64,000 nt of DNA. Source: a plasmid. This document shows positions 1 to 64,000 of this stretch, piece after piece. The notes below the pieces were generated by a model. That model saw nothing but the letters and a program-made list of their open reading frames with translations, made no database searches and was not told the DNA's origin. Made by a program: the position numbers and the translations under genes. The stretch is from sequence record NZ_KX443399.1. One strand, written 5' to 3'. Positions within the stretch are counted from its first letter, which is position 1. Every line of letters starts with the position of its first letter.

Positions 1-59
1 GTCTACTTCTCCGAGGTGAGCCCGCGCCCCCACGACACCGGTCTGGTGACGCTGCCGCG

Positions 60-300
60 GCGCTCCCCGGGGCGCTGCGCGCCCCGAGACGGAGCGGGTC
101 GCTGCGCTCCCCGCCAAGGGAGCCGCTGCGCGGCTCGATGGTGGTGGCGTCACGCTGCCGTCGATCGCGTCGCTGCGCTCCGCTCGAAACCGAAATCACA
201 GTCTCACCAACAGCATTCATCGGTGCTACTGCGGGGCCCACCGTGGGGAACGAGAGACGGGGACGCGCTGCGCGCGCCGCACGGCGGCCCGTCGCGCTGC
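60..300. repeat. Cluster of short direct repeats (GCGCTGCGC-like x~6; CGAAATCA x2) in non-coding DNA; possible iteron-like region
   Basis: CGCTGCGC(G/T)C recurs at ~72,100,125,170,267,293; no convincing ORF in any frame. Confidence 0.4.
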
Positions 301-700
301 TCTCAACCCGTCCCGAAATCATGCACCCATCATACCCCACGACACCCCCGCCCACCAAAACCGCCACGACACCCGAAGCGCCGAACACTGCACTCCCCCA
401 ATCAAACACACGCACACCACCAAGTCGCCATGCGCAAACACACCCAAACCCACACCACGCCAACAAGATTCGCAACTCTTGTTGCGCCACAACACAATTC
501 AAAAACCCGTCATGCGGCGCCCCCTCCGCACCACGCGCCACCCCACGCCACCGAGACCGAACACACCACCCACACCAACCCGCCGGCCCCACACCTCCCA
601 CCCCGCCGGCGCCCAGCCCCGCAGGTGCCGGCCCCACCCGGGACATGCCATCACCCCAGCTCACGGCACAAAAACGCCCCCACACCCCAGTGGGTGTGAG
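300..700. repeat. CA-rich low-complexity tract with extreme strand asymmetry (almost no G/T on + strand); ends in 60-bp block also found at 1640-1700
   Basis: All three + frames open simultaneously (track ORFs 16-699,138-707,479-1216 with P/T/H-rich translations) = absence of stop codons from composition, not coding. Confidence 0.5.
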
Positions 701-1039
701 GGCCTAGCCCTATGCAGAACCGTCCCTAAAGAGGTTCGACGACCAGCCACCGCACAATGCCTCCGACGTTCCAAAGATCTCCCGGGTTATCGAGCGCCGC
801 CTCGTAGACGGCTTCCGCTTGCTCTCCGACGATCTCGCCACGCGAACCCGACGGCGGACTGGGCTCGAGGAACTCGTACGGGTCGGGCCCTGGCCACGCA
901 GGAACCGCTTCAGCGGGGAACCCGATATCGACATACCCCGGCTGACGCACGACGACCCGGTCTGGAAGAGGAGCAGCCGCCGCCACCGCCTCGATATCCG
1001 TGGTTCTCGAACCTGCCTCGTCTCCGCTACCGCAGCCTC

Positions 1040-1330
1040 CCACTGCAAGAACGAGCCCCACCACAGACAAACCCACCGCCACGCGACGTACCCGCACCAC
1101 TACTCCCCCTCCTGTCGACTGAAGCCCCCCCCGTACAAGACCACCATCCCACCCACAACGCGTCTCCGAACCCGGAAACAACACCCAGACCCCGCGAACA
1201 CGATCGACCACACTGACGAACCGGACCGGCTAGGCGACTTCGGGCCGGTCCCACCAGACCGGATCGAACCCCGACCATCGGTTTCGAAACCATCCCGGAC
1301 GCCTGGAACGGCTCACACCCACCTCCGTGG
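1040..1330. repeat. Second CA-rich low-complexity tract
   Basis: same compositional skew as 300-700. Confidence 0.4.
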
Positions 1331-1376
1331 AGCGGAGAATCTACAAACAACCGACCCGAACTGACGGAGGTACACG

Positions 1377-1490
1377 ATGGGCGGGGACTGGCCCTGGTTC
1401 GTTTGGCTCATGTGGCCACCGTTCTTCAACGAACGAGACTGGCAATGGGCCACCGACAACGCACCCTGCTGGCTGACACTGACCTGCTGA
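1377..1490 (+). CDS. small ORF (37 aa), Trp/Phe-rich, possible small membrane peptide
   Basis: ATG preceded by GGAGGT RBS at -8; MGGDWPWFVWLMWPPFF... Confidence 0.3.
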   Translation: MGGDWPWFVWLMWPPFFNERDWQWATDNAPCWLTLTC

Positions 1491-1501
1491 GGGAGGCAAT
1501 C

Positions 1502-1612
1502 ATGGGACTCGACTACGGATTCTTCGGCAGAGGTCCACTCGGCCCACTCGGACACGCCATCGACACCGCCCTCTACTGGATCATCACCGGCGGGCACATG
1601 CCGCCCACCTAA
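1502..1612 (+). CDS. small ORF (36 aa)
   Basis: ATG preceded by GGGAGG RBS; MGLDYGFFGRGPLGPLGHAIDTALYWIITGGHMPPT. Confidence 0.3.
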   Translation: MGLDYGFFGRGPLGPLGHAIDTALYWIITGGHMPPT

Positions 1613-1801
1613 CGAAGCGATCCAACAGACCCGTAGCAGAGCCGGCCCCACCCGGGACATGCCATCACCCCAGCTCACGGCAACACAAAGACCCCCACAC
1701 CCAACACGGGTGCAGGGTCGGGGCGACCGGCGCGCACACGATCGACCAGACTGACCAACGGAGTCCCGGCCCGGGTCCCTCGGGCCGGGGCTCCATCCGC
1801 A

Positions 1802-2020
1802 TCAGACCGGGTCGAACAGCAGTGCCGCCGCATCATGCTCGACAGGACGGACCACGATCCCCTCCCGCTCGACACCCGTGAACCCCATATCCGACAAGGC
1901 CGCGAGCGCATCGCCCAGGTCCACGCAATCCAGGTCCAGTCCCGGCGGCACGTTCACCGTCGCTCGATGGTGCGAGACCTCGGTCCACTCGATCTCCACG
2001 GTCCGCGTCGTCGTGTTCAT
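1802..2020 (-). CDS. hypothetical protein (72 aa)
   Basis: ATG with GGAAGGAG RBS; 25-bp motif copy just upstream; head-to-tail with next gene. Confidence 0.6.
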   Translation of the reverse strand: MNTTTRTVEIEWTEVSHHRATVNVPPGLDLDCVDLGDALAALSDMGFTGVEREGIVVRPVEHDAAALLFDPV

Positions 2021-2322
2021 CGGCGTGCTCCTTCCGCCACCCGCGCCGGGTGGGACGTGTCATCAGTGCTGGTCACGGTCTCGGAGTCGATCCGGATCTC
2101 GATGTCACCGGTGAACGTCAGTCGCTCGACATCGACGACCAGGCCCCCGGTCTCGGGGTCGATCCAGGCGTTGACGCCCGCGCCCTGGTCCTGCGGCAGC
2201 GCGAAGTAGATGTTCGCGCCCGGGCCGCCGTCGAACGGGCAGGTGGCGAGCTGCTCGGTGATCACGCGGGCGGCGGCCGCGTTCGGGTGCGCGGCGGCGT
2301 TGATCTCGGCAACGGTGGTCAT
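2017..2322 (-). CDS. hypothetical protein (101 aa)
   Basis: ATG with GAGAGAGGAG RBS; 4-bp overlap with downstream gene; C-terminus runs through a 25-bp motif copy. Confidence 0.6.
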   Translation of the reverse strand: MTTVAEINAAAHPNAAAARVITEQLATCPFDGGPGANIYFALPQDQGAGVNAWIDPETGGLVVDVERLTFTGDIEIRIDSETVTSTDDTSHPARVAEGARR

Positions 2323-2364
2323 GGTCGTCTCCTCTCTCGGGTGGGACGTGTCATGTGTGCTGGG

Positions 2365-2643
2365 TCAGGCCGCGTTTTCGTCGATCCAGGGTTCGTCGTC
2401 GCGGTCCTCGACGTAGTCGCCGCCGGGCGGGTCGTCGTAGTGGCCCCGCAGCGCGGCCCGCGCCTTCTCGGATGCGGCCGCCAGGTTCTCGTCCCGGGCG
2501 TGCTTCCAGTCCTCCCAGTGCCAACCCGCGCCCGCGTCGATCACGAACTCGGTCGCGTCGATCGGCTCGCCGCCGAGGAACGCCTCGATACGGGCAGGAC
2601 CGTCCGGGTCGCGGACGACGATGATTTCCAGTTCAGGGGTCAA
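2365..2643 (-). CDS. hypothetical acidic protein (92 aa)
   Basis: TTG start with GAGAGGAG RBS; protein-like composition. Confidence 0.55.
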   Translation of the reverse strand: MTPELEIIVVRDPDGPARIEAFLGGEPIDATEFVIDAGAGWHWEDWKHARDENLAAASEKARAALRGHYDDPPGGDYVEDRDDEPWIDENAA

Positions 2644-2675
2644 TCCGTGCTCCTCTCGATCGGTGGGGTCGGTGG

Positions 2676-3005
2676 TCAGCTCGCGGCCTTCAGCTCCTCG
2701 CGGTAGTAGCGGCTCGAGCGCCAGATCACCTGGCGGAAGTCGACGCCGAGGGCGTCGGCCAGGTGCCGGAGGTCGCCGACGAGGTCGGTGATCGCGGTTT
2801 CGAAGTCGTCGGTCTCGGTGCCGCAGCCCTTCGCGTACGGGGCCAGGGCGGAAACCAGGCTCATTGCCCGTACGGCGCGCGATTCCGCCGGATCGGCCAC
2901 GTCGTCCGGGGCGGGCAGATCGACGGTCTGGGAGGCGTTCAGGGCGATCAGGTCCGCGATCGTGGAGACGGCGGCGAGCTTGGCGGCGTAGGTGGTGTCG
3001 GTCAT
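2676..3005 (-). CDS. hypothetical protein (109 aa)
   Basis: ATG with GAGAGGAACC RBS. Confidence 0.6.
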   Translation of the reverse strand: MTDTTYAAKLAAVSTIADLIALNASQTVDLPAPDDVADPAESRAVRAMSLVSALAPYAKGCGTETDDFETAITDLVGDLRHLADALGVDFRQVIWRSSRYYREELKAAS

Positions 3006-3077
3006 TCGGTGGTTCCTCTCGTCAGGTGGTGGTCGGTAGGGGCCGGGCCGCCGGGGTGGGCGGCCCGGCCCGGGCGG

Positions 3078-3395
3078 TCAGTTCTTCGTAACCGTGTAGC
3101 CGAGGGCGTCGGCGAGCATGTGCATCAGTTCCTCACCGTCGGGCCGCTCGGCGTGGTGCATCCGGGTGCGGACCGCGTCGCATTCCTGCGGCTTCTCGCA
3201 CTGGCACTCGGAGTTGATGACCTCGTCGTCGAGCTCGAGCGAGGACCCGAAGCTGGCCGGGTCGATGACCCACTTGTCGGTGTCGGCGAGGTCGCGCATC
3301 AGGTAGACGCGCACCGCGCCCTCGACGTAGTGGCTGCCGCGCTCGACGGCATGGTCGGACGGGTGGACGAACGCGGGGGCGGTCAGAGTCGACAT
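3078..3395 (-). CDS. hypothetical Cys-containing protein (105 aa)
   Basis: ATG with AGAGAGAAGGAACC RBS; CQCEKPQEC motif. Confidence 0.6.
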   Translation of the reverse strand: MSTLTAPAFVHPSDHAVERGSHYVEGAVRVYLMRDLADTDKWVIDPASFGSSLELDDEVINSECQCEKPQECDAVRTRMHHAERPDGEELMHMLADALGYTVTKN

Positions 3396-3469
3396 GAGGT
3401 TCCTTCTCTCTGCGTGTTTCGCCGGTGGGGAGTTGGTGGCCCCGCCCTTGTGGGGCGGGGCCGTCGGGC

Positions 3470-3616
3470 CTACATGTAGGCGACCTCGTCGTCGGTCAGC
3501 TGGCGACCGGCGGTCAGTTCCACCAGTTCACGCTTGGCCGCGACGAACTCGTCGTGGTCGTCGCCGCCGATGGCCGCCTGGTAGCGCTCGCGGGCCTGCT
3601 CGATTTCCTTGGACAT
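3470..3616 (-). CDS. small hypothetical protein (48 aa), first gene of minus-strand operon
   Basis: ATG with AAGGGGGACA RBS directly downstream of conserved promoter; below track cutoff. Confidence 0.5.
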   Translation of the reverse strand: MSKEIEQARERYQAAIGGDDHDEFVAAKRELVELTAGRQLTDDEVAYM

Positions 3617-3644
3617 GTTGTCCCCCTTTCGTCGGCACTCCTTA

Positions 3645-3675
3645 ACCTTACAGGTATCACTTGTAATGTTGCAAC
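3645..3675 (-). promoter_or_regulatory. Conserved promoter copy 1: -35 TTGCAA, 18-nt conserved spacer (CATTACAAG...CCTG), -10 TAAGGT (TANNNT)
   Basis: GTTGCAACATTACAAG block shared with copies at 7684-7714 and 13895-13926, each ~35-45 nt upstream of a minus-strand operon start. Confidence 0.5.
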
Positions 3676-3796
3676 TCGGGAGGTTGCCGGTGTCGCCCGG
3701 CGAGCCTTCACCTTTCGCGCAGCTCCCCGACGGACCTGGCCGGCACTTGCGCCGGCCCCTCGCCGGGACGTGTCATCTGTACAGGTCAGGGCGCAA

Positions 3797-3830
3797 AAAG
3801 GCCCCCGCGCCCATGTGGGGCGCGGGGGCG
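3797..3830. terminator. GC-rich hairpin (GGCCCCCGCGCCC/GGGCGCGGGGGC) following a 25-bp motif copy; bidirectional terminator candidate
   Basis: perfect 12-13 bp stem between convergent/serial minus-strand genes. Confidence 0.5.
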
Positions 3831-3860
3831 GATGGCCGGGAACGGCCTACGCGAGAACGG

Positions 3861-4340
3861 TCACGACCCGAACAGCGAGGCCGAGCCGAACGGCGACGAC
3901 GGCGCGGACACGCTGACGAAAGTCGGCGCGGTGGTGGCGGACTGGCTCCAGGCCATCTCAGTACCCCAGACGCCGACGTGCAGCCTCCGGCATCCCCACT
4001 CGACCTGGTAGTCGCCGTCTGCCACGTTTCGGATCTGAAGCTGGCTGACTCCAGGCGTGAGCGTCACGGGCACGAACTCGCGGTTCACGAACCCGACCGA
4101 GTACAGCAACGACACCTTGTCGACGTCCTCGATGGTCGAGCCAGGTTCCACAAGGAATGCGCCACATTCGATGTCGCCACCGGCGTTGTTGGTGACCGCC
4201 AGCGTGACGGTGCTGCCCTTGGCAGTGGCGACGACACTGACGTCTTCCGGTGCCGCCCCGGCGGTACCCGCAGACAGCAACGCCAGAGGCGCTGCGGCCG
4301 CCACAGCCGCAAGCGCCGAACGAACCATGATTCGAGTCAT
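3861..4340 (-). CDS. secreted protein with N-terminal signal peptide (159 aa)
   Basis: MTRIMVRSALAAVAAAAPLALLSAGTAGA signal; flanked by motif+hairpin modules. Confidence 0.7.
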   Translation of the reverse strand: MTRIMVRSALAAVAAAAPLALLSAGTAGAAPEDVSVVATAKGSTVTLAVTNNAGGDIECGAFLVEPGSTIEDVDKVSLLYSVGFVNREFVPVTLTPGVSQLQIRNVADGDYQVEWGCRRLHVGVWGTEMAWSQSATTAPTFVSVSAPSSPFGSASLFGS

Positions 4341-4443
4341 CGGGCAAGGATGCCACTCACACGCCGGTCACCTGCCGAAACTCCCTGGCCATTGCGCCGG
4401 CCCCTCGCCGGGACGTGTCATCTGTGCAGGTCAGGGCATGAAT

Positions 4444-4478
4444 GCGGCCCCTGCGCGGGGGAGGTGCGCAGGGGCCGC
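4444..4478. terminator. GC-rich hairpin (GCGGCCCCTGCGC/GCGCAGGGGCCGC) adjacent to motif copy
   Basis: 13-bp stem downstream of minus gene ending 4498. Confidence 0.5.
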
Positions 4479-4497
4479 GGGCTTCAGTGCCAGGCCG

Positions 4498-4767
4498 TCA
4501 GGCGGTCGGGTCGAACTTCACGTGGACGACGGTTTCCGTATCGGCGGCACGCAGGCATCGGTCCAGCGCGTCACGCAGGGCGGCTGCGCGTTCGGGCGTG
4601 AGCTCGAGGGTGGGTTCATCGCCGTACCAGGGACTCTCGGGGTCAGTGTGGAGACCGAAAGCAATCTGCACTTTCCGGCCCCGCCCCAGCCCGGTGCGGT
4701 CACTGCGGCTGAGCGCACGGACGTCGGCGCGGTCGTCGAACGTCTCACCGTCGACGGTGACGGCCAT
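4498..4767 (-). CDS. hypothetical protein (89 aa)
   Basis: protein-like C-terminal segment of track ORF 4498-5844; internal ATG at 4767 just after stop of upstream XRE-like frame. Confidence 0.45.
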   Translation of the reverse strand: MAVTVDGETFDDRADVRALSRSDRTGLGRGRKVQIAFGLHTDPESPWYGDEPTLELTPERAAALRDALDRCLRAADTETVVHVKFDPTA

Positions 4768-4800
4768 GTCGACGGATTCGGCGTGCACGATCCTGCGGGT

Positions 4801-5266
4801 CACCGGAGGGAATCCTGCCCGGTCACGGCGTGGACTGCCGCCGGTTCGAACGACAGGATGGCCAACCCCTTGATCCCGTGTGTCGGCCGCTTCTCGTGGT
4901 GCCGGGGCTCGGCGTCGGGGTGGGTGAGGGTGCGCACCCGCACGCCCAGCAGCCGCGCCAGGGCCACGGTCTGCTCCCAGCTCGGATAGAGGCTGCCCGC
5001 CTCCCAGCGGTCGACGGCGGGCTCCTGCGCTCCGCACGCGATGTCGACGGACGGTCCGACGTGGTGGCCCGCGTCGAGCAGGCCGGTGGTACCAGGGGAC
5101 GAGCTTTCCCGCCTTCCACAGCTCGTGCTCGTCGTCGTCCGGCTCGGCGAAGGGCTGCGCGTCGAAGTCGGTCGAGAACGCCCGCAGGCGGTCGCGTTCG
5201 GCGTCCGACGCCGATGCCACCGGCTGCCCCATGACCGGGTCCGGGGTCGCGGGTCTGCGGCGCAGG
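4801..5266 (-). pseudogene. XRE-family HTH gene with apparent frameshift (N-terminal in one frame, HTH ...VDRWEAGSLYPSWEQTVALARLLGV in the -1/+2 frame)
   Basis: HTH_3-like sequence only readable in a frame different from the GTG/RBS-initiated N-terminus; junction near 5085-5095 (..KLVPW / GTTGLLDAGHH..). Confidence 0.35.
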
Positions 5267-5309
5267 AACTTGAACACGGGCACTCCTCTCAGGTGGTTGC
5301 GGGCGCGCG

Positions 5310-5747
5310 CTACGCGCTGCGGCGGGCGTGGGCCTGCACAGCGGCTTCGCGCAGGACCCAGGTGTCGCCGACGCGGGTAGCGGGCAGCTTCTTGGTGTTG
5401 ATGGCCTTCAGGACGCCCTGGCGGCTCACACCGAGCGTGGTGGCCGCTTCGGTGACGGAGACGAGCGGGGGCAGCTCGATCGCGTCGGTGATGCGGTCGT
5501 AGTCGTCGGTGGTGAGCACGCGCAGGGACAGCAGCGTGAACGGGTAGCGGTCGAGGATGGCCAGGGCGGTGGTGTTGGCCTGGCGGACGGATTCGGCGGG
5601 CAGGGTGAACACGACCTCGGTGCGGCCGAGTTCGGAGCGTCCGACCGAGCCGGAGTGGTCGGCGATGGGCTCCATGAGCTGGTCGACGGTCTGCTCGTCG
5701 AACGCGACGTCGAGTTCTGCGGCGACGTTGTAGGACTGTGCGGTCAC
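5310..5747 (-). CDS. DNA-binding protein with C-terminal HTH (excisionase/MerR-like), 145 aa
   Basis: ...VSVTEAATTLGVSRQGVLKAINTKKLPATRVGDTWVL; GTG with GAAAGGACCGAAGAG RBS. Confidence 0.6.
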   Translation of the reverse strand: MTAQSYNVAAELDVAFDEQTVDQLMEPIADHSGSVGRSELGRTEVVFTLPAESVRQANTTALAILDRYPFTLLSLRVLTTDDYDRITDAIELPPLVSVTEAATTLGVSRQGVLKAINTKKLPATRVGDTWVLREAAVQAHARRSA

Positions 5748-5848
5748 TTCTCTTCGGTCCTTTCTGCGTTTCGTGGTGAGGTGCGCGGTTTGGTTGGATG
5801 AGTCCGGGCCGGGGGTGATTCCTGCACCCCCGGCCCTTTCTCATGCGT

Positions 5849-6085
5849 TCAGTGCCGTGGTGGCCACTGGAACCCGGTCTGGCGCTTGATCTGCGCCAGG
5901 GCGTTCTTGAAGGCTCGCCGGTCGCTGGCCGTTTTCGAGAACGTGGTGATCACTTTCCCGTCCTTGCGGACGATCGGGTGACCCGCCGATGTAGCGCCGA
6001 TCTCGAATCCGGCCTTCTCGAGTGCCTTCAGGACTTCCCGGGTGTCCCGGTCGATTCCCTTGAACTTCTGCGGCAATCCTCGCAC
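5849..6085 (-). CDS. HicA-like (YcfA family) putative mRNA-interferase toxin, 78 aa
   Basis: VLKALEKAGFEIGATSAGHPIVRKDGKVITTFSKTASDRRAFKNALAQIKRQTG resembles HicA consensus (..aLek.Gw...GSHh.f.hp.k.g.vtvP....dl..gtlksIlkqAGl). Confidence 0.5.
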   Translation of the reverse strand: MRGLPQKFKGIDRDTREVLKALEKAGFEIGATSAGHPIVRKDGKVITTFSKTASDRRAFKNALAQIKRQTGFQWPPRH

Positions 6086-6095
6086 CTCTCTGTTT

Positions 6096-6136
6096 AGTTG
6101 ACAACCTGATCATAGCTTGCAGGTTGTTGATTGGCA
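6096..6136 (-). promoter_or_regulatory. Putative promoter (-35 TTGCCA / 17 nt / -10 TATGAT) overlapped by inverted repeat CAACAACCTG...CAGGTTGTCAAC (operator candidate) upstream of hicA-like gene
   Basis: read on minus strand; IR arms bracket the -10. Confidence 0.4.
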
Positions 6137-6277
6137 ACCATTGACGCGAAGAGCAGCCGCGACCTGGGATTTCTGGGGGCCGGCGCAGCGCCGGCGGTCG
6201 CGCGCGGGAGGCCGCCGGACAGCACGAAGGGGGCTCCCCTCGCCAGGTGGAGCCCCCTTCGGATGGCGCGGTGGCCG

Positions 6278-6823
6278 CTACAGGCGGCCCGTGACCGCGC
6301 GGGCGTACTCGCGGGCGATCGGGTGGTCGACGTTCGCCCCGCCGCCGATGTAGGCGGCGGCGATCGTCTCGGGGTCGGTGGGCTTGCCTGCGGCGGTGAG
6401 GCGGTCGACGAGGTCGCAGTCGGCGCCCACGAGGGCGACGACTGCGTCGCCGATGTCGTGCGGGGATGCGGTGCCGCTGAGGTCCGCGTCGACGAGGAAC
6501 GCGGCGGCCGTCTGCGGGGTCAGCTGCGCGGGCCCGGCCTGGCCAGCGGGACCGACTGCGGCGGCGTCGAAGCCGGATTCGGCATCGAGCTGGGCGGCGA
6601 TGAATGCCGGGCTGATCTGCGCGGCCGGGCACAGCAGCGGGGCCGCGTGCACCCACGGGGCGAAGGCGACGGGCACGCGGTCGAGCGCGCGGTCGAGCGC
6701 GCGGTCGAGCGCGCGGCCGGGGGTGTCGGCAGCAGCGGTGGCCGGGGCGGCGAGCAGCGCGGCGGCTGCGGCTCCTGCGGTGGCCGTGGCGAGCGCGGCC
6801 CGGCGGGCGGTGGTCGAGAACAT
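6278..6823 (-). CDS. secreted lytic transglycosylase (SLT domain), contains RALDRALDRALD tandem repeat
   Basis: signal peptide; ...AQLDAESGFDAAAVGPAGQAGPAQLTPQTAAAF SLT motif; GAAAGGAT RBS. Confidence 0.8.
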   Translation of the reverse strand: MFSTTARRAALATATAGAAAAALLAAPATAAADTPGRALDRALDRALDRVPVAFAPWVHAAPLLCPAAQISPAFIAAQLDAESGFDAAAVGPAGQAGPAQLTPQTAAAFLVDADLSGTASPHDIGDAVVALVGADCDLVDRLTAAGKPTDPETIAAAYIGGGANVDHPIAREYARAVTGRL

Positions 6824-6897
6824 GCGGATCCTTTCGGTGGGCGATCAACCAGCGTCGCCGGTGCCGGGGTTCCGGCACCAGCGGGTGGTCGGCGCTT

Positions 6898-7377
6898 CTA
6901 CACGCGGAAGTTGTGGACGCGAACGCGCTCGGGGGCACCGTCGGGGCCGCCGAAGCCCCGCGCCCGCACCGCCGTGCGGGCCTCGGCCGGGACGGCGGCC
7001 TCGTGGCCGCTGGCGGCGTAGCGGTGTTCGGTATCGAGCGCGTACAGGCCCATCTCGTAGTCGTAGGCGACCGGGTGCAGGTACCAGCTGATTCCCTGCG
7101 GGGTGCCGAGCCAGCCCTTGACGTGGCGCGTGCGGCTGGTGCCGTCGCGCTCGACGACGGTGACCGGGGTGGCCCACTCCACCGAGACCAGCGCGTAGAG
7201 CGGTGCGCCGATCACGCCGGTCGCGGCGGCCGCGCTGTGCGCGCCGGCGAAGGGCTGCACGAGCGCGCCCCGCTCGGGGTGACGCGGGAAGCCGTGGACG
7301 TAGCCGACGACGAGCGCGGTGGCCCCGTCGATCTCGGTGGCGAATCCGGTGGGGAGCACGGTGGCGGCGAAAGTCAT
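6898..7377 (-). CDS. hypothetical protein (159 aa)
   Basis: ATG with AGAGGAGGT RBS. Confidence 0.7.
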   Translation of the reverse strand: MTFAATVLPTGFATEIDGATALVVGYVHGFPRHPERGALVQPFAGAHSAAAATGVIGAPLYALVSVEWATPVTVVERDGTSRTRHVKGWLGTPQGISWYLHPVAYDYEMGLYALDTEHRYAASGHEAAVPAEARTAVRARGFGGPDGAPERVRVHNFRV

Positions 7378-7425
7378 GGTGACCTCCTCTGTCGGGGTGG
7401 ATGTTTCAGGCGTCAGACGGGCCGG

Positions 7426-7635
7426 TCAGGCGGCAGCAGCGGCCAGCAGGTGACCCGGAATCGCGGTGATGTCGACGGCATCGACGCCCTCGAGCGTGCG
7501 GCCGTCGGCCAGCGTCACGTCGGCGGTCATCCCGCTGTCGTTCGTGGCGATGCCGGAGATTTCGACGATGTCACCGATGATCGACTCACCGGCGAGGTTG
7601 AGGGTAACGAGCTGTGCGGCAGAGGTATTCAGCAT
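7426..7635 (-). CDS. small hypothetical protein (69 aa)
   Basis: internal ATG of track ORF with GAAGGAGT RBS, ~40 nt downstream of conserved promoter copy 2. Confidence 0.55.
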   Translation of the reverse strand: MLNTSAAQLVTLNLAGESIIGDIVEISGIATNDSGMTADVTLADGRTLEGVDAVDITAIPGHLLAAAAA

Positions 7636-7683
7636 TTCCGTACTCCTTCGTTGCGGTGTTTCCGACAAGACGAACGTTACAGG

Positions 7684-7714
7684 TAGTGCTTGTAATGTTG
7701 CAACCTGGGAATCA
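7684..7714 (-). promoter_or_regulatory. Conserved promoter copy 2: -35 TTGCAA / 18 nt / -10 TAACGT
   Basis: same GTTGCAACATTACAAG block as copies 1 and 3. Confidence 0.5.
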
Positions 7715-7737
7715 CGGCACGGGAGGCCAACTACGCG

Positions 7738-7888
7738 CCGGGACGTGTCATCTGCGCAGGTCGCACACGGTTTCGGGATGTGTTGGCGGAGACGAAAATT
7801 GCCGAGCAACGAGAGCGTGTCTCGATGCTCGGCAATGACCGATCAGGCGGGCCGGCTACCGGCCGGGACGTGTCATCTGCGCAGGTAG
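7738..7888. repeat. ~150-bp composite element copy A: 25-bp motif - imperfect long hairpin (ATTGCCGAGCA...TGCTCGGCAAT) - 25-bp motif
   Basis: near-identical to 8549-8702; the two copies flank lipoprotein gene 7899-8477. Confidence 0.8.
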
Positions 7889-7898
7889 AAGCGTGTTT

Positions 7899-8477
7899 CT
7901 AGGGCCACTCAGGGTTGGTCCAGTAGGGCGGGATCTCGCTGGCCAGGCCCTCGGCAGTCCTGGTGCCGTTGCTGCTCTGGTTGCAGGGCCCGGACCAGCC
8001 GACGCGCACAGTCGGGCCGTCGGCGTAGTGGAAGGTCGTCCACACGAGCGTCTCCGGGTCACCGATGGACGGCCCTCCGCATCGGCGTGGATTCGCCGGA
8101 CTCGCGCCTGCATTGAACGCGGCGACGACGGCGGCCAGGTCCGCGCCGTCGATACGCCCCGACGCCGCGAGCGGCGGCAGGGGCGGCGTCTGTTCTCCGC
8201 CGGGCTTGTCGTAGCGGCACACCTCGGCGAACAGCGGTGTGTCCGGAACCATCGCCTCGGCGGTGCCGGGACGCGCGAGCCCGAACTCCCATGACGGCCC
8301 GGCCGAGCAATCGACTTCGGTTGTCTCGGTTTCGAACATGGTGACGTCAACGCTCTTCGTCGGTTGGTCGTCGTCGTTGTCGCTTGCGCACCCGGTCAGT
8401 GCCAGCGCGATTCCCGCGCCCGCGCACAGCGCCGCTGCTGTCAGGACGCGGCCGGATGCTCTCGTTGTTTCCCCCAT
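7899..8477 (-). CDS. lipoprotein (192 aa)
   Basis: signal + lipobox ALTGC. Confidence 0.7.
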   Translation of the reverse strand: MGETTRASGRVLTAAALCAGAGIALALTGCASDNDDDQPTKSVDVTMFETETTEVDCSAGPSWEFGLARPGTAEAMVPDTPLFAEVCRYDKPGGEQTPPLPPLAASGRIDGADLAAVVAAFNAGASPANPRRCGGPSIGDPETLVWTTFHYADGPTVRVGWSGPCNQSSNGTRTAEGLASEIPPYWTNPEWP

Positions 8478-8548
8478 GCCCCGCAGACTACGAGCCGCCG
8501 CGTTGTCGTCGGCAGAAGATCGAGGCCGACCCGCGTGCGACCCGTCGG

Positions 8549-8702
8549 CCGGGACGTGTCATCTGACCTGGTCGCGCAGGGTTTCGGGATGTGTTGGCGG
8601 AGACGAAAATTGCCGAGCAGCGAGAGTGTGTCTCGATGCTCGGCAATGGGCGATCAGGTGGGGCCGGCTACCGGCCGGGACGTGTCATGTGCACAGGTCA
8701 GG
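8549..8702. repeat. ~150-bp composite element copy B (motif-hairpin-motif)
   Basis: few mismatches vs 7738-7888. Confidence 0.8.
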
Positions 8703-9021
8703 ACTTCTTTTTTCGGCCCATCATGGAGGCGATGAGCGCGAAGCCGAACCAACTGATGGCCGTGCCGCCGATCAGTCCTCCTAGTCCCCAGGTGAGAACG
8801 TCGCCCGGCCATTCCAGTCCGGATACCGAGGTTCCGGGGGCCTCGGTGGGGAACCAGGGGAAGTAGGCCAGTTTCACCGAGCCGGCGATCAGGGCGGCAC
8901 CGGCCCCGGCCAGCCACGCGAGTCCCCCGACGATGGCGAGCACCATTCCGATCAGTTCGAGGGGTTCGACCGCTGCGCGCGGTGCCGGTCGAGGAGCTGC
9001 GACGGTTTGTGCGTCGTTCAT
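8698..9021 (-). CDS. small membrane protein (107 aa)
   Basis: two hydrophobic helices; GAAAGGACT RBS; stop codon supplied by the GGTCAG end of a motif copy. Confidence 0.7.
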   Translation of the reverse strand: MNDAQTVAAPRPAPRAAVEPLELIGMVLAIVGGLAWLAGAGAALIAGSVKLAYFPWFPTEAPGTSVSGLEWPGDVLTWGLGGLIGGTAISWFGFALIASMMGRKKKS

Positions 9022-9107
9022 GGGAGTCCTTTCGGGGTGGGCGTCGTCGGGGCGATCCGATCCGGGACGTGTCGTCTCCGCTTTTCAGGGCATGTTTTCG
9101 GCGATGC

Positions 9108-10301
9108 TCATGCGTGGTTGTCGTCGGGGCCGGCGGGCAGTTCATGCAGCGCGGTGAGGTCGCCGGTGAGGATCTGGAGTCGGGTAGTGATGGCGGCGTG
9201 GAGGTCTCGGGCGTCGGCGGTGAGCCGGTCGAGGTGGCGCACGGTCAGCTCGTCGCCGCCGGTCTGGCGGACAAGGTTCCCGAGGTGGCTGCTGGCGGTG
9301 AGGGATCGTTCGACGGCCTGGAGGGCGAGGTAGTCGGTGTTCAGGGCAGACAGCTCGGCCGCGTACCGGTAGAGGGCGGCGACGCGGCGGGTCAGTGACG
9401 CGGTCACGGTGTCCAGGATCTGCTCGTTTCCGGCGCGCTGGATGCGTGCGCGGAGCGCGGCGTCGCCGTCGCCGTCCGGGGTGGGTCCGAGTGCGTCACG
9501 GGCGCGGCTGATCTCGGTCGCGTGCGCGGTGATCTGCGCGGCTTCGGCGTCGGGGTCGAGCTGGATGCGGTGCACGCTCAGGTCGTCCGACGCCCAGGCC
9601 GGGCAGGCGGTGATCTGGGCGGCGAGCGCGGCGGCGATCTGCGCGAGCTGGTGCTCGGGGGTGCCGGGTTCGGGGCCGGGCTCGGCGACGGTGGCGTGTT
9701 CGAGGGCCCAGTAGTCGGGGCCGCTCAATGCGAGGTCGGCGCGGTTCTCGGCGCGTTCCTCCGCGACTGCGGCGAACAGAAGCGCCCAGGCCAGGGCCGC
9801 GATCGCGGCGATGGTCGACGGCGAAGGTTCCAGCGGGCCGAACAGCATGGCCGCGGCGAGCCCGACCGCGACGACTGCGAGCAGGTTCCGCAGGGTGGCG
9901 AGTCGGCCGCTGGCGTGGAAGGCGTCGACGAACCTGTCGAGCATGGAGTCCGTCCGGCCGCTGGTGTCCTCGGTGTGGGGCAGCTGGGCACGTAGCGCGT
10001 CGCGCTGCCGCCTGGTGAGCGCCGAGCCGGTCAGCGCGTCGGAGGTCGATGAATCGGGGGCGGCGATCGCACTGGCGTTGTGGGCGTGCCGGGGCACCGG
10101 CAGGCCCTGTGCTTCGCGGCGGACGAGTTTGGCCGCCAGCGCCTTCGGCAGGCGGGTGCGGTCGATCGTCGATTGCTGCGGCAGCGGGACCGGGTCGATC
10201 GGGGCGGCGAGCAGTTCGTTGATGCGGGTCTCGGACGCGGTGACGCGGTCGTCGGCACCGGTCAGGGCCGCTTGTGCGTCAGTGAGCCAGTCGCGGGCCA
10301 C
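9108..10301 (-). CDS. membrane protein (~397 aa), coiled-coil/TM
   Basis: GTG with GGAG RBS; TM segments LLAVVAVGLAAAMLFGPL.../IAAIAALAWALLFAAVA; upstream part of track ORF is Arg-rich junk. Confidence 0.6.
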   Translation of the reverse strand: MARDWLTDAQAALTGADDRVTASETRINELLAAPIDPVPLPQQSTIDRTRLPKALAAKLVRREAQGLPVPRHAHNASAIAAPDSSTSDALTGSALTRRQRDALRAQLPHTEDTSGRTDSMLDRFVDAFHASGRLATLRNLLAVVAVGLAAAMLFGPLEPSPSTIAAIAALAWALLFAAVAEERAENRADLALSGPDYWALEHATVAEPGPEPGTPEHQLAQIAAALAAQITACPAWASDDLSVHRIQLDPDAEAAQITAHATEISRARDALGPTPDGDGDAALRARIQRAGNEQILDTVTASLTRRVAALYRYAAELSALNTDYLALQAVERSLTASSHLGNLVRQTGGDELTVRHLDRLTADARDLHAAITTRLQILTGDLTALHELPAGPDDNHA

Positions 10302-10303
10302 TG

Positions 10304-10504
10304 CTACGGCTCCAGGCCGACAAGGAACGGAACACCGTAGACAGCCGCGAGGAGCAGCACCATCCCGGTCAGGAGCGTGAGCCAGAAACCCCGCCGGTCC
10401 TTCACCCGATCCTCGAACGTTGAGACGAGGAGCCAGATCAATCCCCCCTCGTGCGCCTGCGTCTGAGCGCTGGTGTTCTGTCGTTCGATGTTCTGCTGGT
10501 CCAT
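10304..10504 (-). CDS. small membrane protein (66 aa)
   Basis: GAGGGGGGA RBS; translationally coupled to downstream gene. Confidence 0.6.
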   Translation of the reverse strand: MDQQNIERQNTSAQTQAHEGGLIWLLVSTFEDRVKDRRGFWLTLLTGMVLLLAAVYGVPFLVGLEP

Positions 10505-10540
10505 GAGTCCCCCCTCGGGTCCGGTGTTCGGTGTAGATGG

Positions 10541-11128
10541 TCATGCGGGCCGCGTCCATTCGAGGGCCGCGAGGTCGGGGCGGCCGTCGGCGAGGAGCGC
10601 GAGCAGCGCGCGGGTGGCGCGGACATCAGCGAGGGCGCGGTGGCCGCCGTCGAGGCGGAGACGGCCATCGGTGCCGAGTCCGAGAGCCTGGCAGCGGCGG
10701 GCCATCACGCAGTGCCAGCGCGCGGGGTCGAACAGGTGCGCCGGGTCGATGCCCGCGCGGCGGCAGTCGTGCAGGACCCGGTCGCGGTCGAATGCCGCGT
10801 TGTATGCGAGCACCTTCCGCGTCGCGGTGATCGCGGCGAGGCGGGCGTGGACCTGCGGCCAACTCGGTGCCCCGGCTAGGTCAGCGGCGGTGAGCCCGTG
10901 CACGGCGTGCGCGTCGGGGTGGATCGGTGCGCCGTCGGGGTCGACAAGGGTGTCGAGCAGGACCTCACCGGTAGCGGCGTCGATGACTGCGACCTCGATG
11001 ATCGAGCCGTCGAGGCCGGTGGTTTCGGTGTCGAGGATGCAGGCCACACCCGGCGCGAGCATCGCGTTCGCCCACTGGCGGGGCGTCAGGGTGAACGTGG
11101 GCACTGCATCCTCCTCGGTCCCGAACAT
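10541..11128 (-). CDS. DEDD-family 3'-5' exonuclease (DnaQ/epsilon-like)
   Basis: Exo I motif ILDTETTGLD; Exo III HRALADVRAT. Confidence 0.85.
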   Translation of the reverse strand: MFGTEEDAVPTFTLTPRQWANAMLAPGVACILDTETTGLDGSIIEVAVIDAATGEVLLDTLVDPDGAPIHPDAHAVHGLTAADLAGAPSWPQVHARLAAITATRKVLAYNAAFDRDRVLHDCRRAGIDPAHLFDPARWHCVMARRCQALGLGTDGRLRLDGGHRALADVRATRALLALLADGRPDLAALEWTRPA

Positions 11129-11134
11129 GGTCCC

Positions 11135-11425
11135 CTACCCCTCCGACACCGTGGCTGCCTGTTCGGCGAGGTGGTAGCCCTTGCCGGACGGGGTGGTGTG
11201 CAAGCTGTCGACCTTGATGCTGACCACGCGGCCCGGCGCGGTGACCTCACCGGTCTCCTGGTTGTGCGCGGAGATGACGGTGCAGATCGCGGCGGTGCCG
11301 AGCGCGCCGGCGTCCTCGAGGCCGTCGACGCGCAGGGTGCGGCGCACGGTGCGGGCGGGGTTGTCGAGCCAGAGCTGGCCGACGCGGATCTCGTCGCCGT
11401 GGCGGTTGGTGGTGGTGTCGGACAT
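11135..11425 (-). CDS. hypothetical protein (96 aa)
   Basis: ATG with GAGGAGAA RBS; upstream part of track ORF 11135-12112 is junk. Confidence 0.7.
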   Translation of the reverse strand: MSDTTTNRHGDEIRVGQLWLDNPARTVRRTLRVDGLEDAGALGTAAICTVISAHNQETGEVTAPGRVVSIKVDSLHTTPSGKGYHLAEQAATVSEG

Positions 11426-11502
11426 GGGTTCTCCTCGGATCGGTTCGGGTAGGTGGGGCCAGGGCGCCCGGGGTGGGCGCTCCTGGCAGCTGTGGCGGGT
11501 TG

Positions 11503-12189
11503 TCAGGCCGGGGTGGGCCTCTTGTGCTTGCGGAGGTTGCCGATCGACGTCACGGACGCGACGCCGCCGCACGCGCCGCACCAGGCGTAGCGGCCTCGGG
11601 TCTTCCACTCGCGCATGCGCTTGTGGCTGCACATGGTCGGGTCCTCTTCCTTGGCCGGCCCGACGGTCCACTCGACCGGGGCGCTGGGGAAGCAGTGGGT
11701 GCACAGCAGCGGGCCGTGCGCGGTGACGGCGTCGGCTTCGGTGTCGCCGGACAGGTCCGGGAGCCATCCGAGCCGGGTGGACGGGCGCAGGGTGTGGCAG
11801 TAGGGGTTGGCGTGGATGTGGCCACGGTCGACGAGGTAGTAGCGGGGCCACGGGTTCGCGCGGTAGGGGGCTTCGGCGGTCTCGATCTCGGCGGTGATCA
11901 CGGCCCGCTCGTCGCGGTACTGGGAGACCCGGTCGATCAGGTAGGCGTAGTCCCGCAGGCGGGGAGCCGGATTCGGGGCGTCGAGCAGGCCCACCAGGCG
12001 CTCGTACGCGTCGATGTCGGTCAGCGCCCACCGGCTGCGGGTGACCTGGCGGTCGTCGATGGCGTGGTGGATCGAGCGGTAGGTGGCGTCGAGCCGGTCG
12101 ACGATCTCCCAACGGCGCGCGTGCAGGTCGGCGAGCGCGCGGTCGACGGTCTTCGGGTCGATCGCGGTGGCGGTCGTGGCGGTGGTCAT
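11503..12189 (-). CDS. hypothetical Cys-containing protein (228 aa)
   Basis: GAGAGGA RBS; CHTL...CTHC...CSHK...CGAC Cys pairs. Confidence 0.75.
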   Translation of the reverse strand: MTTATTATAIDPKTVDRALADLHARRWEIVDRLDATYRSIHHAIDDRQVTRSRWALTDIDAYERLVGLLDAPNPAPRLRDYAYLIDRVSQYRDERAVITAEIETAEAPYRANPWPRYYLVDRGHIHANPYCHTLRPSTRLGWLPDLSGDTEADAVTAHGPLLCTHCFPSAPVEWTVGPAKEEDPTMCSHKRMREWKTRGRYAWCGACGGVASVTSIGNLRKHKRPTPA

Positions 12190-12281
12190 GGCGCGGTCCT
12201 CTCAGGGAAGTCCGGATGTCGGTGTCGCTGTGGGGCGCTCCCCCGGGCGCCCTCGGTGGGCGCCCGGGAGGTGCGCGGCGG

Positions 12282-13319
12282 TCAGGCCGCGTCGGTCTCG
12301 CTGCTGGTCTCGGGCTCGGTGGTGCGCTGGCCGTCGACGATGCGGACGGGGCGGGCGTCGGCGTCGCGCAGGCCGCGGATCTCGGCGTAGGCGATGCGGT
12401 CGGTCCAGCTGCCGCCGACGATCGAACGGATGCTGACGGTCTTCGCGTTGACCTTCATCACCTCGTTCCACTGGCCGACGTAGAACACGTGGTCGCCCTT
12501 GGCGAGGACGTCGGCGCTGTAGGGGGTGGCCTTGCCGTCGGCGATCTGCTGGGCGCGTACGCCCTGCCAGTAGGCCAGTTCCTCGGCGGTGTGCTCGATC
12601 TCGGCCAGCACCCGCTCGCGGTACTCGCCTCCGGCCGGGGCGTGGTCCTCGGTGTACTTCTCGCCGGTCTGCTTGTTCGTGTGCAGGGTGCGCGAGTAGC
12701 CGTCGCGGGTGCGCTCGAGGCGCTTGAGCTCGGCGGCGAGCTTGTCGATGCGGCGGGCCACGGTCACCGGCGCGTAGCGGTGGTCGGTGGTCTTGGCGGC
12801 GGCGTCGGCGCGGCCCCGGGCGGTGGCGGCCTCACGCTCGGACTGCACGGCCTTGCCGAGTGCGTTCCAGGACTTCTCGACGGCGCGGCGGTGCCGGCCC
12901 TCGCTGTGGTGGCCGACCTTGATCGGTTCGCCGCCCTCGGGCAGCGCGGCGTGCGCGGCCTTCTCGGCGGCCCAGGCGGATTCGGCGGCCCCGGCCTTGC
13001 GGTCGGCCTTCGCGTCGAGGGCGTCGACGCGGCCCTGCTGGCGGGCGATCTTGTCGGCCTCGACCTCGGCGACCTCGCGGTAGGTGTCGTCGATCTCGAT
13101 CTCGACGGTGAACCCGGCGGCGCGCAGCGCGGCTGCGGTCGCGTTGATCTGGGCGAGCTTCGCGCGGCGGTCCCGCGTGTTCTGGATGTACCAGGAGCCG
13201 AGATTGCGGGACCAGCGCCAGCGCTGGGCCTTCAGGATCTTCCCGGAGCCGTCGCCGCGCGCGGTTCCGTCGATCAGGGTGCCGTCGGCGTGGGTATGGG
13301 TGATGGTCAGTGCGGACAT
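12282..13319 (-). CDS. DUF3560-like protein (345 aa)
   Basis: N-terminal ...ADGTLIDGTARGDGSGKILKAQRWRWSRNLGSWY typical of DUF3560 proteins of actinobacterial plasmids; GAAAGGTAAGGA RBS. Confidence 0.8.
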   Translation of the reverse strand: MSALTITHTHADGTLIDGTARGDGSGKILKAQRWRWSRNLGSWYIQNTRDRRAKLAQINATAAALRAAGFTVEIEIDDTYREVAEVEADKIARQQGRVDALDAKADRKAGAAESAWAAEKAAHAALPEGGEPIKVGHHSEGRHRRAVEKSWNALGKAVQSEREAATARGRADAAAKTTDHRYAPVTVARRIDKLAAELKRLERTRDGYSRTLHTNKQTGEKYTEDHAPAGGEYRERVLAEIEHTAEELAYWQGVRAQQIADGKATPYSADVLAKGDHVFYVGQWNEVMKVNAKTVSIRSIVGGSWTDRIAYAEIRGLRDADARPVRIVDGQRTTEPETSSETDAA

Positions 13320-13367
13320 GCGCGGTCCTTACCTTTCGTCAGATGTGCAGGTCAGGGGCGGCGCGGG

Positions 13368-13859
13368 TCAGCGGATGAACCGCCAGGCCGAGCGCGCGAC
13401 GCGTGCCCCTGGGACGGTGCGGGAGGCGAGATTTCCGGCGGCCTTCGCGGCGCGCTTGCCGTAGACCACGCCGCGCGAGGGGCCAGCAGCCTTGGCCGGG
13501 GCCTTAGCCTCGCGGGCCGGGCGCTCGATGCGAGCGGCCCGGTTCTCACGGCGAGCCTCGCGGTACTCGGCACCGCCCACGGGGTCGATGTAGCGCAGCG
13601 GCGTGTGGACCACGACGTTCTCCGCCAGACGCGAGCGCCAGAATCGGCGCTGGTAGGCGAACAGGAAGTGACCGGCCAGCCAGATCACCGCACCGATGAC
13701 CAGCCACGGCGCGCGGACCGCAATCGGGTCACCCATGACGATGAACGCGAGCGAGCTGACGACCATCAGTGCGCCACCGAAGCGGGCGATCGGTGCGCCG
13801 ATCTTCCAGACAAGCAGACCCGCGAGGGCGAGAGCGGCAAAAACGGCGATGATCGACAT
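13368..13859 (-). CDS. membrane protein (163 aa), first gene of long minus-strand operon
   Basis: GGAAGGGGA RBS immediately downstream of conserved promoter copy 3. Confidence 0.7.
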   Translation of the reverse strand: MSIIAVFAALALAGLLVWKIGAPIARFGGALMVVSSLAFIVMGDPIAVRAPWLVIGAVIWLAGHFLFAYQRRFWRSRLAENVVVHTPLRYIDPVGGAEYREARRENRAARIERPAREAKAPAKAAGPSRGVVYGKRAAKAAGNLASRTVPGARVARSAWRFIR

Positions 13860-13894
13860 TCGGTTTCCCCTTCCGTGGCGCAACTTCCGAGAAC

Positions 13895-13926
13895 TACATT
13901 ACAGGCCCTGCTTGTAATGTTGCAAC
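13895..13926 (-). promoter_or_regulatory. Conserved promoter copy 3: -35 TTGCAA / 18 nt / -10 TAATGT; divergent with HTH gene at 14053
   Basis: GTTGCAACATTACAAG block. Confidence 0.5.
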
Positions 13927-14052
13927 CCGAGAGGGTTCCGTGTGTTGCGGCACGCGTTTCCTACGAAGCAAGCCCCACATGTAAAGTTCTCGGCATTCAG
14001 CGACCGACGCGGCGACGGCGGCGCCAACGACGAAAGGAAGGTGACACGAGAG

Positions 14053-14310
14053 ATGGCGAACCCGAACCGCATCACTGCCCAGCAGGTCATCGAACTGATC
14101 AAGGAACTGACCGGCGACGAGATCAAGGTGAACACCTTCTACGGCTACGTCAGCCGTGGCCAAGCACCGAAGGCCGTGGAGAAGATCGGCAACACGTCGC
14201 TGTGGAAGAAGAGCGAGATCACCGAGTGGGCCCTCAACCGGCCAGGCCGCGGCGCCCGCACCGACCTACCCAAGACGCGCCGACGCACCAAAGACACTGA
14301 TTCGGAGTGA
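14053..14310 (+). CDS. small HTH DNA-binding protein (excisionase/AlpA/MerR-like), 85 aa
   Basis: GAAAGGAAGG RBS; ITAQQVIELIKELTGDEIKVNTFYGYVSRGQAPKAVEKIGNTSLWKKSEITEWALNR. Confidence 0.65.
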   Translation: MANPNRITAQQVIELIKELTGDEIKVNTFYGYVSRGQAPKAVEKIGNTSLWKKSEITEWALNRPGRGARTDLPKTRRRTKDTDSE

Positions 14311-15014
14311 CCACGGATTCCGGCGGCCACACCGATGCGGTTGTGGTGGCATGCGGTCTTGTGAGCGGTGCATTCACCGTGGCAGCTGGCCTTGCGGCGG
14401 TTAACTCGCTCGGCACCCTTGCGATCGGCGCTTTCGTCGTTGCCGCGGTCGGACTGGCCTACGCCACCCATCGAGCACGCCCCACCCGCTTTTGGAAGTG
14501 GTGCGGCTATAGCTCGGTGGTCGTGTTGTCGCTGGCTGCGCTCACGGTGACAGGCACCCGCGCACTCCACACAAAAGATGAATCTCAGACGATGCTGTCG
14601 GCTCGGGAGACGTCGAAGCCCGCCGCAACGTCTACAGAGGCCACACCGATCACCACGACGGCGACCACTCCTGCACCGACGACTGCACTGCCCGCACCTG
14701 CCGGTCCAGTCCTTCCACCGGAGGAGAAGGCGATCTACGAGTCCAGGGCAAGCGAGTTCTTCGGCGGGGCACTCATTCTCGCGAATCAGAACACGTACTC
14801 AAACTACCTAGTTCTGACGATCACCACAGACGCGCGATCCTGCACCTCGCGCTTTCTCGACGTAGGCGAGCGGGTCATGGTTGCGGGGAATACTGCTGGC
14901 GACCGCTACTTTCGGCTGACCGTTCTGGAAACGATCGACGACACTTCTGCCACGATCCGGGCAGAGGATCTACCGCCGCAGGACTGGCCCACGTATCTCC
15001 CTAGCTGCCCCTGA
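14307..15014 (+). CDS. membrane protein with Thr/Pro-rich linker (235 aa)
   Basis: GTG overlapping upstream stop; two N-terminal TM helices. Confidence 0.55.
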   Translation: MTTDSGGHTDAVVVACGLVSGAFTVAAGLAAVNSLGTLAIGAFVVAAVGLAYATHRARPTRFWKWCGYSSVVVLSLAALTVTGTRALHTKDESQTMLSARETSKPAATSTEATPITTTATTPAPTTALPAPAGPVLPPEEKAIYESRASEFFGGALILANQNTYSNYLVLTITTDARSCTSRFLDVGERVMVAGNTAGDRYFRLTVLETIDDTSATIRAEDLPPQDWPTYLPSCP

Positions 15015-15162
15015 TAGGGCACGCCGGAGCCAACTTCGTGAGATGTGTCGCCTTCCCAGTTCACACGGCATAATGCAGACAGCACAGCGCCCCCGCTCCG
15101 AATCCCGGAGCGGGGGCGCTTGTCGTTCACGCCGTTCATGCGGGACGTGTCATCTGCGCAGT

Positions 15163-15516
15163 TCAGAGCGGGTGAACGCCCGAGTACAGCTGGGATGTTC
15201 GGACAATCGCGTCCCACAAACCAGAGTGCGCCCACATCGCGAGGGCCACGGCACCGCCCATCGAGAAGATCGCCGTCAGCTCGGCGGCTTTCGTCGTTCG
15301 CGTCTCGGCGCGATCCTGGCAGCGGCCGCGCCATGCGGCGATGCCGGCACCTATCGCCCCGAGCGCCAGGGCGCCTGCGGTGGCGGGCCATCTGCGGTCG
15401 GGGTCACCGGTCACGGCCAGTGCCGCCAGGACCACGAGTGCGACGACGCTGATCGCGCGGAGCTGGACGGGTTCGGCCGCAGCGGCATTCGTCTGCGTCG
15501 GGGTCTGCTCGGTCAT
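15163..15516 (-). CDS. small membrane protein (117 aa)
   Basis: AGGAGGAGAT RBS; motif copy 5 nt upstream of RBS. Confidence 0.6.
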   Translation of the reverse strand: MTEQTPTQTNAAAAEPVQLRAISVVALVVLAALAVTGDPDRRWPATAGALALGAIGAGIAAWRGRCQDRAETRTTKAAELTAIFSMGGAVALAMWAHSGLWDAIVRTSQLYSGVHPL

Positions 15517-15651
15517 ATCTCCTCCTGGGTGGGACGTGTCATCTGCGCTGGTCAATGGCCGTTTTCGATAGTTCGACGACGACGCCCCCGCTGCGGTGTT
15601 CCGGAGCGGGGGCGTCGGTCGAGATCCGGCGGGACGTGTCGTTTGTGCTGG

Positions 15652-16173
15652 TCAGCGGCAGTCGACGTGGACGGAGAGCTGGATACGGCCGCTGTGGTTG
15701 GGCTTCCAGTCGGTGGGCGCGTCGGTGGTGGCAGCGATGTCGACCTGGTCGGCCTCGGACCAATCGACGGACTGGAGGACGTCGAGGAACTTGTTGGTGG
15801 TGTCGACGTCGGCGGCAGGCAGGTTCTGATCGGTGTTCTCGACGGTGAGGGTCTGGGAGCCGTAGCGGGCGCCGATCTTCCAGCCGTGCGGGGCGGTGAT
15901 GTCGACGGCGAGGTTGTCGCCGCGGCCGGTGCAGCGCGCGGTGACCTCGTCGGGCTTGGGCGTGGTGATCTCGGTATCCGAGTGCGCGTCTCCCCAGCCG
16001 ATGACGATGCTGCCCAGGTCAGTGCTGGTAGCGGTGACGATCGCCCCGCTGGTGGAGGTGGTGACCGAGGCCGCGTCGCGGGCGTCGTCGCTGCCGCAGG
16101 CGGTCAGGGCGGCGGCCGCGGCGAGCGTGGCGGCCGCGGCAAGGGTTCTGGTGATGGTGCGTGAGCTGGTCAT
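15652..16173 (-). CDS. lipoprotein (173 aa); paralog of 32866-33414
   Basis: lipobox LTACGS; ARCTGRGDNLAVDITAPHGWK vs ARCLGAGEDRSIEVTAPNGWQ in paralog. Confidence 0.8.
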   Translation of the reverse strand: MTSSRTITRTLAAAATLAAAAALTACGSDDARDAASVTTSTSGAIVTATSTDLGSIVIGWGDAHSDTEITTPKPDEVTARCTGRGDNLAVDITAPHGWKIGARYGSQTLTVENTDQNLPAADVDTTNKFLDVLQSVDWSEADQVDIAATTDAPTDWKPNHSGRIQLSVHVDCR

Positions 16174-16200
16174 TCGTGGAAGTCCTCTCGTGGTGGCCGG

Positions 16201-16914
16201 TCAGTTGAAGACGTCGACGAACCATTTGCCGTCGATCTTCTTGGTGGTGACGGTCTGCGTGATGCGTTGGACGCCTTCGGGTCTCATCTCGGACAGGTCC
16301 ACGAGGTAGACGTCCTCGGACAGCGCCTTGGTGCGCACGCAGTAGTTCGTGCCGACCGGGACACCGTCGATGAACGGCTGGAGCTGGTCGGCCGGCACCA
16401 CCGAGCTGTTCGGGGTGGCCAGCGCACGCGCGGCGGCGGCGGAGCGCTGGACGTAGTACGCGTGGTTCCACGCGGCGATGACCCCTGCGCCGCTGTTCTG
16501 ATCGCCCCGGTCAGCGCGGCATTCGTCGTCGACCTCCGACGATGCGGCGGTGGTCGTGGTCGCCTCGGGGAGATCCAGGATCGGCAGCCCGTCGTCTTCG
16601 GATGCGCTGGTGGTGGCCGCGAGGGCGGTGTCGGTCGGCTGATCGCCGCCGGAAAGAGCGGTTCCCCAGATCGTGCCGCCGAGCAGAGCGACAACGGCGA
16701 CGCCGGCCGCGGTGCCGATGACGAGTTTCTTGCTCGGCCACCGCGAGGGAGGCTCGCCGCCGCCCCCGCCGGCTGCGGGGGGTGCAGCCAGTGGGGGCGG
16801 GGCAGTAGGCCCGCCGGGCGCGGCCGTGGTGGCCGCGCCCGGGGTGGTGGTGGGCGCGCCACCGAGAAGGTCGACGACGGCGGGGTGCCGCGAGGTCTTC
16901 TTGCTGATCTTCAT
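16201..16914 (-). CDS. membrane-anchored extracellular protein (237 aa)
   Basis: GAGAGGG RBS; single TM LVIGTAAGVAVVALLGG. Confidence 0.7.
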   Translation of the reverse strand: MKISKKTSRHPAVVDLLGGAPTTTPGAATTAAPGGPTAPPPLAAPPAAGGGGGEPPSRWPSKKLVIGTAAGVAVVALLGGTIWGTALSGGDQPTDTALAATTSASEDDGLPILDLPEATTTTAASSEVDDECRADRGDQNSGAGVIAAWNHAYYVQRSAAAARALATPNSSVVPADQLQPFIDGVPVGTNYCVRTKALSEDVYLVDLSEMRPEGVQRITQTVTTKKIDGKWFVDVFN

Positions 16915-16934
16915 GGTGTTGCGCCCTCTCTGGG

Positions 16935-18140
16935 TCAGACGGTGGCCGGGGCTCCGGCACCCTGGCCGATTGCGGACGAGATCATCTGCGAGGCAACGCC
17001 CGCCGATCCCTGCCCGAACGCGGTCAGAGCGCCGTCGATCGCGTCGACGACCTGCTGGCCGCCGGGCTGGGCGGTCGCCCAGTCGCGGGCCTGCTGGTCG
17101 ATGCCGGGGGCTGCGTCGACGACGTCGCGCACTGCGGTGGCGGCGGCCTGACCGACCGGGCCCGACTCCTCCCACTGGGTCAGCGTGGTCTCGGTCTGCG
17201 TGGTGATGGCCTCGGAGTCGATGCTGGGCAGCTCGACCTCGATCGGCTGGCCCTGGTCGTCGCCTGCACCGAACGCGGTTCCGGCAGCGAACCCGGCAGC
17301 ACCGCCCGCGATGGCACCCGGAACGGCGGTGATCGCGCCGCCGATCGCAGCACCGGCAGCGGTGCCGGCCACCGTGGTCGGCACGACCACCACGGCGGGA
17401 AGGCCCGGCACCGGCGCGAGCGGGACAGAGACGAACCCGCCGACACCCAGGCCGATGTTGCCGCCGACGGTGCCGCCGATCAGCGCGCCCGGGACCGCGC
17501 CGAGGGCGGCTCCGGAGACCGCGCCGCCGATAGTGCCGGCGAGCTGACCGGCCGCGACCCGGTCCGCGCGGGCGGCGTCGACGCCGATCGAGCGGTAGAA
17601 CGTCGAGACCTGCGAGCGGATCAGCTCGGAGGTGTTGTTGGTGCGCTCCAGATCCCCATCGGTGAGCCAGTTCGGCTGAGTCGCGTGGTAGTCGCCGATC
17701 ATCAGCGTCTTCGGCGGAGCGATGTACATCGGCGCGGCTTCGACCGCGACCGGGGCGTGCAGGGCCGAGTAGTCGATCGGCGCAACGTAGTTCGACTGCT
17801 GCGTGTACTGGTTCGTCTGGTAGTCGTAGTTCGGCTTCGGCACGTAGGTGGGCTGCACGGCCGGGGCTTCGACCCAGTAGGTCGGCTGGCTCGGGGCCTC
17901 AGGCACGTACGCGGGCTCGGGAGCCGGTGCGGGTGCCGGGGTGGCCGTGGTGCCGCCCTGGGTACCGCCGCCGGTGGTGCCGCCCTGCGTGGGGGCCGCG
18001 CCCGCCGACGGGGTCAGGACCAGGCCGGCGGCGAGGGCCGCGGTCGCGACGAGGGCTGCGGTGGCGGTGCCCTGAGCCTTGCGGTGCCGGCCACCCGTCC
18101 GGCGAGCGGCGCGGCTGCTGGTGTTGATGTCGTTGCTCAT
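16935..18140 (-). CDS. secreted Gly/Ala-rich protein (401 aa)
   Basis: GAAAGGCGA RBS; signal peptide; long Gly-rich repeats. Confidence 0.7.
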   Translation of the reverse strand: MSNDINTSSRAARRTGGRHRKAQGTATAALVATAALAAGLVLTPSAGAAPTQGGTTGGGTQGGTTATPAPAPAPEPAYVPEAPSQPTYWVEAPAVQPTYVPKPNYDYQTNQYTQQSNYVAPIDYSALHAPVAVEAAPMYIAPPKTLMIGDYHATQPNWLTDGDLERTNNTSELIRSQVSTFYRSIGVDAARADRVAAGQLAGTIGGAVSGAALGAVPGALIGGTVGGNIGLGVGGFVSVPLAPVPGLPAVVVVPTTVAGTAAGAAIGGAITAVPGAIAGGAAGFAAGTAFGAGDDQGQPIEVELPSIDSEAITTQTETTLTQWEESGPVGQAAATAVRDVVDAAPGIDQQARDWATAQPGGQQVVDAIDGALTAFGQGSAGVASQMISSAIGQGAGAPATV

Positions 18141-18253
18141 TGAGCATCGCCTTTCATCTGGGTTCGGCCTTCGGGAGGCCGGGATCTTCTGGGTTTGGGA
18201 GAGATCGGGAGTAGCGGTCACTCACGCCCGGCCAGGTGGCCGGACCAGCGGGA

Positions 18254-19726
18254 TCAGTGCACGGCGCCCGCCATCAGATCGACAACGGTCGCGGCGAGGA
18301 CGGTCAACGCGTCGCGGGTCTCGCGCCGCAGCTGGGTCAACGCGATCCGCTCACCGGAGGCGAACAACGGCTCGAACGGCATCCGGCACACCGGTACCCG
18401 CAGCGCGGAGAAGGCGTCGACGGCCTCGGTCTCGACCATCGGCGCGTCCCCGGGCCCGTCGGTGATGACGACGACTGTGCGGGCGAGCACGTCCGGGCGG
18501 ACCGCGCCGATCGTGGCGAGGGTGCGCTGCGCGGCCACCGCGGCATCGCGGCGCAACGGCACCGGAACGACGACCGCATGCGCGGCGGTGATCGCCCACC
18601 GCCAACTCCCCGCCAGCGACGAGTTACCGGTGTCCGCGACCAACAGATCGCGGTGCCGGCCGATGATCGCCCCCAACGCTGCGGCGTCATCGAAGCTCAG
18701 CGACGTCTCGGCACCGGCCCTGCCCGCGACGACATCCGATCCGGACGGCTGACGAGTCAGGAACCGCGCCAGCGTGGCCGGGCGGACATCGGTGGCCGCG
18801 GGGTCGATCCCGGCGAGCAGGCTGACGACGTCCTGACCCTGCTCCGGCGGCACAGCGACGCGGTCGGCGAAGCTGCCGCCGACCTCACCGAGATCGAGGC
18901 ACGTGACCGTGGCGGGGCCGCGATACTCGGCCAGCGTCTCGGCCAGGCTGATCGACATCGGCGTCTTGCCCACGCCGCCCTTGACGTTCGCGAAGGTGAC
19001 CAGCGCACCCTCCGGCAGAGTGCGCGCGATCGCCTGCTGTGCACCGCGCAGCCGCATCTCGAGCGAGTCCGACTTCGGCGCCAGCTTCAGTCCGAGCATC
19101 GCGTTGATACGGCCGCGCACACCGAGCCGAGCCGGATCGCTCGACGCGGTGTTCGCCCGCGGCGCCGACAGCTGCGACAGCCCGTCCAGCGGCCCGGTGA
19201 TCGGGCCGGTGACCGGCTCGGCCGGCCGCTGCCCCACCGAAGGCGGTGTCGGGGCAGCGACCGGACGCGACACGGGCTGTGTGGGTACCGAGGCGGGCTG
19301 CGGGGGCACCGGACGCGGGACGGCCTGGGCAGGTGCCGGGGTGGGCGCCTGGACGGGCTGCGCGGGCCTCTCGTCGGTGATCCGCTCGGCCGAGACGACG
19401 ACCGGACCCGCAGGCGGCGCGGGCGTCGTCTCGGGGGCCGGTTCAGTCGCTGCGGGAGCGACGGCCGGCATCGGCGCGCTCGGGGTTCGGGTCTCGGCTT
19501 TCCCGTCCGGGGTCACCGTCAGAAAGCGCGAGTTCTCACCCTTGCGGTAGACGACCTCGACATCCGAGTCTTGGCCCTTGGCAACACCGGCCAGGAACTC
19601 GAACACGACGAACTCGAGGGACTTGGTTTCCGTCGCCTCCAGATCCATCGGCGGCACGTTGGCGTCCGCCAGGGTCGCGCGGGCAGTGGTATCGGAGGTG
19701 ACCTCGACATCAACGGTCGGCGTCAT
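18254..19726 (-). CDS. ParA/MinD/CpaE-like P-loop ATPase with N-terminal domain and Pro-rich linker (490 aa)
   Basis: deviant Walker A FANVKGGVGKTPMSISLAE. Confidence 0.75.
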   Translation of the reverse strand: MTPTVDVEVTSDTTARATLADANVPPMDLEATETKSLEFVVFEFLAGVAKGQDSDVEVVYRKGENSRFLTVTPDGKAETRTPSAPMPAVAPAATEPAPETTPAPPAGPVVVSAERITDERPAQPVQAPTPAPAQAVPRPVPPQPASVPTQPVSRPVAAPTPPSVGQRPAEPVTGPITGPLDGLSQLSAPRANTASSDPARLGVRGRINAMLGLKLAPKSDSLEMRLRGAQQAIARTLPEGALVTFANVKGGVGKTPMSISLAETLAEYRGPATVTCLDLGEVGGSFADRVAVPPEQGQDVVSLLAGIDPAATDVRPATLARFLTRQPSGSDVVAGRAGAETSLSFDDAAALGAIIGRHRDLLVADTGNSSLAGSWRWAITAAHAVVVPVPLRRDAAVAAQRTLATIGAVRPDVLARTVVVITDGPGDAPMVETEAVDAFSALRVPVCRMPFEPLFASGERIALTQLRRETRDALTVLAATVVDLMAGAVH

Positions 19727-19728
19727 CG

Positions 19729-20076
19729 TTAGCTGATCCCGCCGAAGGCGCTGGCGCCGGCCAGAGCCTTGTCCATGTCCTCGACGACCTCCACGGTCGC
19801 CTCCAGCTCGCTGAGTGCCTTGGCGCGGGCATCTCCCTCGGGCAGGGCCTCGATGATCGCGCGGCGCTTGTCGGACGCTTCGCGGATCTCGGCAAGGCGC
19901 TCTCGGGTCAGCTCCTGGTCCTCGCTGAGCTTGGCCAGCCACGCGGGGGCGTCGTTGAGCTGGTTGCGCAGTTCGACGATCAGGGGGTCGTTCGCGCCCT
20001 TCTTCGTGAACGGTCCGCGCAGTGCGGTGACGTCCTCGGCGGTGGGGGTGATCGACTGGGAGATACGGCGGCTCAT
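19729..20076 (-). CDS. hypothetical coiled-coil protein (115 aa)
   Basis: GAGAGGAACC RBS. Confidence 0.7.
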   Translation of the reverse strand: MSRRISQSITPTAEDVTALRGPFTKKGANDPLIVELRNQLNDAPAWLAKLSEDQELTRERLAEIREASDKRRAIIEALPEGDARAKALSELEATVEVVEDMDKALAGASAFGGIS

Positions 20077-20117
20077 GGTGGTTCCTCTCGGTGGTGGTGA
20101 AACGGAAAACTTTGGGG

Positions 20118-22274
20118 TCAGGCCATCGCCGCGACGCGGTCGGCCTCTGGCAGGACGACGACGCCGATGGCGTCGAAGGTGATGCGGGTCTTCACGCGGC
20201 CGGAGCCGACAGTCAGGACGGTCTCGGTGACGTCGCCCTTGCCGTCGCGGCTCACGTCGACGGCGTCGACGGTGACGGGCACCAGCTCGCCGCTCTCGTC
20301 GTCGATCAAGACCGTCATGCCGGCCTCGACAGCGGAGGCGGGGATGACGTCGGGCAGGTCGTCGTCGACGGGCTCGGCAAACGGTGCCGCGACCTGGTCC
20401 ATGCCGGTGTCGGCGTCGTTGTCTTCGGGAGTCGTGGCGGCGCCGATGACGACCGGTTCGAGGGCGCTGCCGTGCTTGCGCGCATGCTTGGCGAGGGCGC
20501 GCTCGGATTCGATGAACTCGGCCAGCTCGCGCGAGTAGCAGGTGAACTGCGGCGCCTCGGCCGGGACGAGGCCGTCGATGATCGCCTTCTCGCTCTCGGA
20601 GAGCTGGTTCCACTTGTTCGGGTGCTTGTCGACGTTCGGGGTCCACCACATCTGCGCGTCGACCGGGTTGCCGTCGTCACCGAGCGCGACGCCGCGGCCC
20701 TTGACCGAGGTATCGACGGTGCGGCCGACGGTCGCGTCGCCCCAGAGCATCAGCGCGCCGTCCTGCGAGAGGTTGCCGAGCGAGATGCGGGTGCCGAAGT
20801 TGTCTCGCGCGTTGCCGGAGGCGCCACCGAACAGGCTGGCGTCGGGGCGCTGCACGCCGAGCAGCAGACGGATGCCGGCCGAACGGGCAAGCACCGCGAG
20901 GTCCGCCCACGCACCGAGCGGATCAAGCTGCGCGAGCTGCGCCTTGGACTCGTCATCGCCCGTCTTCGCCAGGCGCTGCCACTTGCCGGAGAGGATGAAG
21001 AACTCGTCGAGCACCGCGATCATCAGCGGCAGCTGCGAACCCTCGATCTTCATCTCGTGGATGTAGTTGTTGCGGGCCATCATTTCGCTGTGCAGAGCGC
21101 GCACGAACATCGCCGCACGCAGCGCGTCGTAGATGATCGCCCCGCACCCCGGGTAGCCCTCGAGGCCGTCGAGTTCGATCATCTTCGGATCGACGCCGAC
21201 GAACGGGATGCCGCGGCGCGCGGCCTCGGTCAGCAGCGTGCGGATCACCGATGTCTTACCGCCGCCGGTGGGGCCGACGATCAGGCAGTGCGGCTTGTTC
21301 GAGCTGGTCGACACGTCCCAGAACATGGTGCGGTCCGCGGCGGCCGTCGCGTAGGGAAGGTGGCGCAGATTCTCGTCGACCAGCTCCAGCGGGTGGTCCA
21401 CGCGGGTCGGCATCGGCGCGACCAGACGCATGATCAGGTAGCCCTTGTCCGGGAACCAGTCAGTGGTCCAGTTACGGCCCGACTCATGGGTGCCGGCCAG
21501 CGATGCGAGAGCTTCCTCGACCTTCGCCTGGAAACCGCTGGCACCAGCGTTCATCGACATCGTGAACGTGATCCGGTAACCGGTCTCGACACCGTTCTCG
21601 TCGACCGTCTCCACGGTGACCTTCGGGTCCTTGAAGATCGAGGTGTCGTCGATCGCCGCCTGGAGCACCTTCTGACGCTCGGAACGGGTGTCGACAGCAG
21701 GGGTTTCACGGGTGATGACGATGCGGTCGTGGTGCGCCTCGTGACGCACCTTGGTCTCCTGCTCACCGACCGGCGGGAACGCGGCCTCGATCGCGCGCGC
21801 GACCTCTTCGAACTGCTTGGGCCGGATCACCGTGCCTCGGTGCAGCTTGATCGTCGCGCGGCGGGGTGCGCGCCACCCGGGCGGGAACGAGATGGTCACC
21901 TTCTTCGGCAGATGCCCAGTGCCCTGACGGACCACCGATTCGAGCATCTGCGACCACTTGTGCAGGCGGTGCCGCACGACGTCGCCCGCGATCAACGCGG
22001 CCGCGACGACGATCAGCAGCACCCGGTAGCTGTGGAGCTTCGTCAACACGTCGACGACCGTCTCGTTGCCGGCCGCCACGTCCATCAGGCGCGGGGCGTA
22101 GACAGCGACACCGGCGGCGACGACGACGATCGGCGAGAGCGGGGTGAAGCGGCGGATGCGCGTCGGCCGGCCATCCTCACCGACGTTCTGGCCGCGACCG
22201 TCACCGGACTCACCGAAGATGTCGCGCCACGTCGCGACGATCCAGTCCTTGAGTGGGTCCTGATTTCCGCTCAC
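20118..22274 (-). CDS. FtsK/SpoIIIE-family DNA translocase (TraB/TcpA-like conjugative coupling protein)
   Basis: N-terminal TM region; Walker A LIVGPTGGGKTSVIRTL; LLLGVQRPDASLFGG... motor motifs. Confidence 0.9.
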   Translation of the reverse strand: MSGNQDPLKDWIVATWRDIFGESGDGRGQNVGEDGRPTRIRRFTPLSPIVVVAAGVAVYAPRLMDVAAGNETVVDVLTKLHSYRVLLIVVAAALIAGDVVRHRLHKWSQMLESVVRQGTGHLPKKVTISFPPGWRAPRRATIKLHRGTVIRPKQFEEVARAIEAAFPPVGEQETKVRHEAHHDRIVITRETPAVDTRSERQKVLQAAIDDTSIFKDPKVTVETVDENGVETGYRITFTMSMNAGASGFQAKVEEALASLAGTHESGRNWTTDWFPDKGYLIMRLVAPMPTRVDHPLELVDENLRHLPYATAAADRTMFWDVSTSSNKPHCLIVGPTGGGKTSVIRTLLTEAARRGIPFVGVDPKMIELDGLEGYPGCGAIIYDALRAAMFVRALHSEMMARNNYIHEMKIEGSQLPLMIAVLDEFFILSGKWQRLAKTGDDESKAQLAQLDPLGAWADLAVLARSAGIRLLLGVQRPDASLFGGASGNARDNFGTRISLGNLSQDGALMLWGDATVGRTVDTSVKGRGVALGDDGNPVDAQMWWTPNVDKHPNKWNQLSESEKAIIDGLVPAEAPQFTCYSRELAEFIESERALAKHARKHGSALEPVVIGAATTPEDNDADTGMDQVAAPFAEPVDDDLPDVIPASAVEAGMTVLIDDESGELVPVTVDAVDVSRDGKGDVTETVLTVGSGRVKTRITFDAIGVVVLPEADRVAAMA

Positions 22275-22379
22275 CGCCTACGCCTTTCAATCGAACTGAG
22301 CTGTCCCCGACGCCGCCTGTGAAGGCGTCCTTTTGAACACTGGCAGGAAGTCGCGATTTTCCTCAACTGGGTCCCCCCT

Positions 22380-22900
22380 CCCCCGAGCGCGGAAAACCTC
22401 GATGGCGAACACCGCTCGTGCGCACAGCTTCCGGCGTTCACGAGCGCTCTTCCCGCACGCTCGATGGACCGTTCGCTGCGGCGATGCACGAGGGCTGTTT
22501 CGAGCGGCGCACAGACCGTTCGCGGAGCGCTACGCGAGCGGTGCACAGACCGTTCGCCGGAGGGCTACACGAGCGCTGTTTCGGGCGCTGTCAGGAGCGT
22601 TCACTCGGCGGCGTGTGAGCGCTGTTTCGAGCGGTGCGCGACCCGTTCGAGCGGGCGCTGCGCGCGTGCTGTTTCGGACGCTGTCGGGGCGCCCGCATGG
22701 GCGCTGTTTCGAGCGCTGTGCGGACCGTTTGACGGGGGCGGTGCGAACGCTGTTTCGGGCGGTGCTTCGACCGTTCCGATCGGCGCCGGTTGCGCGGCTT
22801 CCACGGGCGGTCGCGGGCGGCGGTCGGATCGGTGTTGCGAGCGTCTGAAACAGCGTCTGTGCGCGGCGGTGTCGACCGGTCGTTCGAGCGGCCCGCTGAG
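22380..22900. repeat. Dense degenerate direct/inverted repeats (GCGCTGTTTCGAGCG / GACCGTTCG units; AGCGCT palindromes) in non-coding DNA
   Basis: GCTGTTTCG x6, GACCGTTCG x6, (T)TCGAGCG x>=7 at irregular 28-84 bp spacing; not CRISPR-like. Confidence 0.6.
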
Positions 22901-22967
22901 CGCCCCTCATAGCGTTTGAAATGGGGGTTCCGAAATGCGTTGGCGCGGCGGCGTTTCTGGATGTACA

Positions 22968-22999
22968 CTCCCCCCCTAAGGACTTCGTCCGGGGGGGAG
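22968..22999. other. Perfect 9-bp GC hairpin CTCCCCCCC-N14-GGGGGGGAG; oriT/nic-site candidate
   Basis: isolated strong IR in long non-coding region between T4CP gene and T4SS operon. Confidence 0.35.
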
Positions 23000-23607
23000 T
23001 GCCCCGGAGGGGGTGGGTGCGGGAGGCGCCTTTTCGAGCGCCCGAATCGACCGCCCAAATCAACCGCCGAATCCGGCGCCCTTTTTCACCGCTCATTCGA
23101 GCGCGTTTCTCAGACCTCCCAGCGCCCCTGTCTCAGGCGCCTTGCACGGGCGTGGCGAACGCGCTGTTTCGGCCGGCGCGCACGGCCCGGGCCGCGGCCC
23201 CTTTCACACACTGCGCCGAGCACCTTCCCCGCGGTGCTCGCACAGCCGCTGCCGCGAACGCTTCACACGCCGCCCGAAACGACACTCAGATAGGCGCACG
23301 CCGAGGCGCTCTCGCGCCTGCTGCCGTACGTAGTCGAACTGGGCTCCCATAGGGGCCATATGCGAGCCCATCGCCCATACGCCCCATAGAGCGGCACATG
23401 GGCCCCCGGAACCCGCACGCACATGCCTGCTCCAGCGGCTGCGAAACGGTGCCGCGGATCTTGCTCGCACACAGCGCCGTTGCCGAACGCCGAACGGCGG
23501 CTCTCTCAGCATCGAGCGCCACCGTCGTGCACCCCGATGCGAATCCAACTTCTGCGATACCTGATACCGCCGCCGACCTCGCCGGAAACAGCGTTCGGCA
23601 GGGGGGA

Positions 23608-23645
23608 CCCCGTTGAGGAAAAAAGCCGTTTCGACTTACGTTCGG
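23608..23645 (+). promoter_or_regulatory. Conserved element CCCCGTTGAGGAAAA..GCCG....ACGT upstream of T4SS operon (also at 46367-46405)
   Basis: 15/15 identical core plus gapped similarity, ~50-60 nt upstream of first ATG of two + operons. Confidence 0.35.
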
Positions 23646-23695
23646 CTGCATCCACTTTCAGGTGCACTGTCCGAACTCAGCGATGGAGCGTGCTC

Positions 23696-24001
23696 ATGTC
23701 CCTCACGTCAGCAGTTGCCGATCTGGCACTCACGACCCCGAACGTCGATGTGCTCGCGCAGTCGACCCAAGTCTCGACCGGCGGTCTGCGTGCGTGGATC
23801 GGCGACAACATCATCTTCACGATCCTCGCGCTGATCGCGTGCGCGGTTCTCGTCGGCGGTCTGCGCGGCAACCTGTCGAAGGTTTTCACCGTCGGTGGGC
23901 TTTCCCTCGTCGGTGTCGCGTTTTTCTCCCTCGCAAGCAGTGAGAGCGCCGCGACGGGCATCGGCAACTGGATTCTCGGCCTGTTCGGCGTCCAGGTCTG
24001 A
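23696..24001 (+). CDS. small 2-TM membrane protein (VirB2/pilin-like), 101 aa
   Basis: first gene of T4SS-like operon. Confidence 0.65.
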   Translation: MSLTSAVADLALTTPNVDVLAQSTQVSTGGLRAWIGDNIIFTILALIACAVLVGGLRGNLSKVFTVGGLSLVGVAFFSLASSESAATGIGNWILGLFGVQV

Positions 24002-24045
24002 TCTGCCGTGCCTGAGCACCGACCAACGACCGAGGGGAGCCGACC

Positions 24046-24432
24046 GTGATCGACAACGACGACATGCTGCACCGAGTGGATCGGCACTACCTCGGACCGA
24101 CCGGGTTCACGCTGCCGTTCCGTATTCGCTACGCGGCACTCGGGCTCGGCGCGCTGCTGCTGGTGACCGTGTTCATCGTTGCGCGCGGCATCGTGCACGT
24201 GCCGCTCGGGTTCAAGTCGATCGTGGTGATGGTCATCGTCACCGTCGCGATCACCGCGCGGGTGACGAAGGTCGTCAACGCCGATCGCCCGATCCGGTCG
24301 GTGTTCAAAGCCGCGTGGAACGACCTCAACACCCCGCGCCCACCGAAGCCCGGGCAGACCGTCGTGCTTCGCATTCCTGCCACTGTCCGCGCGCACCGCG
24401 GCGCTCCGATCGAAGGTGAGTCCCACCGATGA
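24046..24432 (+). CDS. small membrane protein (VirB3-like), 128 aa
   Basis: GTG with GAGGGGA RBS; 4-bp overlap with VirB4 gene. Confidence 0.65.
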   Translation: MIDNDDMLHRVDRHYLGPTGFTLPFRIRYAALGLGALLLVTVFIVARGIVHVPLGFKSIVVMVIVTVAITARVTKVVNADRPIRSVFKAAWNDLNTPRPPKPGQTVVLRIPATVRAHRGAPIEGESHR

Positions 24433-27400
24433 CCATGCAGTCCGACAACGACATCGCTGCACTGTTCGATCCGAACTTCGACGAGCCCGAGCCGACCGTC
24501 GTGCCGCCGGGGGCGCTGCCGCCGTCGTGGGCCGCGGCGATGGCTGCGAATCGTGCCGCCTCCTCGCCGGTCGCACCGGCGCCGGCACTGCCGCAGGAGT
24601 TGGCGTGGTCGCAGGCCCCCGACCCTGCCTCGGTACCGCCTGTGATCGCTGCTGCGGAAGCGGCCGAGGAACCGGCCGGCACCGGCAAGCGGCGGAAGAA
24701 GAAGCGCGGCAAGCAGGCCGATCCGGATGCCGAGTTCACGCGGCAGGCGAAGGCCGCGCGCAAGCGCCGCGAGCGCGAGCGCAAGGCCGTGAGCCTGGAG
24801 CTGGTCGGCGTGGAGGGCAACGTCACCCGCACGCGCCGACAGTCCACCGCGTGGTTCGTCCAGCCGCCGGGCCCGTGGAACATGCGCCCGGTCGGCAAGC
24901 AGCGCCGCTACATCCAGAACGAGGGCCTGGTCGTGGCGAACCTCGCCGAAGCGGGCGTGACGGGGCTGCACCGGCGGCTGGTGCGCACGCCGTGGCCGGT
25001 GCGGCAGTGGGCGCAGAACCATGACGCGTGGGCCGAGCCGATCCCGGACGTGCCTGGGGCGCTGTCGTGGGCCGACTATCTGCGCGGGCAGCAGCACGCG
25101 ATGTTGTGGGGCAACCCGACTCAGAAGGGCCGCTACTGGGGCGTGGAGCTGCCTCCGCGCTCGATGCTGGCGCAGGGGCTCGATTGGGTCGGTCAGTGGC
25201 TGGTTCCGGTCGTCGACGCACCGCTGCTCGGCACGTTCGCGAAGCTGGTGCAGCGGTGGGCGCGGGATGCGTTCCTGAACGAGCAGAAGGCGATCGCCGA
25301 TCATCTCGCGACGATCGAGCGGCACCTGTCCGGGCAGGGCGTGAACGCCAAGCCCGCAAGCGCGGCGCAGATGGACTACTTGCTGCTGCGCTCCGCCTCG
25401 CTCGGGCTGCCGCTCGACGCGGACGGGGTGATCTCCGGAGCGGGCGACTGGGAGGAGTCCGACGTCGCCGCACTCGAAGACCTCACGAACCTCGAACTGA
25501 CGCCCGGCGATGGCTACACGACCGTGCGTGGTCAGGTCGGCGGACGGGACTACACCGGCTACGCGATCGTGCTCACGGTCGGGCGGATGGCGCCGCTGCC
25601 GATCCCGGAGAAGATGCTCCCCTGGCAGGTGATCGGCGACCCGTCCGGCGAACCGCTGGAGTGGTCCGAGCGCATCAAGCTCAAGACCAAGGGGCAGACG
25701 CTGCGCAGCCTGCGCCGCCTGACCGACCGGATCGAGTCGCAGTTCGACCACTACACCGTCGAGCACGACCAGGTCCCGCCGCAGGAGCTGGCCGAGCAGC
25801 ACGCGCTCGCCCAGCGCGCCATCTCCGACATCGAGGAAGACCATTCGGGTCTGTCCGTGCGCACCGAGGGCTGGTACCGGGTCCTCGTCGTCGGCTCGAC
25901 CCCGGAAGAGGCGAAGGAGAAAGTCGCGCTCCTCCAGGAGATGTACGCGCCGCGCATTCGCCTCGAACACGAGCACGGCCAGTACCAGCTGCTGCGCGAG
26001 TTCATCCCCGGTGAGCCGCTGGCGAACATCGCGCACTGCCGCCGCATGAGCGTCGAAGCCCTCTCAGCCGGCATGGCGGCCGTCGGTGACCGGATCGGTG
26101 ACCGCACCGGCGTCGTGATCGGCCAGACCGCGTCGATCGCACCCCGGCCGGCGGTGTGGGATCTGTTCGCCGCGCACGAGAAGAAGCACAAGTCCGGCCT
26201 GACCCCGATCGTCGCCGTCCCGGGTTCGGGCAAGACGTTCCTCGCGGGCGTGCTCGTCTACCAAGCAGTTCGGGCGGGTGCGTACGGCGTGGTGCTCGAC
26301 CCGTCCGGTCCGCTGAAGAAGCTCGCGCAGCTGCCCGAGTTCCGTGGCATCGCCGAAGTCCAGGCGCTGACCGGCCGGACGTCGCGGCCCGGTTCGCTCA
26401 ACCCGTACCGGGTGATCGTGGATCCGCGCCGCGACGATCCGGAGTACGACCCGACGAGCGCGGACTATGCCGACGACGCCGACCCGGTCGCGGCGGCGCA
26501 GTCGCAGTACGAGGCGGATCTGCGTGCCGCGGAGGCGGAGCGGATTTCGGTGGCGGTGTCGGTGCTGAAGATGATGCTGACCCCCGCGCGACTCGAGCAC
26601 CAGTGGACCGAGACGGTGCTCCAGACGGCGGCGAACACGGTCGGCGGCGGCCGCAACCACAACCTCAACGAGGTCCTGGCCGCCATCGCGTCGATCGGTG
26701 AGGGCGAGAACGAGACCAATGCCGATCTGATCTCGTGCGCACGGTCGATCCACCAGGACCTGTCGATGATGTCGCAGCTCGCCGAAGCGCGAGTGCTGTT
26801 CCCGGGCGAGGGCACCGTCGGCGACATCCCGGACGCCGAACGCAATGTGCGCCTGACGGTGCTGACGATGCCGGGCCTTCAGCTGCCCCCGGAGGGCACC
26901 GATCCGTCGCAGTGGACGCCGCAGCAGCGGATGGCCGGCCCGCTGATGCACATGGCCGCATGGCTGGCGAACCGTCTCGTCTACGAACTGCCCCGCTACG
27001 AGCGCAAGGTGCTCTTCCTCGACGAGAACAAGTACCTCGAGCAGACCGGTGCCGGCCGCACCCTGAACCTGCGGATCGCGCGTGACTCCCGCAAGTTCAA
27101 GGTCCGCGCGCTCGTCTGCTCGCAGCTGCCCGACGACTACCTCGGTGTCGATGGCACCGACGACAAGTCGGCACTGACGTACGAGGTGATCATCGGCGAT
27201 CTCGGTGGCAACGCTCACGCGATCGAGGGCGCGCTGAAGCTGCTGAACCTGCCGGCCGGTGAGGGCTACGAGGCCCTGCTCGCCGGTCTCGGCGGCGGCG
27301 GCGAGGACACCCTCGACGAGGACACCGACACCGAACACCTGGATCAGGCCCGCCGGTTCATCGTGAAGATGGCCGACGACATCGAGCTGATCCGCTCGGA

Positions 27401-27476
27401 CTGGACGCACTTCGTGCACCTGGCCCACGTGTTCGAGGCCCTGGACTCGCGCGCCACCCGCGGCGGTGCGGCATGA
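24429..27476 (+). CDS. VirB4/TrbE-like conjugative T4SS ATPase (1015 aa)
   Basis: Walker A VAVPGSGKTFLAGV; Walker B VLFLDENKYL; disordered Ala/Pro/Lys-rich N-terminus. Confidence 0.9.
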   Translation: MTMQSDNDIAALFDPNFDEPEPTVVPPGALPPSWAAAMAANRAASSPVAPAPALPQELAWSQAPDPASVPPVIAAAEAAEEPAGTGKRRKKKRGKQADPDAEFTRQAKAARKRRERERKAVSLELVGVEGNVTRTRRQSTAWFVQPPGPWNMRPVGKQRRYIQNEGLVVANLAEAGVTGLHRRLVRTPWPVRQWAQNHDAWAEPIPDVPGALSWADYLRGQQHAMLWGNPTQKGRYWGVELPPRSMLAQGLDWVGQWLVPVVDAPLLGTFAKLVQRWARDAFLNEQKAIADHLATIERHLSGQGVNAKPASAAQMDYLLLRSASLGLPLDADGVISGAGDWEESDVAALEDLTNLELTPGDGYTTVRGQVGGRDYTGYAIVLTVGRMAPLPIPEKMLPWQVIGDPSGEPLEWSERIKLKTKGQTLRSLRRLTDRIESQFDHYTVEHDQVPPQELAEQHALAQRAISDIEEDHSGLSVRTEGWYRVLVVGSTPEEAKEKVALLQEMYAPRIRLEHEHGQYQLLREFIPGEPLANIAHCRRMSVEALSAGMAAVGDRIGDRTGVVIGQTASIAPRPAVWDLFAAHEKKHKSGLTPIVAVPGSGKTFLAGVLVYQAVRAGAYGVVLDPSGPLKKLAQLPEFRGIAEVQALTGRTSRPGSLNPYRVIVDPRRDDPEYDPTSADYADDADPVAAAQSQYEADLRAAEAERISVAVSVLKMMLTPARLEHQWTETVLQTAANTVGGGRNHNLNEVLAAIASIGEGENETNADLISCARSIHQDLSMMSQLAEARVLFPGEGTVGDIPDAERNVRLTVLTMPGLQLPPEGTDPSQWTPQQRMAGPLMHMAAWLANRLVYELPRYERKVLFLDENKYLEQTGAGRTLNLRIARDSRKFKVRALVCSQLPDDYLGVDGTDDKSALTYEVIIGDLGGNAHAIEGALKLLNLPAGEGYEALLAGLGGGGEDTLDEDTDTEHLDQARRFIVKMADDIELIRSDWTHFVHLAHVFEALDSRATRGGAA

Positions 27477-29593
27477 GCCCGCTGTGGCGTTCGGCCGCAC
27501 CGGAAGGGCACTTCCCTTCCCCGCACCGCTCCGGGCGGCGTAGGGGGCTCGCGGGCCGTGTTCTGGTCGTGCTGATGCTCGCCGCCGTCTCGTTGATCGG
27601 GCTCGGCGGCGGTGTGGCGTCCGCTGGTGGGTTCGACTGCAAGGACGTCCCCTCCCCGGAGTTCCCGAACGAAGTCCTCGAGACCACGTTCGACTCGACC
27701 AGCGCGGACCGGGCGTCCGGCGGTGGCACGGGCTATCAGACCTACGGGTGGGCTGGTCTGAAGTGGCACACCTACGACCTCGGCTGCGGCGCAGACCTGG
27801 TCCGCGCACCCGGTGCGGTCGGTGACACCACGCTCGGCAACACGTTCATGACGATCGGCAAGTCGATGGCCGCGGCCGCGTTCTGGCTCGACGACCAGAC
27901 CAAGACCGGCAAGGCGGCAGAGGAAGCCGGTGTGGAACCGGCTCTGGCGAAGTTCGATCAGATCGTCTTCTCGATCTCCAAGGGCATGCGCGGCATCTAC
28001 GGCCAGTGGATCGGCATCGGCCTGGTCGTCGTCGCCGCGATCGTGCTGTGGAAGGCACTCAAGGCCGACGCCGCCGGGGTCACCCGCACAACGGCGTTCG
28101 CGGCCGCTGGCTTGGCGCTCGGTGCGCTGATGGTCGGTGCCCCGCAGAAGGCGCTCGAGGTGGCAGACGAGACGTTCGGGTCGCTGATCACCGAGACTCA
28201 GGACCAGATTTTCTCAGTGCAGTTCGGCGACAACGGGAGCACGCTGTCCGGCGGCGACACCGATCCCCGGAACGTGCTGATCGACAAGATTTACCTCGAC
28301 GATTGGCGCAAGGGCTGGTTCGGCCAGAACTACCCCACCGAGGATCCAGCCCAGCTGGGCCCGAAGCTGCGCGACTCGCTGGCGTTCACCTACGACCAGC
28401 AGCATGAGGTCAAGGACGATCCGAAGGCGCAGTCCACACTCGCGGAGGAGAAGGCCGACAAGTTCCGCGAGATCGTCGCCTCGCTCGAGACCGACTACCA
28501 GCTGTCCTATCACCAGTTCCAGGGCAAGGATTCGGGCCGCACCTCGATCGGGTTCATGGGCATGGTCAAGCTCGCGATGCCCTCACTGCTGTGGATCGGC
28601 GCCTCGATCCTCAAGCTGGTGGCGCTCCTGGCGATCCGGTTCGCGGTGCTGTTCGCGCCGATCTGGATTCCGATCGCGATCGCCTACGGCGGATGGCTCT
28701 CCCGTGTGATGCGCATGCTCGCCTCCGCGTACATGTGGGGTGTGGCCGGCGCGGTGGTCGTCGCGCTCTACCTGATGGCCCTGGTCCAGCTGTATGTCGG
28801 CTCGAACGGCGCCGTCGACGGCTCCTGGCGGCTGTGGTTCATGGTCCTGCTCACGGTCGTGTGCTGGGCGATCATGCGGCCGTTCAAGCGGATGTCCCAG
28901 ACGTTCACGCAGAACTCGGCGAGCATGGTCAACCGCAAGGCCCGTGGCGCGAAGCAGGCGGTCAAGCGCAAGGCGTTCGCCGCCGCGGCAACCGCCGTCG
29001 GCGGACCCGGTGCCGGTGCCGGGGTGAAGGCCGCGCAGCGGCTCGGTGGGCGCGGTGAAGATGCCGGTGACCGTCCGGAGACGCTGGCCAGGCCCGAAGG
29101 CCGCGCGCTCAACAACCAGCGACAGCAAGCACTCACGCAGTCCCGCGCCGATGCCCGCCGCGCGCAGCTGGGTGGTCGTGCCGGCCGACTCGGGCAGGGC
29201 GCCAACGCCGCCACTGAGCGCGACGCGCGTATCGCCGGGATCGCGGCCGTGGCCAGTCGCGACATGGCCCGCGGCAAGGGCGGGGTCGACAGCAAAGAGG
29301 CTGATCAGGCGGTCAAGTCCGGGGCTGCGGCGTGGAAGCGGTTCGACCAGGACGAGGCCGACGCCAAGGTTCAGGAGCGCCGCGCGCGCAAGGAACTGCT
29401 CTCGGCCAGTGTCGGGCAGCGGTGGGACGGCGGTGACCGCTCGGCGATCGCGCCGATGAAGGTCTTCACCCCGACCCGGAGCCAGTCGTCCTCCAGTTCG
29501 GTGCCGCGACGGTCTGCGATCAAGCCGCCGGAGAACGCCCGTGTGTGGAACGCCGCGACAGCTGGCACCAGTGGAAAGGACCGGTACCTCTGA
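27473..29593 (+). CDS. polytopic membrane protein (VirB6/TrbL-like), 706 aa
   Basis: signal + >=6 TM helices, charged C-terminal tail; ATGA overlap. Confidence 0.7.
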   Translation: MSPLWRSAAPEGHFPSPHRSGRRRGLAGRVLVVLMLAAVSLIGLGGGVASAGGFDCKDVPSPEFPNEVLETTFDSTSADRASGGGTGYQTYGWAGLKWHTYDLGCGADLVRAPGAVGDTTLGNTFMTIGKSMAAAAFWLDDQTKTGKAAEEAGVEPALAKFDQIVFSISKGMRGIYGQWIGIGLVVVAAIVLWKALKADAAGVTRTTAFAAAGLALGALMVGAPQKALEVADETFGSLITETQDQIFSVQFGDNGSTLSGGDTDPRNVLIDKIYLDDWRKGWFGQNYPTEDPAQLGPKLRDSLAFTYDQQHEVKDDPKAQSTLAEEKADKFREIVASLETDYQLSYHQFQGKDSGRTSIGFMGMVKLAMPSLLWIGASILKLVALLAIRFAVLFAPIWIPIAIAYGGWLSRVMRMLASAYMWGVAGAVVVALYLMALVQLYVGSNGAVDGSWRLWFMVLLTVVCWAIMRPFKRMSQTFTQNSASMVNRKARGAKQAVKRKAFAAAATAVGGPGAGAGVKAAQRLGGRGEDAGDRPETLARPEGRALNNQRQQALTQSRADARRAQLGGRAGRLGQGANAATERDARIAGIAAVASRDMARGKGGVDSKEADQAVKSGAAAWKRFDQDEADAKVQERRARKELLSASVGQRWDGGDRSAIAPMKVFTPTRSQSSSSSVPRRSAIKPPENARVWNAATAGTSGKDRYL

Positions 29594-30435
29594 TGTCGTC
29601 GTCCGGGCCCAATCCCGTTCTCGCGCCGATTCGCCGGTGGGTGCTCTACTCGCGCACCCACCTGGCGATCACGGTGGCCGGTGTCGTCGCGTTGCTGTTC
29701 GCTGCCGGGGCGGTCTTCGGGGAGACCCCGCCGCCCCGGGCGGCCGCGCACGAGGCCGACGCCGTCGCTGAGCCGGCCACGCCGGCGGATTCGATCAGCT
29801 ACGACCTCGACGAGGTCAGCGAATCGCTGGTCGTCGCGAAGTCCGCGGCGTGGGCAGCCGCGAGTGCGCCGGCCACCGCGATGGCCTATGCCCACGCGTT
29901 CGTCGACACCACCGCCTCGGACAGCAAGTGGGCCAGCGCGATCGGCCGCTACACCGTCAGCAAGCCGGGAGAGACGGTTATCGCGGCGCGGCCGCGGAAC
30001 CTTGTCGTCATCACCGGCCCGACGGTCAGCACTCTCACCGACGGCCCCAATGGCAAGACCGCGAAGGTGACCGTCCCGACGCAGGCCGGGGACATGCAGG
30101 TCTCCCTCACGGTGGAGGACGTCGCGGGCGGAAAGCGCTGGGTGGTAGGCACTCCCCTGCCGACGCTGGATCTGACCGAGGTCGCCAAGCTCGCCCCGGC
30201 CACGTCGACAGCAGCGCCGCGCACCACGGCGCCGTCGTCGACCACCACCACGGCACCGGAGACCTCGGCGCCGCGGACCACGACACCTGCCCCGTCGACC
30301 ACCGAGGGTCCGACTTTCGACCTCGACGAGCCGATGGATACCCCCGTCAAGCCGGGCAACACCTCGAATCCGACGCCAGTGCCCGGCCCGATTCCGATTC
30401 CCGAGCTCGACACCCCGCTGCCGGGGGCACGGTGA
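29593..30435 (+). CDS. membrane-anchored Thr/Pro-rich protein (280 aa)
   Basis: TM anchor LAITVAGVVALLFAAGAVF; T/P-rich C-terminus; overlaps neighbours. Confidence 0.65.
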   Translation: MSSSGPNPVLAPIRRWVLYSRTHLAITVAGVVALLFAAGAVFGETPPPRAAAHEADAVAEPATPADSISYDLDEVSESLVVAKSAAWAAASAPATAMAYAHAFVDTTASDSKWASAIGRYTVSKPGETVIAARPRNLVVITGPTVSTLTDGPNGKTAKVTVPTQAGDMQVSLTVEDVAGGKRWVVGTPLPTLDLTEVAKLAPATSTAAPRTTAPSSTTTTAPETSAPRTTTPAPSTTEGPTFDLDEPMDTPVKPGNTSNPTPVPGPIPIPELDTPLPGAR

Positions 30436-32000
30436 TCAGCGGCGGCGCCCGTCGGGCGCTGTTGCTGGCCGGCGCCGCCGCGATCGTCATCACGACTTCC
30501 GCGTGCTCGATCGGGGCGCCGGTCATCCCGAAGGACCCGTGCCGCAACATCCCCGGTGACGGCAGCAAGGCATCGAGTTCGATCGCCGACGACCTTCAGC
30601 TGGTCGCGTCCGGTCCGATCCGGCTGCCGGTCGATCAGGGGTCCACCACCTACACCTCGGGGTTCGGCGAGAGGTGGGGCGCTGCGCACCAGGGCGTCGA
30701 CCTCGCAGGTCCCGTCGGCACCAAGATCCTCGCCGCACTCGACGGCCGGGTCGTCGAATCCGGCCCGGCCAGCGGGTTCGGGAACTGGATCGTCATCGAC
30801 TCCAACGTCGACGGAAAGCCCGTCTCCACCGTCTATGGGCACATGTTCGACAACGGGCTGCGAGTGAAGGCCGGCGACGTCGTCAAGGCCGGTGACCACA
30901 TCGCCGACATCGGCAACAACGGTCAGTCCACCGGCGCGCACCTGCATTTCGAGTATTGGGAAGGTGGCCGGCTCCAGGGCGGCACCGCGATCGACCCGCT
31001 GGCGAAACTGCCGGACATCGCGCGCCAGTCCGGTGAAGGCGGCGGCGGCTTCGTCGACCCGAGCGCCGACAACATCCAGCTCGTGGCCGCCGCACGTTCG
31101 ACCGCGGACTGCTCCGGCTTCGGGTTGGCCGGCGGGGGCGAGCTGGCATTCGGCGCTGTGCCGGCGGAGTTCGAGCCGTGGCTTCGCCGTGCCGGCGGCG
31201 TCTGCCCGGAGATCGACTCCCCTCTACTCGCTGCGCAGCTCCAGCAGGAGAACAACTTCCGCTACGGCAAAGACGCACCGGTCTCCCCCTCCGGAGCCGG
31301 CGGGCCGGCGCAATTCATGCCCGGTGCCTGGGCAACCTGGGGCAAGGACTACGACGGCGACGGCAAGGCCGACATCACCTCGATCGGTGACGCCGTGATG
31401 TCGCAGGCCCACTTCATGTGCGCGCTCTACCAGGATGTTTCGTCGATCCCCGGCGACCCGATCGAGCTGACCCTGGCCGCCTACAACGCGGGCCCGGGCG
31501 CAGTCCAGATGCACCGCGGCGTCCCGCCCTACGGCGAGACGCAGAACTACGTGAAGAAGATCACCGCCGCCCGCGCGACGTTCACCAACCCGAACTCGCG
31601 CGGCCGGTTCATCCCCAACGCCGCAGGTGACAGCGGCCAGGTCGTCTCGGCTGCACGCGAATACCTCGGTACCCCCTACGTGTGGGGTGGCGGCGGAACC
31701 GCTGGACCTTCTGGCGGCGGCTTCGACTGCTCCGGTCTGACGAGCTACGCCGTCCACGCGGCCAGCGCCGGCAAGGTTTCACTCCCCCGCACCTCCGAGC
31801 AGCAGTGGAACGTCGGCGTCGAGATCCCGATCGACCAGGCCCAGCCGGGCGATCTCGTCTTCGGCGGTTGGGGCCCGAACGGTCCTGGCCACGTGGGGAT
31901 CTACTCCGGGGGCGGTCAGATGGTCCACGCACCCACCACCGGTGACGTGGTCAAGGAAGCCCCGCTCCAGGCCGGGATGAAGGCCCGCCGGGTGATGTAG
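30432..32000 (+). CDS. three-domain cell-wall hydrolase: M23 peptidase + lytic transglycosylase + NlpC/P60 (522 aa)
   Basis: M23 HQGVDLAG...GNWIVID...AHLHFEY; transglycosylase GPAQFMPGAW..LAAYNAGPGAV; NlpC/P60 YVWGGGG...FDCSGL...HVGIY. Confidence 0.9.
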   Translation: MISGGARRALLLAGAAAIVITTSACSIGAPVIPKDPCRNIPGDGSKASSSIADDLQLVASGPIRLPVDQGSTTYTSGFGERWGAAHQGVDLAGPVGTKILAALDGRVVESGPASGFGNWIVIDSNVDGKPVSTVYGHMFDNGLRVKAGDVVKAGDHIADIGNNGQSTGAHLHFEYWEGGRLQGGTAIDPLAKLPDIARQSGEGGGGFVDPSADNIQLVAAARSTADCSGFGLAGGGELAFGAVPAEFEPWLRRAGGVCPEIDSPLLAAQLQQENNFRYGKDAPVSPSGAGGPAQFMPGAWATWGKDYDGDGKADITSIGDAVMSQAHFMCALYQDVSSIPGDPIELTLAAYNAGPGAVQMHRGVPPYGETQNYVKKITAARATFTNPNSRGRFIPNAAGDSGQVVSAAREYLGTPYVWGGGGTAGPSGGGFDCSGLTSYAVHAASAGKVSLPRTSEQQWNVGVEIPIDQAQPGDLVFGGWGPNGPGHVGIYSGGGQMVHAPTTGDVVKEAPLQAGMKARRVM

Positions 32001-32034
32001 GGGACGTGTCTTCTATGCAGGTCACAGCGCATTT

Positions 32035-32080
32035 GAGGGGCGGGGCGCGGGGAATCATCCTCGCGCCCCGCCCTTCTCGT
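32035..32080 (+). terminator. GC hairpin (GGGCGGGGCGCG/CGCGCCCCGCCC) after T4SS hydrolase gene, preceded by motif copy
   Basis: 12-bp stem, T-containing tail. Confidence 0.6.
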
Positions 32081-32231
32081 TCGTCTCGTCGACGCCATCG
32101 CAGGGACACCCGCTGCGGTCCGCCGTTGATGTCGGAGCGGCCGCCCACGCCGGACCACCCATTCGGCGCTTGGGGGACGTGTCGTTTATCCTGGTCAACG
32201 GCCCAATTGACGGGCACGGGAGGGAGATTCA

Positions 32232-32819
32232 ATGAGGGCACGCAAGCTCGTCATCGTGGTATTCGTCGTTGCTGCCGTCGGGTTCCTGGCCTACACGTAC
32301 CTCTCCCGAACCAGCAGCGACGAGGAGTCGAGCGTGGCCACGCCGACGACCACCAGCGCGCCCACGACGACATCCGCCGCGGCGCCGCCGGCCGACGTCG
32401 AGACCACCGAGCCGCCGGCCCCTTCCCGCGCCGCCGAAGAGGCCGCCCGACAGGGGCTGACCGTGGCATTCACCTGGTACCCAGCTTCCGACGCCACCCA
32501 GAACGACGCCTACGGCCGAGCCCGAAACTGGCTGACCGACAAGCTCGCCGGCCGCATGATCATCGACGCGACCACCGAACGCGGCCCGAGCGTGCAGTGG
32601 GCCCGCTGGGCACAGGACCAGGCCAAGGTCATTGCAGACGTCAGCATCGGATGCTCCGGCTGTCCCGAGGACACCGACACCGTCGTCCAGCGCGTGGCCA
32701 CCATCAAGCAGACCGCGATCGCTGGCAGCAGCACCGATACGGTCAACCCTGACACCACGGTGTGGGTCACCGTCGTCCGGCAAGGCGACCGCTGGCTCAT
32801 CGACGACATCCGCTACTGA
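32232..32819 (+). CDS. membrane-anchored secreted protein (195 aa)
   Basis: GGGAGGGAG RBS; N-terminal TM; motif copy ~40 nt upstream. Confidence 0.75.
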   Translation: MRARKLVIVVFVVAAVGFLAYTYLSRTSSDEESSVATPTTTSAPTTTSAAAPPADVETTEPPAPSRAAEEAARQGLTVAFTWYPASDATQNDAYGRARNWLTDKLAGRMIIDATTERGPSVQWARWAQDQAKVIADVSIGCSGCPEDTDTVVQRVATIKQTAIAGSSTDTVNPDTTVWVTVVRQGDRWLIDDIRY

Positions 32820-32865
32820 CCGCACCGCCACCGTCGCTTTCAGCCCATCGAACGGAGACCAACAC

Positions 32866-33414
32866 ATGAACCGCACCGCACTGGCTGCCGCGATGGCCTG
32901 CACGACCGTGGCCCTCGCATTCACCGCTACCGCATGCGGATCTGACAGCGTCCCCACCGGCACTGTCTCGCCGCCCCTCGACTCGATGACGAAAAAGGAC
33001 TGGGCAGGAGCCATCTCGATCGGCGTCGGAAACCGAGAGGGAACGACTCTCGTCACCAAGGCCGCGCCAGAACAAGTGGAGGCACGTTGTCTCGGCGCCG
33101 GAGAAGACCGGTCGATCGAGGTAACCGCGCCCAACGGCTGGCAAGCGAAGCTCACACACGGCTCCCAGATCGTCACCGTCAAGAACGACACCCTCGGATA
33201 TGTGGAACACGACTTCCAGACCCGCGAGGGAATCATCAATGCCACCAAGCCCAAGGAGGACCTGCCCGACCTCTTCGCGATGGGAATCACCTGGGACAAA
33301 CCCAACTCCAGCGATGTTGAGATCCAGGTCGAGGACGACGCGCCGCCCCACTGGACTGTCAACTCCCCGTACAAGGAGTTCGCGATGTACATGCACATCC
33401 AGTGCCCGAACTAG
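32866..33414 (+). CDS. lipoprotein (182 aa); paralog of 15652-16173
   Basis: lipobox ATACGS. Confidence 0.8.
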   Translation: MNRTALAAAMACTTVALAFTATACGSDSVPTGTVSPPLDSMTKKDWAGAISIGVGNREGTTLVTKAAPEQVEARCLGAGEDRSIEVTAPNGWQAKLTHGSQIVTVKNDTLGYVEHDFQTREGIINATKPKEDLPDLFAMGITWDKPNSSDVEIQVEDDAPPHWTVNSPYKEFAMYMHIQCPN

Positions 33415-33496
33415 CCCGAACACCCGCATGGGGACGTGTCATTCACCCTGTTCAGCGCATGTATTGACCCGATGAATCGCCTCACGGTTTGGGCAC

Positions 33497-33566
33497 GAAG
33501 AAGGCCGGCCGGCATCCTCTCCACCGTTCGATGCGAACGGGGTGGGTGCCGGGCCGGCCTTCTTGG
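33497..33566. terminator. Nested long inverted repeat (GAAGAAGGCCGGCCGG...CCGGGCCGGCCTTCTT with inner CCACCGTTCG/CGAACGGGGTGG), flanked by motif copies; bidirectional terminator between convergent genes
   Basis: 13-16 bp outer stem. Confidence 0.6.
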
Positions 33567-33619
33567 TCAGAATCTCTGGGACGTGCCGTTTTACCTGCTA
33601 GACAGCCCTTTTCGATTCA

Positions 33620-34318
33620 TCAGTGTCCCATGCCGATTCCGCCGTCGACGTTGATGACAGTGCCGGTGATGTAGGCGGCGCCGGGGCTGAGCAGGAACGC
33701 TGCGGTGGCGGCGATCTCCTCGGGCTTACCGAAGCGACCGAGCGGGATGTGGGACTTGGCCAGCTCGATGTTCTTCTCGCCGAGCGCATCCGTCATGTCA
33801 GTCTCGGTGAAGCCGGGGGCGATGACGTTGCAGGTGATCGAGCGGGAGCCGAGTTCGCGGGCGACGGAGCGGGCCATGCCGATCACGCCGGCCTTGGCTG
33901 CGGCGTAGTTGACCTGTCCGGCAGCGCCGGACATTCCGCTGGCCGATCCGATGAGCACGATGCGGCCGGCGCGGGCCTTGAGCATGCCGCGGCTGGAGCG
34001 CTGGACGATGCGGAAGACGCCGGTGAGGTTGGTATCGACGACGCGCGAGAACTTCTCCGTGTCCATGCGCATGAGGAGCGTGTCGTCGGTGATGCCCGCG
34101 TTCGCGACGACGCCCTCGACGGGACCGTCTTCGGTCTCGATGTGCTTGAACGCGGCATCGACGGAGGCATCGTCGGTGACGTCGCACTCGATGCCGTTCA
34201 CACCTTCAGGGACCGAGGACCCGCGGTGGGTTCCCCAGACGGTGTGTCCTTCCTTGACGAGCTGGCTAGCGATTGCAGCGCCGATTCCGCGGTTGGCTCC
34301 GGTCACGAGAACACGCAC
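33620..34318 (-). CDS. SDR-family oxidoreductase (FabG-like 3-oxoacyl-ACP reductase)
   Basis: VLVTGANRGIGAAIA...NAG...YAAAKAGVIGMARSVA; GTG with GGAGG RBS. Confidence 0.85.
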   Translation of the reverse strand: MRVLVTGANRGIGAAIASQLVKEGHTVWGTHRGSSVPEGVNGIECDVTDDASVDAAFKHIETEDGPVEGVVANAGITDDTLLMRMDTEKFSRVVDTNLTGVFRIVQRSSRGMLKARAGRIVLIGSASGMSGAAGQVNYAAAKAGVIGMARSVARELGSRSITCNVIAPGFTETDMTDALGEKNIELAKSHIPLGRFGKPEEIAATAAFLLSPGAAYITGTVINVDGGIGMGH

Positions 34319-34372
34319 AGGTAGAACCTCCAATTGGTCTTGCGGGTGATGGGCTTAAAACCATGAATGGGT

Positions 34373-35344
34373 TTAGCTGGCAGCGGATTCAGCTGTTGAA
34401 GCGTCATCTTCGACGAGGAGAACGATCGCGACCGGGTCGCCGTGCTTCTCTCGCGCTGAGTGCAACGCGAACGTAGATGCAATGAACGGGACGCCGTCGA
34501 TCGAGAGACGCTGCTCGGCGTCGCGCGGGACTTCAGGATTGGCCAGCGCGGCGAGGTCGACCTGCTCGAGCACCTGGGCGACGCGGTCCTCCCCCATCGG
34601 AGCGTGGCGGCCGACGGTGGTGAGGGGAATCTTGTGGCTGGCCTCGACGAGAAGAAGCGTGGCGTTGCTGTAGCGGATCAACGAGGCGATGTTGGACTCG
34701 AACTTGCGCTCCTCCAACTGCAACGTGATGCCGTAGAGAAGGCGGGTACCGCCACCGTCAGCGAGGTGCAGGCGGCCGCTCGACCAGAAGTGCACCCACT
34801 GACCGCCGGGCTGCAAGCTCCAGTAGCTCTCGATGAGATCGCCGTGGTCACCGGTCAGAGCGTCGTAGTAGCCGCCGACCAAGCTCCACACGTCCTCGGG
34901 ATTGAGGTAGGTGAACAGATACATGACGTGCCGCTCTTCGTCGGCCTCACGGACGTCCCCGTAGAGGTCCACGTTGTCGCCACTGGTGCGGGTCGTCATC
35001 GCCTGCATGTCGAGCACCCACCCGTTGTAGACCGGCCGTGGTGTCGGCGGCTGGACGCCTACCCAGACGACAAGGCCGACCGGAGTCCCGTCGGATGTGT
35101 CGATCTGATGGGTCTCCACGTACAGGCCGTCGATCTTCGGGATCTCTCGGCCGGCGAGTGCGGCTTCGATGACGGCCCGCACAACTGCCTCGCCCTTCTT
35201 GTCGAGTCCGAATCCCTTGGCACAGCGAGCAAGCGGACGAGCGACCCGAGCCCCCGCTCCTGAATGGATAAAGACGTCTCCCCCGTGGCGACTGCCGATG
35301 ATGTCGACGCAGATCCACGTCCCCTGAATAGCCATGCGATACAC
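34373..35344 (-). CDS. hypothetical protein (323 aa)
   Basis: long protein-like ORF; AT-richer upstream region. Confidence 0.5.
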   Translation of the reverse strand: MYRMAIQGTWICVDIIGSRHGGDVFIHSGAGARVARPLARCAKGFGLDKKGEAVVRAVIEAALAGREIPKIDGLYVETHQIDTSDGTPVGLVVWVGVQPPTPRPVYNGWVLDMQAMTTRTSGDNVDLYGDVREADEERHVMYLFTYLNPEDVWSLVGGYYDALTGDHGDLIESYWSLQPGGQWVHFWSSGRLHLADGGGTRLLYGITLQLEERKFESNIASLIRYSNATLLLVEASHKIPLTTVGRHAPMGEDRVAQVLEQVDLAALANPEVPRDAEQRLSIDGVPFIASTFALHSAREKHGDPVAIVLLVEDDASTAESAAS

Positions 35345-35656
35345 ACTATTCGAGGGGTTTCATGATCTATAAGCACCCCTATGGGCGATACTGTTGAGTT
35401 TTCAAACAAATGCCTCGCGGTGGCGGGCACATGAGTTGCGTGGTGTTACACCGCTGAGTATGTTTTCTCTCACTCGGGGGAGAAATATCCTCACCTGAGT
35501 ACGCGCCGGTCGGTGAGCGATTCCCGGTTGGAAGCAGAAGGCCCACGAAAAATCGTATGGTCTGCTTTCAGCTGCCCAGGAGTGGAGACCGGCATGATCA
35601 AGACGCAGGCGAAGTGCGGCAGAGTCCCATCGACGCCTACTGCGGATGCAGGACCG

Positions 35657-36142
35657 CTACGCGGACGTGCCACCAGGACGATTTCGCACACGCTCGTAGC
35701 TCGCCCTCAACTCGCTCTCGGGGAGTTGAAGCGCAGCAGAGAGCTTCCTCGCGACGTTGTCGGACAGCGAAATCTCGCCACGCTCGACGCTGCCTACGAT
35801 CTGCGTGGTGACGCCGGCCGCCGCTCCGAGCTGCGGCTGAGTGAGCCCGCGAAGAACCCGCCAGTCGCCGGGATAGCGATCACCCTCGGGGACTTTGACG
35901 ACGTCGGCGATGGTCACGCCGATCGCGGCGGTGACACGGGCGAGCAGATCGACCTGGGGCGACGTGTCACCGATTTCCCATCGCCGGATCGTGTCGGCGT
36001 TGAGGCGCGCCATGCGCGCCAGTTCACGCTGCGACACACCAGCGGCTCGGCGGGCCTTCTCCAGTTGGTCAGGCTGGAAGCCGCGCATAACTCGACGGCT
36101 CACAGACTGAGCCCTACCAGGAAAGTCGTCATCGCTAGACAC
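35657..36142 (-). CDS. XRE-family regulator with two tandem HTH domains (161 aa)
   Basis: LEKARRAAGVSQRELARMARLNADTIRRWEIG... and LRGLTQPQLGAAAGVTTQIVGSVERGE... Confidence 0.75.
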   Translation of the reverse strand: MSSDDDFPGRAQSVSRRVMRGFQPDQLEKARRAAGVSQRELARMARLNADTIRRWEIGDTSPQVDLLARVTAAIGVTIADVVKVPEGDRYPGDWRVLRGLTQPQLGAAAGVTTQIVGSVERGEISLSDNVARKLSAALQLPESELRASYERVRNRPGGTSA

Positions 36143-36248
36143 TGTGCAATCCCCTCGTTACGATGCGCACATAGCGGTACCCATAGTTCAATGGGTTTGC
36201 ATTCGGATCTAGGGGGGAGATTATGCGAAGTACCCGTGAGATGTGAAC

Positions 36249-36313
36249 GGTCCCCCGGCTGTTGACGCAGCCAGGGGACCGTTAGAGCAGCAAGGCCGAC
36301 TGTTGACGCAGCC
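36249..36313. promoter_or_regulatory. Direct repeat CTGTTGACGCAGCC x2 (one inside GGTCCCC/GGGGACC hairpin) in divergent XRE / WhiB-like intergenic region
   Basis: 14-bp exact repeat 39 bp apart containing TTGACG. Confidence 0.4.
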
Positions 36314-36378
36314 GGACAAGCCAAGAGACCGGTGGGGTTAGAGGCCCGCCGACCTCGATACGCAGATGGAGACCTGCG

Positions 36379-37146
36379 ATGAACACGTTAGATGGCGCGG
36401 GCGCCGTACGCCTAGCGACTGACCGACCCGATGCCTTCGCGATCAAGGTCGACGGACACGATCGGATCGGCGACAAGGCCCTCCGCGAAGTCCTGGCCTC
36501 GCACCTTCCGAACACCTCCGGCACAGCCTGCACCGCATGTGAGTTCGTCTACACCCCGGATCTCCCGCTGTGCCCGACCGTTGCTCGCACTCTCCGCGAG
36601 CTGTCTTCCGGATACGCCCGGCCGCAGACTGCGACGTCGCCCCTCGCCCGCTTTTCGACCGAACGGCTCCGCGCGATGGCACGCGAGCATTGCGGCGAAG
36701 GCCGGTGCAGGCGCTGCGGGTTCGTCTACTCCGGTGAGGTGCGTACCTGCCCGACCTATCGGCGGATCTCAGCTCAGCTCGAAGCTCGCGCCAAGGCTCC
36801 TGTGACCCAGACCGTTGCAGGTCAGGGCCTGTGCGCGGGCAAGGGTGCAGGTTGGACCGTGGCCGGCCACGACCCTAGGCCCTGGAAGAGAGCAATAGCT
36901 GCGTGCTCGCTGTGCCCGCTGCTCGCCCAGTGTGAAGCTCAGCTCGCTGCGGGCGGCAAGGTCAGCGAGCAGATCATGGCCGGGCGCCTCTTCTCGACCT
37001 CCGGTGATGAGATCGTCGCCGAGAAGGTCGACGACTACGCGCTCGCACGCGGTCGTCGGAAGAAGAAGGAGAAGCCTGCGCCGCTGACTCCAACTGCGCC
37101 CCGCGTGGCGCGGCAGCTCGCCCTCTTCGATTGCGCGGCCGCATGA
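36379..37146 (+). CDS. WhiB-like domain protein with ~190-aa Cys-rich (zinc-ribbon-like) N-terminal extension
   Basis: C-terminal C-X22-C-X2-C-X5-C (GLCAGKG...AACSLCPLLAQCEAQLAAGG) followed by G-rich turn as in WhiB; N-terminal CTACEF..CP and CGEGRCRRCGF..CP. Confidence 0.6.
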   Translation: MNTLDGAGAVRLATDRPDAFAIKVDGHDRIGDKALREVLASHLPNTSGTACTACEFVYTPDLPLCPTVARTLRELSSGYARPQTATSPLARFSTERLRAMAREHCGEGRCRRCGFVYSGEVRTCPTYRRISAQLEARAKAPVTQTVAGQGLCAGKGAGWTVAGHDPRPWKRAIAACSLCPLLAQCEAQLAAGGKVSEQIMAGRLFSTSGDEIVAEKVDDYALARGRRKKKEKPAPLTPTAPRVARQLALFDCAAA

Positions 37147-37643
37147 CGTCCTCACGGTCGTTACGGGTCACGCTCGAGGCGCTTGCGCAGGGCCTCGCCG
37201 AGCCGCCCGCGAGTGATGACCACTCGGCCGTCGATCGGTGGACCTGGTTCTCGGGCCTCTACGCCGACCAGACGTGGGGCTTGGTGGCCGCGATCCCCGG
37301 GTTCCCTCGTATAGCCGCTGACCAGATCGCCGGTGCTTGCCGCGCTACAGCCTCGGGGACGGCCACGGTCGACCAGTGGCGGGCTATCGACTCCCTCGCG
37401 GCGTCGGGGCTGGCCGCAACGCAGACGCGCAGCTTGACCCTCGCCTGGTCGGCAGCCATCGACACCGCCACCGACGCATTCGACTACCTCGCCGGGCATG
37501 ACTTCGGCGGCCTCGAGGCCATCCTTGGCGCGTTCGAGGCCGTCCTCACCCAGTACCCGGCACCTGTCGCAGCCGCATTCGTCGACGGGGCACTGACCGC
37601 GTGGGCACGCCAGCTCGATCCGTCACTCAGGAGGGCCGCATGA
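37143..37643 (+). CDS. hypothetical protein (166 aa)
   Basis: ATGA overlap with upstream gene. Confidence 0.6.
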   Translation: MTSSRSLRVTLEALAQGLAEPPASDDHSAVDRWTWFSGLYADQTWGLVAAIPGFPRIAADQIAGACRATASGTATVDQWRAIDSLAASGLAATQTRSLTLAWSAAIDTATDAFDYLAGHDFGGLEAILGAFEAVLTQYPAPVAAAFVDGALTAWARQLDPSLRRAA

Positions 37644-38077
37644 ACCAGATCGCATCCGACCGTGACGGCCGGCAGTGGGCGCTACTCGCCACAGACGGCG
37701 CTCTGCGGGCCCGCCTCGTGCACGGCGCAGCAACTCCCGCGGTGATGGACCTCGCCGAGCTGGTCGACACCTACGGCCCGCTGGTCCTCTCCCCCACTCG
37801 ACCCGCAACAGACAGCGGGTTCTCGGCGTTCGTCGACACCGTCGACCTCGTCGCATCAGATCCCGGAACGGCCGATGTCGAGCAGATCGACCAGGTCGCC
37901 AGATTCGCGCAGTCGATCGTCTCTGCCAGACGAACGTCGGCACGTGTGGCCCACCCGCACACGTGCTCCACGCCTCGAGCCAGCCACGTGCGTGCCTCCC
38001 CGATCGGTGGGGCGCCGCGTGATGAGATGTGGGGTGCTGAAGTGGGCCAAAAAGACAGGAGGGACAGCTGTGACTGA
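37640..38077 (+). CDS. hypothetical protein (145 aa)
   Basis: AGGAGGG RBS; ATGA overlap. Confidence 0.65.
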   Translation: MNQIASDRDGRQWALLATDGALRARLVHGAATPAVMDLAELVDTYGPLVLSPTRPATDSGFSAFVDTVDLVASDPGTADVEQIDQVARFAQSIVSARRTSARVAHPHTCSTPRASHVRASPIGGAPRDEMWGAEVGQKDRRDSCD

Positions 38078-38144
38078 GTGATCAGAGCTGAGAAGTACCC
38101 CGGAATCTAGACAGTTAACTCCATAGCGCAGTTGCTCATAAACG

Positions 38145-38176
38145 AGAAAAACCCCCCAGGTGGGGGTGGGTTTTCA
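38145..38176. terminator. Rho-independent-type terminator AAAACCCCCCAGGTGGGGGTGGGTTTT (bidirectional)
   Basis: GC stem flanked by A and T runs. Confidence 0.65.
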
Positions 38177-38188
38177 TCAGAAGATCCG

Positions 38189-38216
38189 CCGGGAGGACTT
38201 TGGCTAGTCCTCCCCG
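38189..38216. terminator. second hairpin GGGAGGACT-N6-AGTCCTCCC
   Basis: 9-bp perfect stem. Confidence 0.5.
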
Positions 38217-38231
38217 TCTGAGGGAAATCGC

Positions 38232-39779
38232 TTGGCAGGCGATCACTCTCTGAGCGAGTTCAGAAGTTGGCTCTTCAGAACTCTGTACTGCGACATCCCC
38301 GAAGGGACTACCTTGACCGGTACGTCTCAGGGTAACGCACACCCTGAAAACGGCTCAACTGTTCATTTTTTCGCTTCCTCTGGCGTGTCGTCCGAGGTCA
38401 GCGCATCCGACCCTGCCCTGCCCCAGCCGTTCACGGACGGCGAGTGGGAGGCAATCGTCGCTGCCGCCGTCGCGTCCGTGGCCGAGATCGAGGCCGCCGA
38501 AGCGCAGGCCCACGGCCAGCTCGATCCCGCCGAGGCCGCGATCACTGATCTGCTGGAGGCTCAGCCAACTGGCTCTCGCGCGTTCTCGTTGCCGATCGCG
38601 GCCGGCGCCTCGACCCGTGTCCTGACGTGGCACAGCCGCGCCTACTGGCTGTCGCTGTGCGAGTGGGTCACCACACACACCGACCGCGGCCAGGCGGCCC
38701 TCAAGCGCCACGGAATCGCCGCCGAGACGTTCGTCCGTGGCTGCGTCGCCCACGCCCAGTTCGCCGAGTCGACCACCGGACGCCGCGTGTCCGCATGCCT
38801 GGGCACCCTCGTGAGCCGGTCCGGTCTGTCCATCGACCAGCTCAAGCGCACCCGGCGCGTGCTGAAGACTCTCGAGCTCGGCGTCGAACAGGCCCGCGGT
38901 AAGAAGCTCAATCAGGTGGAGAGGGAGGCCGCGGCCCGCCACTACGAGCAGATCCACGGCCAGGCCCCTGTGCGGCCCCAGAGCGGCGCTGCGAGCGTCT
39001 GGACCCTGTCAGCACCCCAGTGGGCCGTCGAGGCCATGCCAACGCCTGAGAGGAAGGTCAAGGCGAAGCGGCGCCCGCGACGTCGACTGGCACGCGCTAC
39101 CCGGAGCACCACCACCGCGCCCCGTTCCGGTTCGTCGGCTTCCCGCAGCTCGACGGGTTCCGCACCCCAATCCCCTAGTGGTTTTCTTGGTTCTTCTTGT
39201 TCCGTTAGGAACAACTCCCTAACGCGCGCAGAAGCGCGCACGGGCGAAGAAATCTCCACAACCACTACGTCGATGCGACCGCTGGCCCTTCAGCGAGCAG
39301 CTGCCGAGCTTGTCGAACGCATCCCCGCTCTGCGCGGCCTCGTTGGCATCGACGACCTGACCGGTCGGCGCCGAGGGCACATCGGCACGGTCTGTGACCT
39401 GCTGGTCGAGGCCGGGATCGACACCGACCGCTGGACCGGTGTCGACATCGCCCAGGCCCTGACGCTCGATGGCATCGCGCGAGGTTGGACCTGGCCGACG
39501 GCTGACGCGATGACTGCGCCGTTGCGTCTGGTTGCCTGGAGGCTCCGTCAGGTCGACTGGTCCGGAATCTCGCCCACCGAGCACAAGGTCGCCGGCCGCC
39601 AGCTCGATGCCGAGGCCCCGGCGTCGGCGTCGTACCGCTTGGTCAAGGCCCGCCGGATGGTCCTGGCAGCGACCCAGTCGGTTCAGGCGCCCCCCGCGTC
39701 CGCGGAGCATCGTCAGGCTCTGCGTGCACGGTTCGCGGCGGAGCAGGCCGCGCGTAAGGCCGCCGCCGCAACCGTTTGA
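38232..39779 (+). CDS. large hypothetical protein (up to 515 aa; start uncertain), possible replication-associated
   Basis: long protein-like ORF downstream of AT-richer region with terminators; no recognisable catalytic motif. Confidence 0.5.
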   Translation: MAGDHSLSEFRSWLFRTLYCDIPEGTTLTGTSQGNAHPENGSTVHFFASSGVSSEVSASDPALPQPFTDGEWEAIVAAAVASVAEIEAAEAQAHGQLDPAEAAITDLLEAQPTGSRAFSLPIAAGASTRVLTWHSRAYWLSLCEWVTTHTDRGQAALKRHGIAAETFVRGCVAHAQFAESTTGRRVSACLGTLVSRSGLSIDQLKRTRRVLKTLELGVEQARGKKLNQVEREAAARHYEQIHGQAPVRPQSGAASVWTLSAPQWAVEAMPTPERKVKAKRRPRRRLARATRSTTTAPRSGSSASRSSTGSAPQSPSGFLGSSCSVRNNSLTRAEARTGEEISTTTTSMRPLALQRAAAELVERIPALRGLVGIDDLTGRRRGHIGTVCDLLVEAGIDTDRWTGVDIAQALTLDGIARGWTWPTADAMTAPLRLVAWRLRQVDWSGISPTEHKVAGRQLDAEAPASASYRLVKARRMVLAATQSVQAPPASAEHRQALRARFAAEQAARKAAAATV

Positions 39780-39952
39780 TCAGAAGAGAAGAGGGGACGT
39801 GTCGTTTAGCCAGGTCAGAGTGTATTTCTGAGATAATGGCGTCCTGGACGTGGCGGCGCTGATGAGATCCCACCGCTCGCGGCCAGGAGTGCATAAGCTG
39901 CGGTCCAGCCCGCGGGCCTGTAGCCGAACAAGCAGAGGACGGAGCGCAACAC

Positions 39953-40573
39953 GTGAGCACCACGGACCGGAAGCGGAAGTCCAAGTCCCGCCGCGCTCGA
40001 CACCCGCAGGTCCTGGTGAGCAGGATGGAGGATCGCCCGGCCGTCAAGGTGAGCCGGGACGCTAACGCTGTCCGCCAGAGGCTTGCGGCCGGCGCCTCCC
40101 TGATCGTCGTCGACACGGGTGGGGAGACGATCGAGTTGGGCGACAAGGAGCTGCGCGATGCCGGCCAGGACTGGACACTGAGGATCATCGGCAAGTCAAA
40201 AGTGCGTATTCACCGGTCCACTCCCCTGCCGCGCAAGGTCCAGATCGTGGCTACCGATCTCACGTTCGTTGAAATCACCGGTCACGTGACGATTCACGCC
40301 TACACGCGGGCCACGGTGCACGCCTTCGACAAATGCACGGTGCATGCCCGAAACAACACCACAGTCAGCGCGTGTGACTCGGTCTCCGTCGCCGCGGTCG
40401 ACCAAGCAGCGATCACTGCCTACGACGCTGCTCATGTCCACGCGAGCGGCCAGACCCGAGTTACTGCGGGTGACCTCACGTCCGTGTATCTCGACGACGA
40501 CGCGCGGGCCTCGGTGGAGCGCAGCGTCTCGGTGGCGGGGCCGGGCCGGCTGAACCTCACCGTGTGCCACTGA
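39953..40573 (+). CDS. hypothetical protein with repeated TVHA/VHAxD beta-repeat-like units (206 aa)
   Basis: GTG with GGAGCG RBS. Confidence 0.6.
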   Translation: MSTTDRKRKSKSRRARHPQVLVSRMEDRPAVKVSRDANAVRQRLAAGASLIVVDTGGETIELGDKELRDAGQDWTLRIIGKSKVRIHRSTPLPRKVQIVATDLTFVEITGHVTIHAYTRATVHAFDKCTVHARNNTTVSACDSVSVAAVDQAAITAYDAAHVHASGQTRVTAGDLTSVYLDDDARASVERSVSVAGPGRLNLTVCH

Positions 40574-40942
40574 GTCCACACACGGCGGCTGCGGCCTCGG
40601 CTGCTGACTCGTCCGCGGCCGCACGGGGGCAATCCGGTGGCTCGGATGCTGCTGCGGACATGCGCCCGCTGGCTTCCCGGAGCTAGCGGGGGCTCGCACG
40701 CCGACGTCTCCCCTGGCTCGCGCTGCCCCCCGGCGCCGCTGTTCGCTGCTGAACCGCGGCTCCCTCTGTCATCTGTATCCATATCAACGCAGGTCAGGGC
40801 GTCTAATTGATCCTGATCTGATGTGAGCTTCATAAACCTCACCAAAGATAAGTGAACCTCTGGATAGAGAAGGAGATCGAATATCACGGAAGCTGATCTA
40901 GTAGCTAGACATGGAAGGCTACGGAAGATAAGCTAATATTAG

Positions 40943-40956
40943 TTCCCATATGGGAA
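40943..40956. promoter_or_regulatory. 14-bp perfect palindrome TTCCCATATGGGAA upstream of parA (centromere/operator candidate)
   Basis: related CCCATATGGG palindrome plus ATATGGGATA half-sites at 42200-42250 just after parG-like gene. Confidence 0.45.
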
Positions 40957-40979
40957 ACGAGCACGAGGACGGAGTGGGT

Positions 40980-41768
40980 ATGACGATCACCGCGATCGCC
41001 AACCTCAAAGGCGGGGTCGGCAAGACGACCGTCGCCAACGGGTTGGCACACGCCGCGGCCGCGAGCGGCAAGTCCTGCTTGCTGGTGGACGCCGATATGC
41101 AGGGCAACTCGACGAAGCATCTGACCGGGTACTCGGCCGCAGATCCCGCGCCACACTCGCTCGCCGACGTTCTCGACCGGAGCATCAACCTGCCGACTGC
41201 CGACGCGATCGTGCCCGCACGGCGCGAGGAGATCCACGTTCTCCCCAGCGGATTCGGCGAGTTGCAGGCCGTCAGTGACCAGCTGGGCAGCAAGGTCGGG
41301 GGAGAGCAGGCGTTCGCGCGAGCCCTCAAACAGGTCTCCGCTGACTACGACCACATTCTGATCGACTGCCGACCGGCTATCGACCTGGTCTCTCGCAGCG
41401 CCCTGTACGCCGCCGACAACGTCCTGATCGTCGTGCAGCCGGAGCAGGACGCCCTCGACGGGCTCGACGCGATCCGGCAGGCCATCGAGGACATCGCCGA
41501 GTTCATGGACAAGGTGCTCCCGATTGCAGGTGTCGTCGTCAACCGCGTCGATGGCCGCCGCGGTGACCACGCGAGCACCCTCGACTACCTCCGCAAGTAC
41601 GCGGACGCCGACGGCATTGCCCTGCTCGGTGACCCGATCCCTCAGCTCACCGACATCTCGAAGCTGACGACCGTCGGTATGGGATTCGACGAGCACCCCA
41701 AGTCGCCGGCATGGGCGCGCAACCTCCACAGCACGTTCACCGAGATCCTGGAGAAGGTGGCTTCCTGA
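40980..41768 (+). CDS. parA: ParA-family partition ATPase
   Basis: MTITAIANLKGGVGKTTVANGLA... deviant Walker A; start taken at internal ATG (GGACGGAGTGGGT RBS) rather than track start inside the palindrome. Confidence 0.9.
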   Translation: MTITAIANLKGGVGKTTVANGLAHAAAASGKSCLLVDADMQGNSTKHLTGYSAADPAPHSLADVLDRSINLPTADAIVPARREEIHVLPSGFGELQAVSDQLGSKVGGEQAFARALKQVSADYDHILIDCRPAIDLVSRSALYAADNVLIVVQPEQDALDGLDAIRQAIEDIAEFMDKVLPIAGVVVNRVDGRRGDHASTLDYLRKYADADGIALLGDPIPQLTDISKLTTVGMGFDEHPKSPAWARNLHSTFTEILEKVAS

Positions 41769-42205
41769 TGAGTGGCATTCCTGAACCCTCCCGGCCCGCA
41801 CCGCGCAGCTCGCGCCGCAACGTGTTCGCGCAAGCCGCGGAGTCGAGCAAGACGGAGGCCGAGGCCCCCGCAACGACGCAACAGCCCGCCGCAACGCCGG
41901 CGCCCGTTGCGCAACAGTCCGACGCAACGCCGGCGCCCGTTGCGCAACGCCCCGCGGCCCCGGCAACGAGGAGGAAGCGGAGGGAGGACAAGCGGAAGGC
42001 TGAAACGACGGACATCCTGCTGTCGCTCGATGTGGACCTGAAGGAACGCATGGTCGCAACGCTCGAGCACACCCGACCGCGCACCGGCATCACCTCGCAG
42101 CAGATGTTCATCCGGGTTGCGATTGAGCAGCTGTGCGCGCGTCTGGAAGCGGACTACAACCGCGGTGAGGCCTTCCCGCAGCCCGCTGAGGACATCACCC
42201 TATAG
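41768..42205 (+). CDS. ParG/RHH-like partition adaptor with disordered Ala/Pro-rich N-terminus (145 aa)
   Basis: ATGA overlap with parA; C-terminal DILLSLDVDLKERMVATLE ribbon-helix-helix. Confidence 0.7.
   Translation: MSGIPEPSRPAPRSSRRNVFAQAAESSKTEAEAPATTQQPAATPAPVAQQSDATPAPVAQRPAAPATRRKRREDKRKAETTDILLSLDVDLKERMVATLEHTRPRTGITSQQMFIRVAIEQLCARLEADYNRGEAFPQPAEDITL
41865..41950. repeat. Array of GCAACG hexamers incl. two 25-bp direct repeats GCAACGCCGGCGCCCGTTGCGCAAC and palindrome CGTTGCGCAACG inside parG-like coding sequence
   Basis: uses rare GTT (Val) and CAA (Gln) codons, suggesting DNA-level constraint. Confidence 0.6.
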
Positions 42206-42250
42206 CCCATATGGGATATAGGGGCTATAGGTGCAAATATGGGATACAGC
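42200..42250. promoter_or_regulatory. CTATAGCCCATATGGGATATAGGGGCTATAG inverted repeat + ATATGGGATACAG half-site downstream of par genes
   Basis: shares CCCATATGGG core with site at 40943. Confidence 0.45.
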
Positions 42251-42392
42251 CACCGATGCAACGCCCCTACCAGCACCGTTGCGTGATTACACAACGCGGA
42301 ACGCGTGAAAAGCCAAGATGCAATGAGGCCCCACCGGCTGGTACCCGGCAGGGCCTCGGCGACCGGGACAACCCTGGAAGGAACCCCGATCA

Positions 42393-43598
42393 ATGACCGA
42401 CCTTAATCTCCGCGCGGCGCGCATTCAGCTCTACGGGCTGATCGCCGCCCTCGTCTTCGCGATCGCCGTCGCCATCGGTCTCACGACGGGCGCATTCACG
42501 CTCAGCTTCTCCGTGTTGCGTGACCTCGCAACGCAGGGGCTCATGCCGGCGCAATGGGCCTGGATCTTTCCCGCAGTCGTCGACGGCGCGATCCTCGGCG
42601 CAACGATCGCTGTGGTCGTCCTGAGCAAGATCGACGGCAGCGACGAGGGTAAGAAGTTCTTCGTCAGGCTGCTCGTTGCGGTGGTGTGCATCAGCGTTGT
42701 CGGCAACGCGTTCCACGCCTACCAGGCCGCTCAGGAAGCCGCCCGCAAGATCGCCCAGGGGATCGACATCGGGTTCATGCCCCTCGCTCCGGCGGCGGCA
42801 GCGGCAATTGCCGTCATTCCGCCGCTGCTGGTTCTGGCCTTCAGCCACGGCATTGGCATCCTCATCAAAGCGATCGGCAACGCCTACCGCGAGTTCAACG
42901 CTCTGGTGGATCAGGCCACCGCGATCGACGACGCGACGACGACGCCCGTTGCGCAGCCCACGCCCGTTGCGCAGCCCACGCCGCCGGCCTCCGTGGACAT
43001 TGCATCCCCGATGGCCGTTGCGCCGGTCATGGACCAGGGCGTTGCACCGGATACGGCAACGCCGGAAGCCGATGCGGACTCGCAGCCGACCGGCCCTGTC
43101 GTCGACGCGCCCACGGTGGCTCTCGCGCTGACGCCCGTTGCGGACGTCGTTGCGCCCATTGCGGACGACATTGCGGTCGTTGCGCCTGCCGTTGCGCCCG
43201 TTGCGGACGTTGCGCCGGTGGACGTTGCACTGTTCGAGGTCATTGCGCCGCCCGTTGCGATCGACGCAACGACCGCGGCAGAACCTGCAACTGCGACCGC
43301 GGAGGATGCGCCGGCACTCACGGTCGAGGACCTGCTCGCGTTCATCGACAGCTCCAGCCTCGCTGAGAACGTCCGCGAGACCGCCCGTCTGAAGATCAGT
43401 CAGCCGACGATGTCCTTTGCCGCGATTGCCGCGAGGACCGGCACTCCTCACGCGAGCACTGCGCTGCGGCGTTACCAGCGAGCTGAATCGGAAGCTCTCG
43501 CCGCTGGATTCACCTTCCCGCCGCTGCCGGATCTCGATGACCCCAACACCGACGCTGAAGACGCGCACGCCGCTACACGAGAGCTGGTGCACCATTGA
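42393..43598 (+). CDS. DUF2637-like membrane protein with repetitive PVA-rich linker (401 aa)
   Basis: 4 N-terminal TM helices; TPVAQPTPVAQPTP and (P)VAD/VAP repeats. Confidence 0.8.
   Translation: MTDLNLRAARIQLYGLIAALVFAIAVAIGLTTGAFTLSFSVLRDLATQGLMPAQWAWIFPAVVDGAILGATIAVVVLSKIDGSDEGKKFFVRLLVAVVCISVVGNAFHAYQAAQEAARKIAQGIDIGFMPLAPAAAAAIAVIPPLLVLAFSHGIGILIKAIGNAYREFNALVDQATAIDDATTTPVAQPTPVAQPTPPASVDIASPMAVAPVMDQGVAPDTATPEADADSQPTGPVVDAPTVALALTPVADVVAPIADDIAVVAPAVAPVADVAPVDVALFEVIAPPVAIDATTAAEPATATAEDAPALTVEDLLAFIDSSSLAENVRETARLKISQPTMSFAAIAARTGTPHASTALRRYQRAESEALAAGFTFPPLPDLDDPNTDAEDAHAATRELVHH
42940..43275. repeat. ~15 copies of (C)GTTGCG(C) at 9/12-bp phasing embedded in DUF2637 coding sequence
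   Basis: Val-Ala dipeptides uniformly encoded GTT-GCG despite high-GC codon bias; reverse complement of GCAACG array in parG-like gene. Confidence 0.6.
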
Positions 43599-45427
43599 TG
43601 AGCGCAGACGAGACAGGCGCCGAGCAGTTCGCGCTCTTCGATATGGGGGGCGCTCCCGAGACGGTCGCGGAAACCGTGGCCGCTGAGCCTGAATCCGAAT
43701 CGGCCGAGCTCGAAACCGAAATGGTCGACGACGAGGCTGCCGACGACGAGGCTGCCGACGACGAGGACGCCGCCGACGAGGACGCCGCCGAAGCCGCGGG
43801 GGAGGGGACCGCCAGCGAGCCGCGCCCGTGGGAAGCGCTGCCCGTGACCGACGATGCTGACGGGCACGCGATCATCGTCACCGCCGAAGCCACATACAGC
43901 CCGTCCGGTGCCCGGCTGACCGGCCCGGTCGACACGATCGAGAAGCTGGAGAAGCTGATCCAGTGGGCCGCGCTGACCCCGCACGGTCTCACCGCGCAGG
44001 TGTGGTTCGTCGGCATCGACTCCTGCGCGCAACTCGGCTGGGAGATCGACCCGGGCAGCGAGGACGACGTCGACGACCTCGAGCAGCTGCGTGTGCGCGC
44101 TGTGGAGGAGCTGAACAAGGCGATCGCCGCGACCCTGCCTCCGCTGATCGCCGCCGGGTGGGAGCTGCGCGGAGACCCGGGCTACGTCGTGCACCTCAAG
44201 CGTGAGATCGGCAAGGCCACCCAGCTGGTCGACGTCATCCTCGAGCCCTACGTGTGGACCTACTGGAACAAGGACTTCGGCTGGGGTAACCGCATCGGCG
44301 ACATGGGCATCCTCGGCAGCCCGACCGCCGGCACCTACCTGCCCGACGAGGACCTGCCGGCCGCCCGCGAGCTGGGCCGTCGCCTGGCCTGGTCGGCCAA
44401 GCACCTCGGCACCCTGCCTGGACCCACCCCGGCCCGCACCGGTGCCGCTGTCCTGGACAAGATTCGCCGCGAACGCATCCGGTCGGGCAAGGGCATCGTC
44501 GTTACCGCTGGAGGCCCGGTTCCGCCGATCGACGGCGCACCGCGAGGCGATTTCGAACCGGCCGCAGGCTGGTCCCGCGTGCCGGACACCGACGACCTCG
44601 ACAACGCCACGCAGCTGGTCACGATCGACCAGCGCGCCGCCTACCTGGCATCGGCCGGCATGCTCGCCTTCGGATACGGCAAGGCCCGCCACCTGGCCGG
44701 AGAGGATGCAGCCGCGGCGGCCGCAGCCGACAAGCCCGCGTTCGGGATCTGGCGCGTAACCCTCCCCGCCGCAGGCCAGTACGCGCTCCCGGAGAAGCTG
44801 CCGCTTCCGCACCCGGCGATGCTCGAGGACCAGCCGGTGCAGACGTGGATCACCACCGTCAGCTTGGAGGGGCTGTGTGCCCCGATCGCCGACGGCGGCA
44901 TGGGCCTGGACGTCGACGACCTCGACGTGACCGAGGCGTGGGTCTACGCGGAGCAGGGGAGGGCCCTGGACAAGTGGTCGAAGGTGCTCCGCGAGGCCCG
45001 CGCCGTGGCGACCGAGACCCGTGACGTGGCGATGAAGCGGTTCCTGGGCGCCTGCTACAAGGGCTACGTCGGCCGAATGGTCAACCCCGACATGTGGACC
45101 GCGACCCGCATGCAGCACCACCACCAGCCGCTGTGGAGGGCCGCGATCATGGCTCACTGCCGGTGGCGAGGTCGCCGCGTCGCGATGCGTATCGCTCGCG
45201 AGACCGGCCGCTGGCCGATCCGGACAATGACCGACTCGTGGGTGTACCTGCTCGGCGACGGCGAGAACATCTCCGACGACAGCGATGCGTTGGGCAAGAT
45301 GACCCTGGAGAAGCACGTAGAGCTGACCGACGAGATGATCTTGTCGTTCGCCTCCGCAGAGACCACACACGACGTACGCCTCGCGATCGCCGCGGCGTAC
45401 AACACCGACACCGACGAGGAGGACTAG
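43595..45427 (+). CDS. large hypothetical protein with acidic N-terminus (610 aa); possible replication/establishment function
   Basis: ATGA overlap with upstream gene; no recognisable motif. Confidence 0.6.
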   Translation: MMSADETGAEQFALFDMGGAPETVAETVAAEPESESAELETEMVDDEAADDEAADDEDAADEDAAEAAGEGTASEPRPWEALPVTDDADGHAIIVTAEATYSPSGARLTGPVDTIEKLEKLIQWAALTPHGLTAQVWFVGIDSCAQLGWEIDPGSEDDVDDLEQLRVRAVEELNKAIAATLPPLIAAGWELRGDPGYVVHLKREIGKATQLVDVILEPYVWTYWNKDFGWGNRIGDMGILGSPTAGTYLPDEDLPAARELGRRLAWSAKHLGTLPGPTPARTGAAVLDKIRRERIRSGKGIVVTAGGPVPPIDGAPRGDFEPAAGWSRVPDTDDLDNATQLVTIDQRAAYLASAGMLAFGYGKARHLAGEDAAAAAAADKPAFGIWRVTLPAAGQYALPEKLPLPHPAMLEDQPVQTWITTVSLEGLCAPIADGGMGLDVDDLDVTEAWVYAEQGRALDKWSKVLREARAVATETRDVAMKRFLGACYKGYVGRMVNPDMWTATRMQHHHQPLWRAAIMAHCRWRGRRVAMRIARETGRWPIRTMTDSWVYLLGDGENISDDSDALGKMTLEKHVELTDEMILSFASAETTHDVRLAIAAAYNTDTDEED

Positions 45428-46222
45428 ATGGCGCTGCACCTGCCGAAGCCGCGGTCGAAGTCCGTCCCGCAGAAGGCTGTCGGTCTCGACGGCACGAAGG
45501 TCAAGATCGCCGCGGCGGCGGCCGCGGGTGTGGCCAAGTCTCAGGAGACCAGCAGCGGACTTGCGGGCCTGACCGCGAAGGTGCCGGTCAAGCAGATGCG
45601 CGCCGAGATCGGCAACGACGGTTTGCGACAGGCTGCGATCGACGCCGGCCGCAAGCCGCCGTCGGACCGCACGCTGCGTCGCTGGGCGCAGCAAGGCCGC
45701 ATCCCCAACGCCGAGATCGCCGAGCTGGCGCAGCGTCGCGCTGCGATCGAACGACTCGGCGGGGTGAAGGCAGTCGCGAAGAAGATCGGCCGCGATCCGT
45801 CGTCGGTGCGTAAGTACCTCTCCGGCAAGACCAACGAGCTGCGCAACGACGCGAAGTCGAAGCTGAAGGCCGCCAAGGCGAAGGACACCATGCAGAAGGC
45901 CGGCGTTTTGCGGCCGGACGGGACTCCGAAGGTCGCAACGATCCAGGTCACCGGCCGGGTCCACGTCCGCAACGGAGACGAAACGGGTTACGACTACCGC
46001 ACCCGCACACTCGACTTCGCGAACTCCGACACCCCGTTCAGTGCCGCCGAGTCGCAGGAGCTTGCAGCCGCCCTGGCCAACGACGACCAGGCCCGCGTCG
46101 TGGCGATCCTCGAACGCCACGCCACCATCGACTACCCCGAGAACAAGGGGTTCGACAACTACGGCGACCAGTTCGGCTTCCACTTCGACGCCATCGACAA
46201 GCTCGACGTCACCTGGCACTGA
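45428..46222 (+). CDS. hypothetical protein with HTH-like segments (264 aa)
   Basis: DRTLRRWAQQGRIP / RDPSSVRKYLSG. Confidence 0.65.
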   Translation: MALHLPKPRSKSVPQKAVGLDGTKVKIAAAAAAGVAKSQETSSGLAGLTAKVPVKQMRAEIGNDGLRQAAIDAGRKPPSDRTLRRWAQQGRIPNAEIAELAQRRAAIERLGGVKAVAKKIGRDPSSVRKYLSGKTNELRNDAKSKLKAAKAKDTMQKAGVLRPDGTPKVATIQVTGRVHVRNGDETGYDYRTRTLDFANSDTPFSAAESQELAAALANDDQARVVAILERHATIDYPENKGFDNYGDQFGFHFDAIDKLDVTWH

Positions 46223-46366
46223 GCCGCCTACCTCGGACCACCTGACCAGCCCCGCAAGGCACGGTCAGGTGGTCTGAGTCGTCTCGCACCGAAAAACCTG
46301 CGCGCAGATAGTTCTCGCTGTTCACGGCACCTCGAAGGCCCCTAATACCCCGGACACCCCGTTGAG

Positions 46367-46405
46367 GAAAATCGCCGAAATGGGTGAACGTAAGGACCTG
46401 TGTCC
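46367..46405 (+). promoter_or_regulatory. Second copy of CCCCGTTGAGGAAAA... upstream element
   Basis: see 23608-23645. Confidence 0.35.
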
Positions 46406-46426
46406 CAACCGGTAATCGAGGTGCCC

Positions 46427-48415
46427 ATGCCAGTCAGACGTCCGAGGACCCGCCGAGCCGTCGCGCTGATCGCCACTGCGACAGTGGCCGGCGGGTGTGT
46501 CGCGCTCACCGCCCCCGCGATCGCGGGCGCGGCACCGACCAGCTGCACGGCGACGTTCAACCTGTTCATCCCCGGCACTTGGGAGACCAGTGAGGACGCC
46601 GATCCCAGCCAGCCGGTGGGCATGCTCAAACCCATCGCGGACGCACTGAAGGCCGAGCATGGTCGCGCAGCGGAGGTCTACACGCTGCCGTACATGGCCC
46701 GGGCATTCGACAACGGACACACCTACGCCGACAGCAAGGCCGATGCCCTCGAGCGGGCCGAGCAGGTGCTGTCGAAGGTCGCGAACTCCTGCCCGAGTAC
46801 GAAGTTCACGATCAACGGCTACTCACAAGGCGCCGACGCCGCCGGGGACCTCGCCTCAGCGATCGGCAACGGCAAGGGACCCGTCGAAGCCAGCCGCGTG
46901 CTCGCGGTCGGTCTGCTGGCCGATCCGGGGGCCGGAACGAAGGGCGCAGCGACTGTCGGGCCGCGTACCTCGGGCACCGGTATCGCCGATCCGCGGCCGC
47001 AGGGCATGGGCAAACTGTCCGGTCGCGTCGCGTCGATCTGCGACCCAGGCGATCTGTACTGCTCGATCGAGAAGGGATCGAGCCCGCTGCTCGGCTCGCT
47101 CGGCTCGATCCTGAGCAAGAGCCCCAGCACGCTCACCTCAGGTGAAACCGCCGGTGGCAACAGCCAACTCGCCAGCGCCCTGACCTCCGACTTCACCGGC
47201 GCCGACCTGCCGGCCCTCGGGTCGAACGTGGCCACCCTCGGACAGCAGCTGTCCGCCCCGGACGTCGACATCAAGCAGGTCGCGACGACCGCGTCGTCGA
47301 TCGCGAAGACCCTCGCGCCGCTGACGGACCTGCTCGACTCCGGCGCCGCGAACCCCGCGGCGAACGGCCAGCTCGCCGCCGCACCGGCCGGCACCGCGGA
47401 GCGCAACGCCTCCGAAGTCCTCACCAAGGCGCAGGAATCCGACCTCACCAGCGCACTCGACACCGCGACCAGACTCGCCAACACCGCCAACAAGCTCTCC
47501 GGCGGTGACCCGCTGCGGCTGCCGTCGACATCGCCGGAGGTCCAGACCCTGGCGAACGCCGCGAACTCACTCGGCGGCCAGATCGCGCCCGTCGCATCAA
47601 CCCCCGCCGACGCGCTCACCTCGGCCACCAGCGTGCTCTCGGTACTCAAGCCGACCGTGGTGGTCAACCAGATCCTCAACGTCACCACCGGTGTGACCTC
47701 GCTCGATATGCCCGGCATCCTGAACAACCTGAACCAGTTGCCGCAGAGGATCGTCGCCGCCGACGCCCGCGGTGCGCACCAGATCGCAGGAGAACTGAAC
47801 AACCAGTTCTCGCCGCTGGTGAAGATGGCCGCCGCTGTCGACCTGAAGTGGGTCTCGCAGGTGCTCGCGATCATCCCGGACCCGTCCGGCGCCACCCAGA
47901 TCGCGGCGCTCGTCGCGTCGATCCTGGCCAACGTTGACATCATCCGTCTGGCCAACATCGTCGGCGAGATCCAGGAGATTGCTTGGGCCGCAATCGAGAA
48001 GCTGGTACCCCCTCCCGGCCAGCTGCCCGACCCGCTCGGTGCCGCAGGCGAAATGGGTCGGCTGATCCCGGTCGGCGCGGACCTCGCGTCCGTGGCGGTG
48101 AACATGCTCTCGGGCAAGGCCACCAAGACCTCTCCGGAACTGCTGGGCAAGCAAGCAAAGTCCGTCTCGACCAGCATCACCACCCAGGCAGAGAGCCTGG
48201 ACCTGCCCAAGCTGTCGAACTCGCTGACCACCCTGGCCAAGTCCCCGGGCGCCGAAGACCTCGCGTCGCTGGTCAACGAAGGACTCGGCGCCGCAAGTTT
48301 CTTCACCTCCGGCGCCCACACCAACTACAACGACCTCGTCGTCGACAACGCCGGCCGCAACGCCATCCAGTGGCTCTCGGACTGGCTCAACCTTCAGATC
48401 GGACGTGCCGCATGA
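46427..48415 (+). CDS. secreted cutinase-like serine esterase domain fused to long Ala/Leu/Ser-rich C-terminal region (~662 aa)
   Basis: signal peptide; TINGYSQGA nucleophile elbow (cutinase GYSQG); alt. GTG start at ~46400. Confidence 0.75.
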   Translation: MPVRRPRTRRAVALIATATVAGGCVALTAPAIAGAAPTSCTATFNLFIPGTWETSEDADPSQPVGMLKPIADALKAEHGRAAEVYTLPYMARAFDNGHTYADSKADALERAEQVLSKVANSCPSTKFTINGYSQGADAAGDLASAIGNGKGPVEASRVLAVGLLADPGAGTKGAATVGPRTSGTGIADPRPQGMGKLSGRVASICDPGDLYCSIEKGSSPLLGSLGSILSKSPSTLTSGETAGGNSQLASALTSDFTGADLPALGSNVATLGQQLSAPDVDIKQVATTASSIAKTLAPLTDLLDSGAANPAANGQLAAAPAGTAERNASEVLTKAQESDLTSALDTATRLANTANKLSGGDPLRLPSTSPEVQTLANAANSLGGQIAPVASTPADALTSATSVLSVLKPTVVVNQILNVTTGVTSLDMPGILNNLNQLPQRIVAADARGAHQIAGELNNQFSPLVKMAAAVDLKWVSQVLAIIPDPSGATQIAALVASILANVDIIRLANIVGEIQEIAWAAIEKLVPPPGQLPDPLGAAGEMGRLIPVGADLASVAVNMLSGKATKTSPELLGKQAKSVSTSITTQAESLDLPKLSNSLTTLAKSPGAEDLASLVNEGLGAASFFTSGAHTNYNDLVVDNAGRNAIQWLSDWLNLQIGRAA

Positions 48416-48669
48416 GCCCCCGCGCCCACAACCCCACCGCTCGCTGGACCTCGTGCGAGAAATGCGGGCACCGCGGCTATCACACCCGCGGTGACGCAAA
48501 AGCTGTCCGCAAGCGTCATCACGGAGAGAAAGGGATGTCCGTGTTCCCCTGTCCCCACACCGAGGGCCTGTTCCACGTCGGCCACCGCCCAGAAGCACTG
48601 ACCAGCGGCGAAATCGACCGACACCTGCTCCGCAACCAGGCCGTGCAGGCACTAGCAGGGGAGTGGTGA
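48412..48669 (+). CDS. small Cys/His zinc-finger-like protein (85 aa)
   Basis: CEKCGHRGYH...CPHTEGLFH; ATGA overlap. Confidence 0.5.
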   Translation: MSPRAHNPTARWTSCEKCGHRGYHTRGDAKAVRKRHHGEKGMSVFPCPHTEGLFHVGHRPEALTSGEIDRHLLRNQAVQALAGEW

Positions 48670-49415
48670 TGAGCGTCTTCAAGCGAGGAACCCTGATCGC
48701 CGCGGTCGCGGCCCTGGTCCCCCTCGGTGTCGTCGTGGCCAACGAGACCACCTCGAATGGCCCCTCGTCTGCGCCGGTTCCGGCCGCGTCGTCGGCGAGT
48801 CTCGGCGATCCCGCGACTGCCGCACCCGATGTCGAGGAGCTGATCGCGCAGCTGACCGTCGTCGACGAACTGCCCAAGGTGCCCGGCTACGAACGTGATT
48901 GCACCAAGGACAAAGCCTGCGTCTACGGGCCCGCCTGGACCGACAACTACGTCGGCCGCGACTCGAGGAACGGCTGTGACACGAGGAACGATGTCCTCGG
49001 CCAGCAGCTCGTGAACGTCACGTTCAAGCCCGGAACCCGCGACTGCAAGGTCACCGGCGGCCTGCTGCACGACCCGTACACCGGCAAGAACATCGACTTC
49101 GACCCGAAGAAGCCGTCCGCTATCCAGATCGACCACGTGTTCCCACTCGCCCGTAGCTGGCGTGCCGGGGCGGCGAACTGGAGCATCGAGCAGCGCACCG
49201 CCTTCGCCAACGACACCGAACGCAACCTGCTCGCAGTCGACGGCCCCGCAAACCAGGCCAAGTCCGACAAGGGCCTCGACACCTGGATGCCGACGAACAC
49301 CGACTACCACTGCGACTACGCCCGCACCTACCTCAACGTCGCCGCCACCTACCACCTCGCGGTCACCCGCGGCGACGTCGAATCCGCCCGCAGTGCTTGC
49401 GCACTGGGGCAGTGA
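48663..49415 (+). CDS. secreted HNH-type nuclease (DUF1524/GmrSD C-terminal-like)
   Basis: signal peptide; GCDTRNDVL...IDHVFPLARSW...N motifs. Confidence 0.7.
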   Translation: MVMSVFKRGTLIAAVAALVPLGVVVANETTSNGPSSAPVPAASSASLGDPATAAPDVEELIAQLTVVDELPKVPGYERDCTKDKACVYGPAWTDNYVGRDSRNGCDTRNDVLGQQLVNVTFKPGTRDCKVTGGLLHDPYTGKNIDFDPKKPSAIQIDHVFPLARSWRAGAANWSIEQRTAFANDTERNLLAVDGPANQAKSDKGLDTWMPTNTDYHCDYARTYLNVAATYHLAVTRGDVESARSACALGQ

Positions 49416-49425
49416 GGAGATCACC

Positions 49426-50016
49426 GTGACAATGACGTTGAGCCCCGAAACCCTGGATCTGATCAGCTCCGGTTCCAAGTTGACTCGAAGTCAACGACGG
49501 GAGAACGAGGGCGTGAGGAAGAACATCCGGCGGCGGACGCTCCTCCGCCGCTACAGAAAACTCGATGAGTTGGACGTCCCGACGCGTCGTCAGATCGTCG
49601 AACGCTACGACAGCGCGACAACCGACAGACTCGATCCCGCCCAGAAGGCCGAGCTTGCGCACCTGATCGGCCGGATTCGAGGAGAAGTCAACCGTGGAAG
49701 CCGTTGGGTGTCGGTCGCCGGCAACGTGCTCTATGGCTGGATCATGGCCGTGGCATACCCCATGCTCGCGTTGGCTTTCGCCATGATCATCGACGGAGTG
49801 GCCAGCAGCAACGACGGACCCGAGGGATACACGCCAACAGGCGTAGCGCTCTTCGGCGCCGTCGCTATTTGTGGTCTGGCGTTCGTGGTCAGCCACTCAT
49901 TTGGCCGCGTCTTGGACGCGCGAATCAGCATCGCGTTCCGCGCTCACGCTCAAGCCCTTCTGACGCTGTGCGAGGCGAGTCCCCGAGTCGAGGAGGCGCC
50001 GGGATGGCTTCGCTGA
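49426..50016 (+). CDS. membrane protein (196 aa)
   Basis: GAGGAGATCACC RBS before GTG; 3 hydrophobic helices. Confidence 0.65.
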   Translation: MTMTLSPETLDLISSGSKLTRSQRRENEGVRKNIRRRTLLRRYRKLDELDVPTRRQIVERYDSATTDRLDPAQKAELAHLIGRIRGEVNRGSRWVSVAGNVLYGWIMAVAYPMLALAFAMIIDGVASSNDGPEGYTPTGVALFGAVAICGLAFVVSHSFGRVLDARISIAFRAHAQALLTLCEASPRVEEAPGWLR

Positions 50017-50213
50017 GCACGACGGAGTCACTGAGCGGAAGCGAACCGGCGCACAACGTGCTTCAGCTCCCGCTACAGGTGGCACCCGCGCACCTGACCT
50101 GCGACTGCGGCAGCGCGTGGTGGGACACGAGCGTGTGCATCGAGGACGGCAAGGTCACCGGGTACAGCGTGCCCGTGCGCTGCACCAGCTGCGGCCGCCA
50201 AGCCTCGACCTGA
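50004..50213 (+). CDS. small Cys-rich protein (69 aa)
   Basis: CDCGSAWWDTSVC...CTSCG; overlaps upstream stop. Confidence 0.45.
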   Translation: MASLSTTESLSGSEPAHNVLQLPLQVAPAHLTCDCGSAWWDTSVCIEDGKVTGYSVPVRCTSCGRQAST

Positions 50214-50282
50214 CCGAGCTCCGACAGACGGCCGGCGAAGGGCCGACCACCCCACGGTGGTCGGCCCTTCTGCTGTCTCGGG

Positions 50283-50444
50283 CTACCCGCCGGGCCAGAG
50301 GCTGACGAGATCCTGCAACCAGCTCACCCACGGAAGATGATTCACCGCCACGTCGACGACGATCTCGCCGACGACGTCGCGCACCACTTCCTTCGCGATG
50401 GCGCCCGCCTTCTCGGTCCTGCTCATTCCATCGTGATCCCGCAT
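50283..50444 (-). CDS. small hypothetical protein (53 aa)
   Basis: internal ATG with GGAGAACGC RBS; upstream part of track ORF is junk. Confidence 0.4.
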   Translation of the reverse strand: MRDHDGMSRTEKAGAIAKEVVRDVVGEIVVDVAVNHLPWVSWLQDLVSLWPGG

Positions 50445-50706
50445 GATGCGTTCTCCTCTGTGAAGGGGATCGCGGACCGCCACGGATCGCGACAGTCCTT
50501 CCCCCTCTTCTGGCGTGGGAGGGGAAAAAGCCCAGTGCGCCCCCGAAAATGAGCCACCTCGACGATTGCGCCGCGCCACCACCCGGTTGTCACTTAGCAA
50601 GCACAGCTTGTAAGGTGGACCCATTGGAAGCGATCTGCCCCGCAGTCCGCGGGTGCCGGCAGCAGGCCAGATCAGAAATGGCCGCGAGAAACAGGGGGTG
50701 AACAGG

Positions 50707-52974
50707 ATGAACGACACGTCCCGCGACGCAATCGTCCTCGCGCTGCCTCTGCGTTGGCCCGCTGACCGCGATGCCTTGGCGCGCACCCACATCGGTGGAG
50801 GGGACGTGTCGTCTTCCCAGTACGATGCCCCTATGTGTCGCTCGAAAGCTCACGGAACTGGCCGCCGCTGCCCCGGTTGTGGCAGCTACGGGGCCGCCGC
50901 GAAGGCCAACGCGAACCGCCGGCTCGGTCGCGAGGCCCGGAAGAAGGTCGTCGACCACCTCAAGGAACAGGGGCTGGTCGAGTCCGCCGCCGCCATCCAG
51001 GCGGCGCCGCCGAGCGTGCTCCAGGAGTTCATGGAAGGACTCGGCATCGACCCCGAGATCCTCGGCAAGACCCCGATGCCGAGCACCCACGCGAACCCGC
51101 CCAGCGCGAAACTACTGATCGCGCAGGCGAAAGCGGAGCGCGAGAAGCTGGCCGGCCCGAAGATCACCCCGGCCCAGGCCGCTCTCGATGAGGCCGAAGC
51201 GAACGCCGTCAAGGCTGACGCCGAGGCGGAGGAGGCAACCAAGACCGCCAAGAGGCTCCGGGCGCGGGTCACCACAGCCAAGCGGAAACTCAAGGAGGGC
51301 ACAGGCACCGAAGAGACCGTCGCGGAGAAGCAGAAGGACTTCGACGAGGCCAAGGCCGCCGCGTTCGACGCGCAGCGCCGCCAGTCCGAGGCCCACGACG
51401 ACCTCGCGGCCGCGAAGTTCGGCATGCGAGAGGACATGGCTGACGAAGACCGTGACGCCTACTACGCCTCGCTGTCCGACGACGACGTCGCCGCGATCAG
51501 CCGGTCCCTGAACCGCAAGTACGCGGACGAAGCAACCGAGGCGCTGGCCGAGGGGCCAATCGTCTCGCCGGCCGGAATCGAGCGCGACACCAGCGTCTAC
51601 AAGTCGGGGAAGATCCCGATGGAAACAGGATCGGGTGTCGAGGAGGCCGAGGGCCGCTACCTCGACGGCGGTACCGCGATCGTGCGCCGGGGGTCCGGGG
51701 ATTTCGTTGTCCTCCAGCGCAAGGGCGACGCCTACCACCCGGTGGCTGTAGCGAACGGTAAGCATGACGCCCTCGCCAAGGCCAACCGCATCCCGATCCT
51801 GGTTGAGCCCGAACCGCTGCCGGCCAACGCCACTGAGATGCAGAAGCAGGCGCACTCGGTGAAGGGAGATGCGCTTCTCGCGGTCGCCAGCGAAGCGGCA
51901 GCCGGCAAGGCGTCCACCACAGCCGCGCAGCAGAAGGTCATCAACGACGAGCTGGCCGGCGCGCACGAGAAGATGACCGACTCGATCGGCGCCGGCCCGG
52001 TCCGCGCCGACATCTACGACGGCACCAAGCGTCACCAGAAGCGCATGCGCGAGCTGGCCGCTGTGCAGGCCGGCGAGAAGGCCCGCGCCGACGCACTCGC
52101 GGCCGGCAAGACGAAGGTGCAGGCCGATCAGGCGTACGAGAGGGCCCACCGCCGCGCACTCGGCACACCGACCCGCGGCGGCGGCGTGATCCCGCACTTC
52201 GAGCACAAGATCCCGCCGGAGAGCCTGGGTGCCGAAAAGCACGCGTCCCTGCACCGCAGCGGTATCCGCGCGTTCGGCAAGGAAACCGCCGACGACTACG
52301 CGGTGATCCATCAGCGGGCCGGCGACCTGAAAGCGTGGGGATTCTCGGTCAGCGGGCAGAAGGTGCACACCTCCGACCTGTCGAAGCTGACGGCGACGAA
52401 CTCGGCATTCGTGAAGAAGGTGCTCGACTCTTCCGAGCGCAGCGCGCTGACGACCTACACCGGCGGCAGCTACCACTCGATCAACGCAGCGATCACCGGG
52501 CGCGATCCGAACCCGGCCGCGTCGACCAAGTCAATCGTCAGTGGCATCGAGTCGGCGTTCGACAAGTTCAACGAGCACAACCCGAACAACGAGCCGATGA
52601 CCGTCATGCGCGGCACCCGGGTGCCCAGTGGCTGGAAGGGCACCGCGGCCGAGTACATCGACCAGGCGTTCACCGTCGGCTCGAAGGTGCAGATCGGCAA
52701 AGTCACCTCCACGACGACCCGCCAGGCCACCGCGCAGGGCTTCACCGGGCACCCGCCGTACATGATGGTCATCCGCACCCGCAATGGCCTTCCGGTGAAG
52801 TCGATCTCGATGTACAAGAGCGAAGACGAGGTCATCGTCCCCACCGGCACCGAGCTGCGCTGCGTCAAGGTCGACCACAAGGGCATCAACGGAGTCCCGA
52901 CCGTGTGGCTCGTCGCCGAAGACCTGGTCGCCGAGGCCGACGGGTCCCCGTCGCCACTGAAGTCCGTCGCATAG
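50707..52974 (+). CDS. R-S-E class ADP-ribosyltransferase (C3/VIP2/SpvB-like ART domain) at C-terminus of large protein with N-terminal zinc-ribbon and long Ala/Glu/Lys-rich helical region; alt. start ~50833
   Basis: YTGGSYHSINAAITG (Y-x-x-x-x-Y-x-x-IN), MRGTRV (Arg), TSTTT (STS), SEDEVIVPTGTEL (E-x-E) in canonical order; CPGCGSYG near N-terminus. Confidence 0.8.
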   Translation: MNDTSRDAIVLALPLRWPADRDALARTHIGGGDVSSSQYDAPMCRSKAHGTGRRCPGCGSYGAAAKANANRRLGREARKKVVDHLKEQGLVESAAAIQAAPPSVLQEFMEGLGIDPEILGKTPMPSTHANPPSAKLLIAQAKAEREKLAGPKITPAQAALDEAEANAVKADAEAEEATKTAKRLRARVTTAKRKLKEGTGTEETVAEKQKDFDEAKAAAFDAQRRQSEAHDDLAAAKFGMREDMADEDRDAYYASLSDDDVAAISRSLNRKYADEATEALAEGPIVSPAGIERDTSVYKSGKIPMETGSGVEEAEGRYLDGGTAIVRRGSGDFVVLQRKGDAYHPVAVANGKHDALAKANRIPILVEPEPLPANATEMQKQAHSVKGDALLAVASEAAAGKASTTAAQQKVINDELAGAHEKMTDSIGAGPVRADIYDGTKRHQKRMRELAAVQAGEKARADALAAGKTKVQADQAYERAHRRALGTPTRGGGVIPHFEHKIPPESLGAEKHASLHRSGIRAFGKETADDYAVIHQRAGDLKAWGFSVSGQKVHTSDLSKLTATNSAFVKKVLDSSERSALTTYTGGSYHSINAAITGRDPNPAASTKSIVSGIESAFDKFNEHNPNNEPMTVMRGTRVPSGWKGTAAEYIDQAFTVGSKVQIGKVTSTTTRQATAQGFTGHPPYMMVIRTRNGLPVKSISMYKSEDEVIVPTGTELRCVKVDHKGINGVPTVWLVAEDLVAEADGSPSPLKSVA

Positions 52975-53034
52975 CCTGAAAAATGTACATCTAGCTGGGG
53001 ATACGACACGTCCCCTTATCGAGAGAAGGCCACC

Positions 53035-53208
53035 ATGAGCGGCAAACTGAGCCAGGACCAACTCGACGACATCCGTGCCCATCTCAAGCAGGGAATGTCG
53101 CCCAGGGAAGTCGCGGACTACTACGGCCGCGTCGCAGACCTCGACCTCATCGAGATCGCACGTATCCGCACTGCCGCATACGAAATCGAGCAAGAGGAGC
53201 AAGCGTGA
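53035..53208 (+). CDS. small Hin/resolvase-like HTH protein (57 aa)
   Basis: AGAAGG RBS; LSQDQLDDIRAHLKQGMSPREVADYYG; below track cutoff; 4-bp overlap with ARH gene. Confidence 0.5.
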   Translation: MSGKLSQDQLDDIRAHLKQGMSPREVADYYGRVADLDLIEIARIRTAAYEIEQEEQA

Positions 53209-54287
53209 CAGCACCGGCAACCAACGACGCCGCCCAGCGCGCCCGCTACGGCAACGCCCTGAGCGGTCTCGCGGCCGGTGACGCCTGGGGCTACCAAGTC
53301 GAGTTCACCTCGTACGCATCCATGCCGGCCTACCCCGTGGCCGCGCCGGCAGGGGAGTGGATCGTCAGCGACGACACCCAGATGACCCTCGCGCTGCACG
53401 ACGCGCTCGCCGAGGTCACCGACTTCGACGACATCCCCGCGGTCACCGACGCGATCGTCCGCCACTTCGTCCTATGGCAGGTCGACCCCGACAACAACCG
53501 GGCACCGGGTCGCGCGTGCATGGGCTCGCTGCACCGGCTGCGTGCCGGCGCCCGCTGGTACGACAAAGACGGCGCGCGTGAATCCGCCGGCTGCGGCGCC
53601 GTGATGCGTCTGGCACCAGCTGCTTTCGCGCCGGAACCGTACTGGCCCGGGCTGACCGCGCTCCAGGCCGTCATCACCCACAAGCACCCGCGCGCCATCG
53701 TGCCCGCGCTGCTGCTAGCCGACGCGATCCGGCACGCCCCCGACCGCGGCGGCCTGCTCCTCGAGCACGCCCTCGCCGAGGCCGACCGGATCTACGCAGG
53801 CACCAGCGACTGGCTGACCGATCCGTACCTCGCTGACGTCCTCGCCCCCTACCGAGGGGACGTGTCATCTGTACTGGTAGACGGCCTGAATGATGATGTC
53901 GTGGACCTACTGAACGTGGCCGCTGAGGCCCGGGACCGGCTCGACCAGCTTGACCCCGCCGACTTCGGTGACCCGTGTGCCGGCATCGGTCAGGGCTGGG
54001 AGTCCGCCAGCGCGATCGCTCTCGGCCTGCTGGCCGCGGACCTCGCGACGTCCCAGGGTGGAACAGACACAGCACCTTTGACCGGGCCCGAAGCGCTGGC
54101 GTGGGCGGCCACCAGCAACGGCGACTCCGATTCCATCGCGTGCATCGCCGGAGCGGTCATCGGCGCCGCGTACCCAGCGCCGGACTACTGGAGCCTGTCG
54201 GGCCTGACGCCTCGGTTCGAACCCCGCTACGCCACCGAGATCGCCGCGGCCGCCGGTCAACTGCCCGGGGCGTCGTCGGCAGAGTGA
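53205..54287 (+). CDS. ADP-ribosylglycohydrolase (ARH/DraG family)
   Basis: LAAGDAWGYQVEF... signature N-terminus, Asp-rich metal-site segments; contains an in-frame 25-bp motif copy (GDVSSVL). Confidence 0.85.
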   Translation: MTAPATNDAAQRARYGNALSGLAAGDAWGYQVEFTSYASMPAYPVAAPAGEWIVSDDTQMTLALHDALAEVTDFDDIPAVTDAIVRHFVLWQVDPDNNRAPGRACMGSLHRLRAGARWYDKDGARESAGCGAVMRLAPAAFAPEPYWPGLTALQAVITHKHPRAIVPALLLADAIRHAPDRGGLLLEHALAEADRIYAGTSDWLTDPYLADVLAPYRGDVSSVLVDGLNDDVVDLLNVAAEARDRLDQLDPADFGDPCAGIGQGWESASAIALGLLAADLATSQGGTDTAPLTGPEALAWAATSNGDSDSIACIAGAVIGAAYPAPDYWSLSGLTPRFEPRYATEIAAAAGQLPGASSAE

Positions 54288-54415
54288 TCGCAGGGGCACA
54301 CCCCGTAGGTGAAATGGGGCGTGAACTGCGACGATGACACGTCCCCCTTTCCTGAGATGGATAGGGAGGCGGCGAGATTCGTCGCAGGAGAACCACCCAC
54401 AGCAAGGGGGAGAAG

Positions 54416-54950
54416 ATGCAGCCGACATTCATGGGAACCATCGGCGCCGCGATGGTCATCGGAGGCGTCCTCGGGATCGTCTGGTCGCGGCGTACAGCAG
54501 ACAAGCGCAGCCGCGACGCGACCTACTTTGTCTACGCGTGGGCCTCGGTCGCCGTCTGGTTCGGCGCCCTGCCGATCATCGGCTCGATCGACGACGTCGC
54601 GGTCCTGCCGGCCAAGCTGCGCGACATCCTCTACGCCCTCGTGCTGATCGGCGGCCTAGCCGCGACCCTGTGGTTTGTCGCTGCGGGAATCCGGGCCCGC
54701 CGCAGTGAGTTCCGCGAACTCCAGCGCCGGTACACCGACGCAGGGCGCACACCGCCGCGGTACTTCTGGCGGCCCTGGGCCATCTTCAGCTGGACCCTCG
54801 GCCTGGGGTCGGTCGTCGTCATCGGCGGCGGCGTCGCGGGCGCTTCCCTCGTCGGGGCGCTGCTCGACAACGCGACCGCCGACGAGGTCGACCGGACCGC
54901 GCAGAACATCGCGAACCAAGGGCGACAAGGTCGACCTGATGAGCGACGAG
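54416..54950 (+). CDS. 4-TM membrane protein (3' end uncertain)
   Basis: clear TM helices to ~54930; open frame continues as Arg/Gly junk to 55237 overlapping relaxase gene. Confidence 0.55.
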
Positions 54951-57900
54951 GATGTCACCAAGTTCATCACCGAGCAGTACGCGAAGATGTGCCAACCGGT
55001 GGCCGGGTACGACCTGGTGTTCACGCCGGTGAAGTCGATCTCTCTGCTGTGGGGTCTCGGCGACGCCCAGGTGAAAGAGGCTGTCGAAGAGGCACACAAG
55101 CAGGCCGTCGACGAGGCCCTCGCGTGGATCGAGGACGAGGTGATCTACACCCGTCGCGGGGCCGGCGGCGCCCGCAAGGTCAAGGCCGAGGGGCTACTGA
55201 TCGTACGGTTCGACCACTTCGACAACCGTGTCGGTGATCCGAACCTGCACACCCATTCCGCGATCCTGAACCGGGTACTGGCAGAGGGAAAGTGGACGAC
55301 GATCGACGGCCAGGTGCTCAACAAGGCGAACGTTGCTGCGTCGGAGCGCTACAACACGCGCGTCGCCGATCTGGTCGCGCGCAAGCTCGGCGTCACCTTC
55401 GCCCCGCGCCCCGATACCGCCGTCGGCAAGCAGCCGGTGTACGAGGTCGAGAGCATCCCTGTCGGGCTGCTCGAGGAGTTCTCGCGGCGCGCCCAGATCG
55501 AGGATCGACAGGCCGAACTCGCACGCGAGTACAAGGACAAGTACGGCAAGAACCCGCCGAAGAAGGTGCAGTACGCGCAGGCGCAGCAGGCGACGCTGGA
55601 CACCAGGAACGCGAAGAACCCGCCACGGTCGTTGGCGGAGTTGCGCGCCGAGTGGCGCGAGCGCGCGTCCGCGATTCTCGCGGGCTCCGACCCCAGCACG
55701 CTGGTCGACGAGGTGCAGTCGGGTCGCGATCGGCGCCCTGCGTTCTACGCCCCGCAGCTACCTGCTCTCGTGCAGGAAGTGACCGACGATCTTTCGCGCA
55801 AGGTCGGTTCGTGGACCGTCTTCTCGCTGCAGGCGGAGATTCAGCGTCGGCTGCGAGAGTTCAGTTTCGCGGGCGAGATGGACGTCAACGAGTACGTCTC
55901 GGACGCGGTCGATCTCGCCGTCCGCGACTACTGCCTTCCTACCTTCACCGAGGTCTACGACGCACCGGAGAGTGTCAGCGAACGCGTCGAGCGTGGGCTG
56001 CGACGGATGGTCGATGTCGATCGGGCGGAGATGCGATACACCGCGCAGGCGGTGCTCGACGCCGAAGAGTTCATGCGTGACAACGCGGAGATCGACGACG
56101 AGCACACCGTCGCCGAACGCGTCATCCGCCGGCAGATCCGACGAGCGGAGAAGAAGGCCGGACACACCCTCGGATCCGACCAGATCGCGATGGTCGAGCA
56201 CTTCCTCACTGCGAGGAAGAAGGTCGCCGTCGCTGTCGGTGCGGCGGGGGCCGGCAAGACCACCGCGGCGACAGTGATCGCCCGCGCATGGGAAGACACC
56301 AACGGAAAGGTTGTCGCCCTCGGGCCGTCGGCCCGTGCCGCAGAAGTGCTCGGGGAGGAGATTTCCGTCGAAGGACGCACGATCGCGGATGTGCTCACCC
56401 GCGCCCGCGTCGGCATCCCGACCGGCATCGACAAAGGCGACCTTCTGCTCGTCGACGAAGCCGGCATGGCCTCTGCTCGCGACCTCGCGGACCTCACCCG
56501 CATCGCGACCGAAGCAGGCGCAGTCGTCCGCCTGCTCGGTGATCCCCAGCAGCTCGCCTCCGTCGAAGCTGGCGGTGTTCTGCGTGATCTGGCCGAACGC
56601 ACCGACGCCCCGTTCCTCGAACAGGTTCACCGGTTCAAGACCGAGGGCGAAGCCGAAGCCAGCCTGCTTCTGCGTTCCGGAGCCGACAACGCGCTCGACT
56701 GGTACGAGGGCCGTGACCGCATCCGTGACGGAATGCGGCACGAGCTGCCTGACATGGTTTTCGACGCGTACGTCGCCGACGTCGAGGCCGACAAGGTTGC
56801 CCTCATAGTCCCCCCGACGAACGACCTGGTCCGCGAACTCAACATCAAGGCCGCCGCGTACTACCGCGCCAACGGCACCGTCACCGGACCCAGCGTCGTT
56901 CTGGCGGACGGCCTCGAGGCCGCCGGCGGCGACGTCGTCGTCACCCGCAAGAACAACAGCAAGTACGTCGTGAAGGACGCCGACGGACAACGGGCCGGTC
57001 GCGTGAAGAACGGAGACCTGTGGACCGTCTCCGAGATCGGTGAAGACGGTTCACTACGCCTGCGGAACAACGTCTCCGACGGCGAGGTGACCGTCGCAGC
57101 CGACTACATCACCGACAACGTCCAACTCGGCTACGCAACGACGGTGCACCGGTCGCAGGGCATGACCGTCGGTAGCTGTCACGTTCTCGCGGCCGCAAAC
57201 ATGGACCGCCAGTCGCTGTACGTCGCGATGACTCGCGGCAAGAACACGAACATCGTCTACGCCGCCCACGATGAGCTACCCGACTGGGACTTCGAGCATC
57301 GACCGGACGAGCATCCGGCCGCGATCGACCTTCTTAACAAGATCGTCGCCCGCGACGGTTCGCAGCGAACCGTGCACCAGATGATCGAGGACGAGCAGCG
57401 GCAGGCCGCGTCGTGGGACCGACTGCGCAGCACCCGCAACCTCGCGGTCGGCGCGCTCTACGAGAACCTGACCGAGAACCTGCTCGGCGAGATCCTCACC
57501 GAACGCCAGTTCTCGTGGGTCCACCAGCTCGGCGGCTGGGACAAGATCGTCGAGATCGTCGCGCAGTCCGAAACCTTCGGTTGGGACTCGCGAGCGCTCT
57601 TGGCTGATGCTGCCGCGACGATGCGCGCCGCCGGAAAGGCGGGCGAGCTCGACAGCGAGAATCGCGCTCCGGGCCGCGTGATGGCCGAGGCCCTGCAGGC
57701 TGCGACGAGCCGGGAGAACTGCAGTCCCCTCCCCCACACTCGCACCGACGCGGTGGCCGGATACTCGGTGCCGGCCCTGAGCGAGGCTGCGGCCGAGACC
57801 GACCCGATCCTCGCCCCCTACGTCCGATCGCAACAGCAGCAGATGCACGCGTTCGTCGACGCGTACACGACCGCGGCCATCGCCGAGAACGCCGCATGGG

Positions 57901-58145
57901 TGACGGCAATGGGCGACCCAGGGACGGACTCGCGAAAGATCGCGATGTGGGAGAAGGCGGTGCGTGAGGTCGCGCTCTCCCGCGTCAAGAACTCCGCGCC
58001 GGCCGACGAAGCCGACCCCGTGGCGTACCTGGCCGAGGCGCGCGCCGAACAGATCACACGAGTGATCGACAGGGTGCAGTCCGCACCGGCTCGACGCTCC
58101 CCCCTACTCCGATCACACCGCTGCCGAACTCGCGGCCGCGCGTGA
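54939..58145 (+). CDS. traA: MobF/TrwC-family relaxase fused to TraA-like helicase
   Basis: 3-His motif HFDNRVGDPNLHTHSAILN; DLVFTPVKSISL; helicase Walker A GAAGAGKTT, Walker B LLLVDEAGM, VHRSQGMTV. Confidence 0.9.
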   Translation: MSDEDVTKFITEQYAKMCQPVAGYDLVFTPVKSISLLWGLGDAQVKEAVEEAHKQAVDEALAWIEDEVIYTRRGAGGARKVKAEGLLIVRFDHFDNRVGDPNLHTHSAILNRVLAEGKWTTIDGQVLNKANVAASERYNTRVADLVARKLGVTFAPRPDTAVGKQPVYEVESIPVGLLEEFSRRAQIEDRQAELAREYKDKYGKNPPKKVQYAQAQQATLDTRNAKNPPRSLAELRAEWRERASAILAGSDPSTLVDEVQSGRDRRPAFYAPQLPALVQEVTDDLSRKVGSWTVFSLQAEIQRRLREFSFAGEMDVNEYVSDAVDLAVRDYCLPTFTEVYDAPESVSERVERGLRRMVDVDRAEMRYTAQAVLDAEEFMRDNAEIDDEHTVAERVIRRQIRRAEKKAGHTLGSDQIAMVEHFLTARKKVAVAVGAAGAGKTTAATVIARAWEDTNGKVVALGPSARAAEVLGEEISVEGRTIADVLTRARVGIPTGIDKGDLLLVDEAGMASARDLADLTRIATEAGAVVRLLGDPQQLASVEAGGVLRDLAERTDAPFLEQVHRFKTEGEAEASLLLRSGADNALDWYEGRDRIRDGMRHELPDMVFDAYVADVEADKVALIVPPTNDLVRELNIKAAAYYRANGTVTGPSVVLADGLEAAGGDVVVTRKNNSKYVVKDADGQRAGRVKNGDLWTVSEIGEDGSLRLRNNVSDGEVTVAADYITDNVQLGYATTVHRSQGMTVGSCHVLAAANMDRQSLYVAMTRGKNTNIVYAAHDELPDWDFEHRPDEHPAAIDLLNKIVARDGSQRTVHQMIEDEQRQAASWDRLRSTRNLAVGALYENLTENLLGEILTERQFSWVHQLGGWDKIVEIVAQSETFGWDSRALLADAAATMRAAGKAGELDSENRAPGRVMAEALQAATSRENCSPLPHTRTDAVAGYSVPALSEAAAETDPILAPYVRSQQQQMHAFVDAYTTAAIAENAAWVTAMGDPGTDSRKIAMWEKAVREVALSRVKNSAPADEADPVAYLAEARAEQITRVIDRVQSAPARRSPLLRSHRCRTRGRA

Positions 58146-58305
58146 ATCGAGTAAGCGGTGAATCGGCGAGTCCCGGACCCTCATCGCTCTGGCGAAGCAG
58201 GAGCTCGACCGCGCACAGGGCAAGGATTCGGGCACCGCGGCCGCCGATCTCGCTGCTCGCAACCACGGGCTGACTATCCTTGCTCGAACACCAAAGAGGG
58301 CGGCG

Positions 58306-58782
58306 GTGGAGGAGGGGAGTGACAGCCTTGTCGGCCGGGAAGCGGTCTCCGACGACCCGGTCCCGACAGTTGAGGACAAGGTCCACACGAAGCCCGTAAC
58401 CCTCCATCCGAATCCGCCACCCGGACCTCTCGTCGCACCGGAGAGCTCGAACGAGCTTGAGACACAGGCCGAGCCTTGGATCGGCGAGCACGAACTTCCG
58501 GCAACAGAGGACACTGCCGTCATCTACACAGAGGTCCACACCGGCCGACACCCAGAGCCGGAAAAGAACCTCACCGTCGCTTTGACCGCCCCGACCCGGC
58601 ACCCCATCGCGATCGACCTCCGTACCTCGACGACCGACCAACTGCGTGACTACGCGCTCCGCAGGAAGGCACTGGGCGTTAAGCCCAAGGAGATCGCGAT
58701 CGAAGTCAACCGCAACATCAGCACCGTGTACCGCTGGATCGACGACGCGAAGGCCGCCGGGGAACCGCAACTCGCCCGATAG
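58306..58782 (+). CDS. acidic/Pro-rich protein with C-terminal HTH (158 aa)
   Basis: LRRKALGVKPKEIAIEVNRNISTVYRWI. Confidence 0.5.
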   Translation: MEEGSDSLVGREAVSDDPVPTVEDKVHTKPVTLHPNPPPGPLVAPESSNELETQAEPWIGEHELPATEDTAVIYTEVHTGRHPEPEKNLTVALTAPTRHPIAIDLRTSTTDQLRDYALRRKALGVKPKEIAIEVNRNISTVYRWIDDAKAAGEPQLAR

Positions 58783-58894
58783 AACTCGAGAACTCGAGCG
58801 ACACGCCCAACGGCCCGCGAATGTCCGACACTCATCCGCGCTGGCCGTAAGGTCGTTCCCGAACAAGGACCAGACTGGTCGGAAGGGAGCGGAT

Positions 58895-59104
58895 ATGACC
58901 TCGGCGACGCGCGAAGAGCGACCGTACCGTCGACTCAATCCTCACAGCAGCCTGCCTACCTCTCCTCGGCGCACCGTCAGGTTCCCGGACGACGTCGACC
59001 AGGAACTCGAGGCACTCGCGGACGAGACGGGCCGCTCCGTCTCAAAACTGATCCGTGAGGCCGTGACCTCGTTCATCGCAGACTCGAAGAAGGAAGCGAG
59101 CTAA
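58895..59104 (+). CDS. ribbon-helix-helix (CopG/ParD-like) DNA-binding protein (69 aa)
   Basis: GGAAGGGAGCGG RBS; RRTVRFPDDVDQELEALADETGRSVSKLIREAV. Confidence 0.75.
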   Translation: MTSATREERPYRRLNPHSSLPTSPRRTVRFPDDVDQELEALADETGRSVSKLIREAVTSFIADSKKEAS

Positions 59105-59313
59105 CAAGCCCCAGAAAATGCCAAACCCCCCGGCGGCAACCGAGGGGTCCGACAAGTGAAGATCAGATACACACCGAGCAGGCAAACCACCAAGCGGCAT
59201 CCAAATTATCCGTCGCCGATATTACAGGGTCGCCAGTAGCTCGACTACTCAAACGTGCCTACCCGCGTCGGTGTGTCTCGGTCTTCTTCTCACAACGAGA
59301 GGAACCATCCACC

Positions 59314-60231
59314 GTGGCAACTACCCACAGCTCCAACCAAGCGATCGCAGACTGGCTGTCTGCCCTACGTGGGACCACCGCCAACCTTCCCCACAGCGCA
59401 CGCTCTGTCGCGCTCGCGATCCTCACGCATGTCCACCCCGAAACGGGGATGACGCCGCCGCTCAGCTACGCGGCCCTGCAGCAGGAGGCCGGTTGCTCTC
59501 GCGGCACTCTGGTCGCCGCTCTGCGCCGCCTCGACGACGCCGGGGTGATCCGTCGATTCGGGGCCCACCAGCAACTGAACGTCTACTCGTTGGCTGTGGA
59601 TAACTCACAGGCCAGCACTGTCGACCCCGGTACGGAATTCGAACCGGCCCCGGTACAGCCGTTAACCACTGAAGACCACGTCGAAGGCGATTTCGCTCCG
59701 ACCCCGGTGCAAATTTTGCACCGCGAGAAAAAGCTCTCCTCTTCGTCTTCTCCTTCTCTCGCCTCTGTTGATGCCAGTGCCTTCGGGACCACTACCCCGA
59801 TCCCGCTGCCGCAGGACTGGGCACCGAATGCCCAACATCTGAGCCGCATCGCTGCACGGGGCCTCGACCTCGTAGCCGTTGTCGACGCATTTCGTAAGTA
59901 CGCCGCCGGAAAGACTCGTACGGGTGTCGATAAGTGGGACAAGGCATTCGGATGGTGGCTCAAACCCGGTGACGGCTGGGACAAGCACATCACTGCACGA
60001 GCCGCAAGCGTCCCTGCGGCGCCCATGCCTGCCTCTGCCGACGAGGAGACGCCCGTCAAACGCACGAACCACCGCGGAATCAGCACTGTAATGCGCACAC
60101 TGCAAACTCAGGGCATTTCCGGCGCAAGTGTTAGGGAGCGGGTGGTTGAACTTCTCGACGAAGGCACCCCAGTCTACGAGATCGCGGGCATGATTGAGAA
60201 CGAACTCCTCGCGGTACCCGCAGGGGTCTAA
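59314..60231 (+). CDS. winged-helix DNA-binding protein (305 aa), possible replication/regulatory role
   Basis: N-terminal LSYAALQQEAGCSRGTLVAALRRLDDAGVIRR wHTH. Confidence 0.6.
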   Translation: MATTHSSNQAIADWLSALRGTTANLPHSARSVALAILTHVHPETGMTPPLSYAALQQEAGCSRGTLVAALRRLDDAGVIRRFGAHQQLNVYSLAVDNSQASTVDPGTEFEPAPVQPLTTEDHVEGDFAPTPVQILHREKKLSSSSSPSLASVDASAFGTTTPIPLPQDWAPNAQHLSRIAARGLDLVAVVDAFRKYAAGKTRTGVDKWDKAFGWWLKPGDGWDKHITARAASVPAAPMPASADEETPVKRTNHRGISTVMRTLQTQGISGASVRERVVELLDEGTPVYEIAGMIENELLAVPAGV

Positions 60232-60741
60232 AAGGTAGCTATGCCGTGGCTTCTGCGCCAATGAGGGCAGCTACGAGCCGATCGTGGAGAATCACGGGTC
60301 CAGCCTTACCTGTTCGTCCACGGCGGTCTCCCGAAATCGTTGGTTGAGATGCTGTCCCGGAAGGCTCAATGGCTGAGCACGATCAGACGCATTAGGGCAA
60401 ATCAGCATTTCTGCCCTCCACTTGCTTCGTGCGGCTCAGTGCTGGATACCTCTGGTCCGTTCCGAGACAATCAGCCTCGACAAGACCCGCAAGCGAGGGC
60501 GGCTCGCATCGCGACGGTTCGGGCCTTGCCGTGCCTGCTGCAGACTTGAACGAACGAGGAGGCCCCATGGCTAGGGAGGAGCACTTCGATCAGGATCTAG
60601 GACGAGGCTTCTGGGTCGACCGATACTCTCGGTGAGGCCGAAGCGATGAGTGACGAGGAGTTCGACGCAGCGATCGACACGCTGGTACCGATCTACCCTT
60701 GTGTACTACAAAAATGACATATTCTGTCGTACAGTATTAGT

Positions 60742-61007
60742 ATGGCAATCAAGTGGACCGGCAGCGCCGACAAGCATGGAATCGACCATGCCGACGCAAC
60801 CCACGCATCGCGCACGCGATGTACGTCGAGGAGGAGTTCGATGATCCTCGACCGCCGTTGACGATTCGGCCCACCCTGTTCATCGGTCCTCCGCGAAAGC
60901 TGGGCAGCCCCCTGCTCGAAGTAATGGTAGAGATCAGCCCCCGCGACATCACGGTCTTTCACGTGATGGAGGCCCGCCAGAAGCACCTCGACCGGATGGA
61001 GGACTAA
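60742..61007 (+). pseudogene. brnT: brnT-like (DUF497) toxin gene with apparent -1 frameshift
   Basis: N-terminus MAIKWTGSADKHGIDHADATHA in one frame (stops at 60861), C-terminus ..YVEEEFDDPRPPLTIRPTLFIGPPRKLGSPLLEVMVEISPRDITVFHVMEARQKHLDRMED in next frame; junction in CACGCATCGCGCACGCG. Confidence 0.6.
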
Positions 61008-61372
61008 TGACGACCACGAAGACGGGGGTAGCGGCACAGATGGAGGAAGCCATGACCAGCAAGAAGAAGAACTACGACGAGGCAGCCGACTGGGCCGAAC
61101 ACGAGATGACCCTGCCGGAGAACTCGAAGACGGCCCGCAGGGGGGCAGCCGCCGTCGAGGCGGGGCGAGCGCTCCTTGCTCGCGCCCATGCCGGGCGGCC
61201 GAGTCTGGATCCGCAGGCCAAGCCGGGGGAGGAATCGCCCCGGCGACAGGTACGACTGCCCCTCGCGGTGAGCGAACAGGTGGACGCGCTGGCAGCTGCC
61301 CAGGGTCGGCGCGCCGCCGAGGTCATGCGCGACGCCATCACGATGTACGTCAACGACCACGCAAGCCGCTAA
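61007..61372 (+). CDS. brnA: BrnA-type RHH antitoxin
   Basis: TAATGA overlap with brnT; RRQVRLPLAVSEQVDALAAAQGRRAAEVMRDAITMYV. Confidence 0.8.
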   Translation: MTTTKTGVAAQMEEAMTSKKKNYDEAADWAEHEMTLPENSKTARRGAAAVEAGRALLARAHAGRPSLDPQAKPGEESPRRQVRLPLAVSEQVDALAAAQGRRAAEVMRDAITMYVNDHASR

Positions 61373-61531
61373 CGCGCCGCACGCCGGCGCGACGCCTGCG
61401 CACAGGGTAACGGAATTTGAACAGGGCAGGGCAGCAGGTCCAGCCCAGGGAAGGCGGGTCACGTCTATCGGACCTGCGCGTAGGTTCGCGCACGTCCGGC
61501 CAGCTACTACAAAGGTTGTTCACAGCCGTGC

Positions 61532-61813
61532 TCACCTCGCAGGGCCGCAGGGGCTTCCAGGGAACGGTTGGCGATTGAGGTCGAGCCAGTGCTCCCAGAA
61601 CGACGCGGGCAGGATGACAGGGGAGCGGTCATGGATGTGTCCGGTCGCATCCGTCGCCTGTGTGGTGAGCACGGTGGTGGTCCACAGCCAGCGGTCCGGA
61701 TCGTCCTCGGCCTTGGACGGGTCCGGCCACAGCTCGTAGAGGCCGGCCATCGCGAGGACCGGGTCGTCGCCGTGGAGGAAGTACGGAATCTTCTTTCCTT
61801 CGGCGTCTTTCAT
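61532..61813 (-). pseudogene. 3' fragment of SRAP (YedK/DUF159) abasic-site processing protein
   Basis: AMAGLYELW...LWTTTVLTTQA...IHDRSPVILP...WEHWLD matches C-terminal half only; no N-terminal Cys2 half upstream. Confidence 0.65.
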
Positions 61814-62044
61814 TCAAGGAACTGATTCTTGAGGCGTAGTCACTCCCGCCCGGACCGATCCGCCTTAGCGTCGCGCCCATCGCACGATCACCCGAGATCC
61901 TCACCGGACTGCGCCGATCTCGGCGACCGCGATGCAGATCCGGAAGTCTCTGGCTCTATAACACTTGGTGCTCCTGCACCGTACCGGTTGGAGTCATCGT
62001 GGCGGGTTCCTGTATAAAGGGAAAAATACTTACCCGAGGGAGGG

Positions 62045-62410
62045 ATGGAAATGGTAAGAAAAGTAGTCACGCTCACAGAGTTCTTCGACGACTTCGATGG
62101 TGAGAAGATTGACGACGGCCTGTCCGAGACCATCGAGTTCACCGTTCAAGGGACTAGTTATAGGATGGACCTCCGCCCGAAGAACGCCGAGAGGTTCCGT
62201 AAAGACCTTGAAAAGTGGATCGCAGCCGCAGTGAAAGTGGACGGTCGTTCCAGTCGTTCTAAGCGGCCGGGCGTCGGGGCCGGGGGCTCTAGGAGAACCA
62301 AAGAAGGTCTAGCAGCGATTCGGAACTGGGCCGCCCACAATGGCTACCAGGTCTCGGCCCGCGGGCGTATCGCCCGGGAAGTAGTTGAAGCCTATGACGC
62401 GGCACACTAG
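62045..62410 (+). CDS. lsr2: Lsr2 nucleoid-associated (H-NS-like) protein
   Basis: GAGGGAGGG RBS; ..VTLTEFFDDFDGEKIDDGLSETIEFTVQGTSYRMDL.. dimerisation domain and C-terminal AIRNWAAHNGYQVSARGRIAREVVEAYDAAH; locally lower GC. Confidence 0.9.
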   Translation: MEMVRKVVTLTEFFDDFDGEKIDDGLSETIEFTVQGTSYRMDLRPKNAERFRKDLEKWIAAAVKVDGRSSRSKRPGVGAGGSRRTKEGLAAIRNWAAHNGYQVSARGRIAREVVEAYDAAH

Positions 62411-62594
62411 CTCAATGTTCCTTTCTGCAGCGGAGCAATTCAACTTGGCCTACAGTGCGTAACCGGCAGTCTGGCGTCGGCAGAAGTACAGCGGATTACG
62501 ACTTGAATCGTACGAAGCCACTTCCAAAAGACTGTGGAGTGGTGCCCAAAGCCAAGGTCGGCCTATTGACCGCCGACTTTATGGCTATCTAGAG

Positions 62595-62630
62595 GGCGTC
62601 GGCGGTGCCCCCCCTGGGCACCGCCGACGC
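62595..62630. terminator. GC hairpin GGCGTCGGCGGTGCCC/GGGCACCGCCGACGCC
   Basis: 16-bp stem downstream of lsr2. Confidence 0.5.
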
Positions 62631-62805
62631 CAGACGCATGCGGATTGCGCTAAACCGAAGAGACTATCACCTCCCTCCTCCCTCTCCTCTGCACCCGGAG
62701 AAGGGTCTACTCCGGGAATTCCGGTATGAACGTGCTCACCTGATCGGACGGGGAATATAGGTGCGCGGCATCTAGCGCCAAGGCGCCGAAGGCGAGTGCG
62801 CTGTC

Positions 62806-63357
62806 CTATTGCCAGCCGCCGGTTCCGCCACCGATTCCGGTGAGTGTTCCGATGGATCCCGACTGCACATGACCCAGGAGAGTGCCATGGCTGTCAAAAA
62901 AGTTGATGTTCATGTACGGGCCTACGGCGTTGTACTCGAAGGAGACGGTATCGTTGTACAGGCGCTGTAGATCGTCGGTGAATAGCGTACCCTTCAGTAC
63001 TGCAACCCCGGGAATCGAAATCCCGCCAGAATCGCCTGTGAAGGTTTTACCACCGTCTTCAACTGTCACTGAAAAGTGCTGGTATACGGCGAGACTGGTG
63101 ACAAGACCGTGAACCGAATAGGTGTTCTCCCGTTCTGCGGTTGCTTTGGTGGCGATCGTGGGACCGCCCTTCGCCTCTGCGGAGACGTAGGACTTTTCAG
63201 CACACCCCGAGCCGCAAGTATTTGCCGCACGCCCGACACTCGATGCTGCCGTGCTGGAAACCGTAGGAGTTTCTGCGTTCGCAAGGCCGGTGGGCCCCAA
63301 GAATGATATCCCAGCAACGAGGGTGGCTGCCAAAAAGGTTCGAACATTCATGATCAT
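62806..63357 (-). CDS. secreted hypothetical protein (183 aa), lower GC
   Basis: AAAGGAGGA RBS; signal peptide MNVRTFLAATLVAGISFLGPTGLANA. Confidence 0.75.
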   Translation of the reverse strand: MIMNVRTFLAATLVAGISFLGPTGLANAETPTVSSTAASSVGRAANTCGSGCAEKSYVSAEAKGGPTIATKATAERENTYSVHGLVTSLAVYQHFSVTVEDGGKTFTGDSGGISIPGVAVLKGTLFTDDLQRLYNDTVSFEYNAVGPYMNINFFDSHGTLLGHVQSGSIGTLTGIGGGTGGWQ

Positions 63358-63363
63358 CCTCCT

Positions 63364-63531
63364 TTAAGGAGTGAGGTTTTGGGAGTCTTTCTCCGGACAC
63401 GCCTCGTATGCGGCCCACGCATCAAGGTTCGATACGATGACATGGGGTGCAGAGCTGGTGCAATAGTGGGCCGCGGCTGGGGCCGGATTGAGATCCGTAA
63501 GGGCGTGATTGTTATGCAACGATTCTCGCAT
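63364..63531 (-). CDS. small hypothetical protein (55 aa)
   Basis: AGGAGGTG RBS; stop overlaps RBS of downstream gene; below track cutoff. Confidence 0.4.
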   Translation of the reverse strand: MRESLHNNHALTDLNPAPAAAHYCTSSAPHVIVSNLDAWAAYEACPEKDSQNLTP

Positions 63532-64000
63532 GCGAATCACCTCCTAAATAGCGTGTAAATTATCGTGTAGAATGGCGGCTTTCTTCCTTGTGTCGGACGT
63601 AGGCGGCGAGCGTTCGACGAACGCTGTCGCGGATTCTTTACAAGCAGGCGCAGTGCTCCACGGGTTGTTCGCCCACAAGCTGCGACCCATAGAAACTCCC
63701 TCCGTGCACCCCCAGACTTTGGACCAAGCGGCTGTGCATGCGTTTGCCCAGCCCTAATTCCCACAATAGTCCATCGAGACGGGATGCGTGCCGTGCAATT
63801 CTTACGGAAGAATTACACATACGCGGAGGGGGAGGGGGGGGGGATCCCGTCTTTCGGTGAACCGATTGGGTTCATGGAAAAATTATTCTTCAGTGCTTGA
63901 ATACTACGAACAAGGTATCCAACCGGCGACTGTACCTCATACCTTTCGACTTTCTTACGCTTGCGATGGAAAATGGCTCCAGCGTAGGAGCGGTACTAAT

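Follow-up and report, generated by a model that had tools for sequence, protein, structure and literature searches.

The non-coding spacer between the FtsK/SpoIIIE-like gene and the type IV secretion system (T4SS) operon is the best candidate for the DNA site where transfer of the plasmid starts. We propose, tentatively and somewhat short of an even chance, that it is the cis-acting transfer and control hub of an FtsK/T4SS backbone conjugation module, that is, a Tcp-like T4SS with an FtsK/TcpA-like coupling ATPase. This proposal is favoured by the selection on a central island (block B), the deep structural conservation of a double hairpin (H1/H2), the enrichment of short repeats, the linkage to the module, the TcpA/FtsK-like motor and a pair of twin promoters. 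The oriT sites of pCW3, Tn916 and ICESt3, which have the same type of coupling protein, reportedly adjoin the coupling-protein gene as well. The H1/H2 core would define the transferred DNA, either nicked by a relaxase outside current models or serving as a loading site for the FtsK-like motor, and a recruitment or relaxosome-like complex would form on the flanking repeats, perhaps with the ParA-like ATPase of the FtsK operon as a participant, comparable to VirC1 at overdrive or StbB at the R388 stbDRs. Protein binding or hairpin extrusion at H1 would occlude the central promoter-like site P_C, and DNA processing would be coupled to transcription as in other oriT regions.

A non-coding spacer on a linear virulence plasmid

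The window (the whole 64-kb stretch that was analysed) comes from Prescottella (Rhodococcus) equi and belongs to a linear virulence plasmid of the pVAPN type. The pVAPN virulence island adapts R. equi, which also infects people, to ruminants; relatives of pVAPN carry catabolic islands in environmental rhodococci. Between positions 22250 and 23720 the window is 98.6% identical to pVAPN94-27 (Prescottella equi). The spacer (22275-23695, no strand assigned) is flanked by the FtsK/SpoIIIE gene on the minus strand (20118-22274) and by a gene for a 101-aa membrane protein on the plus strand (23696-24001), which is the first gene of the VirB4-like operon. It was found at the same place in 26 genome loci.

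The initial annotation had seen no credible ORF in this region. Indeed, 22275-23695 is non-coding as judged by GC-frame profile, annotation and indels. The difference between maximal and minimal frame-specific GC is 0.02-0.24 from ~22280 to 23690, compared to 0.3-0.68 in the adjoining genes. Within the spacer, the 12 fetched plasmid records with an intact module contain no gene annotation bar one ORF call: plasmid 3 of R. opacus PD630 has a 40-aa hypothetical ORF in its 2014 GenBank record, which is missing from the RefSeq record of the same strain. A 2-nt deletion in pVAPN94-27 at ~23086 disrupts every long ORF spanning this position, and spacer indels between relatives come as 13-nt units. 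A hidden protein-coding gene was rejected on these grounds. A known RNA family was rejected as well, since Rfam 15 yielded no family at the gathering score and two chance-level matches only (E-values 0.85 and 0.89).

The annotation had further proposed a cis-acting locus of protein-binding type tied to the FtsK-like gene and the T4SS operon. The sequence comparisons below support such a locus and speak against decayed coding DNA. Of the more specific interpretation, the cis locus with a hairpin at its centre stood, while an iteron array, an oriT of the MobF relaxase and a clt site read by a winged helix (wHTH) did not. Features that had not been recorded are the 26-nt inverted repeat (the twin promoters), the promoter in the conserved centre, hairpin H2, the tandem repeats of 13 nt and a CCCATA cluster.

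The conserved core, flanking repeats and promoters

Conservation was analyzed in ~40 related loci and in a 12-plasmid alignment. Block B is a conserved central island of ~220 bp (22897-23118, plus strand). Between two pVAPN variants it is 95-96% identical, compared to 22-75% in the nearby spacer and ~95% in the FtsK gene. By nhmmer, each locus has a single block B; the one exception, L033, is a contig of 2.2 kb that ends within the FtsK-like gene and thus has no upstream DNA. For the core, nhmmer and a covariance model each revealed exactly one copy per locus, always upstream of the FtsK-like gene and in the same orientation (13 plasmids and every genome locus with upstream DNA).

Block B contains P_C (22940-22969, plus strand, rightward), a sigma-70-like site consisting of TTGGCG (22940-22945), 18 nt and TACACT (22964-22969), which was missed by a strict consensus promoter scan of the sequence. 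P_C overlaps hairpin H1 (CACTCCCCCCC / GGGGGGGAGTG; 22966-23001, plus strand), whose left arm covers part of the -10 box and which has an 11-bp stem and an inner GGAC-TTC-GTCC stem. The 9-bp hairpin reported initially (CTCCCCCCC at 22968-22976, 14 nt, GGGGGGGAG at 22991-22999) is exact; it extends to the 11-bp stem and forms the centre of the most conserved element. Hairpin H2 (CCCC-GGA-GGGG; 23002-23012, plus strand) directly abuts H1. In nearly all lineages H2 follows H1 as a C4-5/G4-5 stem with GGA, GAA, GTAA or TCAA loops (plus strand); exceptions are L020, where H2 is degenerate, and L049, where it is weak. A conserved GC(A/G)AATTC is located 5-14 nt from H1. As a statistical outlier H1 was rejected, since the window contains 44 inverted repeats that are 10 nt or longer and whose arms lie within 30 nt of each other. 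GC hairpins of such size are common here, and the significance of H1 therefore derives from its conservation, not from its mere presence.

The double hairpin upstream of the FtsK-like gene is also present in Nocardia, Gordonia and metagenome relatives. In Nocardia, H1 (TAAAATCCCCC-AAC-GGGGGATTTTA) is followed by H2 as CCCC-TCAA-GGGG. The stem sequences of H1/H2 are entirely different in Nocardia, Gordonia and the metagenome loci L044 and L049, and compensatory changes in H1 were observed in L024, Nocardia (L042), L044, L049 and Gordonia (L043). In a structure-fitted alignment 97.2% of the cells were paired and 9 of 16 pairs had changed on both sides, a level reached by none of 500 shuffles (slid controls were 52-78% paired), with the covariation counts resting mainly on three to four divergent sequences and on the fit of the alignment to the structure. 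Compensatory changes in a palindrome can also stem from co-evolution with a dimeric DNA-binding protein.

The FtsK/TcpA-like gene is preceded by the element in all Mycobacteriales-type loci that include the upstream DNA, mostly within the gap that separates this gene from the divergent T4SS operon; one more distant relative has a co-linear gene order and is without such a gap. The element is kept in plasmids of replicon clusters 1307 and 313 and in relatives typed MOBP or without relaxase, including plasmids without MobF. The element thus appears to go with the transfer module and not with replicon or relaxase type. Judged by these alignments, the core is under clear selection and conserved from Rhodococcus to Nocardia and Gordonia.

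Two further observations concern single loci. The pRop44186_b locus (L014) is a 2.8-kb decayed module fragment centred on the spacer, in which the FtsK, TcpE-like and VirB4 genes are broken. It was considered as a natural 'oriT-only' mobilisable plasmid and, being a decayed fragment, was set aside as suggestive and not as evidence. A scan of viral contigs for the H1 stem gave two matches. The one examined, L047, belongs to a small circular ssDNA virus that encodes Rep, and the presence of this stem in its origin hairpin (TACACTCCCCC-loop-GGGGGAGTG) is a coincidence.

The core is flanked by short direct repeats. The 13-nt motif GCTNNTTCGNNCG has nine matches in the window, eight of which lie within the gap and on one strand. 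Whole-window shuffles gave an expectation of 1.32 +/- 1.25 matches, and none of 100 shuffles reached nine. All seven window copies of GCTGTTTCG are inside the gap and on the plus strand, as are seven of the nine copies of TTCGAGCG with respect to position; for AGCGCT the fraction is 5 of 17. To the left of the hairpins, a degenerate direct-repeat array with the unit gCTGTTTCGaGCG-N7-GACCGTTCG extends over 22440-22905 (plus strand), in which a repeat search identified eight copies of a composite unit of ~33 nt (22489-22905). Within this array GCTNNTTCGNNCG starts at 22494, 22575, 22621, 22668, 22703 and 22749. The array had been noted initially together with one inverted copy; there are two inverted near-copies, GCTGTTTCA and GCTGTTTCC (22846-22854 and 23584-23592, minus strand, one mismatch each).

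Two more copies of GCTNNTTCGNNCG are situated to the right of the hairpins (23091-23103 and 23163-23175, plus strand). Right-hand copies have conserved offsets of ~+125 to +130 and +180 to +200 in relatives, and of +194 and +266 in the pVAPN lineage; in Nocardia, GCTGTTTCGGCCG is found on the same (right) side. Across loci, the motif occurs 72 times in 61.9 kb of spacer compared to 10 times in 377 kb of flanks, with recurring offsets on both sides of the hairpins. Most Rhodococcus relatives have one or two left-side copies versus six in the pVAPN lineage. We infer that the left array is an expansion from one or two to six copies in this lineage. Three tandem 13-nt repeats (CGAATCGACCGCC / CAAATCAACCGCC / GAATCCGGCGCC; 23034-23080, plus strand; TRF period 13, 3.2 copies) vary between lineages in sequence and in copy number (1-4). 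The copies of the 13-nt motif and the 13-nt tandem repeats have the character of predicted binding sites for accessory DNA-binding proteins. A cluster of CCCATA / CCATATG / CACATGGG half-sites is located at 23346-23395 (plus strand), and equivalent clusters are present in pYLL1, R85, pDK1 and pRWAY02. Candidate binders of the 13-nt motif array, the tandem repeats and this cluster include a 115-aa protein encoded at 19729-20076, an 85-aa HTH regulator, the ParA-like protein and the C-terminal, beta-rich part (641-718) of the FtsK-like protein.

The region is bounded by an inverted repeat (I3; 26 nt, 92%) whose arms are two outward promoters. The left arm is P_L with the shared upstream box GGGGGGACCCAGTTGAGG (22337-22382, minus strand), which points toward the FtsK-like operon and is kept in the 12-plasmid alignment. 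P_L consists of the -35 element TTGAGG (reverse complement of 22361-22366), 18 nt and CAGTGT (reverse complement of 22337-22342). The right arm is P_R with the shared box GGGGGGACCCCGTTGAGG (23597-23642, plus strand), directed toward the T4SS operon, with the -35 element at 23613-23618, 18 nt and TACGTT (23637-23642); ACC..TTG and TTAcGtTC are invariant in the 12 plasmids. Transcription is predicted to begin at ~22330 (minus strand) from P_L, at ~22975-22980 from P_C and at ~23650 from P_R. The common box, GGGGGGACCCnGTTGAGG-18 nt-nAnnnT, occurs exactly three times in the window, the third copy (46357) preceding a cutinase-family gene. In 49 kb of pRHL3, three copies are found ahead of the same three units. 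Because P_L, P_R and the cutinase-side copy share a near-identical box, the sequences suggest that the FtsK-like operon, the T4SS operon and the cutinase-family gene are switched together, and the box would define a small putative transfer regulon. In Nocardia and L044, twin boxes of other sequence flank the spacer. A MITE or insertion bounded by I3 was rejected: the arms point outward with -35/-10 geometry, a third copy stands by itself ahead of the cutinase-family gene, all three locations are shared with pRHL3 and the layout is identical in every relative. A stem-loop GACGCC-N9-GGCGTC, read from the sequence, lies in the presumed 5' leader of the FtsK-like mRNA (22309-22329, minus strand) and scored terminator-like on the plus strand. 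In the alignment, R. pseudokoreensis and PD630 relatives have other arms at this stem, complementary all the same (CACCACT...AGTGATG).

These promoters bring in the most serious rival, which we consider somewhat unlikely. The spacer would be a purely transcriptional control region in which P_C drives a non-coding RNA or leader of ~115 nt (~22977 to the T-run at 23088). The transfer operons would be under the control of its structured 5' end, which comprises the inner hairpin, the G-run and H2, and the repeats would be operators for a repressor or activator. In 27 Rhodococcus sequences GTTGGCG and TACACT are (near-)invariant at a spacing of 18 nt (17 nt in one locus) with variable spacer letters, and the Nocardia counterpart TTGCCA-18 nt-TAAAAT has a consensus -10 element. 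The invariant -35/-10 hexamers argue that part of the core at least is simply a promoter. A stem CGCCG-AATC-CGGCG followed by the T-run CCCTTTTTC (23065-23088, plus strand) matched in a terminator scan and is a possible 3' end of the ~115-nt P_C transcript. Further, nearly all lineages have plus-strand H2 loops of the GNA or GNRA type, and the twin promoters point to elaborate regulation. However, a transcript starting 6-9 nt past TACACT would omit the left arm of H1, yet both arms co-vary, and L044, L049 and Gordonia have lost the promoter hexamers and keep H1 and H2. The pVAPN and pRHL3-type lineages retain the terminator-like stem; in the PD630 and erythropolis types, neither this stem nor the other sequence past H2 is conserved. 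The varying copy number of the 13-nt repeats fits DNA sites better than a folded RNA, Rfam offers no matching family, and for operators the repeats are at unusual distances from P_L and P_R, with ~110-390 nt for the left array and ~440-520 nt for the right copies. An Ssi/Frpo-like single-strand promoter was also considered and rejected, the -35 box lying outside every stem.

The FtsK-like protein and other readings of the spacer

Pfam matches on the FtsK-like protein were FtsK_SpoIIIE and AAA_16 only; an FtsK-gamma domain was not found by Pfam. With the NCBIfam model plasmid_TraB the protein scored 21.6 bits compared to a cutoff of 800. An AlphaFold model (39-sequence alignment, mean pLDDT 81.5) has five to six beta strands and no helices in the C-terminal domain (641-712). 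The nearest solved structure, by best sequence and fold match, is the coupling protein TcpA of pCW3; for the motor domain, FtsK on double-stranded DNA is an equally close match. We therefore classify the FtsK-like protein as a coupling protein of TcpA type whose C-terminus is all-beta and lacks a wHTH. Judged by domain matches, its gene is part of a Tcp-like type IV secretion module: the neighbours include a clear AAA_10 (VirB4-type) match, weak TcpF and TcpE matches and a wall hydrolase with M23, SLT and NlpC/P60 domains, and a TcpC-domain gene is present in the Gordonia relative. The FtsK operon also contains a conserved gene for a 490-aa ParA-like ATPase. Pfam and NCBIfam revealed no relaxase domain in the module-side genes scanned, and a backbone relaxase among these genes was rejected.

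On a linear, protein-capped plasmid an internal nick moves one arm only, a problem raised for Micrococcus linear plasmids (PMC11707576), and a classical oriT is therefore mechanistically awkward there. A bolder variant of the hub, which we regard as unlikely, would do without a relaxase. H1/H2 would be the loading site of a relaxase-independent route in Mycobacteriales, in which a TcpA/FtsK-type motor docked on a T4SS-like envelope channel reads the extruded hairpin or cruciform flanked by accessory-protein repeats and pumps the plasmid out, possibly as double-stranded DNA. If true, this would be a hybrid of Streptomyces TraB/clt transfer and classical T4SS conjugation and would explain the movement of large linear Rhodococcus plasmids, including the ruminant virulence plasmid of R. 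equi.

The pVAPN literature describes the FtsK-like gene as a TraB translocase and transfer as relaxase- and T4SS-independent (PMC6852188, PMC5434932); the module here nevertheless looks like a Tcp-type T4SS. Following this account, the spacer would be a Streptomyces-type clt, where a TraB-like double-strand translocase reads short direct repeats, or G-rich 8-mers in H1/H2, and nicking does not occur. The lack of a backbone relaxase match among the module-side genes, the closeness of the motor domain to FtsK on double-stranded DNA and the polar repeats on one strand are consistent with this idea, and double-strand transfer would remove the linear-plasmid problem. The sequence GACCCCGGA in H2 also resembles the TRS of pSVH1, which we take to be GACCCGGA, a likeness that may be chance. 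Nevertheless, such a clt is unlikely. The C-terminus is all-beta, with neither a wHTH nor an FtsK-gamma domain in Pfam, the plasmid_TraB score is far under the cutoff and TcpA is the nearest solved structure. Moreover, the gene lies within a full VirB4/TcpE/TcpC/hydrolase module, which is absent from stand-alone TraB systems, the repeat unit is 13 nt and not 8 bp, and the site is upstream of the gene and not at or after its 3' end. The initially suggested recognition of clt repeats by a TraB wHTH finds no support in these data.

The ParA-like gene conserved in the FtsK operon raises the question whether the spacer is a centromere or serves to position the plasmid or its transfer apparatus. In that case an adaptor for this 490-aa ATPase, or else the plasmid's own ParB-like protein, would bind to the repeat arrays and the CCCATA cluster. 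Centromeres typically contain direct-repeat arrays, and CCCATATGGG palindromes at 40945 and 42206, either side of the parA operon, are related to the half-sites at 23346-23395. We nevertheless consider this very unlikely: the conserved double hairpin and P_C are left unexplained, the plasmid has a separate rep-parA module and the array is large in the pVAPN lineage only.

The two remaining proposals of the initial annotation, an oriT of the MobF (TrwC-like) relaxase and an iteron-type replication origin, deserve almost no credence, for although the window encodes a MobF relaxase and repeats with a hairpin superficially resemble both kinds of site, this sole relaxase gene of the window (54675-58145) sits 31 kb away at the vap island edge, its protein shares 97.5% identity with TraA of pVAPA/B, circular plasmids that are unrelated and lack this spacer, the element is conserved in relatives that are typed MOBP or lack a relaxase, Rep (~38.2-39.8 kb) and the rep-parA module lie ~15 kb to the right, carriers differ in replicon type (clusters 1307 and 313), and the GC content of 0.66-0.68 throughout the spacer has no AT-rich dip for unwinding. 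A switch in GC skew was likewise rejected as an origin sign, the cumulative maximum near 22-30 kb tracking the change of gene orientation. In summary, the iteron, MobF-oriT and TraB-wHTH/clt proposals are unsupported because the protein is of TcpA type in a Tcp-like module, MobF is 31 kb off and Rep is 15 kb off.

Comparison with known transfer systems

Among known systems, the transfer and control hub proposed here resembles the oriT regions of Gram-positive Tcp-type elements. A relaxase-dependent oriT lies by the coupling-protein or relaxase genes, often between divergent operons, and the spacer likewise lies by the coupling-protein gene; a cognate relaxase in the same module was not found among the module-side genes, with MobF 31 kb away. 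The oriT is said to be arranged as tcpK-oriT-tcpM-tcpA in pCW3, and to lie between orf20 and orf21 in Tn916 and between orfK and orfJ in ICESt3. Like these sites, the spacer is non-coding, directly adjoins an FtsK-like coupling-protein gene and combines inverted repeats with flanking short repeats suited to accessory proteins. The motor is of the same type, and so is the set of neighbouring proteins (VirB4/TcpF, TcpE, TcpC, wall hydrolases). In contrast, no relaxase of the TcpM, MOBT or any other type was found among the module-side genes, the spacer is 1.1-1.4 kb long compared to 150-400 bp, the host replicon is linear and there is no sequence similarity.

In Streptomyces clt loci, 8-bp TRS repeats are bound by the C-terminal wHTH of TraB. 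The spacer shares with this system the actinobacterial host, an FtsK-family motor whose gene adjoins non-coding DNA with an array of short direct repeats of one polarity, and the apparent lack of a cognate relaxase. It differs in the 13-nt repeat, present in eight same-strand copies at the 5' end of the gene, in the all-beta C-terminus that does not match the TraB model, in the VirB4 and other T4SS proteins of the module and in the central conserved double hairpin and promoter, which clt loci are without. The selected 220-bp core is a precise fragment that bears on the choice between single-strand (oriT) and double-strand (clt) transfer.

Further parallels exist. Like the oriT/stbDR region of R388 and overdrive/VirC1 of Ti plasmids, the spacer is an intergenic hub between divergent transfer/stability operons with a ParA-like ATPase alongside, and it combines an inverted repeat, direct-repeat arrays and promoters. 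The R388 and Ti systems are proteobacterial and have known MOBF or MOBQ-type relaxases and mapped nick sites, unlike the module here, and no sequence relationship to the spacer. In RP4-type oriT regions, divergent promoters overlap the relaxosome site. Similarly, an inverted repeat overlaps a promoter element here, and a DNA-processing complex could autoregulate transcription. The usual oriT geometry is a hairpin followed by the nick site. On the minus strand of the spacer, the hairpin is followed after ~8 nt by a conserved motif of single-stranded type (GAATTGC, or ATCCAG in relatives), at which, unlike in RP4, a nick site is hypothetical. ATCCAG resembles the MOBP core ATCCTG, a likeness that may be chance and is missing in several lineages.

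A non-coding spacer between two divergent gene sets

The window belongs to a pVAPN-type linear virulence plasmid of Prescottella (Rhodococcus) equi. Over 22250-23720 it is 98.6% identical to pVAPN94-27 and to the pVAPN of a second human isolate, and bovine pVAPN1572 matches this region only partially. Two divergent gene sets border the spacer (22275-23695). On its left lies a gene with an FtsK/SpoIIIE domain (20118-22274, minus strand). On its right, a gene for a 101-aa membrane protein (23696-24001, plus strand) is followed by those for a 128-aa TcpE-like protein, a 1015-aa VirB4-type ATPase (24429-27476), a 706-aa membrane protein and an M23/SLT/NlpC-P60 wall hydrolase. The FtsK operon also encodes a ParA-like protein of 490 aa (18254-19726), conserved with the module across Rhodococcus, whose ATPase domain is preceded by a Pro/Ala-rich, apparently disordered N-terminal half of ~230 aa. 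Elsewhere in the window, genes for an ADP-ribosyltransferase (773 aa, exoenzyme/ART domains) and then an ADP-ribosylglycohydrolase-family protein (50653-54287) may make up a backbone-borne toxin/antidote or effector pair. A 17-nt inverted repeat, ATTGCCGAGCA[A/G]CGAGA-5 nt-TCTCGATGCTCGGCAAT, occurs twice as a repeated hairpin ~810 bp apart (7798-7836 and 8609-8647).

The initial annotation saw no credible ORF in the gap, and this was borne out. Frame-specific GC is flat across ~22280-23690; both genes beside the spacer have a strong third-position bias (67% GC for the replicon). Among the plasmid records retrieved with the module intact, the only gene called in the gap is a 40-aa ORF in one record from 2014. 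A 2-nt deletion in the near-identical pVAPN94-27 falls inside every long ORF, and indels of 13-nt units distinguish relatives.

Homologous spacers of 1.0-1.4 kb were found by distant BLASTN at the equivalent position on numerous linear plasmids of Rhodococcus, among them pRHL3, pROB02, pDK1, pYLL1, pRWAY02 and PD630 plasmids. A protein-guided scan gave 26 further genome loci, and Nocardia, Gordonia and two metagenome relatives were added later. An alignment of 12 plasmids resolved the spacer into three conserved blocks with fast-evolving sequence between them. The 52-kb R. opacus plasmid pRop44186_b carries a 2.8-kb module fragment centred on the spacer (locus L014, 4015-6809), with an intact central block and only fragments of the FtsK-like, TcpE-like and VirB4 genes; a similar-sized plasmid of another R. 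opacus strain (CP129000) has a BLASTN-level match to the core. The full-text literature searched holds no description of the spacer, its hairpins or its twin-promoter box; the original pVAPN paper lay outside that scope and may mention them.

A conserved promoter-like site and double hairpin

The most conserved part of the spacer is the central block B (22897-23118). When two pVAPN variants were compared, 22901-23100 was 95-96% identical and the FtsK gene ~95%, and most of the spacer was 22-75% identical with many gaps. Searches with nhmmer found block B once per locus in all but L033, a 2.2-kb contig ending inside the FtsK-like gene. The core of the block comprises two hairpins, H1 and H2, and a promoter-like site, P_C, composed of TTGGCG (22940-22945) and TACACT (22964-22969) 18 nt apart. 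Across 27 Rhodococcus sequences there is no or almost no change in GTTGGCG and TACACT, which are 18 nt apart (17 in one locus) with variable sequence between them.

The left arm of hairpin H1 (22966-23001) overlaps the -10 box of P_C. The GC hairpin proposed initially at 22968-22999 was exact in its coordinates, and its stem extends to 11 bp with an additional inner 4-bp stem. A mini-hairpin, H2 (23002-23012, CCCC-GGA-GGGG), abuts H1. The plasmid contains 44 inverted repeats comparable to H1, and the size of the hairpin is not unusual; its importance emerges only from comparison with relatives. H1 pairing stays perfect despite sequence change between lineages. The apical stem reads GGAC/GTCC in pVAPN, GGGAC/GTCCC in locus L025 and GGCCC/GGGCC in PD630 and erythropolis types, and in locus L024 a C-to-G change is matched by a G-to-C change. 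The arms are TAAAATCCCCC/GGGGGATTTTA in Nocardia, where the -10 position still reads TAnnnT, GGCCAGCCCCC/GGGGGCTGGCC in the metagenome locus L044 and CAGAGCGGCGGC/GCCGCCGCTCTG in Gordonia, and in the metagenome locus L049 the stem is 17 bp long. After H1, these lineages have a C4-5/G4-5 mini-hairpin whose loop, read on the plus strand, is usually GGA, GAA or GTAA; L020 has a degenerate version of it and L049 a weak one. A GC(A/G)AATTC motif lies 5-14 nt left of H1 in nearly all lineages.

A covariance model of H1/H2 built from Rhodococcus sequences detected exactly one copy per locus; its E-values were about 1e-4 for Nocardia and L044 and 0.08 for L049. The alignment made with it has 97.2% of its cells paired and two-sided changes in 9 of 16 pairs, with two caveats: the alignment is fitted to the structure, and a few divergent sequences supply most double changes. 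None of 500 shuffles reached these values, and slid controls were 52-78% paired. A stem shared with H1, TACACTCCCCC-GTAATATTATATACT-GGGGGAGTG, at 98-132 of a 2.2-kb IMG/VR contig (L047) was judged a coincidence; that contig is small, circular, Rep-encoding and ssDNA-virus-like, and the stem is its origin hairpin.

Repeats and putative outward-facing promoters

The dense repeats of the initial annotation proved real and non-random. All seven window copies of GCTGTTTCG and seven of the nine of TTCGAGCG lie in the gap on the plus strand, as do eight of nine copies of the generalised motif GCTNNTTCGNNCG by position (shuffles, 1.3 +/- 1.25 per whole window). A repeat search delineated a ~33-nt composite unit in eight copies (22489-22905). 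Across all loci, some of them near-duplicates, GCTNNTTCGNNCG is ~44 times denser in spacers than in flanks (72 in 61.9 kb versus 10 in 377 kb). Left and right of the hairpins it recurs at similar offsets, and its strand is nearly always the same. Rhodococcus lineages mostly carry a total of 1-4 copies; with six on the left and two on the right in pVAPN, the dense array is a lineage-specific expansion. In pRHL3-type relatives one copy is a perfect 14-bp palindrome, TTCGAGCGCTCGAA, within block B. Three 13-nt tandem repeats, variable in number and sequence between lineages, lie right of H2 (23034-23080). Further right, a CCCATA-type cluster (23346-23395) recurs in several relatives; it resembles, with related half-sites, CCCATATGGG-type palindromes placed at 40945 and 42206, on either side of the parA operon. 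These palindromes (40945-40954 and 42198-42260; CCCTATAGCCCATATGGGATATAGGGGCTATAGG...AAATATGGGATAC) surround the parA/145-aa operon and are candidate centromere or operator sites.

The spacer edges form a 26-nt inverted repeat (22357-22382 and 23597-23622, 92%). Each carries an outward-facing box with promoter geometry: GGGGGGACCCnG-TTGAGG, 18 nt and CAGTGT leftward (P_L), and GGGGGGACCCnG-TTGAGG, 18 nt and TACGTT rightward (P_R). The only other copy in the window, GGACACCCCGTTGAGGAAAA at 46357 (46336-46400), lies upstream of a 671-aa cutinase-family gene (46400-48415). A scan of 49 kb of pRHL3 located exactly three boxes, one ahead of each of the same three units. At equivalent positions, twin boxes of other sequence are present in Nocardia and L044. 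We infer that the edge boxes would act as co-regulated promoters of transfer genes, and the third copy suggests that the cutinase-family product may be a mycolate or cell-wall esterase co-regulated with conjugation. In pRHL3 the box (L045, 33088-33182) precedes an orthologous cutinase gene situated within the FtsK-side gene row. The presumed 5' leader of the mRNA for the FtsK-like protein contains a stem-loop, GACGCC-N9-GGCGTC (22309-22329); distant relatives have different yet complementary arms.

Coupling protein and readings of the spacer

Among solved structures, the one closest to the FtsK-like protein in both sequence and fold is TcpA, the FtsK-like coupling protein of Clostridium perfringens plasmid pCW3; the FtsK motor domain ranks next. 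Many homologues are named 'type IV secretory system conjugative DNA transfer family protein' by NCBI. Judged by gene content, the FtsK-like gene and the VirB4/TcpF-like, TcpE-like and hydrolase genes, with a TcpC-domain gene present in the Gordonia relative, constitute a Tcp-like T4SS module.

What remains for the spacer is a selected hairpin/palindrome structure that is linked to the region upstream of a gene for an FtsK/TcpA-type coupling protein, is flanked by polar repeats resembling protein sites and lies between putatively co-regulated transfer promoters. The best single reading, which we favour at somewhat short of even chances, is a cis-acting hub for transfer and control. Such a hub would be oriT-like if nicked by an unrecognised nuclease, although an internal nick sits uneasily with a linear plasmid, and clt-like were the motor to load onto double-stranded DNA; the overlap of P_C by H1 could couple it to transcription. 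A purely regulatory spacer, with a P_C-driven small RNA or leader, is unlikely but the strongest competitor: given the invariant hexamers, the core could be no more than a promoter accompanied by an operator palindrome.

A true double-strand clt mechanism is distinctly less probable. The clt initially proposed was of the kind recognised by the winged helix of TraB, and on this defining feature the proposal failed. The AlphaFold model (mean pLDDT 81.5) runs from a membrane-anchored N-terminus through the motor domain and a disordered linker to an all-beta C-terminal domain (641-712), and contains no winged helix; the plasmid_TraB family model scored 21.6 bits against a cutoff of 800. A centromere role carries smaller weight, as do the MobF and iteron options. 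An iteron or other replication origin found no support: Rep and parA lie ~15 kb right of the spacer, and carriers of block B span different replicon clusters. The MobF/TrwC relaxase (54675-58145) shares 97.5% protein identity over residues 82-1143 with TraA of circular pVAPA/pVAPB and sits at the edge of the vap island beside an Lrp/AsnC regulator, Lsr2 and vapO; it thus looks imported and not a partner of the spacer's module, having probably arrived with the pathogenicity island instead of belonging to the linear backbone. Relatives that retain block B are either of MOBP type or devoid of a relaxase, and the module-side genes scanned yielded no relaxase domain. A MobF oriT is likewise unsupported.

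Reviews name the pVAPN gene TraB and call the transfer relaxase-independent (PMC6852188, PMC5434932). The MobF relaxase on pVAPN conflicts with plain descriptions of this kind. Streptomyces TraB is a stand-alone system, unlike the FtsK-like gene here, which lies within a T4SS module. Should the spacer prove to be a transfer site, actinobacterial linear plasmids would have in it the cis element of a Tcp-like system that uses an FtsK-type coupling protein and has no recognisable relaxase.

Follow-up and report, generated by a model that had tools for sequence, protein, structure and literature searches.

Two distinct sets of cis-elements, palindromes with a CCCATATGGG core and an array of C(G/A)TTGCG heptamers, are found at the partition locus of a linear, pVAPN-type virulence plasmid of Prescottella (Rhodococcus) equi. 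The stretch analyzed (the window) covers 64,000 nucleotides of a plasmid that is ~127 kb in total. The genes are ordered parA, parB (145 aa), and a DUF2637 membrane-protein gene with a putative C-terminal helix-turn-helix domain (DUF2637-HTH), identities assigned by homology and structure prediction. The reading we prefer, and hold at about an even chance, is that two independent protein-DNA systems lie side by side and that the DUF2637 HTH binds the array. The features of the locus are collected in Table 1.

Table 1. Coordinates of genes and sequence elements in the partition region, numbered by window position
Feature	Position	Strand	Description
Palindrome 1	40943..40956		TTCCCATATGGGAA; 24-37 nt 5' of the parA start codon
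parA	40980..41768	+	262-aa type Ib Walker ATPase without N-terminal HTH
parB	41768..42205	+	145 aa; disordered middle, C-terminal ribbon-helix-helix (RHH)
Array part 1	41817..41968		7 GCAACG + 2 CGTTGC in disordered-region codons of parB
Palindrome 2	42198..42231		Composite CCCTATAGCCCATATGGGATATAGGGGCTATAGG; overlaps the parB stop codon
Inverted pair	42258..42283		GCAACG-N13-CGTTGCG; non-coding, parB-DUF2637 intergenic
Hairpin	42325..42357		GC-rich, conserved; 35-70 nt 5' of the DUF2637 start codon
DUF2637-HTH gene	42393..43598	+	401 aa
Array part 2 (dense)	42947..43292		~23 C(G/A)TTGC(G/A), mostly Val-Ala or Ile-Ala
C-terminal HTH coding segment	43323..43502	+	pLDDT ~95; putative recognition helix ASTALRRYQRAE

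ParA has a KGGVGKT motif and matches the Pfam families AAA_31 (4e-38) and CbiA (3e-21), and its counterpart in NZ_AP024188.1 is annotated as a ParA family protein. Translation was assigned to start at 40980 because the ATG at 40950 falls in palindrome 1 and its counterpart in pNSL1 is not in frame. The parB start overlaps the parA stop codon (TGATG, 41766-41770). ParB begins with the conserved peptide MSGIPEPxRPAPRRxRNTFAQA and is disordered at residues 29-80; its AF2 model has pLDDT <50 at residues 32-71 and helices at 89-101 and 108-130. The ParB profile matches PDB 3NO7 (pCXC100 ParB) across the entire RHH domain with E = 0.004, 3NO7 is also the best Foldseek match to the model, and 56 of 57 ParB homologs carry a precomputed PF18064 assignment. 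The match of ParB itself to PF18064 is weak because a single-sequence hmmscan at E <= 0.01 returned no family. The 145-aa protein is thus predicted to be an RHH centromere-binding ParB of the pCXC100 family (PF18064). A small, deviant Walker-A ParA without an N-terminal HTH, followed by an RHH protein with a flexible tail, is the composition of a type Ib partition system. The sequence-only reading had recognized a partition locus with a "parG-like" gene. The locus is indeed one of a small Walker ATPase ParA and an RHH centromere-binding protein, and the second protein is ParG-like in its RHH and in function, but by sequence it belongs to the pCXC100 ParB family. No ParG family match to it was found in Pfam or NCBIfam; ParG of TP228 was rejected as its family, the RHH fold class being all that the two have in common. 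No second ParB type was found on pVAPN.

The parA and parB genes are bracketed by palindromes at 40943 and 42200, as first reported from the letters of the sequence. The CTATAGCCCATATGGGATATAGGGGCTATAG element that begins at 42200 is part of an imperfect 26-34-bp palindrome (42198-42231), and an additional ATATGGG half-site lies nearby at 42236-42245. Exact CCCATATGGG copies occur twice in the whole 64 kb, and ~0.9 chance matches are expected at <=1 mismatch. Almost all related ParA/ParB pairs in Rhodococcus, Nocardia, Gordonia, and Mycobacterium are accompanied by a ~20-bp palindrome that is very rare in other places, and the site equivalent to palindrome 2 lies 5-40 bp 3' of parB in related loci. 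Co-occurrence was tested in 41 loci. Palindromes are present in 15 of the 21 loci with an RHH ParB compared to 1 of the 20 without (p = 1e-5), and their presence is unrelated to the DUF2637 clade (p = 1). In 15 of these 21 loci, across four genera, palindromes flank the operon, with a site equivalent to palindrome 1 located 5' of parA. The putative DNA-facing ribbon of ParB (DILLSL) is kept wherever the palindrome occurs. The CCCATATGGG palindromes are therefore probably ParB sites, serving as both centromere and operator. Palindrome 1 is located in the parA promoter or 5'-UTR and may serve autoregulation as well.

The heptamer array is present as 44 copies of C(G/A)TTGCG in both orientations at 41.7-43.4 kb, and the cluster is unique on the plasmid. 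The interval 41817-43271 is 2.3% of the window and holds 30 of its 74 CGTTGC matches. Three adjacent 1-kb bins hold 26 of the 57 CGTTGC[GA] copies of the ~127-kb plasmid, which elsewhere has ~0.3 per kb. The parB part is arranged in GCAACG-N8-CGTTGCGCAACG units, with the 12-bp palindrome CGTTGCGCAACG at 41938-41949. The seven hexamers and the palindrome noted earlier in this gene were recovered along with the two CGTTGC copies; the two 25-bp direct repeats described there belong to a larger 33-bp unit present 2.3 times at 41877-41952. ParB homologs carry 0 to 4 of these units. Tandem units of 33, 18, and 21 bp indicate that local repetition is partly recent duplication, and one related locus (L023) contains a clear block of tandem amplification. 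The arrangement of the intergenic inverted pair is kept in pNSL1. Sparser heptamers at 42515-42882 occupy the part of the DUF2637 gene that encodes the membrane domain, and the dense part falls exactly in the linker-coding nucleotides 42939-43307 with a phasing of 9/12/15/18 bp. The + strand of this gene has 13 CGTTGC[GA], 11 of which are exact CGTTGCG, so the previous figure of ~15 slightly overstates the number of exact heptamers. The gene further holds ATTGC[GA] variants and 6 reverse copies. Dense array parts coincide with the AF2-disordered segments of the two proteins (ParB 29-80, DUF2637 183-305). Among inverted heptamer pairs, 38 of the 82 in reverse-forward order are spaced at 16 bp, and overlapping GTTGCGCAAC pairs occur as well; such preferred spacings are what a dimeric binder would give.

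Codon usage distinguishes the array from the remainder of the window. In the other window genes, GTT accounts for 6.3% of Val, CAA for 9.9% of Gln, ATT for 4.4% of Ile, and GCA for 11% of Ala codons. The comparison proposed in the sequence-only reading gave the result anticipated there: GTT and CAA are rare elsewhere in the window and favored in the repeats, and the DUF2637 gene writes 13 of its 15 Val-Ala pairs as GTT-GC[GA]. GTT is likewise found in 135 of the 145 Val-Ala pairs that occur in the linkers of 17 homologous genes, where the remaining Val codons are near baseline. The heptamer is read as VA (142), AT (64), xNA (47), QR (19), and xLx (21), which amounts to five of the six frame/orientation combinations, and in L014 it lies chiefly on the opposite strand. 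Non-coding heptamers are found at 42258 and 42277 and at pRB11 6340-6440. For an invariant Gly-Ala-Thr in the membrane domain, GCA-AC(N) is the choice of 17 of 18 array-bearing genes; five non-array genes share these residues, and all of them use other codons. The heptamer alone is conserved and the flanking bases diverge. Random synonymous codons in homologs would have contradicted selection on the DNA, and homologs of 45-76% identity keep GTT, GCA, and CAA. This pattern of conservation makes it very probable that the heptamer array is a selected DNA element.

Residues 1-182 of the DUF2637-HTH protein form four long membrane helices, residues 183-305 a disordered linker, and residues 311-370 a putative C-terminal HTH domain of four helices. 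Residues 20-146 match Pfam PF10935 (6e-8; 33.1 bits against a cut-off of 22.8 bits). The HTH assignment is of modest confidence: a whole-protein Foldseek search matched the C-terminal domain of the model to the Lrp/AsnC HTH with probability 0.97-0.99 and E >0.3, the two superimpose with an rmsd of 2-4 A over 49-59 residues, and the Pfam HTH_AsnC match is weak (E = 0.05). DUF2637 homologs are found in 166 plasmid records, almost all from Mycobacteriales. The gene is a backbone gene common to relatives of the R. equi virulence plasmids and to large catabolic plasmids of Rhodococcus (pNSL1, pRHL1, and others), and DUF2637-HTH genes lie beside par loci in well over 100 Rhodococcus plasmids. Reviews label these proteins 'putative phage excisionase'. 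The hairpin upstream of the gene keeps its pairing through double changes in 6 of 8 pairs among 23 loci compared, and the minus strand of 42321-42390 matches the Rfam family sar at 38.9 bits, below the gathering score of 43. The hairpin is either a parAB terminator or a 5'-UTR/antisense element.

The 41 loci separate the array from the partition genes. The sequence-only reading had proposed the array as a centromere for the ParG-like protein, but the array is independent of the RHH ParB (p = 0.76), tracks neither ParB, ParA, nor Rep, and follows the DUF2637-HTH gene, the sole gene present at every array. The helix STA[LM]RR[YF] (or [AT]STA[LM]RR[YF]) is found in 19 of 19 array loci and 0 of 22 others, a correlation that is phylogenetically structured and contains perhaps three independent contrasts. 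A strict helix expression gave counts of 17/0/2/22 (p = 1e-9), the two remaining array loci reading TSTAL. In Nocardia, loci with ParA/ParB carry 3-6 palindromes and neither a DUF2637 gene nor an array, and L035 has ParA/ParB, palindromes, and a DUF2637 gene with another helix, and lacks a dense array. Conversely, the array is present and ParA is not adjacent in L014, L025, L030, and L033, and in L023-L028 an unrelated par operon has CTAGC-type flanking repeats and the CGTTGCG array is still in the DUF2637 gene. A sister clade with the helix TST[AS]WRRY has a weaker, TTGCG-core array in which 43% of codons before Ala end in T compared to 14% elsewhere (p = 2e-12). No array was found in clades with other helices, and more distant DUF2637-HTH genes (Gordonia, R. 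fascians, pVAPA) lack one. In neighbor-joining domain trees, drawn without support values, the L012 group, which lacks the array, branches within the array-bearing clade by its membrane domain and outside all others by its C-terminal domain. The array reaches into parB and, in L015, L017, and L021, is also found upstream of parA, which leaves room for a par-related role. TTGC-core repeats occupy classical centromere positions in other Rhodococcus par operons, namely pVAPA (CTGTTGCA x4 and CCGTTGCAACGG), L017, and L038.

A rival assignment makes the array the parS of ParA/ParB, bound by the RHH ParB, with the palindromes as mere operators. The array adjoins and enters the par operon, TTGC-core repeats flank other par operons of Rhodococcus, many subsites are usual for RHH partition proteins and the palindromes number just two or three here, and the 9/12-bp phasing is reminiscent of pCXC100, whose ParB binds nine 9-bp repeats (PMC3074162). 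This assignment is nonetheless unlikely given the independence of array and RHH ParB, the arrays that accompany unrelated ParA/ParB types or none, the Nocardia loci and L035 with palindromes and no array, and the conservation of the DILLSL ribbon with the palindrome. A clt-like recognition locus for an FtsK/SpoIIIE-family protein, corresponding to the translocase alternative of the sequence-only reading, is quite improbable. Streptomyces TraB binds short clt repeats (PMC4447253), transfer of pVAPN is ascribed to a TraB-type translocase in a review (PMC6852188), and the plasmid has a gene for a protein with an FtsK_SpoIIIE domain. However, its gene (20118-22274), the only FtsK-like one, is 20 kb from the array. 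Because its neighbors encode a VirB4-like ATPase and a cell-wall hydrolase, and a TrwC relaxase is present on the plasmid as well, the product resembles a type IV coupling protein; its remote homologs on Enterococcus and Clostridium plasmids complete the profile of such a protein, a type that requires no DNA motif. In addition, the array is made of 7-mers that point both ways rather than of direct 8-mers, and 60% identical FtsK-like proteins are encoded on plasmids without a dense array.

A factor from outside the locus, either a host or another plasmid protein, could bind the array, or the array could work through the RNA, for instance by pausing translation at rare codons during membrane insertion. 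The array binder is a candidate only, the rare-codon clusters sit exactly in linker regions, and neighboring genes also have a slight TTGCG excess. We regard this alternative as rather unlikely: both orientations, five reading frames, and the non-coding copies oppose an mRNA or translation role, and DUF2637-HTH alone is present at every array. A Rep-iteron origin was rejected, as the heptamer occurs beside unrelated Rep genes or none. That the array is functionless and arose as a low-complexity, Val-Ala-rich linker grew by tandem duplication, its codons passed on by descent, is very improbable. The tandem units, the copy number that varies among homologs, and the amplified block in L023 fit such an expansion, but the heptamer is kept in linkers that cannot be aligned as protein, its core is fixed where the flanks have diverged, copies occur on both strands and outside coding DNA, and the single non-repeated site in the membrane domain keeps its rare GCA in 17 of 18 genes.

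In the preferred reading of two side-by-side systems, a type Ib pair of ParA and the RHH ParB would act on the CCCATATGGG-core palindromes flanking the operon, and a 1.5-kb array of ~45 heptamers would be held in the spacer and in sequence-tolerant codons of the disordered segments of parB and the DUF2637 gene. The DUF2637-HTH protein, through its C-terminal HTH, is the leading candidate for the array binder. Four helices would anchor it in the membrane with both termini, by prediction, in the cytoplasm, and a flexible linker of ~125 residues would extend to the DNA. Occupancy of many sites in and near its own gene would tether the plasmid partition region to the membrane, and loading may favor the encoding plasmid in cis because the protein enters the membrane during synthesis. 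Membrane tethering is put forward tentatively as the function of the array. The downstream purpose may be stable inheritance together with ParAB or positioning for transfer. It is conceivable, at less than even confidence, that DUF2637-HTH proteins constitute a new class of integral-membrane, centromere-like DNA-binding proteins that attach the plasmid to the membrane. On this view the array would lie in disordered-region codons of their own and the adjacent gene, and the old membrane-attachment model would return in plasmid form, with loading favored in cis by co-translational membrane insertion.

A dense candidate protein-binding DNA array fitted into the codons of disordered segments is a clean case of dual coding, in which rare synonymous codons keep the array across diverged lineages. 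Selection on the DNA, and not on the peptide, can thus mold low-complexity linkers, with consequences for annotation, codon optimization of these genes, and evolutionary rate tests. A DUF2637 backbone gene of unknown function gains a testable role, and its cis-elements are told apart from the ParB sites. If true, the tether model would add a new accessory plasmid-maintenance mechanism in Actinobacteria and a handle for curing or stabilizing plasmids.

Several known systems share parts of this organization. In pB171 par2, parC1 and parC2 flank type Ib parAB on both sides, as the palindromes do here; the parC sites are short direct-repeat arrays and the ParB sequence is unrelated. The closest partition system is that of pCXC100 from Leifsonia xyli (PMC3074162), which has a small Walker ParA and a parB directly after parA. 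Its ParB, like the present protein, is flexible in the N-terminal half and has a C-terminal RHH with a (Y/H)N-G-x-F tail at its end. Unspaced 9-bp direct repeats of the pCXC100 centromere type are absent upstream of parA, where a single 14-bp palindrome is located; the candidate sites here are 14-20-bp palindromes, one 5' of parA and one 3' of parB.

For the array, the Omega protein of pSM19035 recognizes heptads that are direct and inverted but contiguous and non-coding. The Bacillus subtilis spo0J gene has a parS within its coding sequence as a single site, and in RacA/ram tethering to the membrane pole a dedicated DNA-binding protein ties a replicon to the envelope at clustered sites, RacA being soluble and dependent on DivIVA. 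None of these three is known to pair an integral membrane anchor with an array in disordered-region codons. Streptomyces TraB/clt (PMC4447253) is alike in its short actinobacterial plasmid repeats and membrane-located DNA-handling protein. TraB is an FtsK-like pump with direct 8-bp clt repeats, whereas DUF2637 has no ATPase domain, and the present 7-mers lie 20 kb from the FtsK-like gene instead of in or beside it. A TraB-type translocase dispenses with a relaxase and a T4SS; here the FtsK_SpoIIIE protein is accompanied by the VirB4-like ATPase, the hydrolase, and the TrwC relaxase. The Streptomyces SpdB spread protein was rejected as a DUF2637 relative: pIJ101 SpdB has no Pfam DUF2637 match and an hhalign probability of 0.3% against the DUF2637 family alignment, hence no detectable similarity. 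SpdA2, a DNA-binding protein of Streptomyces pIJ101, has sps palindromes as binding sites inside its own coding sequence, and these sites can be removed by synonymous changes, which affected segregational stability (PMC4170104). SpdA2 itself is small and soluble and has 2-3 12-bp palindromes, whereas the candidate here is a membrane protein and ~45 heptamers are distributed over two genes.

The window holds 74 copies of the hexamer CGTTGC, and 30 of the 74 lie inside 41817-43271. Allowing the A variant gave 44 [GA]TTGC sites at 41.7-43.4 kb with the consensus C-[G/A]-T-T-G-C-G and no conservation of the flanking bases. A whole-plasmid count placed 26 of 57 heptamers in three adjacent 1-kb bins compared to ~0.3 per kb elsewhere, a cluster that is unique on the plasmid. 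Arrangements among the sites include CGCAACG-N8-CGTTGCG, CGTTGCGCAACG, and CGTTGCG copies with 9- and 12-bp phasing. The dense parts of the array coincide with disordered segments of ParB, the 145-aa protein encoded after parA, and of the DUF2637 protein encoded downstream. ParB homologs contain zero to four (A)TPAPVAQQ units, and this variation indicates that the peptide itself is dispensable.

The sequence-only reading held that selection acts on the DNA itself, and the homologs bear this out because they do not encode the repeats with random synonymous codons. The other genes of the window seldom use GTT (6.3%), ATT (4.4%), CAA (9.9%), and GCA (11%), and 13 of the 15 Val-Ala pairs in the DUF2637 gene are encoded by GTT-GC[GA]. 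GTT is used in 135 of 145 linker Val-Ala pairs from 17 homologous genes, and the heptamers are kept in pNSL1 and the more distant pRB11 despite different linker peptides (PVAHDVAPVAHHVAS...). Translation of the motif in 18 genes gives Val-Ala, Ala-Thr, x-Asn-Ala, Gln-Arg, or x-Leu-x, which covers five of the six combinations of frame and orientation; comparison locus L014 has it mainly on the opposite strand, encoding GNATPT repeats. Noncoding copies occur between genes and, in pRB11, downstream of the gene. At a Gly-Ala-Thr that is invariant in the membrane domain, GCA-AC is used by 17 of 18 array-bearing genes and by none of the five genes that share these residues but lack the array. From these comparisons, the heptamer array is very probably a DNA element under selection. 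Neutral repeat expansion is a very unlikely source, as tandem units of 33, 18, and 21 bp account for some local copies but leave the cross-lineage retention unexplained. The presence of the motif on both strands and in noncoding DNA argues against an RNA-level or translation effect.

Fifty-three loci were gathered from plasmids and genomes, and 41 non-redundant loci were compared. A dense array was present in 19 of 19 loci with the DUF2637 C-terminal helix [AT]STA[LM]RR[YF] and in 0 of 22 others, a correlation that is phylogenetically structured. The sister clade with helix TST[AS]WRRY has a weaker array that retains the TTGCG core, clades with other helices have no array, and none was found in the more distant DUF2637-HTH genes of Gordonia, R. 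fascians, and pVAPA. In neighbor-joining trees without support values, the membrane domain of the array-less L012 group is nested among array-bearing genes and the C-terminal domain falls outside all of them. A pooled k-mer search for a third motif in the L012-type clade returned GTTGTAC, which was rejected because it marks only conserved Tyr-Asn codons at 3-4 homologous positions and forms no array.

The comparison did not support the array as a parS for the ParB-type protein, a candidate in the sequence-only reading. The dense array is unrelated to the RHH ParB (p = 0.76, 41 loci) and the palindromes track ParB, so that array and palindrome dissociate across the loci. Nocardia plasmids have ParA/ParB and palindromes without the DUF2637 gene or the array, and L035 has ParA/ParB and palindromes with another DUF2637 helix and no dense array. 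The array is present without an adjacent ParA in L014, L025, L030, and L033, and L023-L028 combine an unrelated par operon that has its own flanking CTAGC-type repeats with a CGTTGCG array still in the DUF2637 gene. A ParB centromere, which we disfavor as unlikely, would fit the extension of the array into parB and, in some relatives, upstream of parA. A further weak point of a ParB-independent reading is that TTGC-core repeats occupy classical centromere positions in the pVAPA, L017, and L038 par operons; a search of pVAPN for a second ParB type able to bind such repeats found none.

It is very unlikely that the array is a clt-like site for the FtsK-like protein. A 2019 review that describes pVAPN transfer as relaxase-independent and TraB-mediated (PMC6852188) speaks for such a site, but the FtsK-like gene is 20 kb from the array and clusters with VirB4 and hydrolase genes, the plasmid also has a TrwC relaxase, and the FtsK-like protein has Enterococcus/Clostridium relatives. 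The transfer genes encode an FtsK/SpoIIIE-family protein, a VirB4-like AAA_10 ATPase, an M23/NlpC-P60/SLT cell-wall hydrolase, and a TrwC (MOBF) relaxase-helicase. This set has the profile of a relaxase/T4SS transfer system, in contrast to the relaxase-independent account. Iteron and Chi-like readings were discarded, since the same heptamer occurs alongside unrelated or absent Rep genes and its distribution is clustered and bidirectional.

The 262-aa ParA belongs to the type Ib Walker ATPases. Homology and structure prediction assign the 145-aa protein to the pCXC100 ParB family as an RHH centromere-binding protein: its homologs have precomputed PF18064 matches, PDB 3NO7 is matched across the whole RHH domain by a 37-sequence profile (E = 0.004), and Foldseek ranks 3NO7 first, though as a weak match. 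By analogy with ParG and omega (PMC3074162), its conserved N-terminal peptide likely contacts ParA. Both palindromes were where first described and are the sole exact CCCATATGGG copies in the 64 kb. In 15 of 21 loci with this RHH ParB, a palindrome (consensus ~CTAGTGCCCATATGGGCACTAG) precedes parA and another follows parB by 5-40 bp; these loci span Rhodococcus, Nocardia, Gordonia, and Mycobacterium. Only 1 of 20 loci without this ParB has the palindrome. The palindromes are probably the ParB sites. A consensus promoter/terminator scan of 40.5-43.7 kb gave no match and is uninformative in a high-GC actinobacterium. Other Rhodococcus par operons have large noncoding repeat arrays on both sides, each with its own motif. 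Those bracketing the L038, L023, and pVAPA operons are probably the centromeres of those systems, and the TTGC core of the heptamer recurs in several of them.

Positions of sequence features in the window and in comparison loci
Sequence	Feature	Position	Description
Window	Palindrome before parA	40943	
Window	Palindrome at parB end	42200	
Window	Disordered segment of ParB	41852-42008	Residues 29-80 (AlphaFold model); coincides with one dense part of the array
Window	Disordered linker of DUF2637 protein	42939-43307	Residues 183-305 (AlphaFold model); coincides with the other dense part
Window	Hairpin and RBS	42321-42390	Hairpin core 42325-42357
Window	610-aa protein	43595-45427	
Window	264-aa protein	45428-46222	
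Window	773-aa protein	50653-52974	
Window	ADP-ribosylglycohydrolase	53205-54287	
Window	Transfer genes	20118-32000, 54675-58145	
Window	Low-GC end	62001-64000	
L012, L013, L014, L020, L022	Short RHH protein	~4950-5200	61-82 aa
L038	par repeats	1510-2290 and 3415-3450	~800 bp of GCATTGCGT/GCAATGCAT 9-mers
L023	par repeats	1940-2640 and 3845-3880	CTAGC-core repeats
L053 (pVAPA)	par repeats	2815-2990 and 4340-4540	CTGTTGCA x4 + CCGTTGCAACGG palindromes

The N-terminal part of the DUF2637 protein consists of four long helices that form the PF10935 membrane domain, followed by a disordered linker. The C-terminal domain has a confident four-helix model that superposes on Lrp/AsnC-type HTH domains with high probability and poor E-values, which makes the case for an HTH fold modest. 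Both termini should be cytoplasmic by the positive-inside rule. Identity with the Streptomyces spread protein SpdB was rejected, as pIJ101 SpdB has no Pfam DUF2637 match and hhalign gave no signal. Every DUF2637 gene examined is preceded by a conserved GC-rich hairpin and then CGACCGG...GGAAGGA(RBS)...ATG, and compensatory changes preserve six of eight hairpin pairs. The minus strand of this stretch matches Rfam sar at 38.9 bits, below the gathering score of 43 (E = 1e-5 to 1e-6), and the Rfam scan gave nothing else. In phage P22, sar is an antisense RNA masking the RBS of ant, which follows the RHH gene arc. One possibility is that the hairpin is a parAB terminator without a U tract; another is a cis-antisense RNA that covers the ribosome-binding site of the DUF2637 gene. 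In five loci with no ParA, a short RHH protein that corresponds to just the C-terminal domain of ParB is encoded immediately 5' of the DUF2637 gene, which suggests that the RHH protein can regulate or partner that gene independently of partition.

Over 40700-43700, the sequence shares 99.9% identity with linear virulence plasmids of the pVAPN type from Prescottella (Rhodococcus) equi (NZ_AP024188.1, 125 kb) and ~76% with Rhodococcus plasmids of the pNSL1 group. The gene order is Rep, 206-aa ORF, ParA, 145-aa protein, DUF2637 protein, 610-aa protein, 264-aa protein, and cutinase. A review of R. equi describes a rep-parA module and adjoining 'putative phage excisionase gene' conserved on circular and linear rhodococcal plasmids (PMC6852188); this gene is the DUF2637 gene. 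The literature contained no functional study of it that we could find, and DUF2637 turned up in only two papers, both unrelated. The 610-aa protein has a weak, sub-cut-off NCBIfam match to telomere-associated protein Tap (7e-7), and the 264-aa protein has one to terminal protein Tpg (0.015) and also matches an excisionase-like HTH. These matches would put the telomere-replication genes of the linear plasmid directly 3' of the par/DUF2637 module. The Tap-like gene of pRB11 is reduced to a truncated N-terminal remnant that is heptamer-rich throughout. The 773-aa protein has a C-terminal ADP-ribosyltransferase toxin domain and is followed by the ADP-ribosylglycohydrolase; the two lie between backbone and relaxase and are a possible toxin/immunity-like pair. 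GC content, ~0.67-0.70 elsewhere, falls to 0.56 in the final stretch of the window, consistent with the onset of the horizontally acquired vap pathogenicity island annotated farther along the record.

In the proposed mechanism, ParB would bind the bracketing palindromes, and the upstream one, 24-37 nt 5' of the parA start, would double as an operator. The membrane-held DUF2637 protein would bind the heptamers through the putative HTH domain at the end of its long flexible tether and so attach the plasmid partition region to the membrane. The preferred inverted-pair spacings fit a dimeric binder. The covariation of array and C-terminal helix suggests that the array binder could well be the DUF2637 HTH domain, and membrane tethering is a tentative assignment of array function; we infer everything from binding onward.

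The partition genes add an ordinary new member to the type Ib/pCXC100 ParB family, one whose site architecture differs from that family. No described system was found that joins an integral-membrane HTH protein to a ~45-copy array in disordered-region codons of two genes. Conceptual precedents for the array include the parS within spo0J, the binding of heptads by omega, and chromosome anchoring by RacA. SpdA2, whose sps palindromes lie in the gene that encodes it and which influences plasmid stability (PMC4170104), and TraB, which recognizes clt repeats (PMC4447253), are likewise conceptual precedents for the heptamer array.

Follow-up and report, generated by a model that had tools for sequence, protein, structure and literature searches.

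An ADP-ribosyltransferase, a small acidic protein and an ADP-ribosylglycohydrolase encoded on the backbone of the Prescottella equi virulence plasmid pVAPN

The genes of the locus and their products

The window, that is, the whole stretch of 64,000 nt analyzed here (NZ_KX443399.1), is from the linear virulence plasmid pVAPN of Prescottella (Rhodococcus) equi (99.9% identity). The locus within it (table 1) encodes an ADP-ribosyltransferase (ART), a 57-aa protein, and an ADP-ribosylglycohydrolase (ARH), a gene content that has been annotated before. About 8 kb separate the ART gene from the vap pathogenicity island, and the cassette is part of the pNSL1-type housekeeping backbone, outside the island; the virulence plasmids of the equine and porcine types (pVAPA/B) have a MobF block in common with pVAPN and lack the ART. 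The window also encodes a Gram-positive-type T4SS-like module (a VirB4-like AAA_10 protein, an FtsK/SpoIIIE protein, and an M23+SLT+NlpC/P60 hydrolase), which bears out the statement of an earlier note that this is a T4SS element.

Table 1. Features of the ART locus and its downstream flank (window positions)
Feature	Coordinates	Strand	Remarks
Forward motif copy	50688..50722	+	About 110 nt 5' of the ART start; contains ATG 50707
Reverse motif copy	50801..50835	-	Overlaps the ART start codon at its distal end
ART protein, 713 aa	50833..52974	+	N-terminal module, helical/beta scaffold, C-terminal ADP-ribosyltransferase domain
N-terminal basic module, ~90 aa	50833..51105	+	MCRS..GRRCPGCG..NRRLGRxARKKVV..APPS; also fused to other cargo domains
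R-S-ExE ART catalytic domain	52390..52947	+	Pfam, ExoT alignment, Foldseek, residue invariance
Catalytic codons	R593 52609-52611; S626 52708-52710; E664 52822-52824; E666 52828-52830	+	713-aa numbering
Forward motif copy	52980..53014	+	Core ends 20 nt 5' of the small-gene start codon; RBS between
57-aa acidic partner protein	53035..53208	+	pI 4.6, net charge -5; most constant ART neighbor
ARH, DraG/ARH1/Tri1-like	53205..54287	+	PF03747 128.8 bits, E 4e-37; PDB matches
Antisense motif copy	53857..53891	-	Within the ARH ORF; peptide YRGDVSSVLVDG
Forward motif copy	54311..54345	+	5' of the membrane-protein gene
Conserved backbone gene, predicted membrane protein	54416..54916	+	Hydrophobic segments judged by eye
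5'-truncated MobF/TraA relaxase-helicase	54939..58145	+	Imported from a pVAPA/B-type plasmid; outside the module

The ART is encoded in an open frame at 50653-52974(+), for which a product of 755-773 aa had been proposed. We place the start at ATG 50833, in agreement with RefSeq, because most homologues open with MCRS..GRRCP, because residues 1-60 of the long ORF are modeled with a pLDDT of ~30, and because the previously favored ATG 50707 falls within a motif copy; the protein is thus shortened to 713 aa. A signal peptide is not evident. Preceding the catalytic domain are ~520 conserved, noncatalytic residues, in which a supposed ~400-aa coiled coil gives way to a helical hairpin, a five-strand beta domain (residues 316-367), and more helices; the same region includes the highly conserved segment GTPTRGGGVIPHFxHKIPP. 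Shortened versions of the protein that have no ART domain exist (P0072, P0073, and P0075), so the scaffold may have a function of its own.

The C-terminal region matches PF03496 (38.7 bits against a cut-off of 23.4, E 8e-10) and PF01129 (E 5e-7), and the motifs YTGGSYHSIN, MRGTRV, TSTT, and EDEV of an R-S-E ART domain are all found in the sequence in the order first described. The R, STS, and ExE of ExoT correspond to those of the ART domain in an alignment, and in 24 aligned homologues R593, S626, and E664 are invariant and E666 nearly so (R653/S686/E724/E726 in the 773-aa numbering). A Foldseek search with the structural model returned ExoS (2.6e-6), the Listeria ART 8za7_B, Tre1 (6drh, chain B, and 6dre), C3, VIP2, and CDTa, and the best PHROG match, which covers ~75 residues, is "Alt-like RNA polymerase ADP-ribosyltransferase" (E 1.8e-7). 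The protein is cytoplasmic and has a C-terminal R-S-ExE mono-ADP-ribosyltransferase with intact catalytic residues, of the ExoS/T-Tre1-C3/VIP2 structural class.

The 57-aa gene adjoins the ART gene in 26/30 full-length loci from Rhodococcus, Nocardia, Aldersonia, Mycobacterium, and Mycolicibacterium. Its product had been taken for a helix-turn-helix (HTH) regulator, which we doubt, given that the HTH-type matches are sub-threshold (DUF433 E 0.029, PHROG HTH E 0.0013) and all members of the family are acidic (pI 4.1-4.6 in 24/25 distinct homologues, with one distal paralogue at 5.1). Since so acidic a protein is unlikely to bind DNA, it is more likely an ART chaperone or inhibitor than a DNA-binding regulator. 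On Rhodococcus, Nocardia, and Mycobacterium plasmids, the ART and the small protein make up the conserved core.

The ARH gene overlaps the 57-aa ORF by GTGA and is translationally coupled to it, and its assignment to the ARH/DraG family is borne out by the Pfam score and by PDB matches to DraG (1.7e-11, the closest solved relative), ARH1 (4e-7), Tri1 (8e-5), and Lmo0067 (1e-3). The metal-binding motifs VEF, SDDT, and GDSDS are kept. Given that the ARH core begins at about residue 13, as against an alignment of Tri1 from residue 73, the pVAPN protein has no Tri1-type occluding N-terminal extension.

Homologues of the downstream membrane gene also follow the ARH gene in L005-L008, L013, and L032. 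The similarity covers aa 1-167 of the 175-aa query and ends at about nt 54917; identity of 96-97% to pVAPA/B DNA starts at window position 54916, which is 460 nt inside pVAPA mobF. This suggests that a recombination junction at 54916 cuts the membrane gene and that the imported block has taken the place of its 3' end. The pVAPN MobF corresponds to pVAPA TraA from residue 162 on (98% aa identity over TraA residues 162-420) and matches the TrwC profile from position 70, positions 1-69 being missing. A homologue of it lies within 10 kb in 0/36 related ART loci. Adjacency to a relaxase, which had been read as a clue to function, thus reflects a truncated pVAPA-type import.

The repeated motif, the N-terminal module and the ART family

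The motif associated with the locus spans ~35 nt (gAAA..TGAAC..GACACGTCCC), and with one mismatch allowed its core occurs 23 times against 5.5 expected, a number equaled in 0/100 shuffles. We read it as a plasmid-wide promoter-like element present in 24 copies. The five cores reported at the locus were located again, at 50713(+), 50801-50810(-), 53005(+), 53857-53866(-), and 54336(+); however, the dedicated regulation proposed from them is doubtful because the motif occurs plasmid-wide. As to the claim that these are the only reverse-oriented copies, orientation tracks gene direction, genes at 2-40 kb being on the minus strand and those of the locus on the plus. Two copies are truly unusual in being antisense to local genes (50801-50835 and 53857-53891).

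Antisense copies flanking the ART and small genes are conserved across genera. The minus-strand copy with its core 23 nt from the ART ATG is also found in Rhodococcus (L005, L009, L010, and L013) and Nocardia (L015 and L026), and in Mycobacterium, Mycolicibacterium, and other Nocardia loci such a copy lies 92-784 nt upstream, mostly <280 nt. The core inside the ARH gene is in the same place in L005, L006, L008, L009, L011, L014, L017, and L032, with the rare GTA and TCA/TCT codons conserved there; the ARHs of Dietzia and Aldersonia have neither the YRGDVSSVLVDG peptide nor the internal motif. As for the forward copies, the one before the small gene is matched in position in L005, L006, L007, L011, L013, and L017, and the one before the ART gene is matched in L007 and absent in L005, L006, and L013.

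The first ~90 residues of the ART protein, of which the first 45 carry a net charge of +9, appear to be a module that also heads other probable effectors encoded on conjugative elements of actinobacteria. Our searches found no Pfam match and no structural relative for it, and the zinc ribbon proposed earlier is not upheld, just C2 and C13 being invariant among 52 diverse members. The module search yielded 112 representatives, nearly all matching at or near the N-terminus. The cargo behind the module is an ART in 14, a PI3/PI4-kinase-like domain in 10 (calls that score below the Pfam gathering thresholds), M78, DUF6782, and WhiB in 2 each, and Mrr_cat, ArdC-N, MPTase-PolyVal, and RNase_T in one each. 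In 5/6 contexts examined, the neighbors of the module-bearing gene are genes for conjugative transfer or for a plasmid ESX (type VII secretion) system: it follows AAA_10 and a HerA-like ATPase, with an orphan methylase nearby (L042), AAA_10 and a CHAP hydrolase (L045/46), or an M23 hydrolase (L047), or it lies directly 5' of eccA-eccB-eccC beside an AcrVA2-like gene (L049, and likewise L004); the context of L041 appears to be chromosomal and not conjugative. PLSDB has the module on 31 plasmids, including pNSL1 and pRHL1, and in every annotated record among these it heads the ART gene; a search of IMG/VR found no relative of it.

The full-length ART family comprises 87 clusters, every source-named one from Mycobacteriales and many labeled plasmid, and is absent from 50,697 phage records. 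Orthologues are common on plasmids of soil Rhodococcus, Nocardia, and Mycolicibacterium, and on mycobacterial plasmids the ART gene lies 2-4 kb upstream of eccA-eccB-eccC. Mycobacterium and Mycolicibacterium ART loci have no ARH within 10 kb, though the ART catalytic residues are intact (L035 has a distal ARH fragment), a complication for the model in which the ARH confers immunity. In these genera the ART is either harmless to its own cell or neutralized by other means, for instance by the small protein or a distal ARH.

Interpretation of the cassette

ExE-type ARTs modify arginine, nucleic acids are the target of some R-S-E ARTs, and DraG-like hydrolases take off arginine-linked ADP-ribose. 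Reversal of arginine ADP-ribosylation is thus the natural pairing for an R-S-ExE ART and a DraG/ARH1/Tri1-like ARH with its metal motifs, and from the ExE motif and this pairing we infer an arginine target. The probable substrates of the ART would be one or several bacterial proteins, ADP-ribosylated on arginine(s), and the mark would be erased by the ARH, so that plasmid-carrying cells are protected or reset. We posit that the N-terminal module is probably a shared adaptor for different enzymatic cargoes, which it could link to one partner, whether the transfer machinery, the DNA being transferred, or a host complex common to all; the small acidic protein would be an obligate companion of the ART and the ARH an optional enzymatic safeguard. 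Delivery of the ART into recipients is a plausible hypothesis. With slightly better than even confidence, we hypothesize that the locus is a plasmid-backbone effector/antidote cassette that modifies host-cell proteins for plasmid establishment or competition.

Among the other readings, we regard as unlikely an addiction system in which a stable ART toxin is held by a labile small protein and/or ARH antidote and plasmid-free cells stop growing, which would stabilize large linear plasmids. ART-ARH pairs have been described as toxin-antitoxin systems (PMC9503650, PMC8120803), the three genes are tightly linked, with the small gene and the ARH gene coupled behind their own motif copy, the cassette belongs to the backbone genes of low-copy (mega)plasmids in Rhodococcus, and antisense motif copies point into the ART and small genes as in antisense-controlled toxins. 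A 713-aa protein with ~520 noncatalytic residues, whose module also heads nontoxin cargoes (WhiB-like, ArdC-N), would however be an atypical toxin; its gene comes first, neither PADLOC nor NCBIfam assigns a toxin-antitoxin or defense family, and the ARH is dispensable on mycobacterial plasmids. The nontoxin cargoes, together with the many members that have no immunity ARH within 10 kb, also make it quite unlikely that the ART is an interbacterial toxin exported through a T7SS/ESX or conjugation channel, independently of DNA transfer, with sister cells shielded by the ARH and/or small protein. The structural matches to Tre1 and the Listeria 8za7 pair, those of the ARH to Tri1 and Lmo0067, the polymorphic-toxin-like layout of constant N-terminus and variable C-terminal cargo, and the position of the mycobacterial-plasmid ART gene near eccA-eccB-eccC all fit such a toxin; yet no ESX gene is annotated or was detected in the examined part of pVAPN, the Rhodococcus relatives yielded none, no WXG/LXG feature was seen, including in the Pfam scan, and the occluding extension of Tri1 is missing.

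We consider it very unlikely that the pair is an endogenous switch, toggling by conditions a plasmid or host protein of the same cell, for instance one that serves transfer, replication, or the telomeres. The locus encodes both writer and eraser, the promoter-like motif and internal antisense copy of the eraser would permit differential expression, DraG is the closest solved relative of the ARH, and the cassette sits inside a plasmid-wide motif regulon; against this, the ART is outside the DraT family (the Pfam scan gave PF03496 and PF01129 only), a large part of the family has an intact writer and no eraser, and the occurrence of the module on unrelated enzymatic cargoes speaks for a theme of delivery or targeting and not for one dedicated regulatory pair. 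That the ART acts on macrophage proteins in the manner of ExoS or C3 is scarcely credible, even though its top structural matches are eukaryote-targeting toxins (ExoS/T, C3, VIP2, and CDTa) and it is encoded on a virulence plasmid near the vap island: the cassette belongs to the pNSL1-type backbone, orthologues are common on plasmids of soil bacteria, pVAPA/B have the MobF block and no ART, no signal peptide is evident, and the presence of an ARH antidote in the cytoplasm implies that the target is bacterial.

Comparison with known systems

Tre1/Tri1 of Serratia proteamaculans consists of a T6SS ART effector and its ARH immunity protein (PMC8120803). Like it and the Listeria monocytogenes pair (8za7), pVAPN encodes an R-S-E, ExE-type ART in cis with a DraG-like hydrolase able to reverse arginine ADP-ribosylation, and the proteins match in both structure and sequence. 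In contrast to Tre1/Tri1, the pVAPN ART has a ~520-aa module-headed scaffold in place of a PAAR or T6SS delivery domain, a 57-aa acidic gene lies between ART and ARH, the ARH has no occluding N-terminal extension, mycobacterial members have no ARH within 10 kb, and the cassette resides on plasmid backbones of mycolic-acid bacteria. Phage T4 Alt is injected with DNA and modifies host RNA polymerase, the principle of effectors that arrive together with DNA being described in PMC5512222, and the two proteins are alike in being large (about 680-710 aa), mobile-element-encoded R-S-E ARTs with a long noncatalytic N-terminal part; the PHROG match, however, spans ~75 residues only, the pVAPN family is on plasmids and absent from phage genomes, and pVAPN encodes a cognate eraser, delivery there being conjecture.

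Polyvalent or early-phase effectors (ART, MPTase, ArdC-N, and nucleases) at conjugation loci have been suggested to work inside recipient cells (Iyer et al. 2017, PMC5512222; the term "Zn-ribbon" is absent from that text). Their hallmark ArdC-N and MPTase-PolyVal domains occur behind the pVAPN-type module, whereas their ARTs are of the H-Y-D (Tox-ART-HYD2) clade (PMC5512222) and the pVAPN ART is R-S-ExE and the single catalytic domain of its protein. The DraT/DraG nitrogenase switch likewise co-encodes an arginine-ADP-ribose writer and eraser, and DraG matches the ARH; the pVAPN ART differs in not being of the DraT family, in having no nif context, and in that its eraser is optional family-wide. 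In Agrobacterium, the T4SS-translocated effector VirE2 has a small acidic chaperone, VirE1. Although gene order differs, sequence and structural kinship are lacking, and binding of the small pVAPN protein to the ART is hypothetical, the arrangement may be analogous, in that a conjugation-type element encodes a small, strongly acidic protein beside a large effector with a basic head.

The ART, its acidic partner and the ARH

The region holding the cassette (bases 50000-58200) matches the Prescottella (Rhodococcus) equi linear virulence plasmid pVAPN03-56 and a sister record over its full length at 99.9% identity in a DNA comparison, and pVAPN1572 at 99.5% identity. In RefSeq the three genes are already annotated, as 'ADP-ribosyltransferase', 'hypothetical protein' and 'ADP-ribosylglycohydrolase family protein', and an ORF check of the window agrees with the ORF positions given in an earlier, sequence-only note on this DNA. 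Rfam has no match at E<=0.1 in 50000-55000. No paper that combines pVAPN with 'ADP-ribosyltransferase' was found in the literature searched, a set without the 2015 Infect Immun article that first described pVAPN.

The C-terminus of the arginine-type ADP-ribosyltransferase (ART) matches both PF03496 (ADPrib_exo_Tox; 38.7 bits, cut-off 23.4) and PF01129 (ART; 29.7 bits, cut-off 22.3) in Pfam scans. Using a profile of 24 homologues, we find that the closest solved relatives are ExoT and ExoS, and that the RG, TS-T and E-D-E motifs align, in order, with FRGT, STS and E-Q-E of ExoT. The catalytic positions, encoded in the window as R593, S626, E664 and E666 (713-aa numbering), are invariant or nearly so among these homologues. 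The AlphaFold (AF2) model (pLDDT 80, pTM 0.67) retrieves ExoS, 8za7_B (TM 0.72), Tre1, Plx2a, C3, VIP2 and CDTa, all with a Foldseek probability of 1.00. Profile, ordered catalytic motifs and fold each place the protein in the R-S-E clade of mono-ADP-ribosyltransferases, and the R-S-E domain proposed in the earlier note is upheld by both the PF03496 match and the alignment of catalytic residues to ExoT. The ExE motif suggests that arginine is the acceptor; the DNA-targeting relatives Scabin and SCO5461 carry Q-x-E (PMC8120803).

The remainder of the protein differs from its earlier description. Its length had been given as 755-773 aa, whereas the true start, ATG 50833, yields 713 aa. Most ART homologues begin with MCRS..GRRCP; the extra 42-60 N-terminal residues of the long ORF are conserved in very close relatives only and have a pLDDT of ~30, the conserved 'GDVSS' within them is just the translation of the plasmid-wide ~35-nt repeat (hereafter, the motif), and the previously chosen ATG at 50707 falls within a copy of that motif. 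The supposed zinc ribbon is a Cys knuckle with just two invariant cysteines among 52 diverse members, and the supposed single long coiled coil resolves into a hairpin of helices, a beta domain of five strands and more helices, a middle region that includes an almost invariant GTPTRGGGVIPHFxHKIPP segment. Outside the catalytic domain, the ART has no match in Pfam, NCBIfam or PADLOC, and PADLOC defence models match none of the ART, the small protein, the ARH, the membrane protein and the upstream ORF. Three homologous proteins of 443-491 aa (P0072, P0073 and P0075, from R. pyridinivorans, R. jostii and R. opacus) consist of the N-terminal ~440 residues without the ART domain, and are either decay products or a sign that the scaffold is functional by itself. 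A second ART paralogue (~42% identity over residues 207-703) occurs in mycobacterial plasmids at the related loci L034-L039, which share contigs with loci L018, L020, L022, L023 and L030; it has neither the N-terminal module nor a small partner gene, and its context (an IS605 transposase, an S8 paralogue) is uninformative.

The ADP-ribosylglycohydrolase (ARH) scores 128.8 bits against PF03747 (cut-off 26.2), and its best solved matches are DraG, ARH1, Tri1 and Lmo0067. Its VEF, SDDT and GDSDS motifs align with VEF, TDDT and GDADT of DraG, the equivalent of DraG D97 not being among the placed positions; with the profile above threshold and the metal-binding and catalytic acidic motifs kept, its earlier assignment to the ARH/DraG family holds. 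The ARH is predicted to be the eraser of the Arg-ADP-ribose made by the ART. Orphan ARH homologues, with 35-48% identity to the pVAPN ARH and no ART nearby, are found in Gordonia, Mycobacterium and Rhodococcus phages (27 phage records; PHROG 22100, E 2e-66), and the ART family is absent from phages. The small ORF that precedes each orphan phage ARH was rejected as a homologue of the 57-aa protein, being Cys-rich and unrelated. One possible role of these phage ARHs is to counter ADP-ribosylation by the host or by rivals.

We compared 36 related genome loci, together with a plasmid contig of M. avium type. In 26 of the 30 loci that contain a full-length ART, the small gene is directly beside it. 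The ARH lies downstream only in Rhodococcus/Prescottella and Dietzia, and is upstream and divergent in Aldersonia. None of the 11 Mycobacterium/Mycolicibacterium loci encodes an ARH within 10 kb, and neither do two loci of that type from metagenome-assembled Actinomycetota, although the mycobacterial ARTs keep all catalytic residues. On pVAPN the TGA of the small gene overlaps the GTG of the ARH, as first noticed. The reading of the 57-aa protein as an HTH regulator is doubtful, given that it has no significant profile match (DUF433, E 0.029, 14.6 bits against 23.6; PHROG 517, E 0.0013) and its family is acidic: 24 of 25 homologues have a pI of 4.1-4.6 (one distal paralogue, 5.1), with net charges of -2 to -10. 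Since the first 45 residues of the N-terminal module of the ART carry a net charge of +9 and the HTH matches are sub-threshold, a protein-binding partner, for instance a chaperone or an inhibitor, fits the small protein better than a DNA-binding HTH. Upstream of the ART are a cutinase-domain protein, conserved in Rhodococcus and some Nocardia relatives, and an HNH/GmrSD_C nuclease, conserved in some relatives only. Mycobacteriophage LysB cleaves mycolyl-arabinogalactan links, and a cutinase-like esterase in a transfer backbone brings LysB to mind.

The N-terminal module and the plasmid-wide motif

A profile of the module, the basic first ~90 residues of the ART (MCR..GGRRCPxC..N-RRR-NR..PPS), identified 112 proteins of 57-1876 aa among 1.84 billion representative proteins, with the match at or near the N-terminus in nearly all of them; the longest, a eukaryote-like MIF4G protein of 1876 aa with a weak internal match, is in our view a false positive. 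Of the 112 proteins, which are representative-library matches without taxonomy, 87 were scanned with Pfam and revealed the following cargoes: ART (14), PI3/PI4-kinase-like (10, each below the gathering score), Peptidase_M78, DUF6782, WhiB and Fam20C-like (2 each), and Mrr_cat, ArdC-N, MPTase-PolyVal and RNase_T (1 each). Five of the six gene contexts inspected are transfer or secretion modules, and the sixth appears chromosomal. Module genes follow a VirB4-like AAA_10 and a HerA-like ATPase, with an orphan methylase close by, follow an AAA_10 and a CHAP hydrolase, follow an M23 hydrolase, or lie directly upstream of plasmid eccA-eccB-eccC. ESX-bearing mycobacterial plasmids encode a second module protein 1-2 kb downstream of the ART and directly upstream of eccA-eccB-eccC, whose C-terminus looks WhiB-like by its Cys pattern and by weak PHROG WhiB matches, with no Pfam match at E<=0.01. 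In one such locus, L049, the module is triplicated, with genes for an AcrVA2-like protein and a RES toxin nearby. The module is modelled with a pLDDT of 86, and no PDB analogue of this model was found. Among PLSDB plasmids, 31 carry the module (26 from Rhodococcus, with pNSL1 and pRHL1 among them, 3 from Prescottella and 2 from M. avium); an IMG/VR scan found no relative encoded, and a homology search by word index, queried with just the module, gave fragments only.

The motif, with the consensus '(g)AAA-n7-8-TGAcCnG-n6-7-A(t/c)GACACGTCCCC', is asymmetric and ~35 nt long, and occurs in 24 copies in the window (2052-54345) and 91 unique instances when relatives are included; related plasmids of Rhodococcus, Nocardia and Mycobacterium conserve it. 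Because the core ends 14-31 nt before start codons, with an RBS between, and is oriented in the direction of the gene, the behaviour of the motif is that of a promoter or operator in a plasmid regulon. Scans of 50100-55000 found no sigma-70 promoters or intrinsic terminators, and the motif itself was rejected as a sigma-70 or ECF consensus, since the 13-nt spacing from TGACC to CGTC (manual count) fits neither.

Within the cassette, several placements of the motif are conserved across genera. A reverse copy lies just upstream of the ART: the distance to the ATG is 23 nt in six loci of Rhodococcus and Nocardia, and 92-784 nt, mostly <280 nt, in Mycobacterium, Mycolicibacterium and other Nocardia loci. 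In Rhodococcus a forward copy precedes the small gene. An antisense copy is found either within the ARH ORF (Rhodococcus) or directly 3' of the small gene (Mycobacterium). The copy inside the ARH overlaps the conserved rare codons GTA and TCA/TCT and is absent from the ARHs of Dietzia and Aldersonia, a pattern that speaks for selection on the DNA itself. Folded as RNA, the inverted pair at the 5' end of the ART is unremarkable (z = -1.77), and the first arm of this pair is probably upstream of any transcript start. A minus-strand ORF (50283-50444) was rejected as the target of the reverse copy, having no homologue in related loci.

The neighbouring MobF and transfer genes

The earlier note had placed the cassette next to the relaxase; the adjoining pVAPN MobF is, however, a 5'-truncated copy of pVAPA/B traA, the corresponding gene of the equine and porcine R. 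equi virulence plasmids. The junction lies 460 nt inside pVAPA mobF, and the protein equals pVAPA TraA from residue 162 on, at 98% identity. The conserved membrane gene that precedes it likewise resembles its homologues only as far as this junction. Against the TrwC profile of 286 positions, pVAPA TraA matches 1-285, whereas pVAPN MobF matches only from position 70, so that the N-terminal segment with the catalytic tyrosine is missing and the TrwC relaxase domain is incomplete; it is therefore probably not a functional nickase. No homologue of this MobF occurs within 10 kb in the related ART loci.

pVAPN is described as a conjugative replicon of pNSL1 type, invertron-like and with an acquired vap island (PMC5434932), and the window also includes a T4SS-like transfer module of Gram-positive type. 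In pRAW, a transposon insertion at bp 58,700 is reported to have raised transfer (PMC4173767). We rejected a position upstream of an ART orthologue for this insertion, as no homologue of the ART, the small gene or the module is encoded in the 54-72 kb region of pRAW.

Positions of features in the window and in related genome loci fetched for comparison (L-numbers)
Feature	Location	Strand	Particulars
ART	window 50833-52974	+	713 aa; ART domain at residues ~520-713
Small gene	window 53035-53208	+	57-aa acidic protein
ARH	window 53205-54287	+	
Cutinase-domain protein	window 46400-48415		671 aa
HNH/GmrSD_C nuclease	window 48663-49415		
Truncated MobF relaxase	window 54916-58145		junction 54916/54917 with apparently 3'-truncated conserved membrane gene
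Transfer module	window 24429-32000 and 20118-22274(-)		VirB4-like AAA_10 ATPase, 24429-27476, 1015 aa; 706-aa protein, no Pfam match; M23+SLT+NlpC/P60 triple cell-wall hydrolase, 716 aa; FtsK/SpoIIIE-type translocase, 20118-22274
Motif, example copy	window 2343-2377	-	
Motif, example copy	window 15531-15565	-	
Motif, example copy	window 52980-53014	+	
Second ART paralogue, example	L039 9824-11551		
Second module gene (WhiB-like)	L004 11184-11954		
Second module gene (WhiB-like)	L018-L024, L029, L030		
Second module gene (WhiB-like)	L049 10001-11152		
Orphan phage ARH	L043 5031-6053		prophiFSIL01-1 gp84
Orphan phage ARH	L044 3977-4999		Gordonia phage Aleemily gp114

Possible mechanisms and known systems

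The identities of the two enzymes, ART and ARH, and the coupling of the genes can be stated firmly from these data. From knowledge of the families (PMC8120803) we infer three further steps, in which arginine would accept the ADP-ribose, the ARH would erase it and the target would be bacterial. The modular N-terminus, the conjugation contexts, the ArdC-N and MPTase cargoes and an Alt-like PHROG match point to an 'early effector' logic of the kind described for conjugative elements and phages (PMC5512222). We offer as a tentative and rather unlikely proposal that the module is an unrecognised delivery or targeting adaptor, with which the ART would enter recipients; the ART would be inert in the donor through the 57-aa protein as its chaperone, and the plasmid-expressed ARH would erase the mark. 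Such an adaptor, in conjugative elements of mycolic-acid and related actinobacteria, would couple swappable effectors (ART, kinase-like, M78, WhiB-like, ArdC-N and nucleases) to the transfer machinery or the incoming DNA.

Among four rivals of the early-effector reading, we rank highest an addiction module with the ART as its toxin; phage ART-ARG toxin-antitoxin pairs have been described (PMC9503650). A Tre1-like interbacterial toxin, which the fold of the ART would allow, ranks second: Tre1/Tri1 systems are marked by a secretion adaptor (PAAR, Rhs, LXG) on the toxin and by an immunity gene directly downstream of it, whereas the pVAPN ART has no such adaptor and is separated from the ARH by the small gene. 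Tri1 residue 73 aligns with ARH residue 16, so that the ARH has no N-terminal extension comparable to the one that occludes the ART active site in Tri1. Third is a DraT/DraG-like switch, in keeping with DraG being a best solved match of the ARH; unlike that system, the ART matches only PF03496 and PF01129 and not the DraT family, the plasmid has no nif genes, and the ARH scores 41.6 bits against the 337-bit cut-off of the DraG equivalog TIGR02662. A toxin directed at the mammalian host is placed last; that the antidote is cytoplasmic, that the family is distributed among soil bacteria and that the genes lie in the plasmid backbone all point to a bacterial target.

To our knowledge, protein effectors of conjugative plasmids are well studied in Proteobacteria but barely in mycobacteria, rhodococci and nocardiae. 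The carriers of the cassette include plasmids of clinical and veterinary relevance, namely the R. equi virulence plasmid pVAPN and M. avium ESX-locus plasmids, and also large catabolic linear Rhodococcus plasmids. Should the ART condition recipient or host cells, it would offer a handle on plasmid establishment and persistence, and the shared module would in that case be a simple sequence tag for finding all the effectors that actinobacterial conjugative elements encode. On a conservative reading, what is gained is a natural series of plasmids with ART plus ARH and with ART without ARH for studies of self-protection against an Arg-ADP-ribosylating enzyme, a conserved small acidic partner and a corrected relaxase linkage for pVAPN.

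Given that ART/ARH pairs are already known from Tre1/Tri1, Listeria 8za7, DraT/DraG and phage ART-ARG, the cassette is not of a new kind. New are a Mycobacteriales-wide plasmid family with a conserved scaffold of ~520 aa, an N-terminal module common to swappable cargoes, an obligate acidic partner, an optional eraser, and a regulon motif embedded in the cassette with conserved antisense copies. The polyvalent proteins of conjugative elements have at least two effector domains and ARTs of the H-Y-D type (PMC5512222), whereas the pVAPN ART has a single R-S-ExE domain; an R-S-ExE ART in an early-effector role is thus a departure from the H-Y-D ARTs of conjugative elements.
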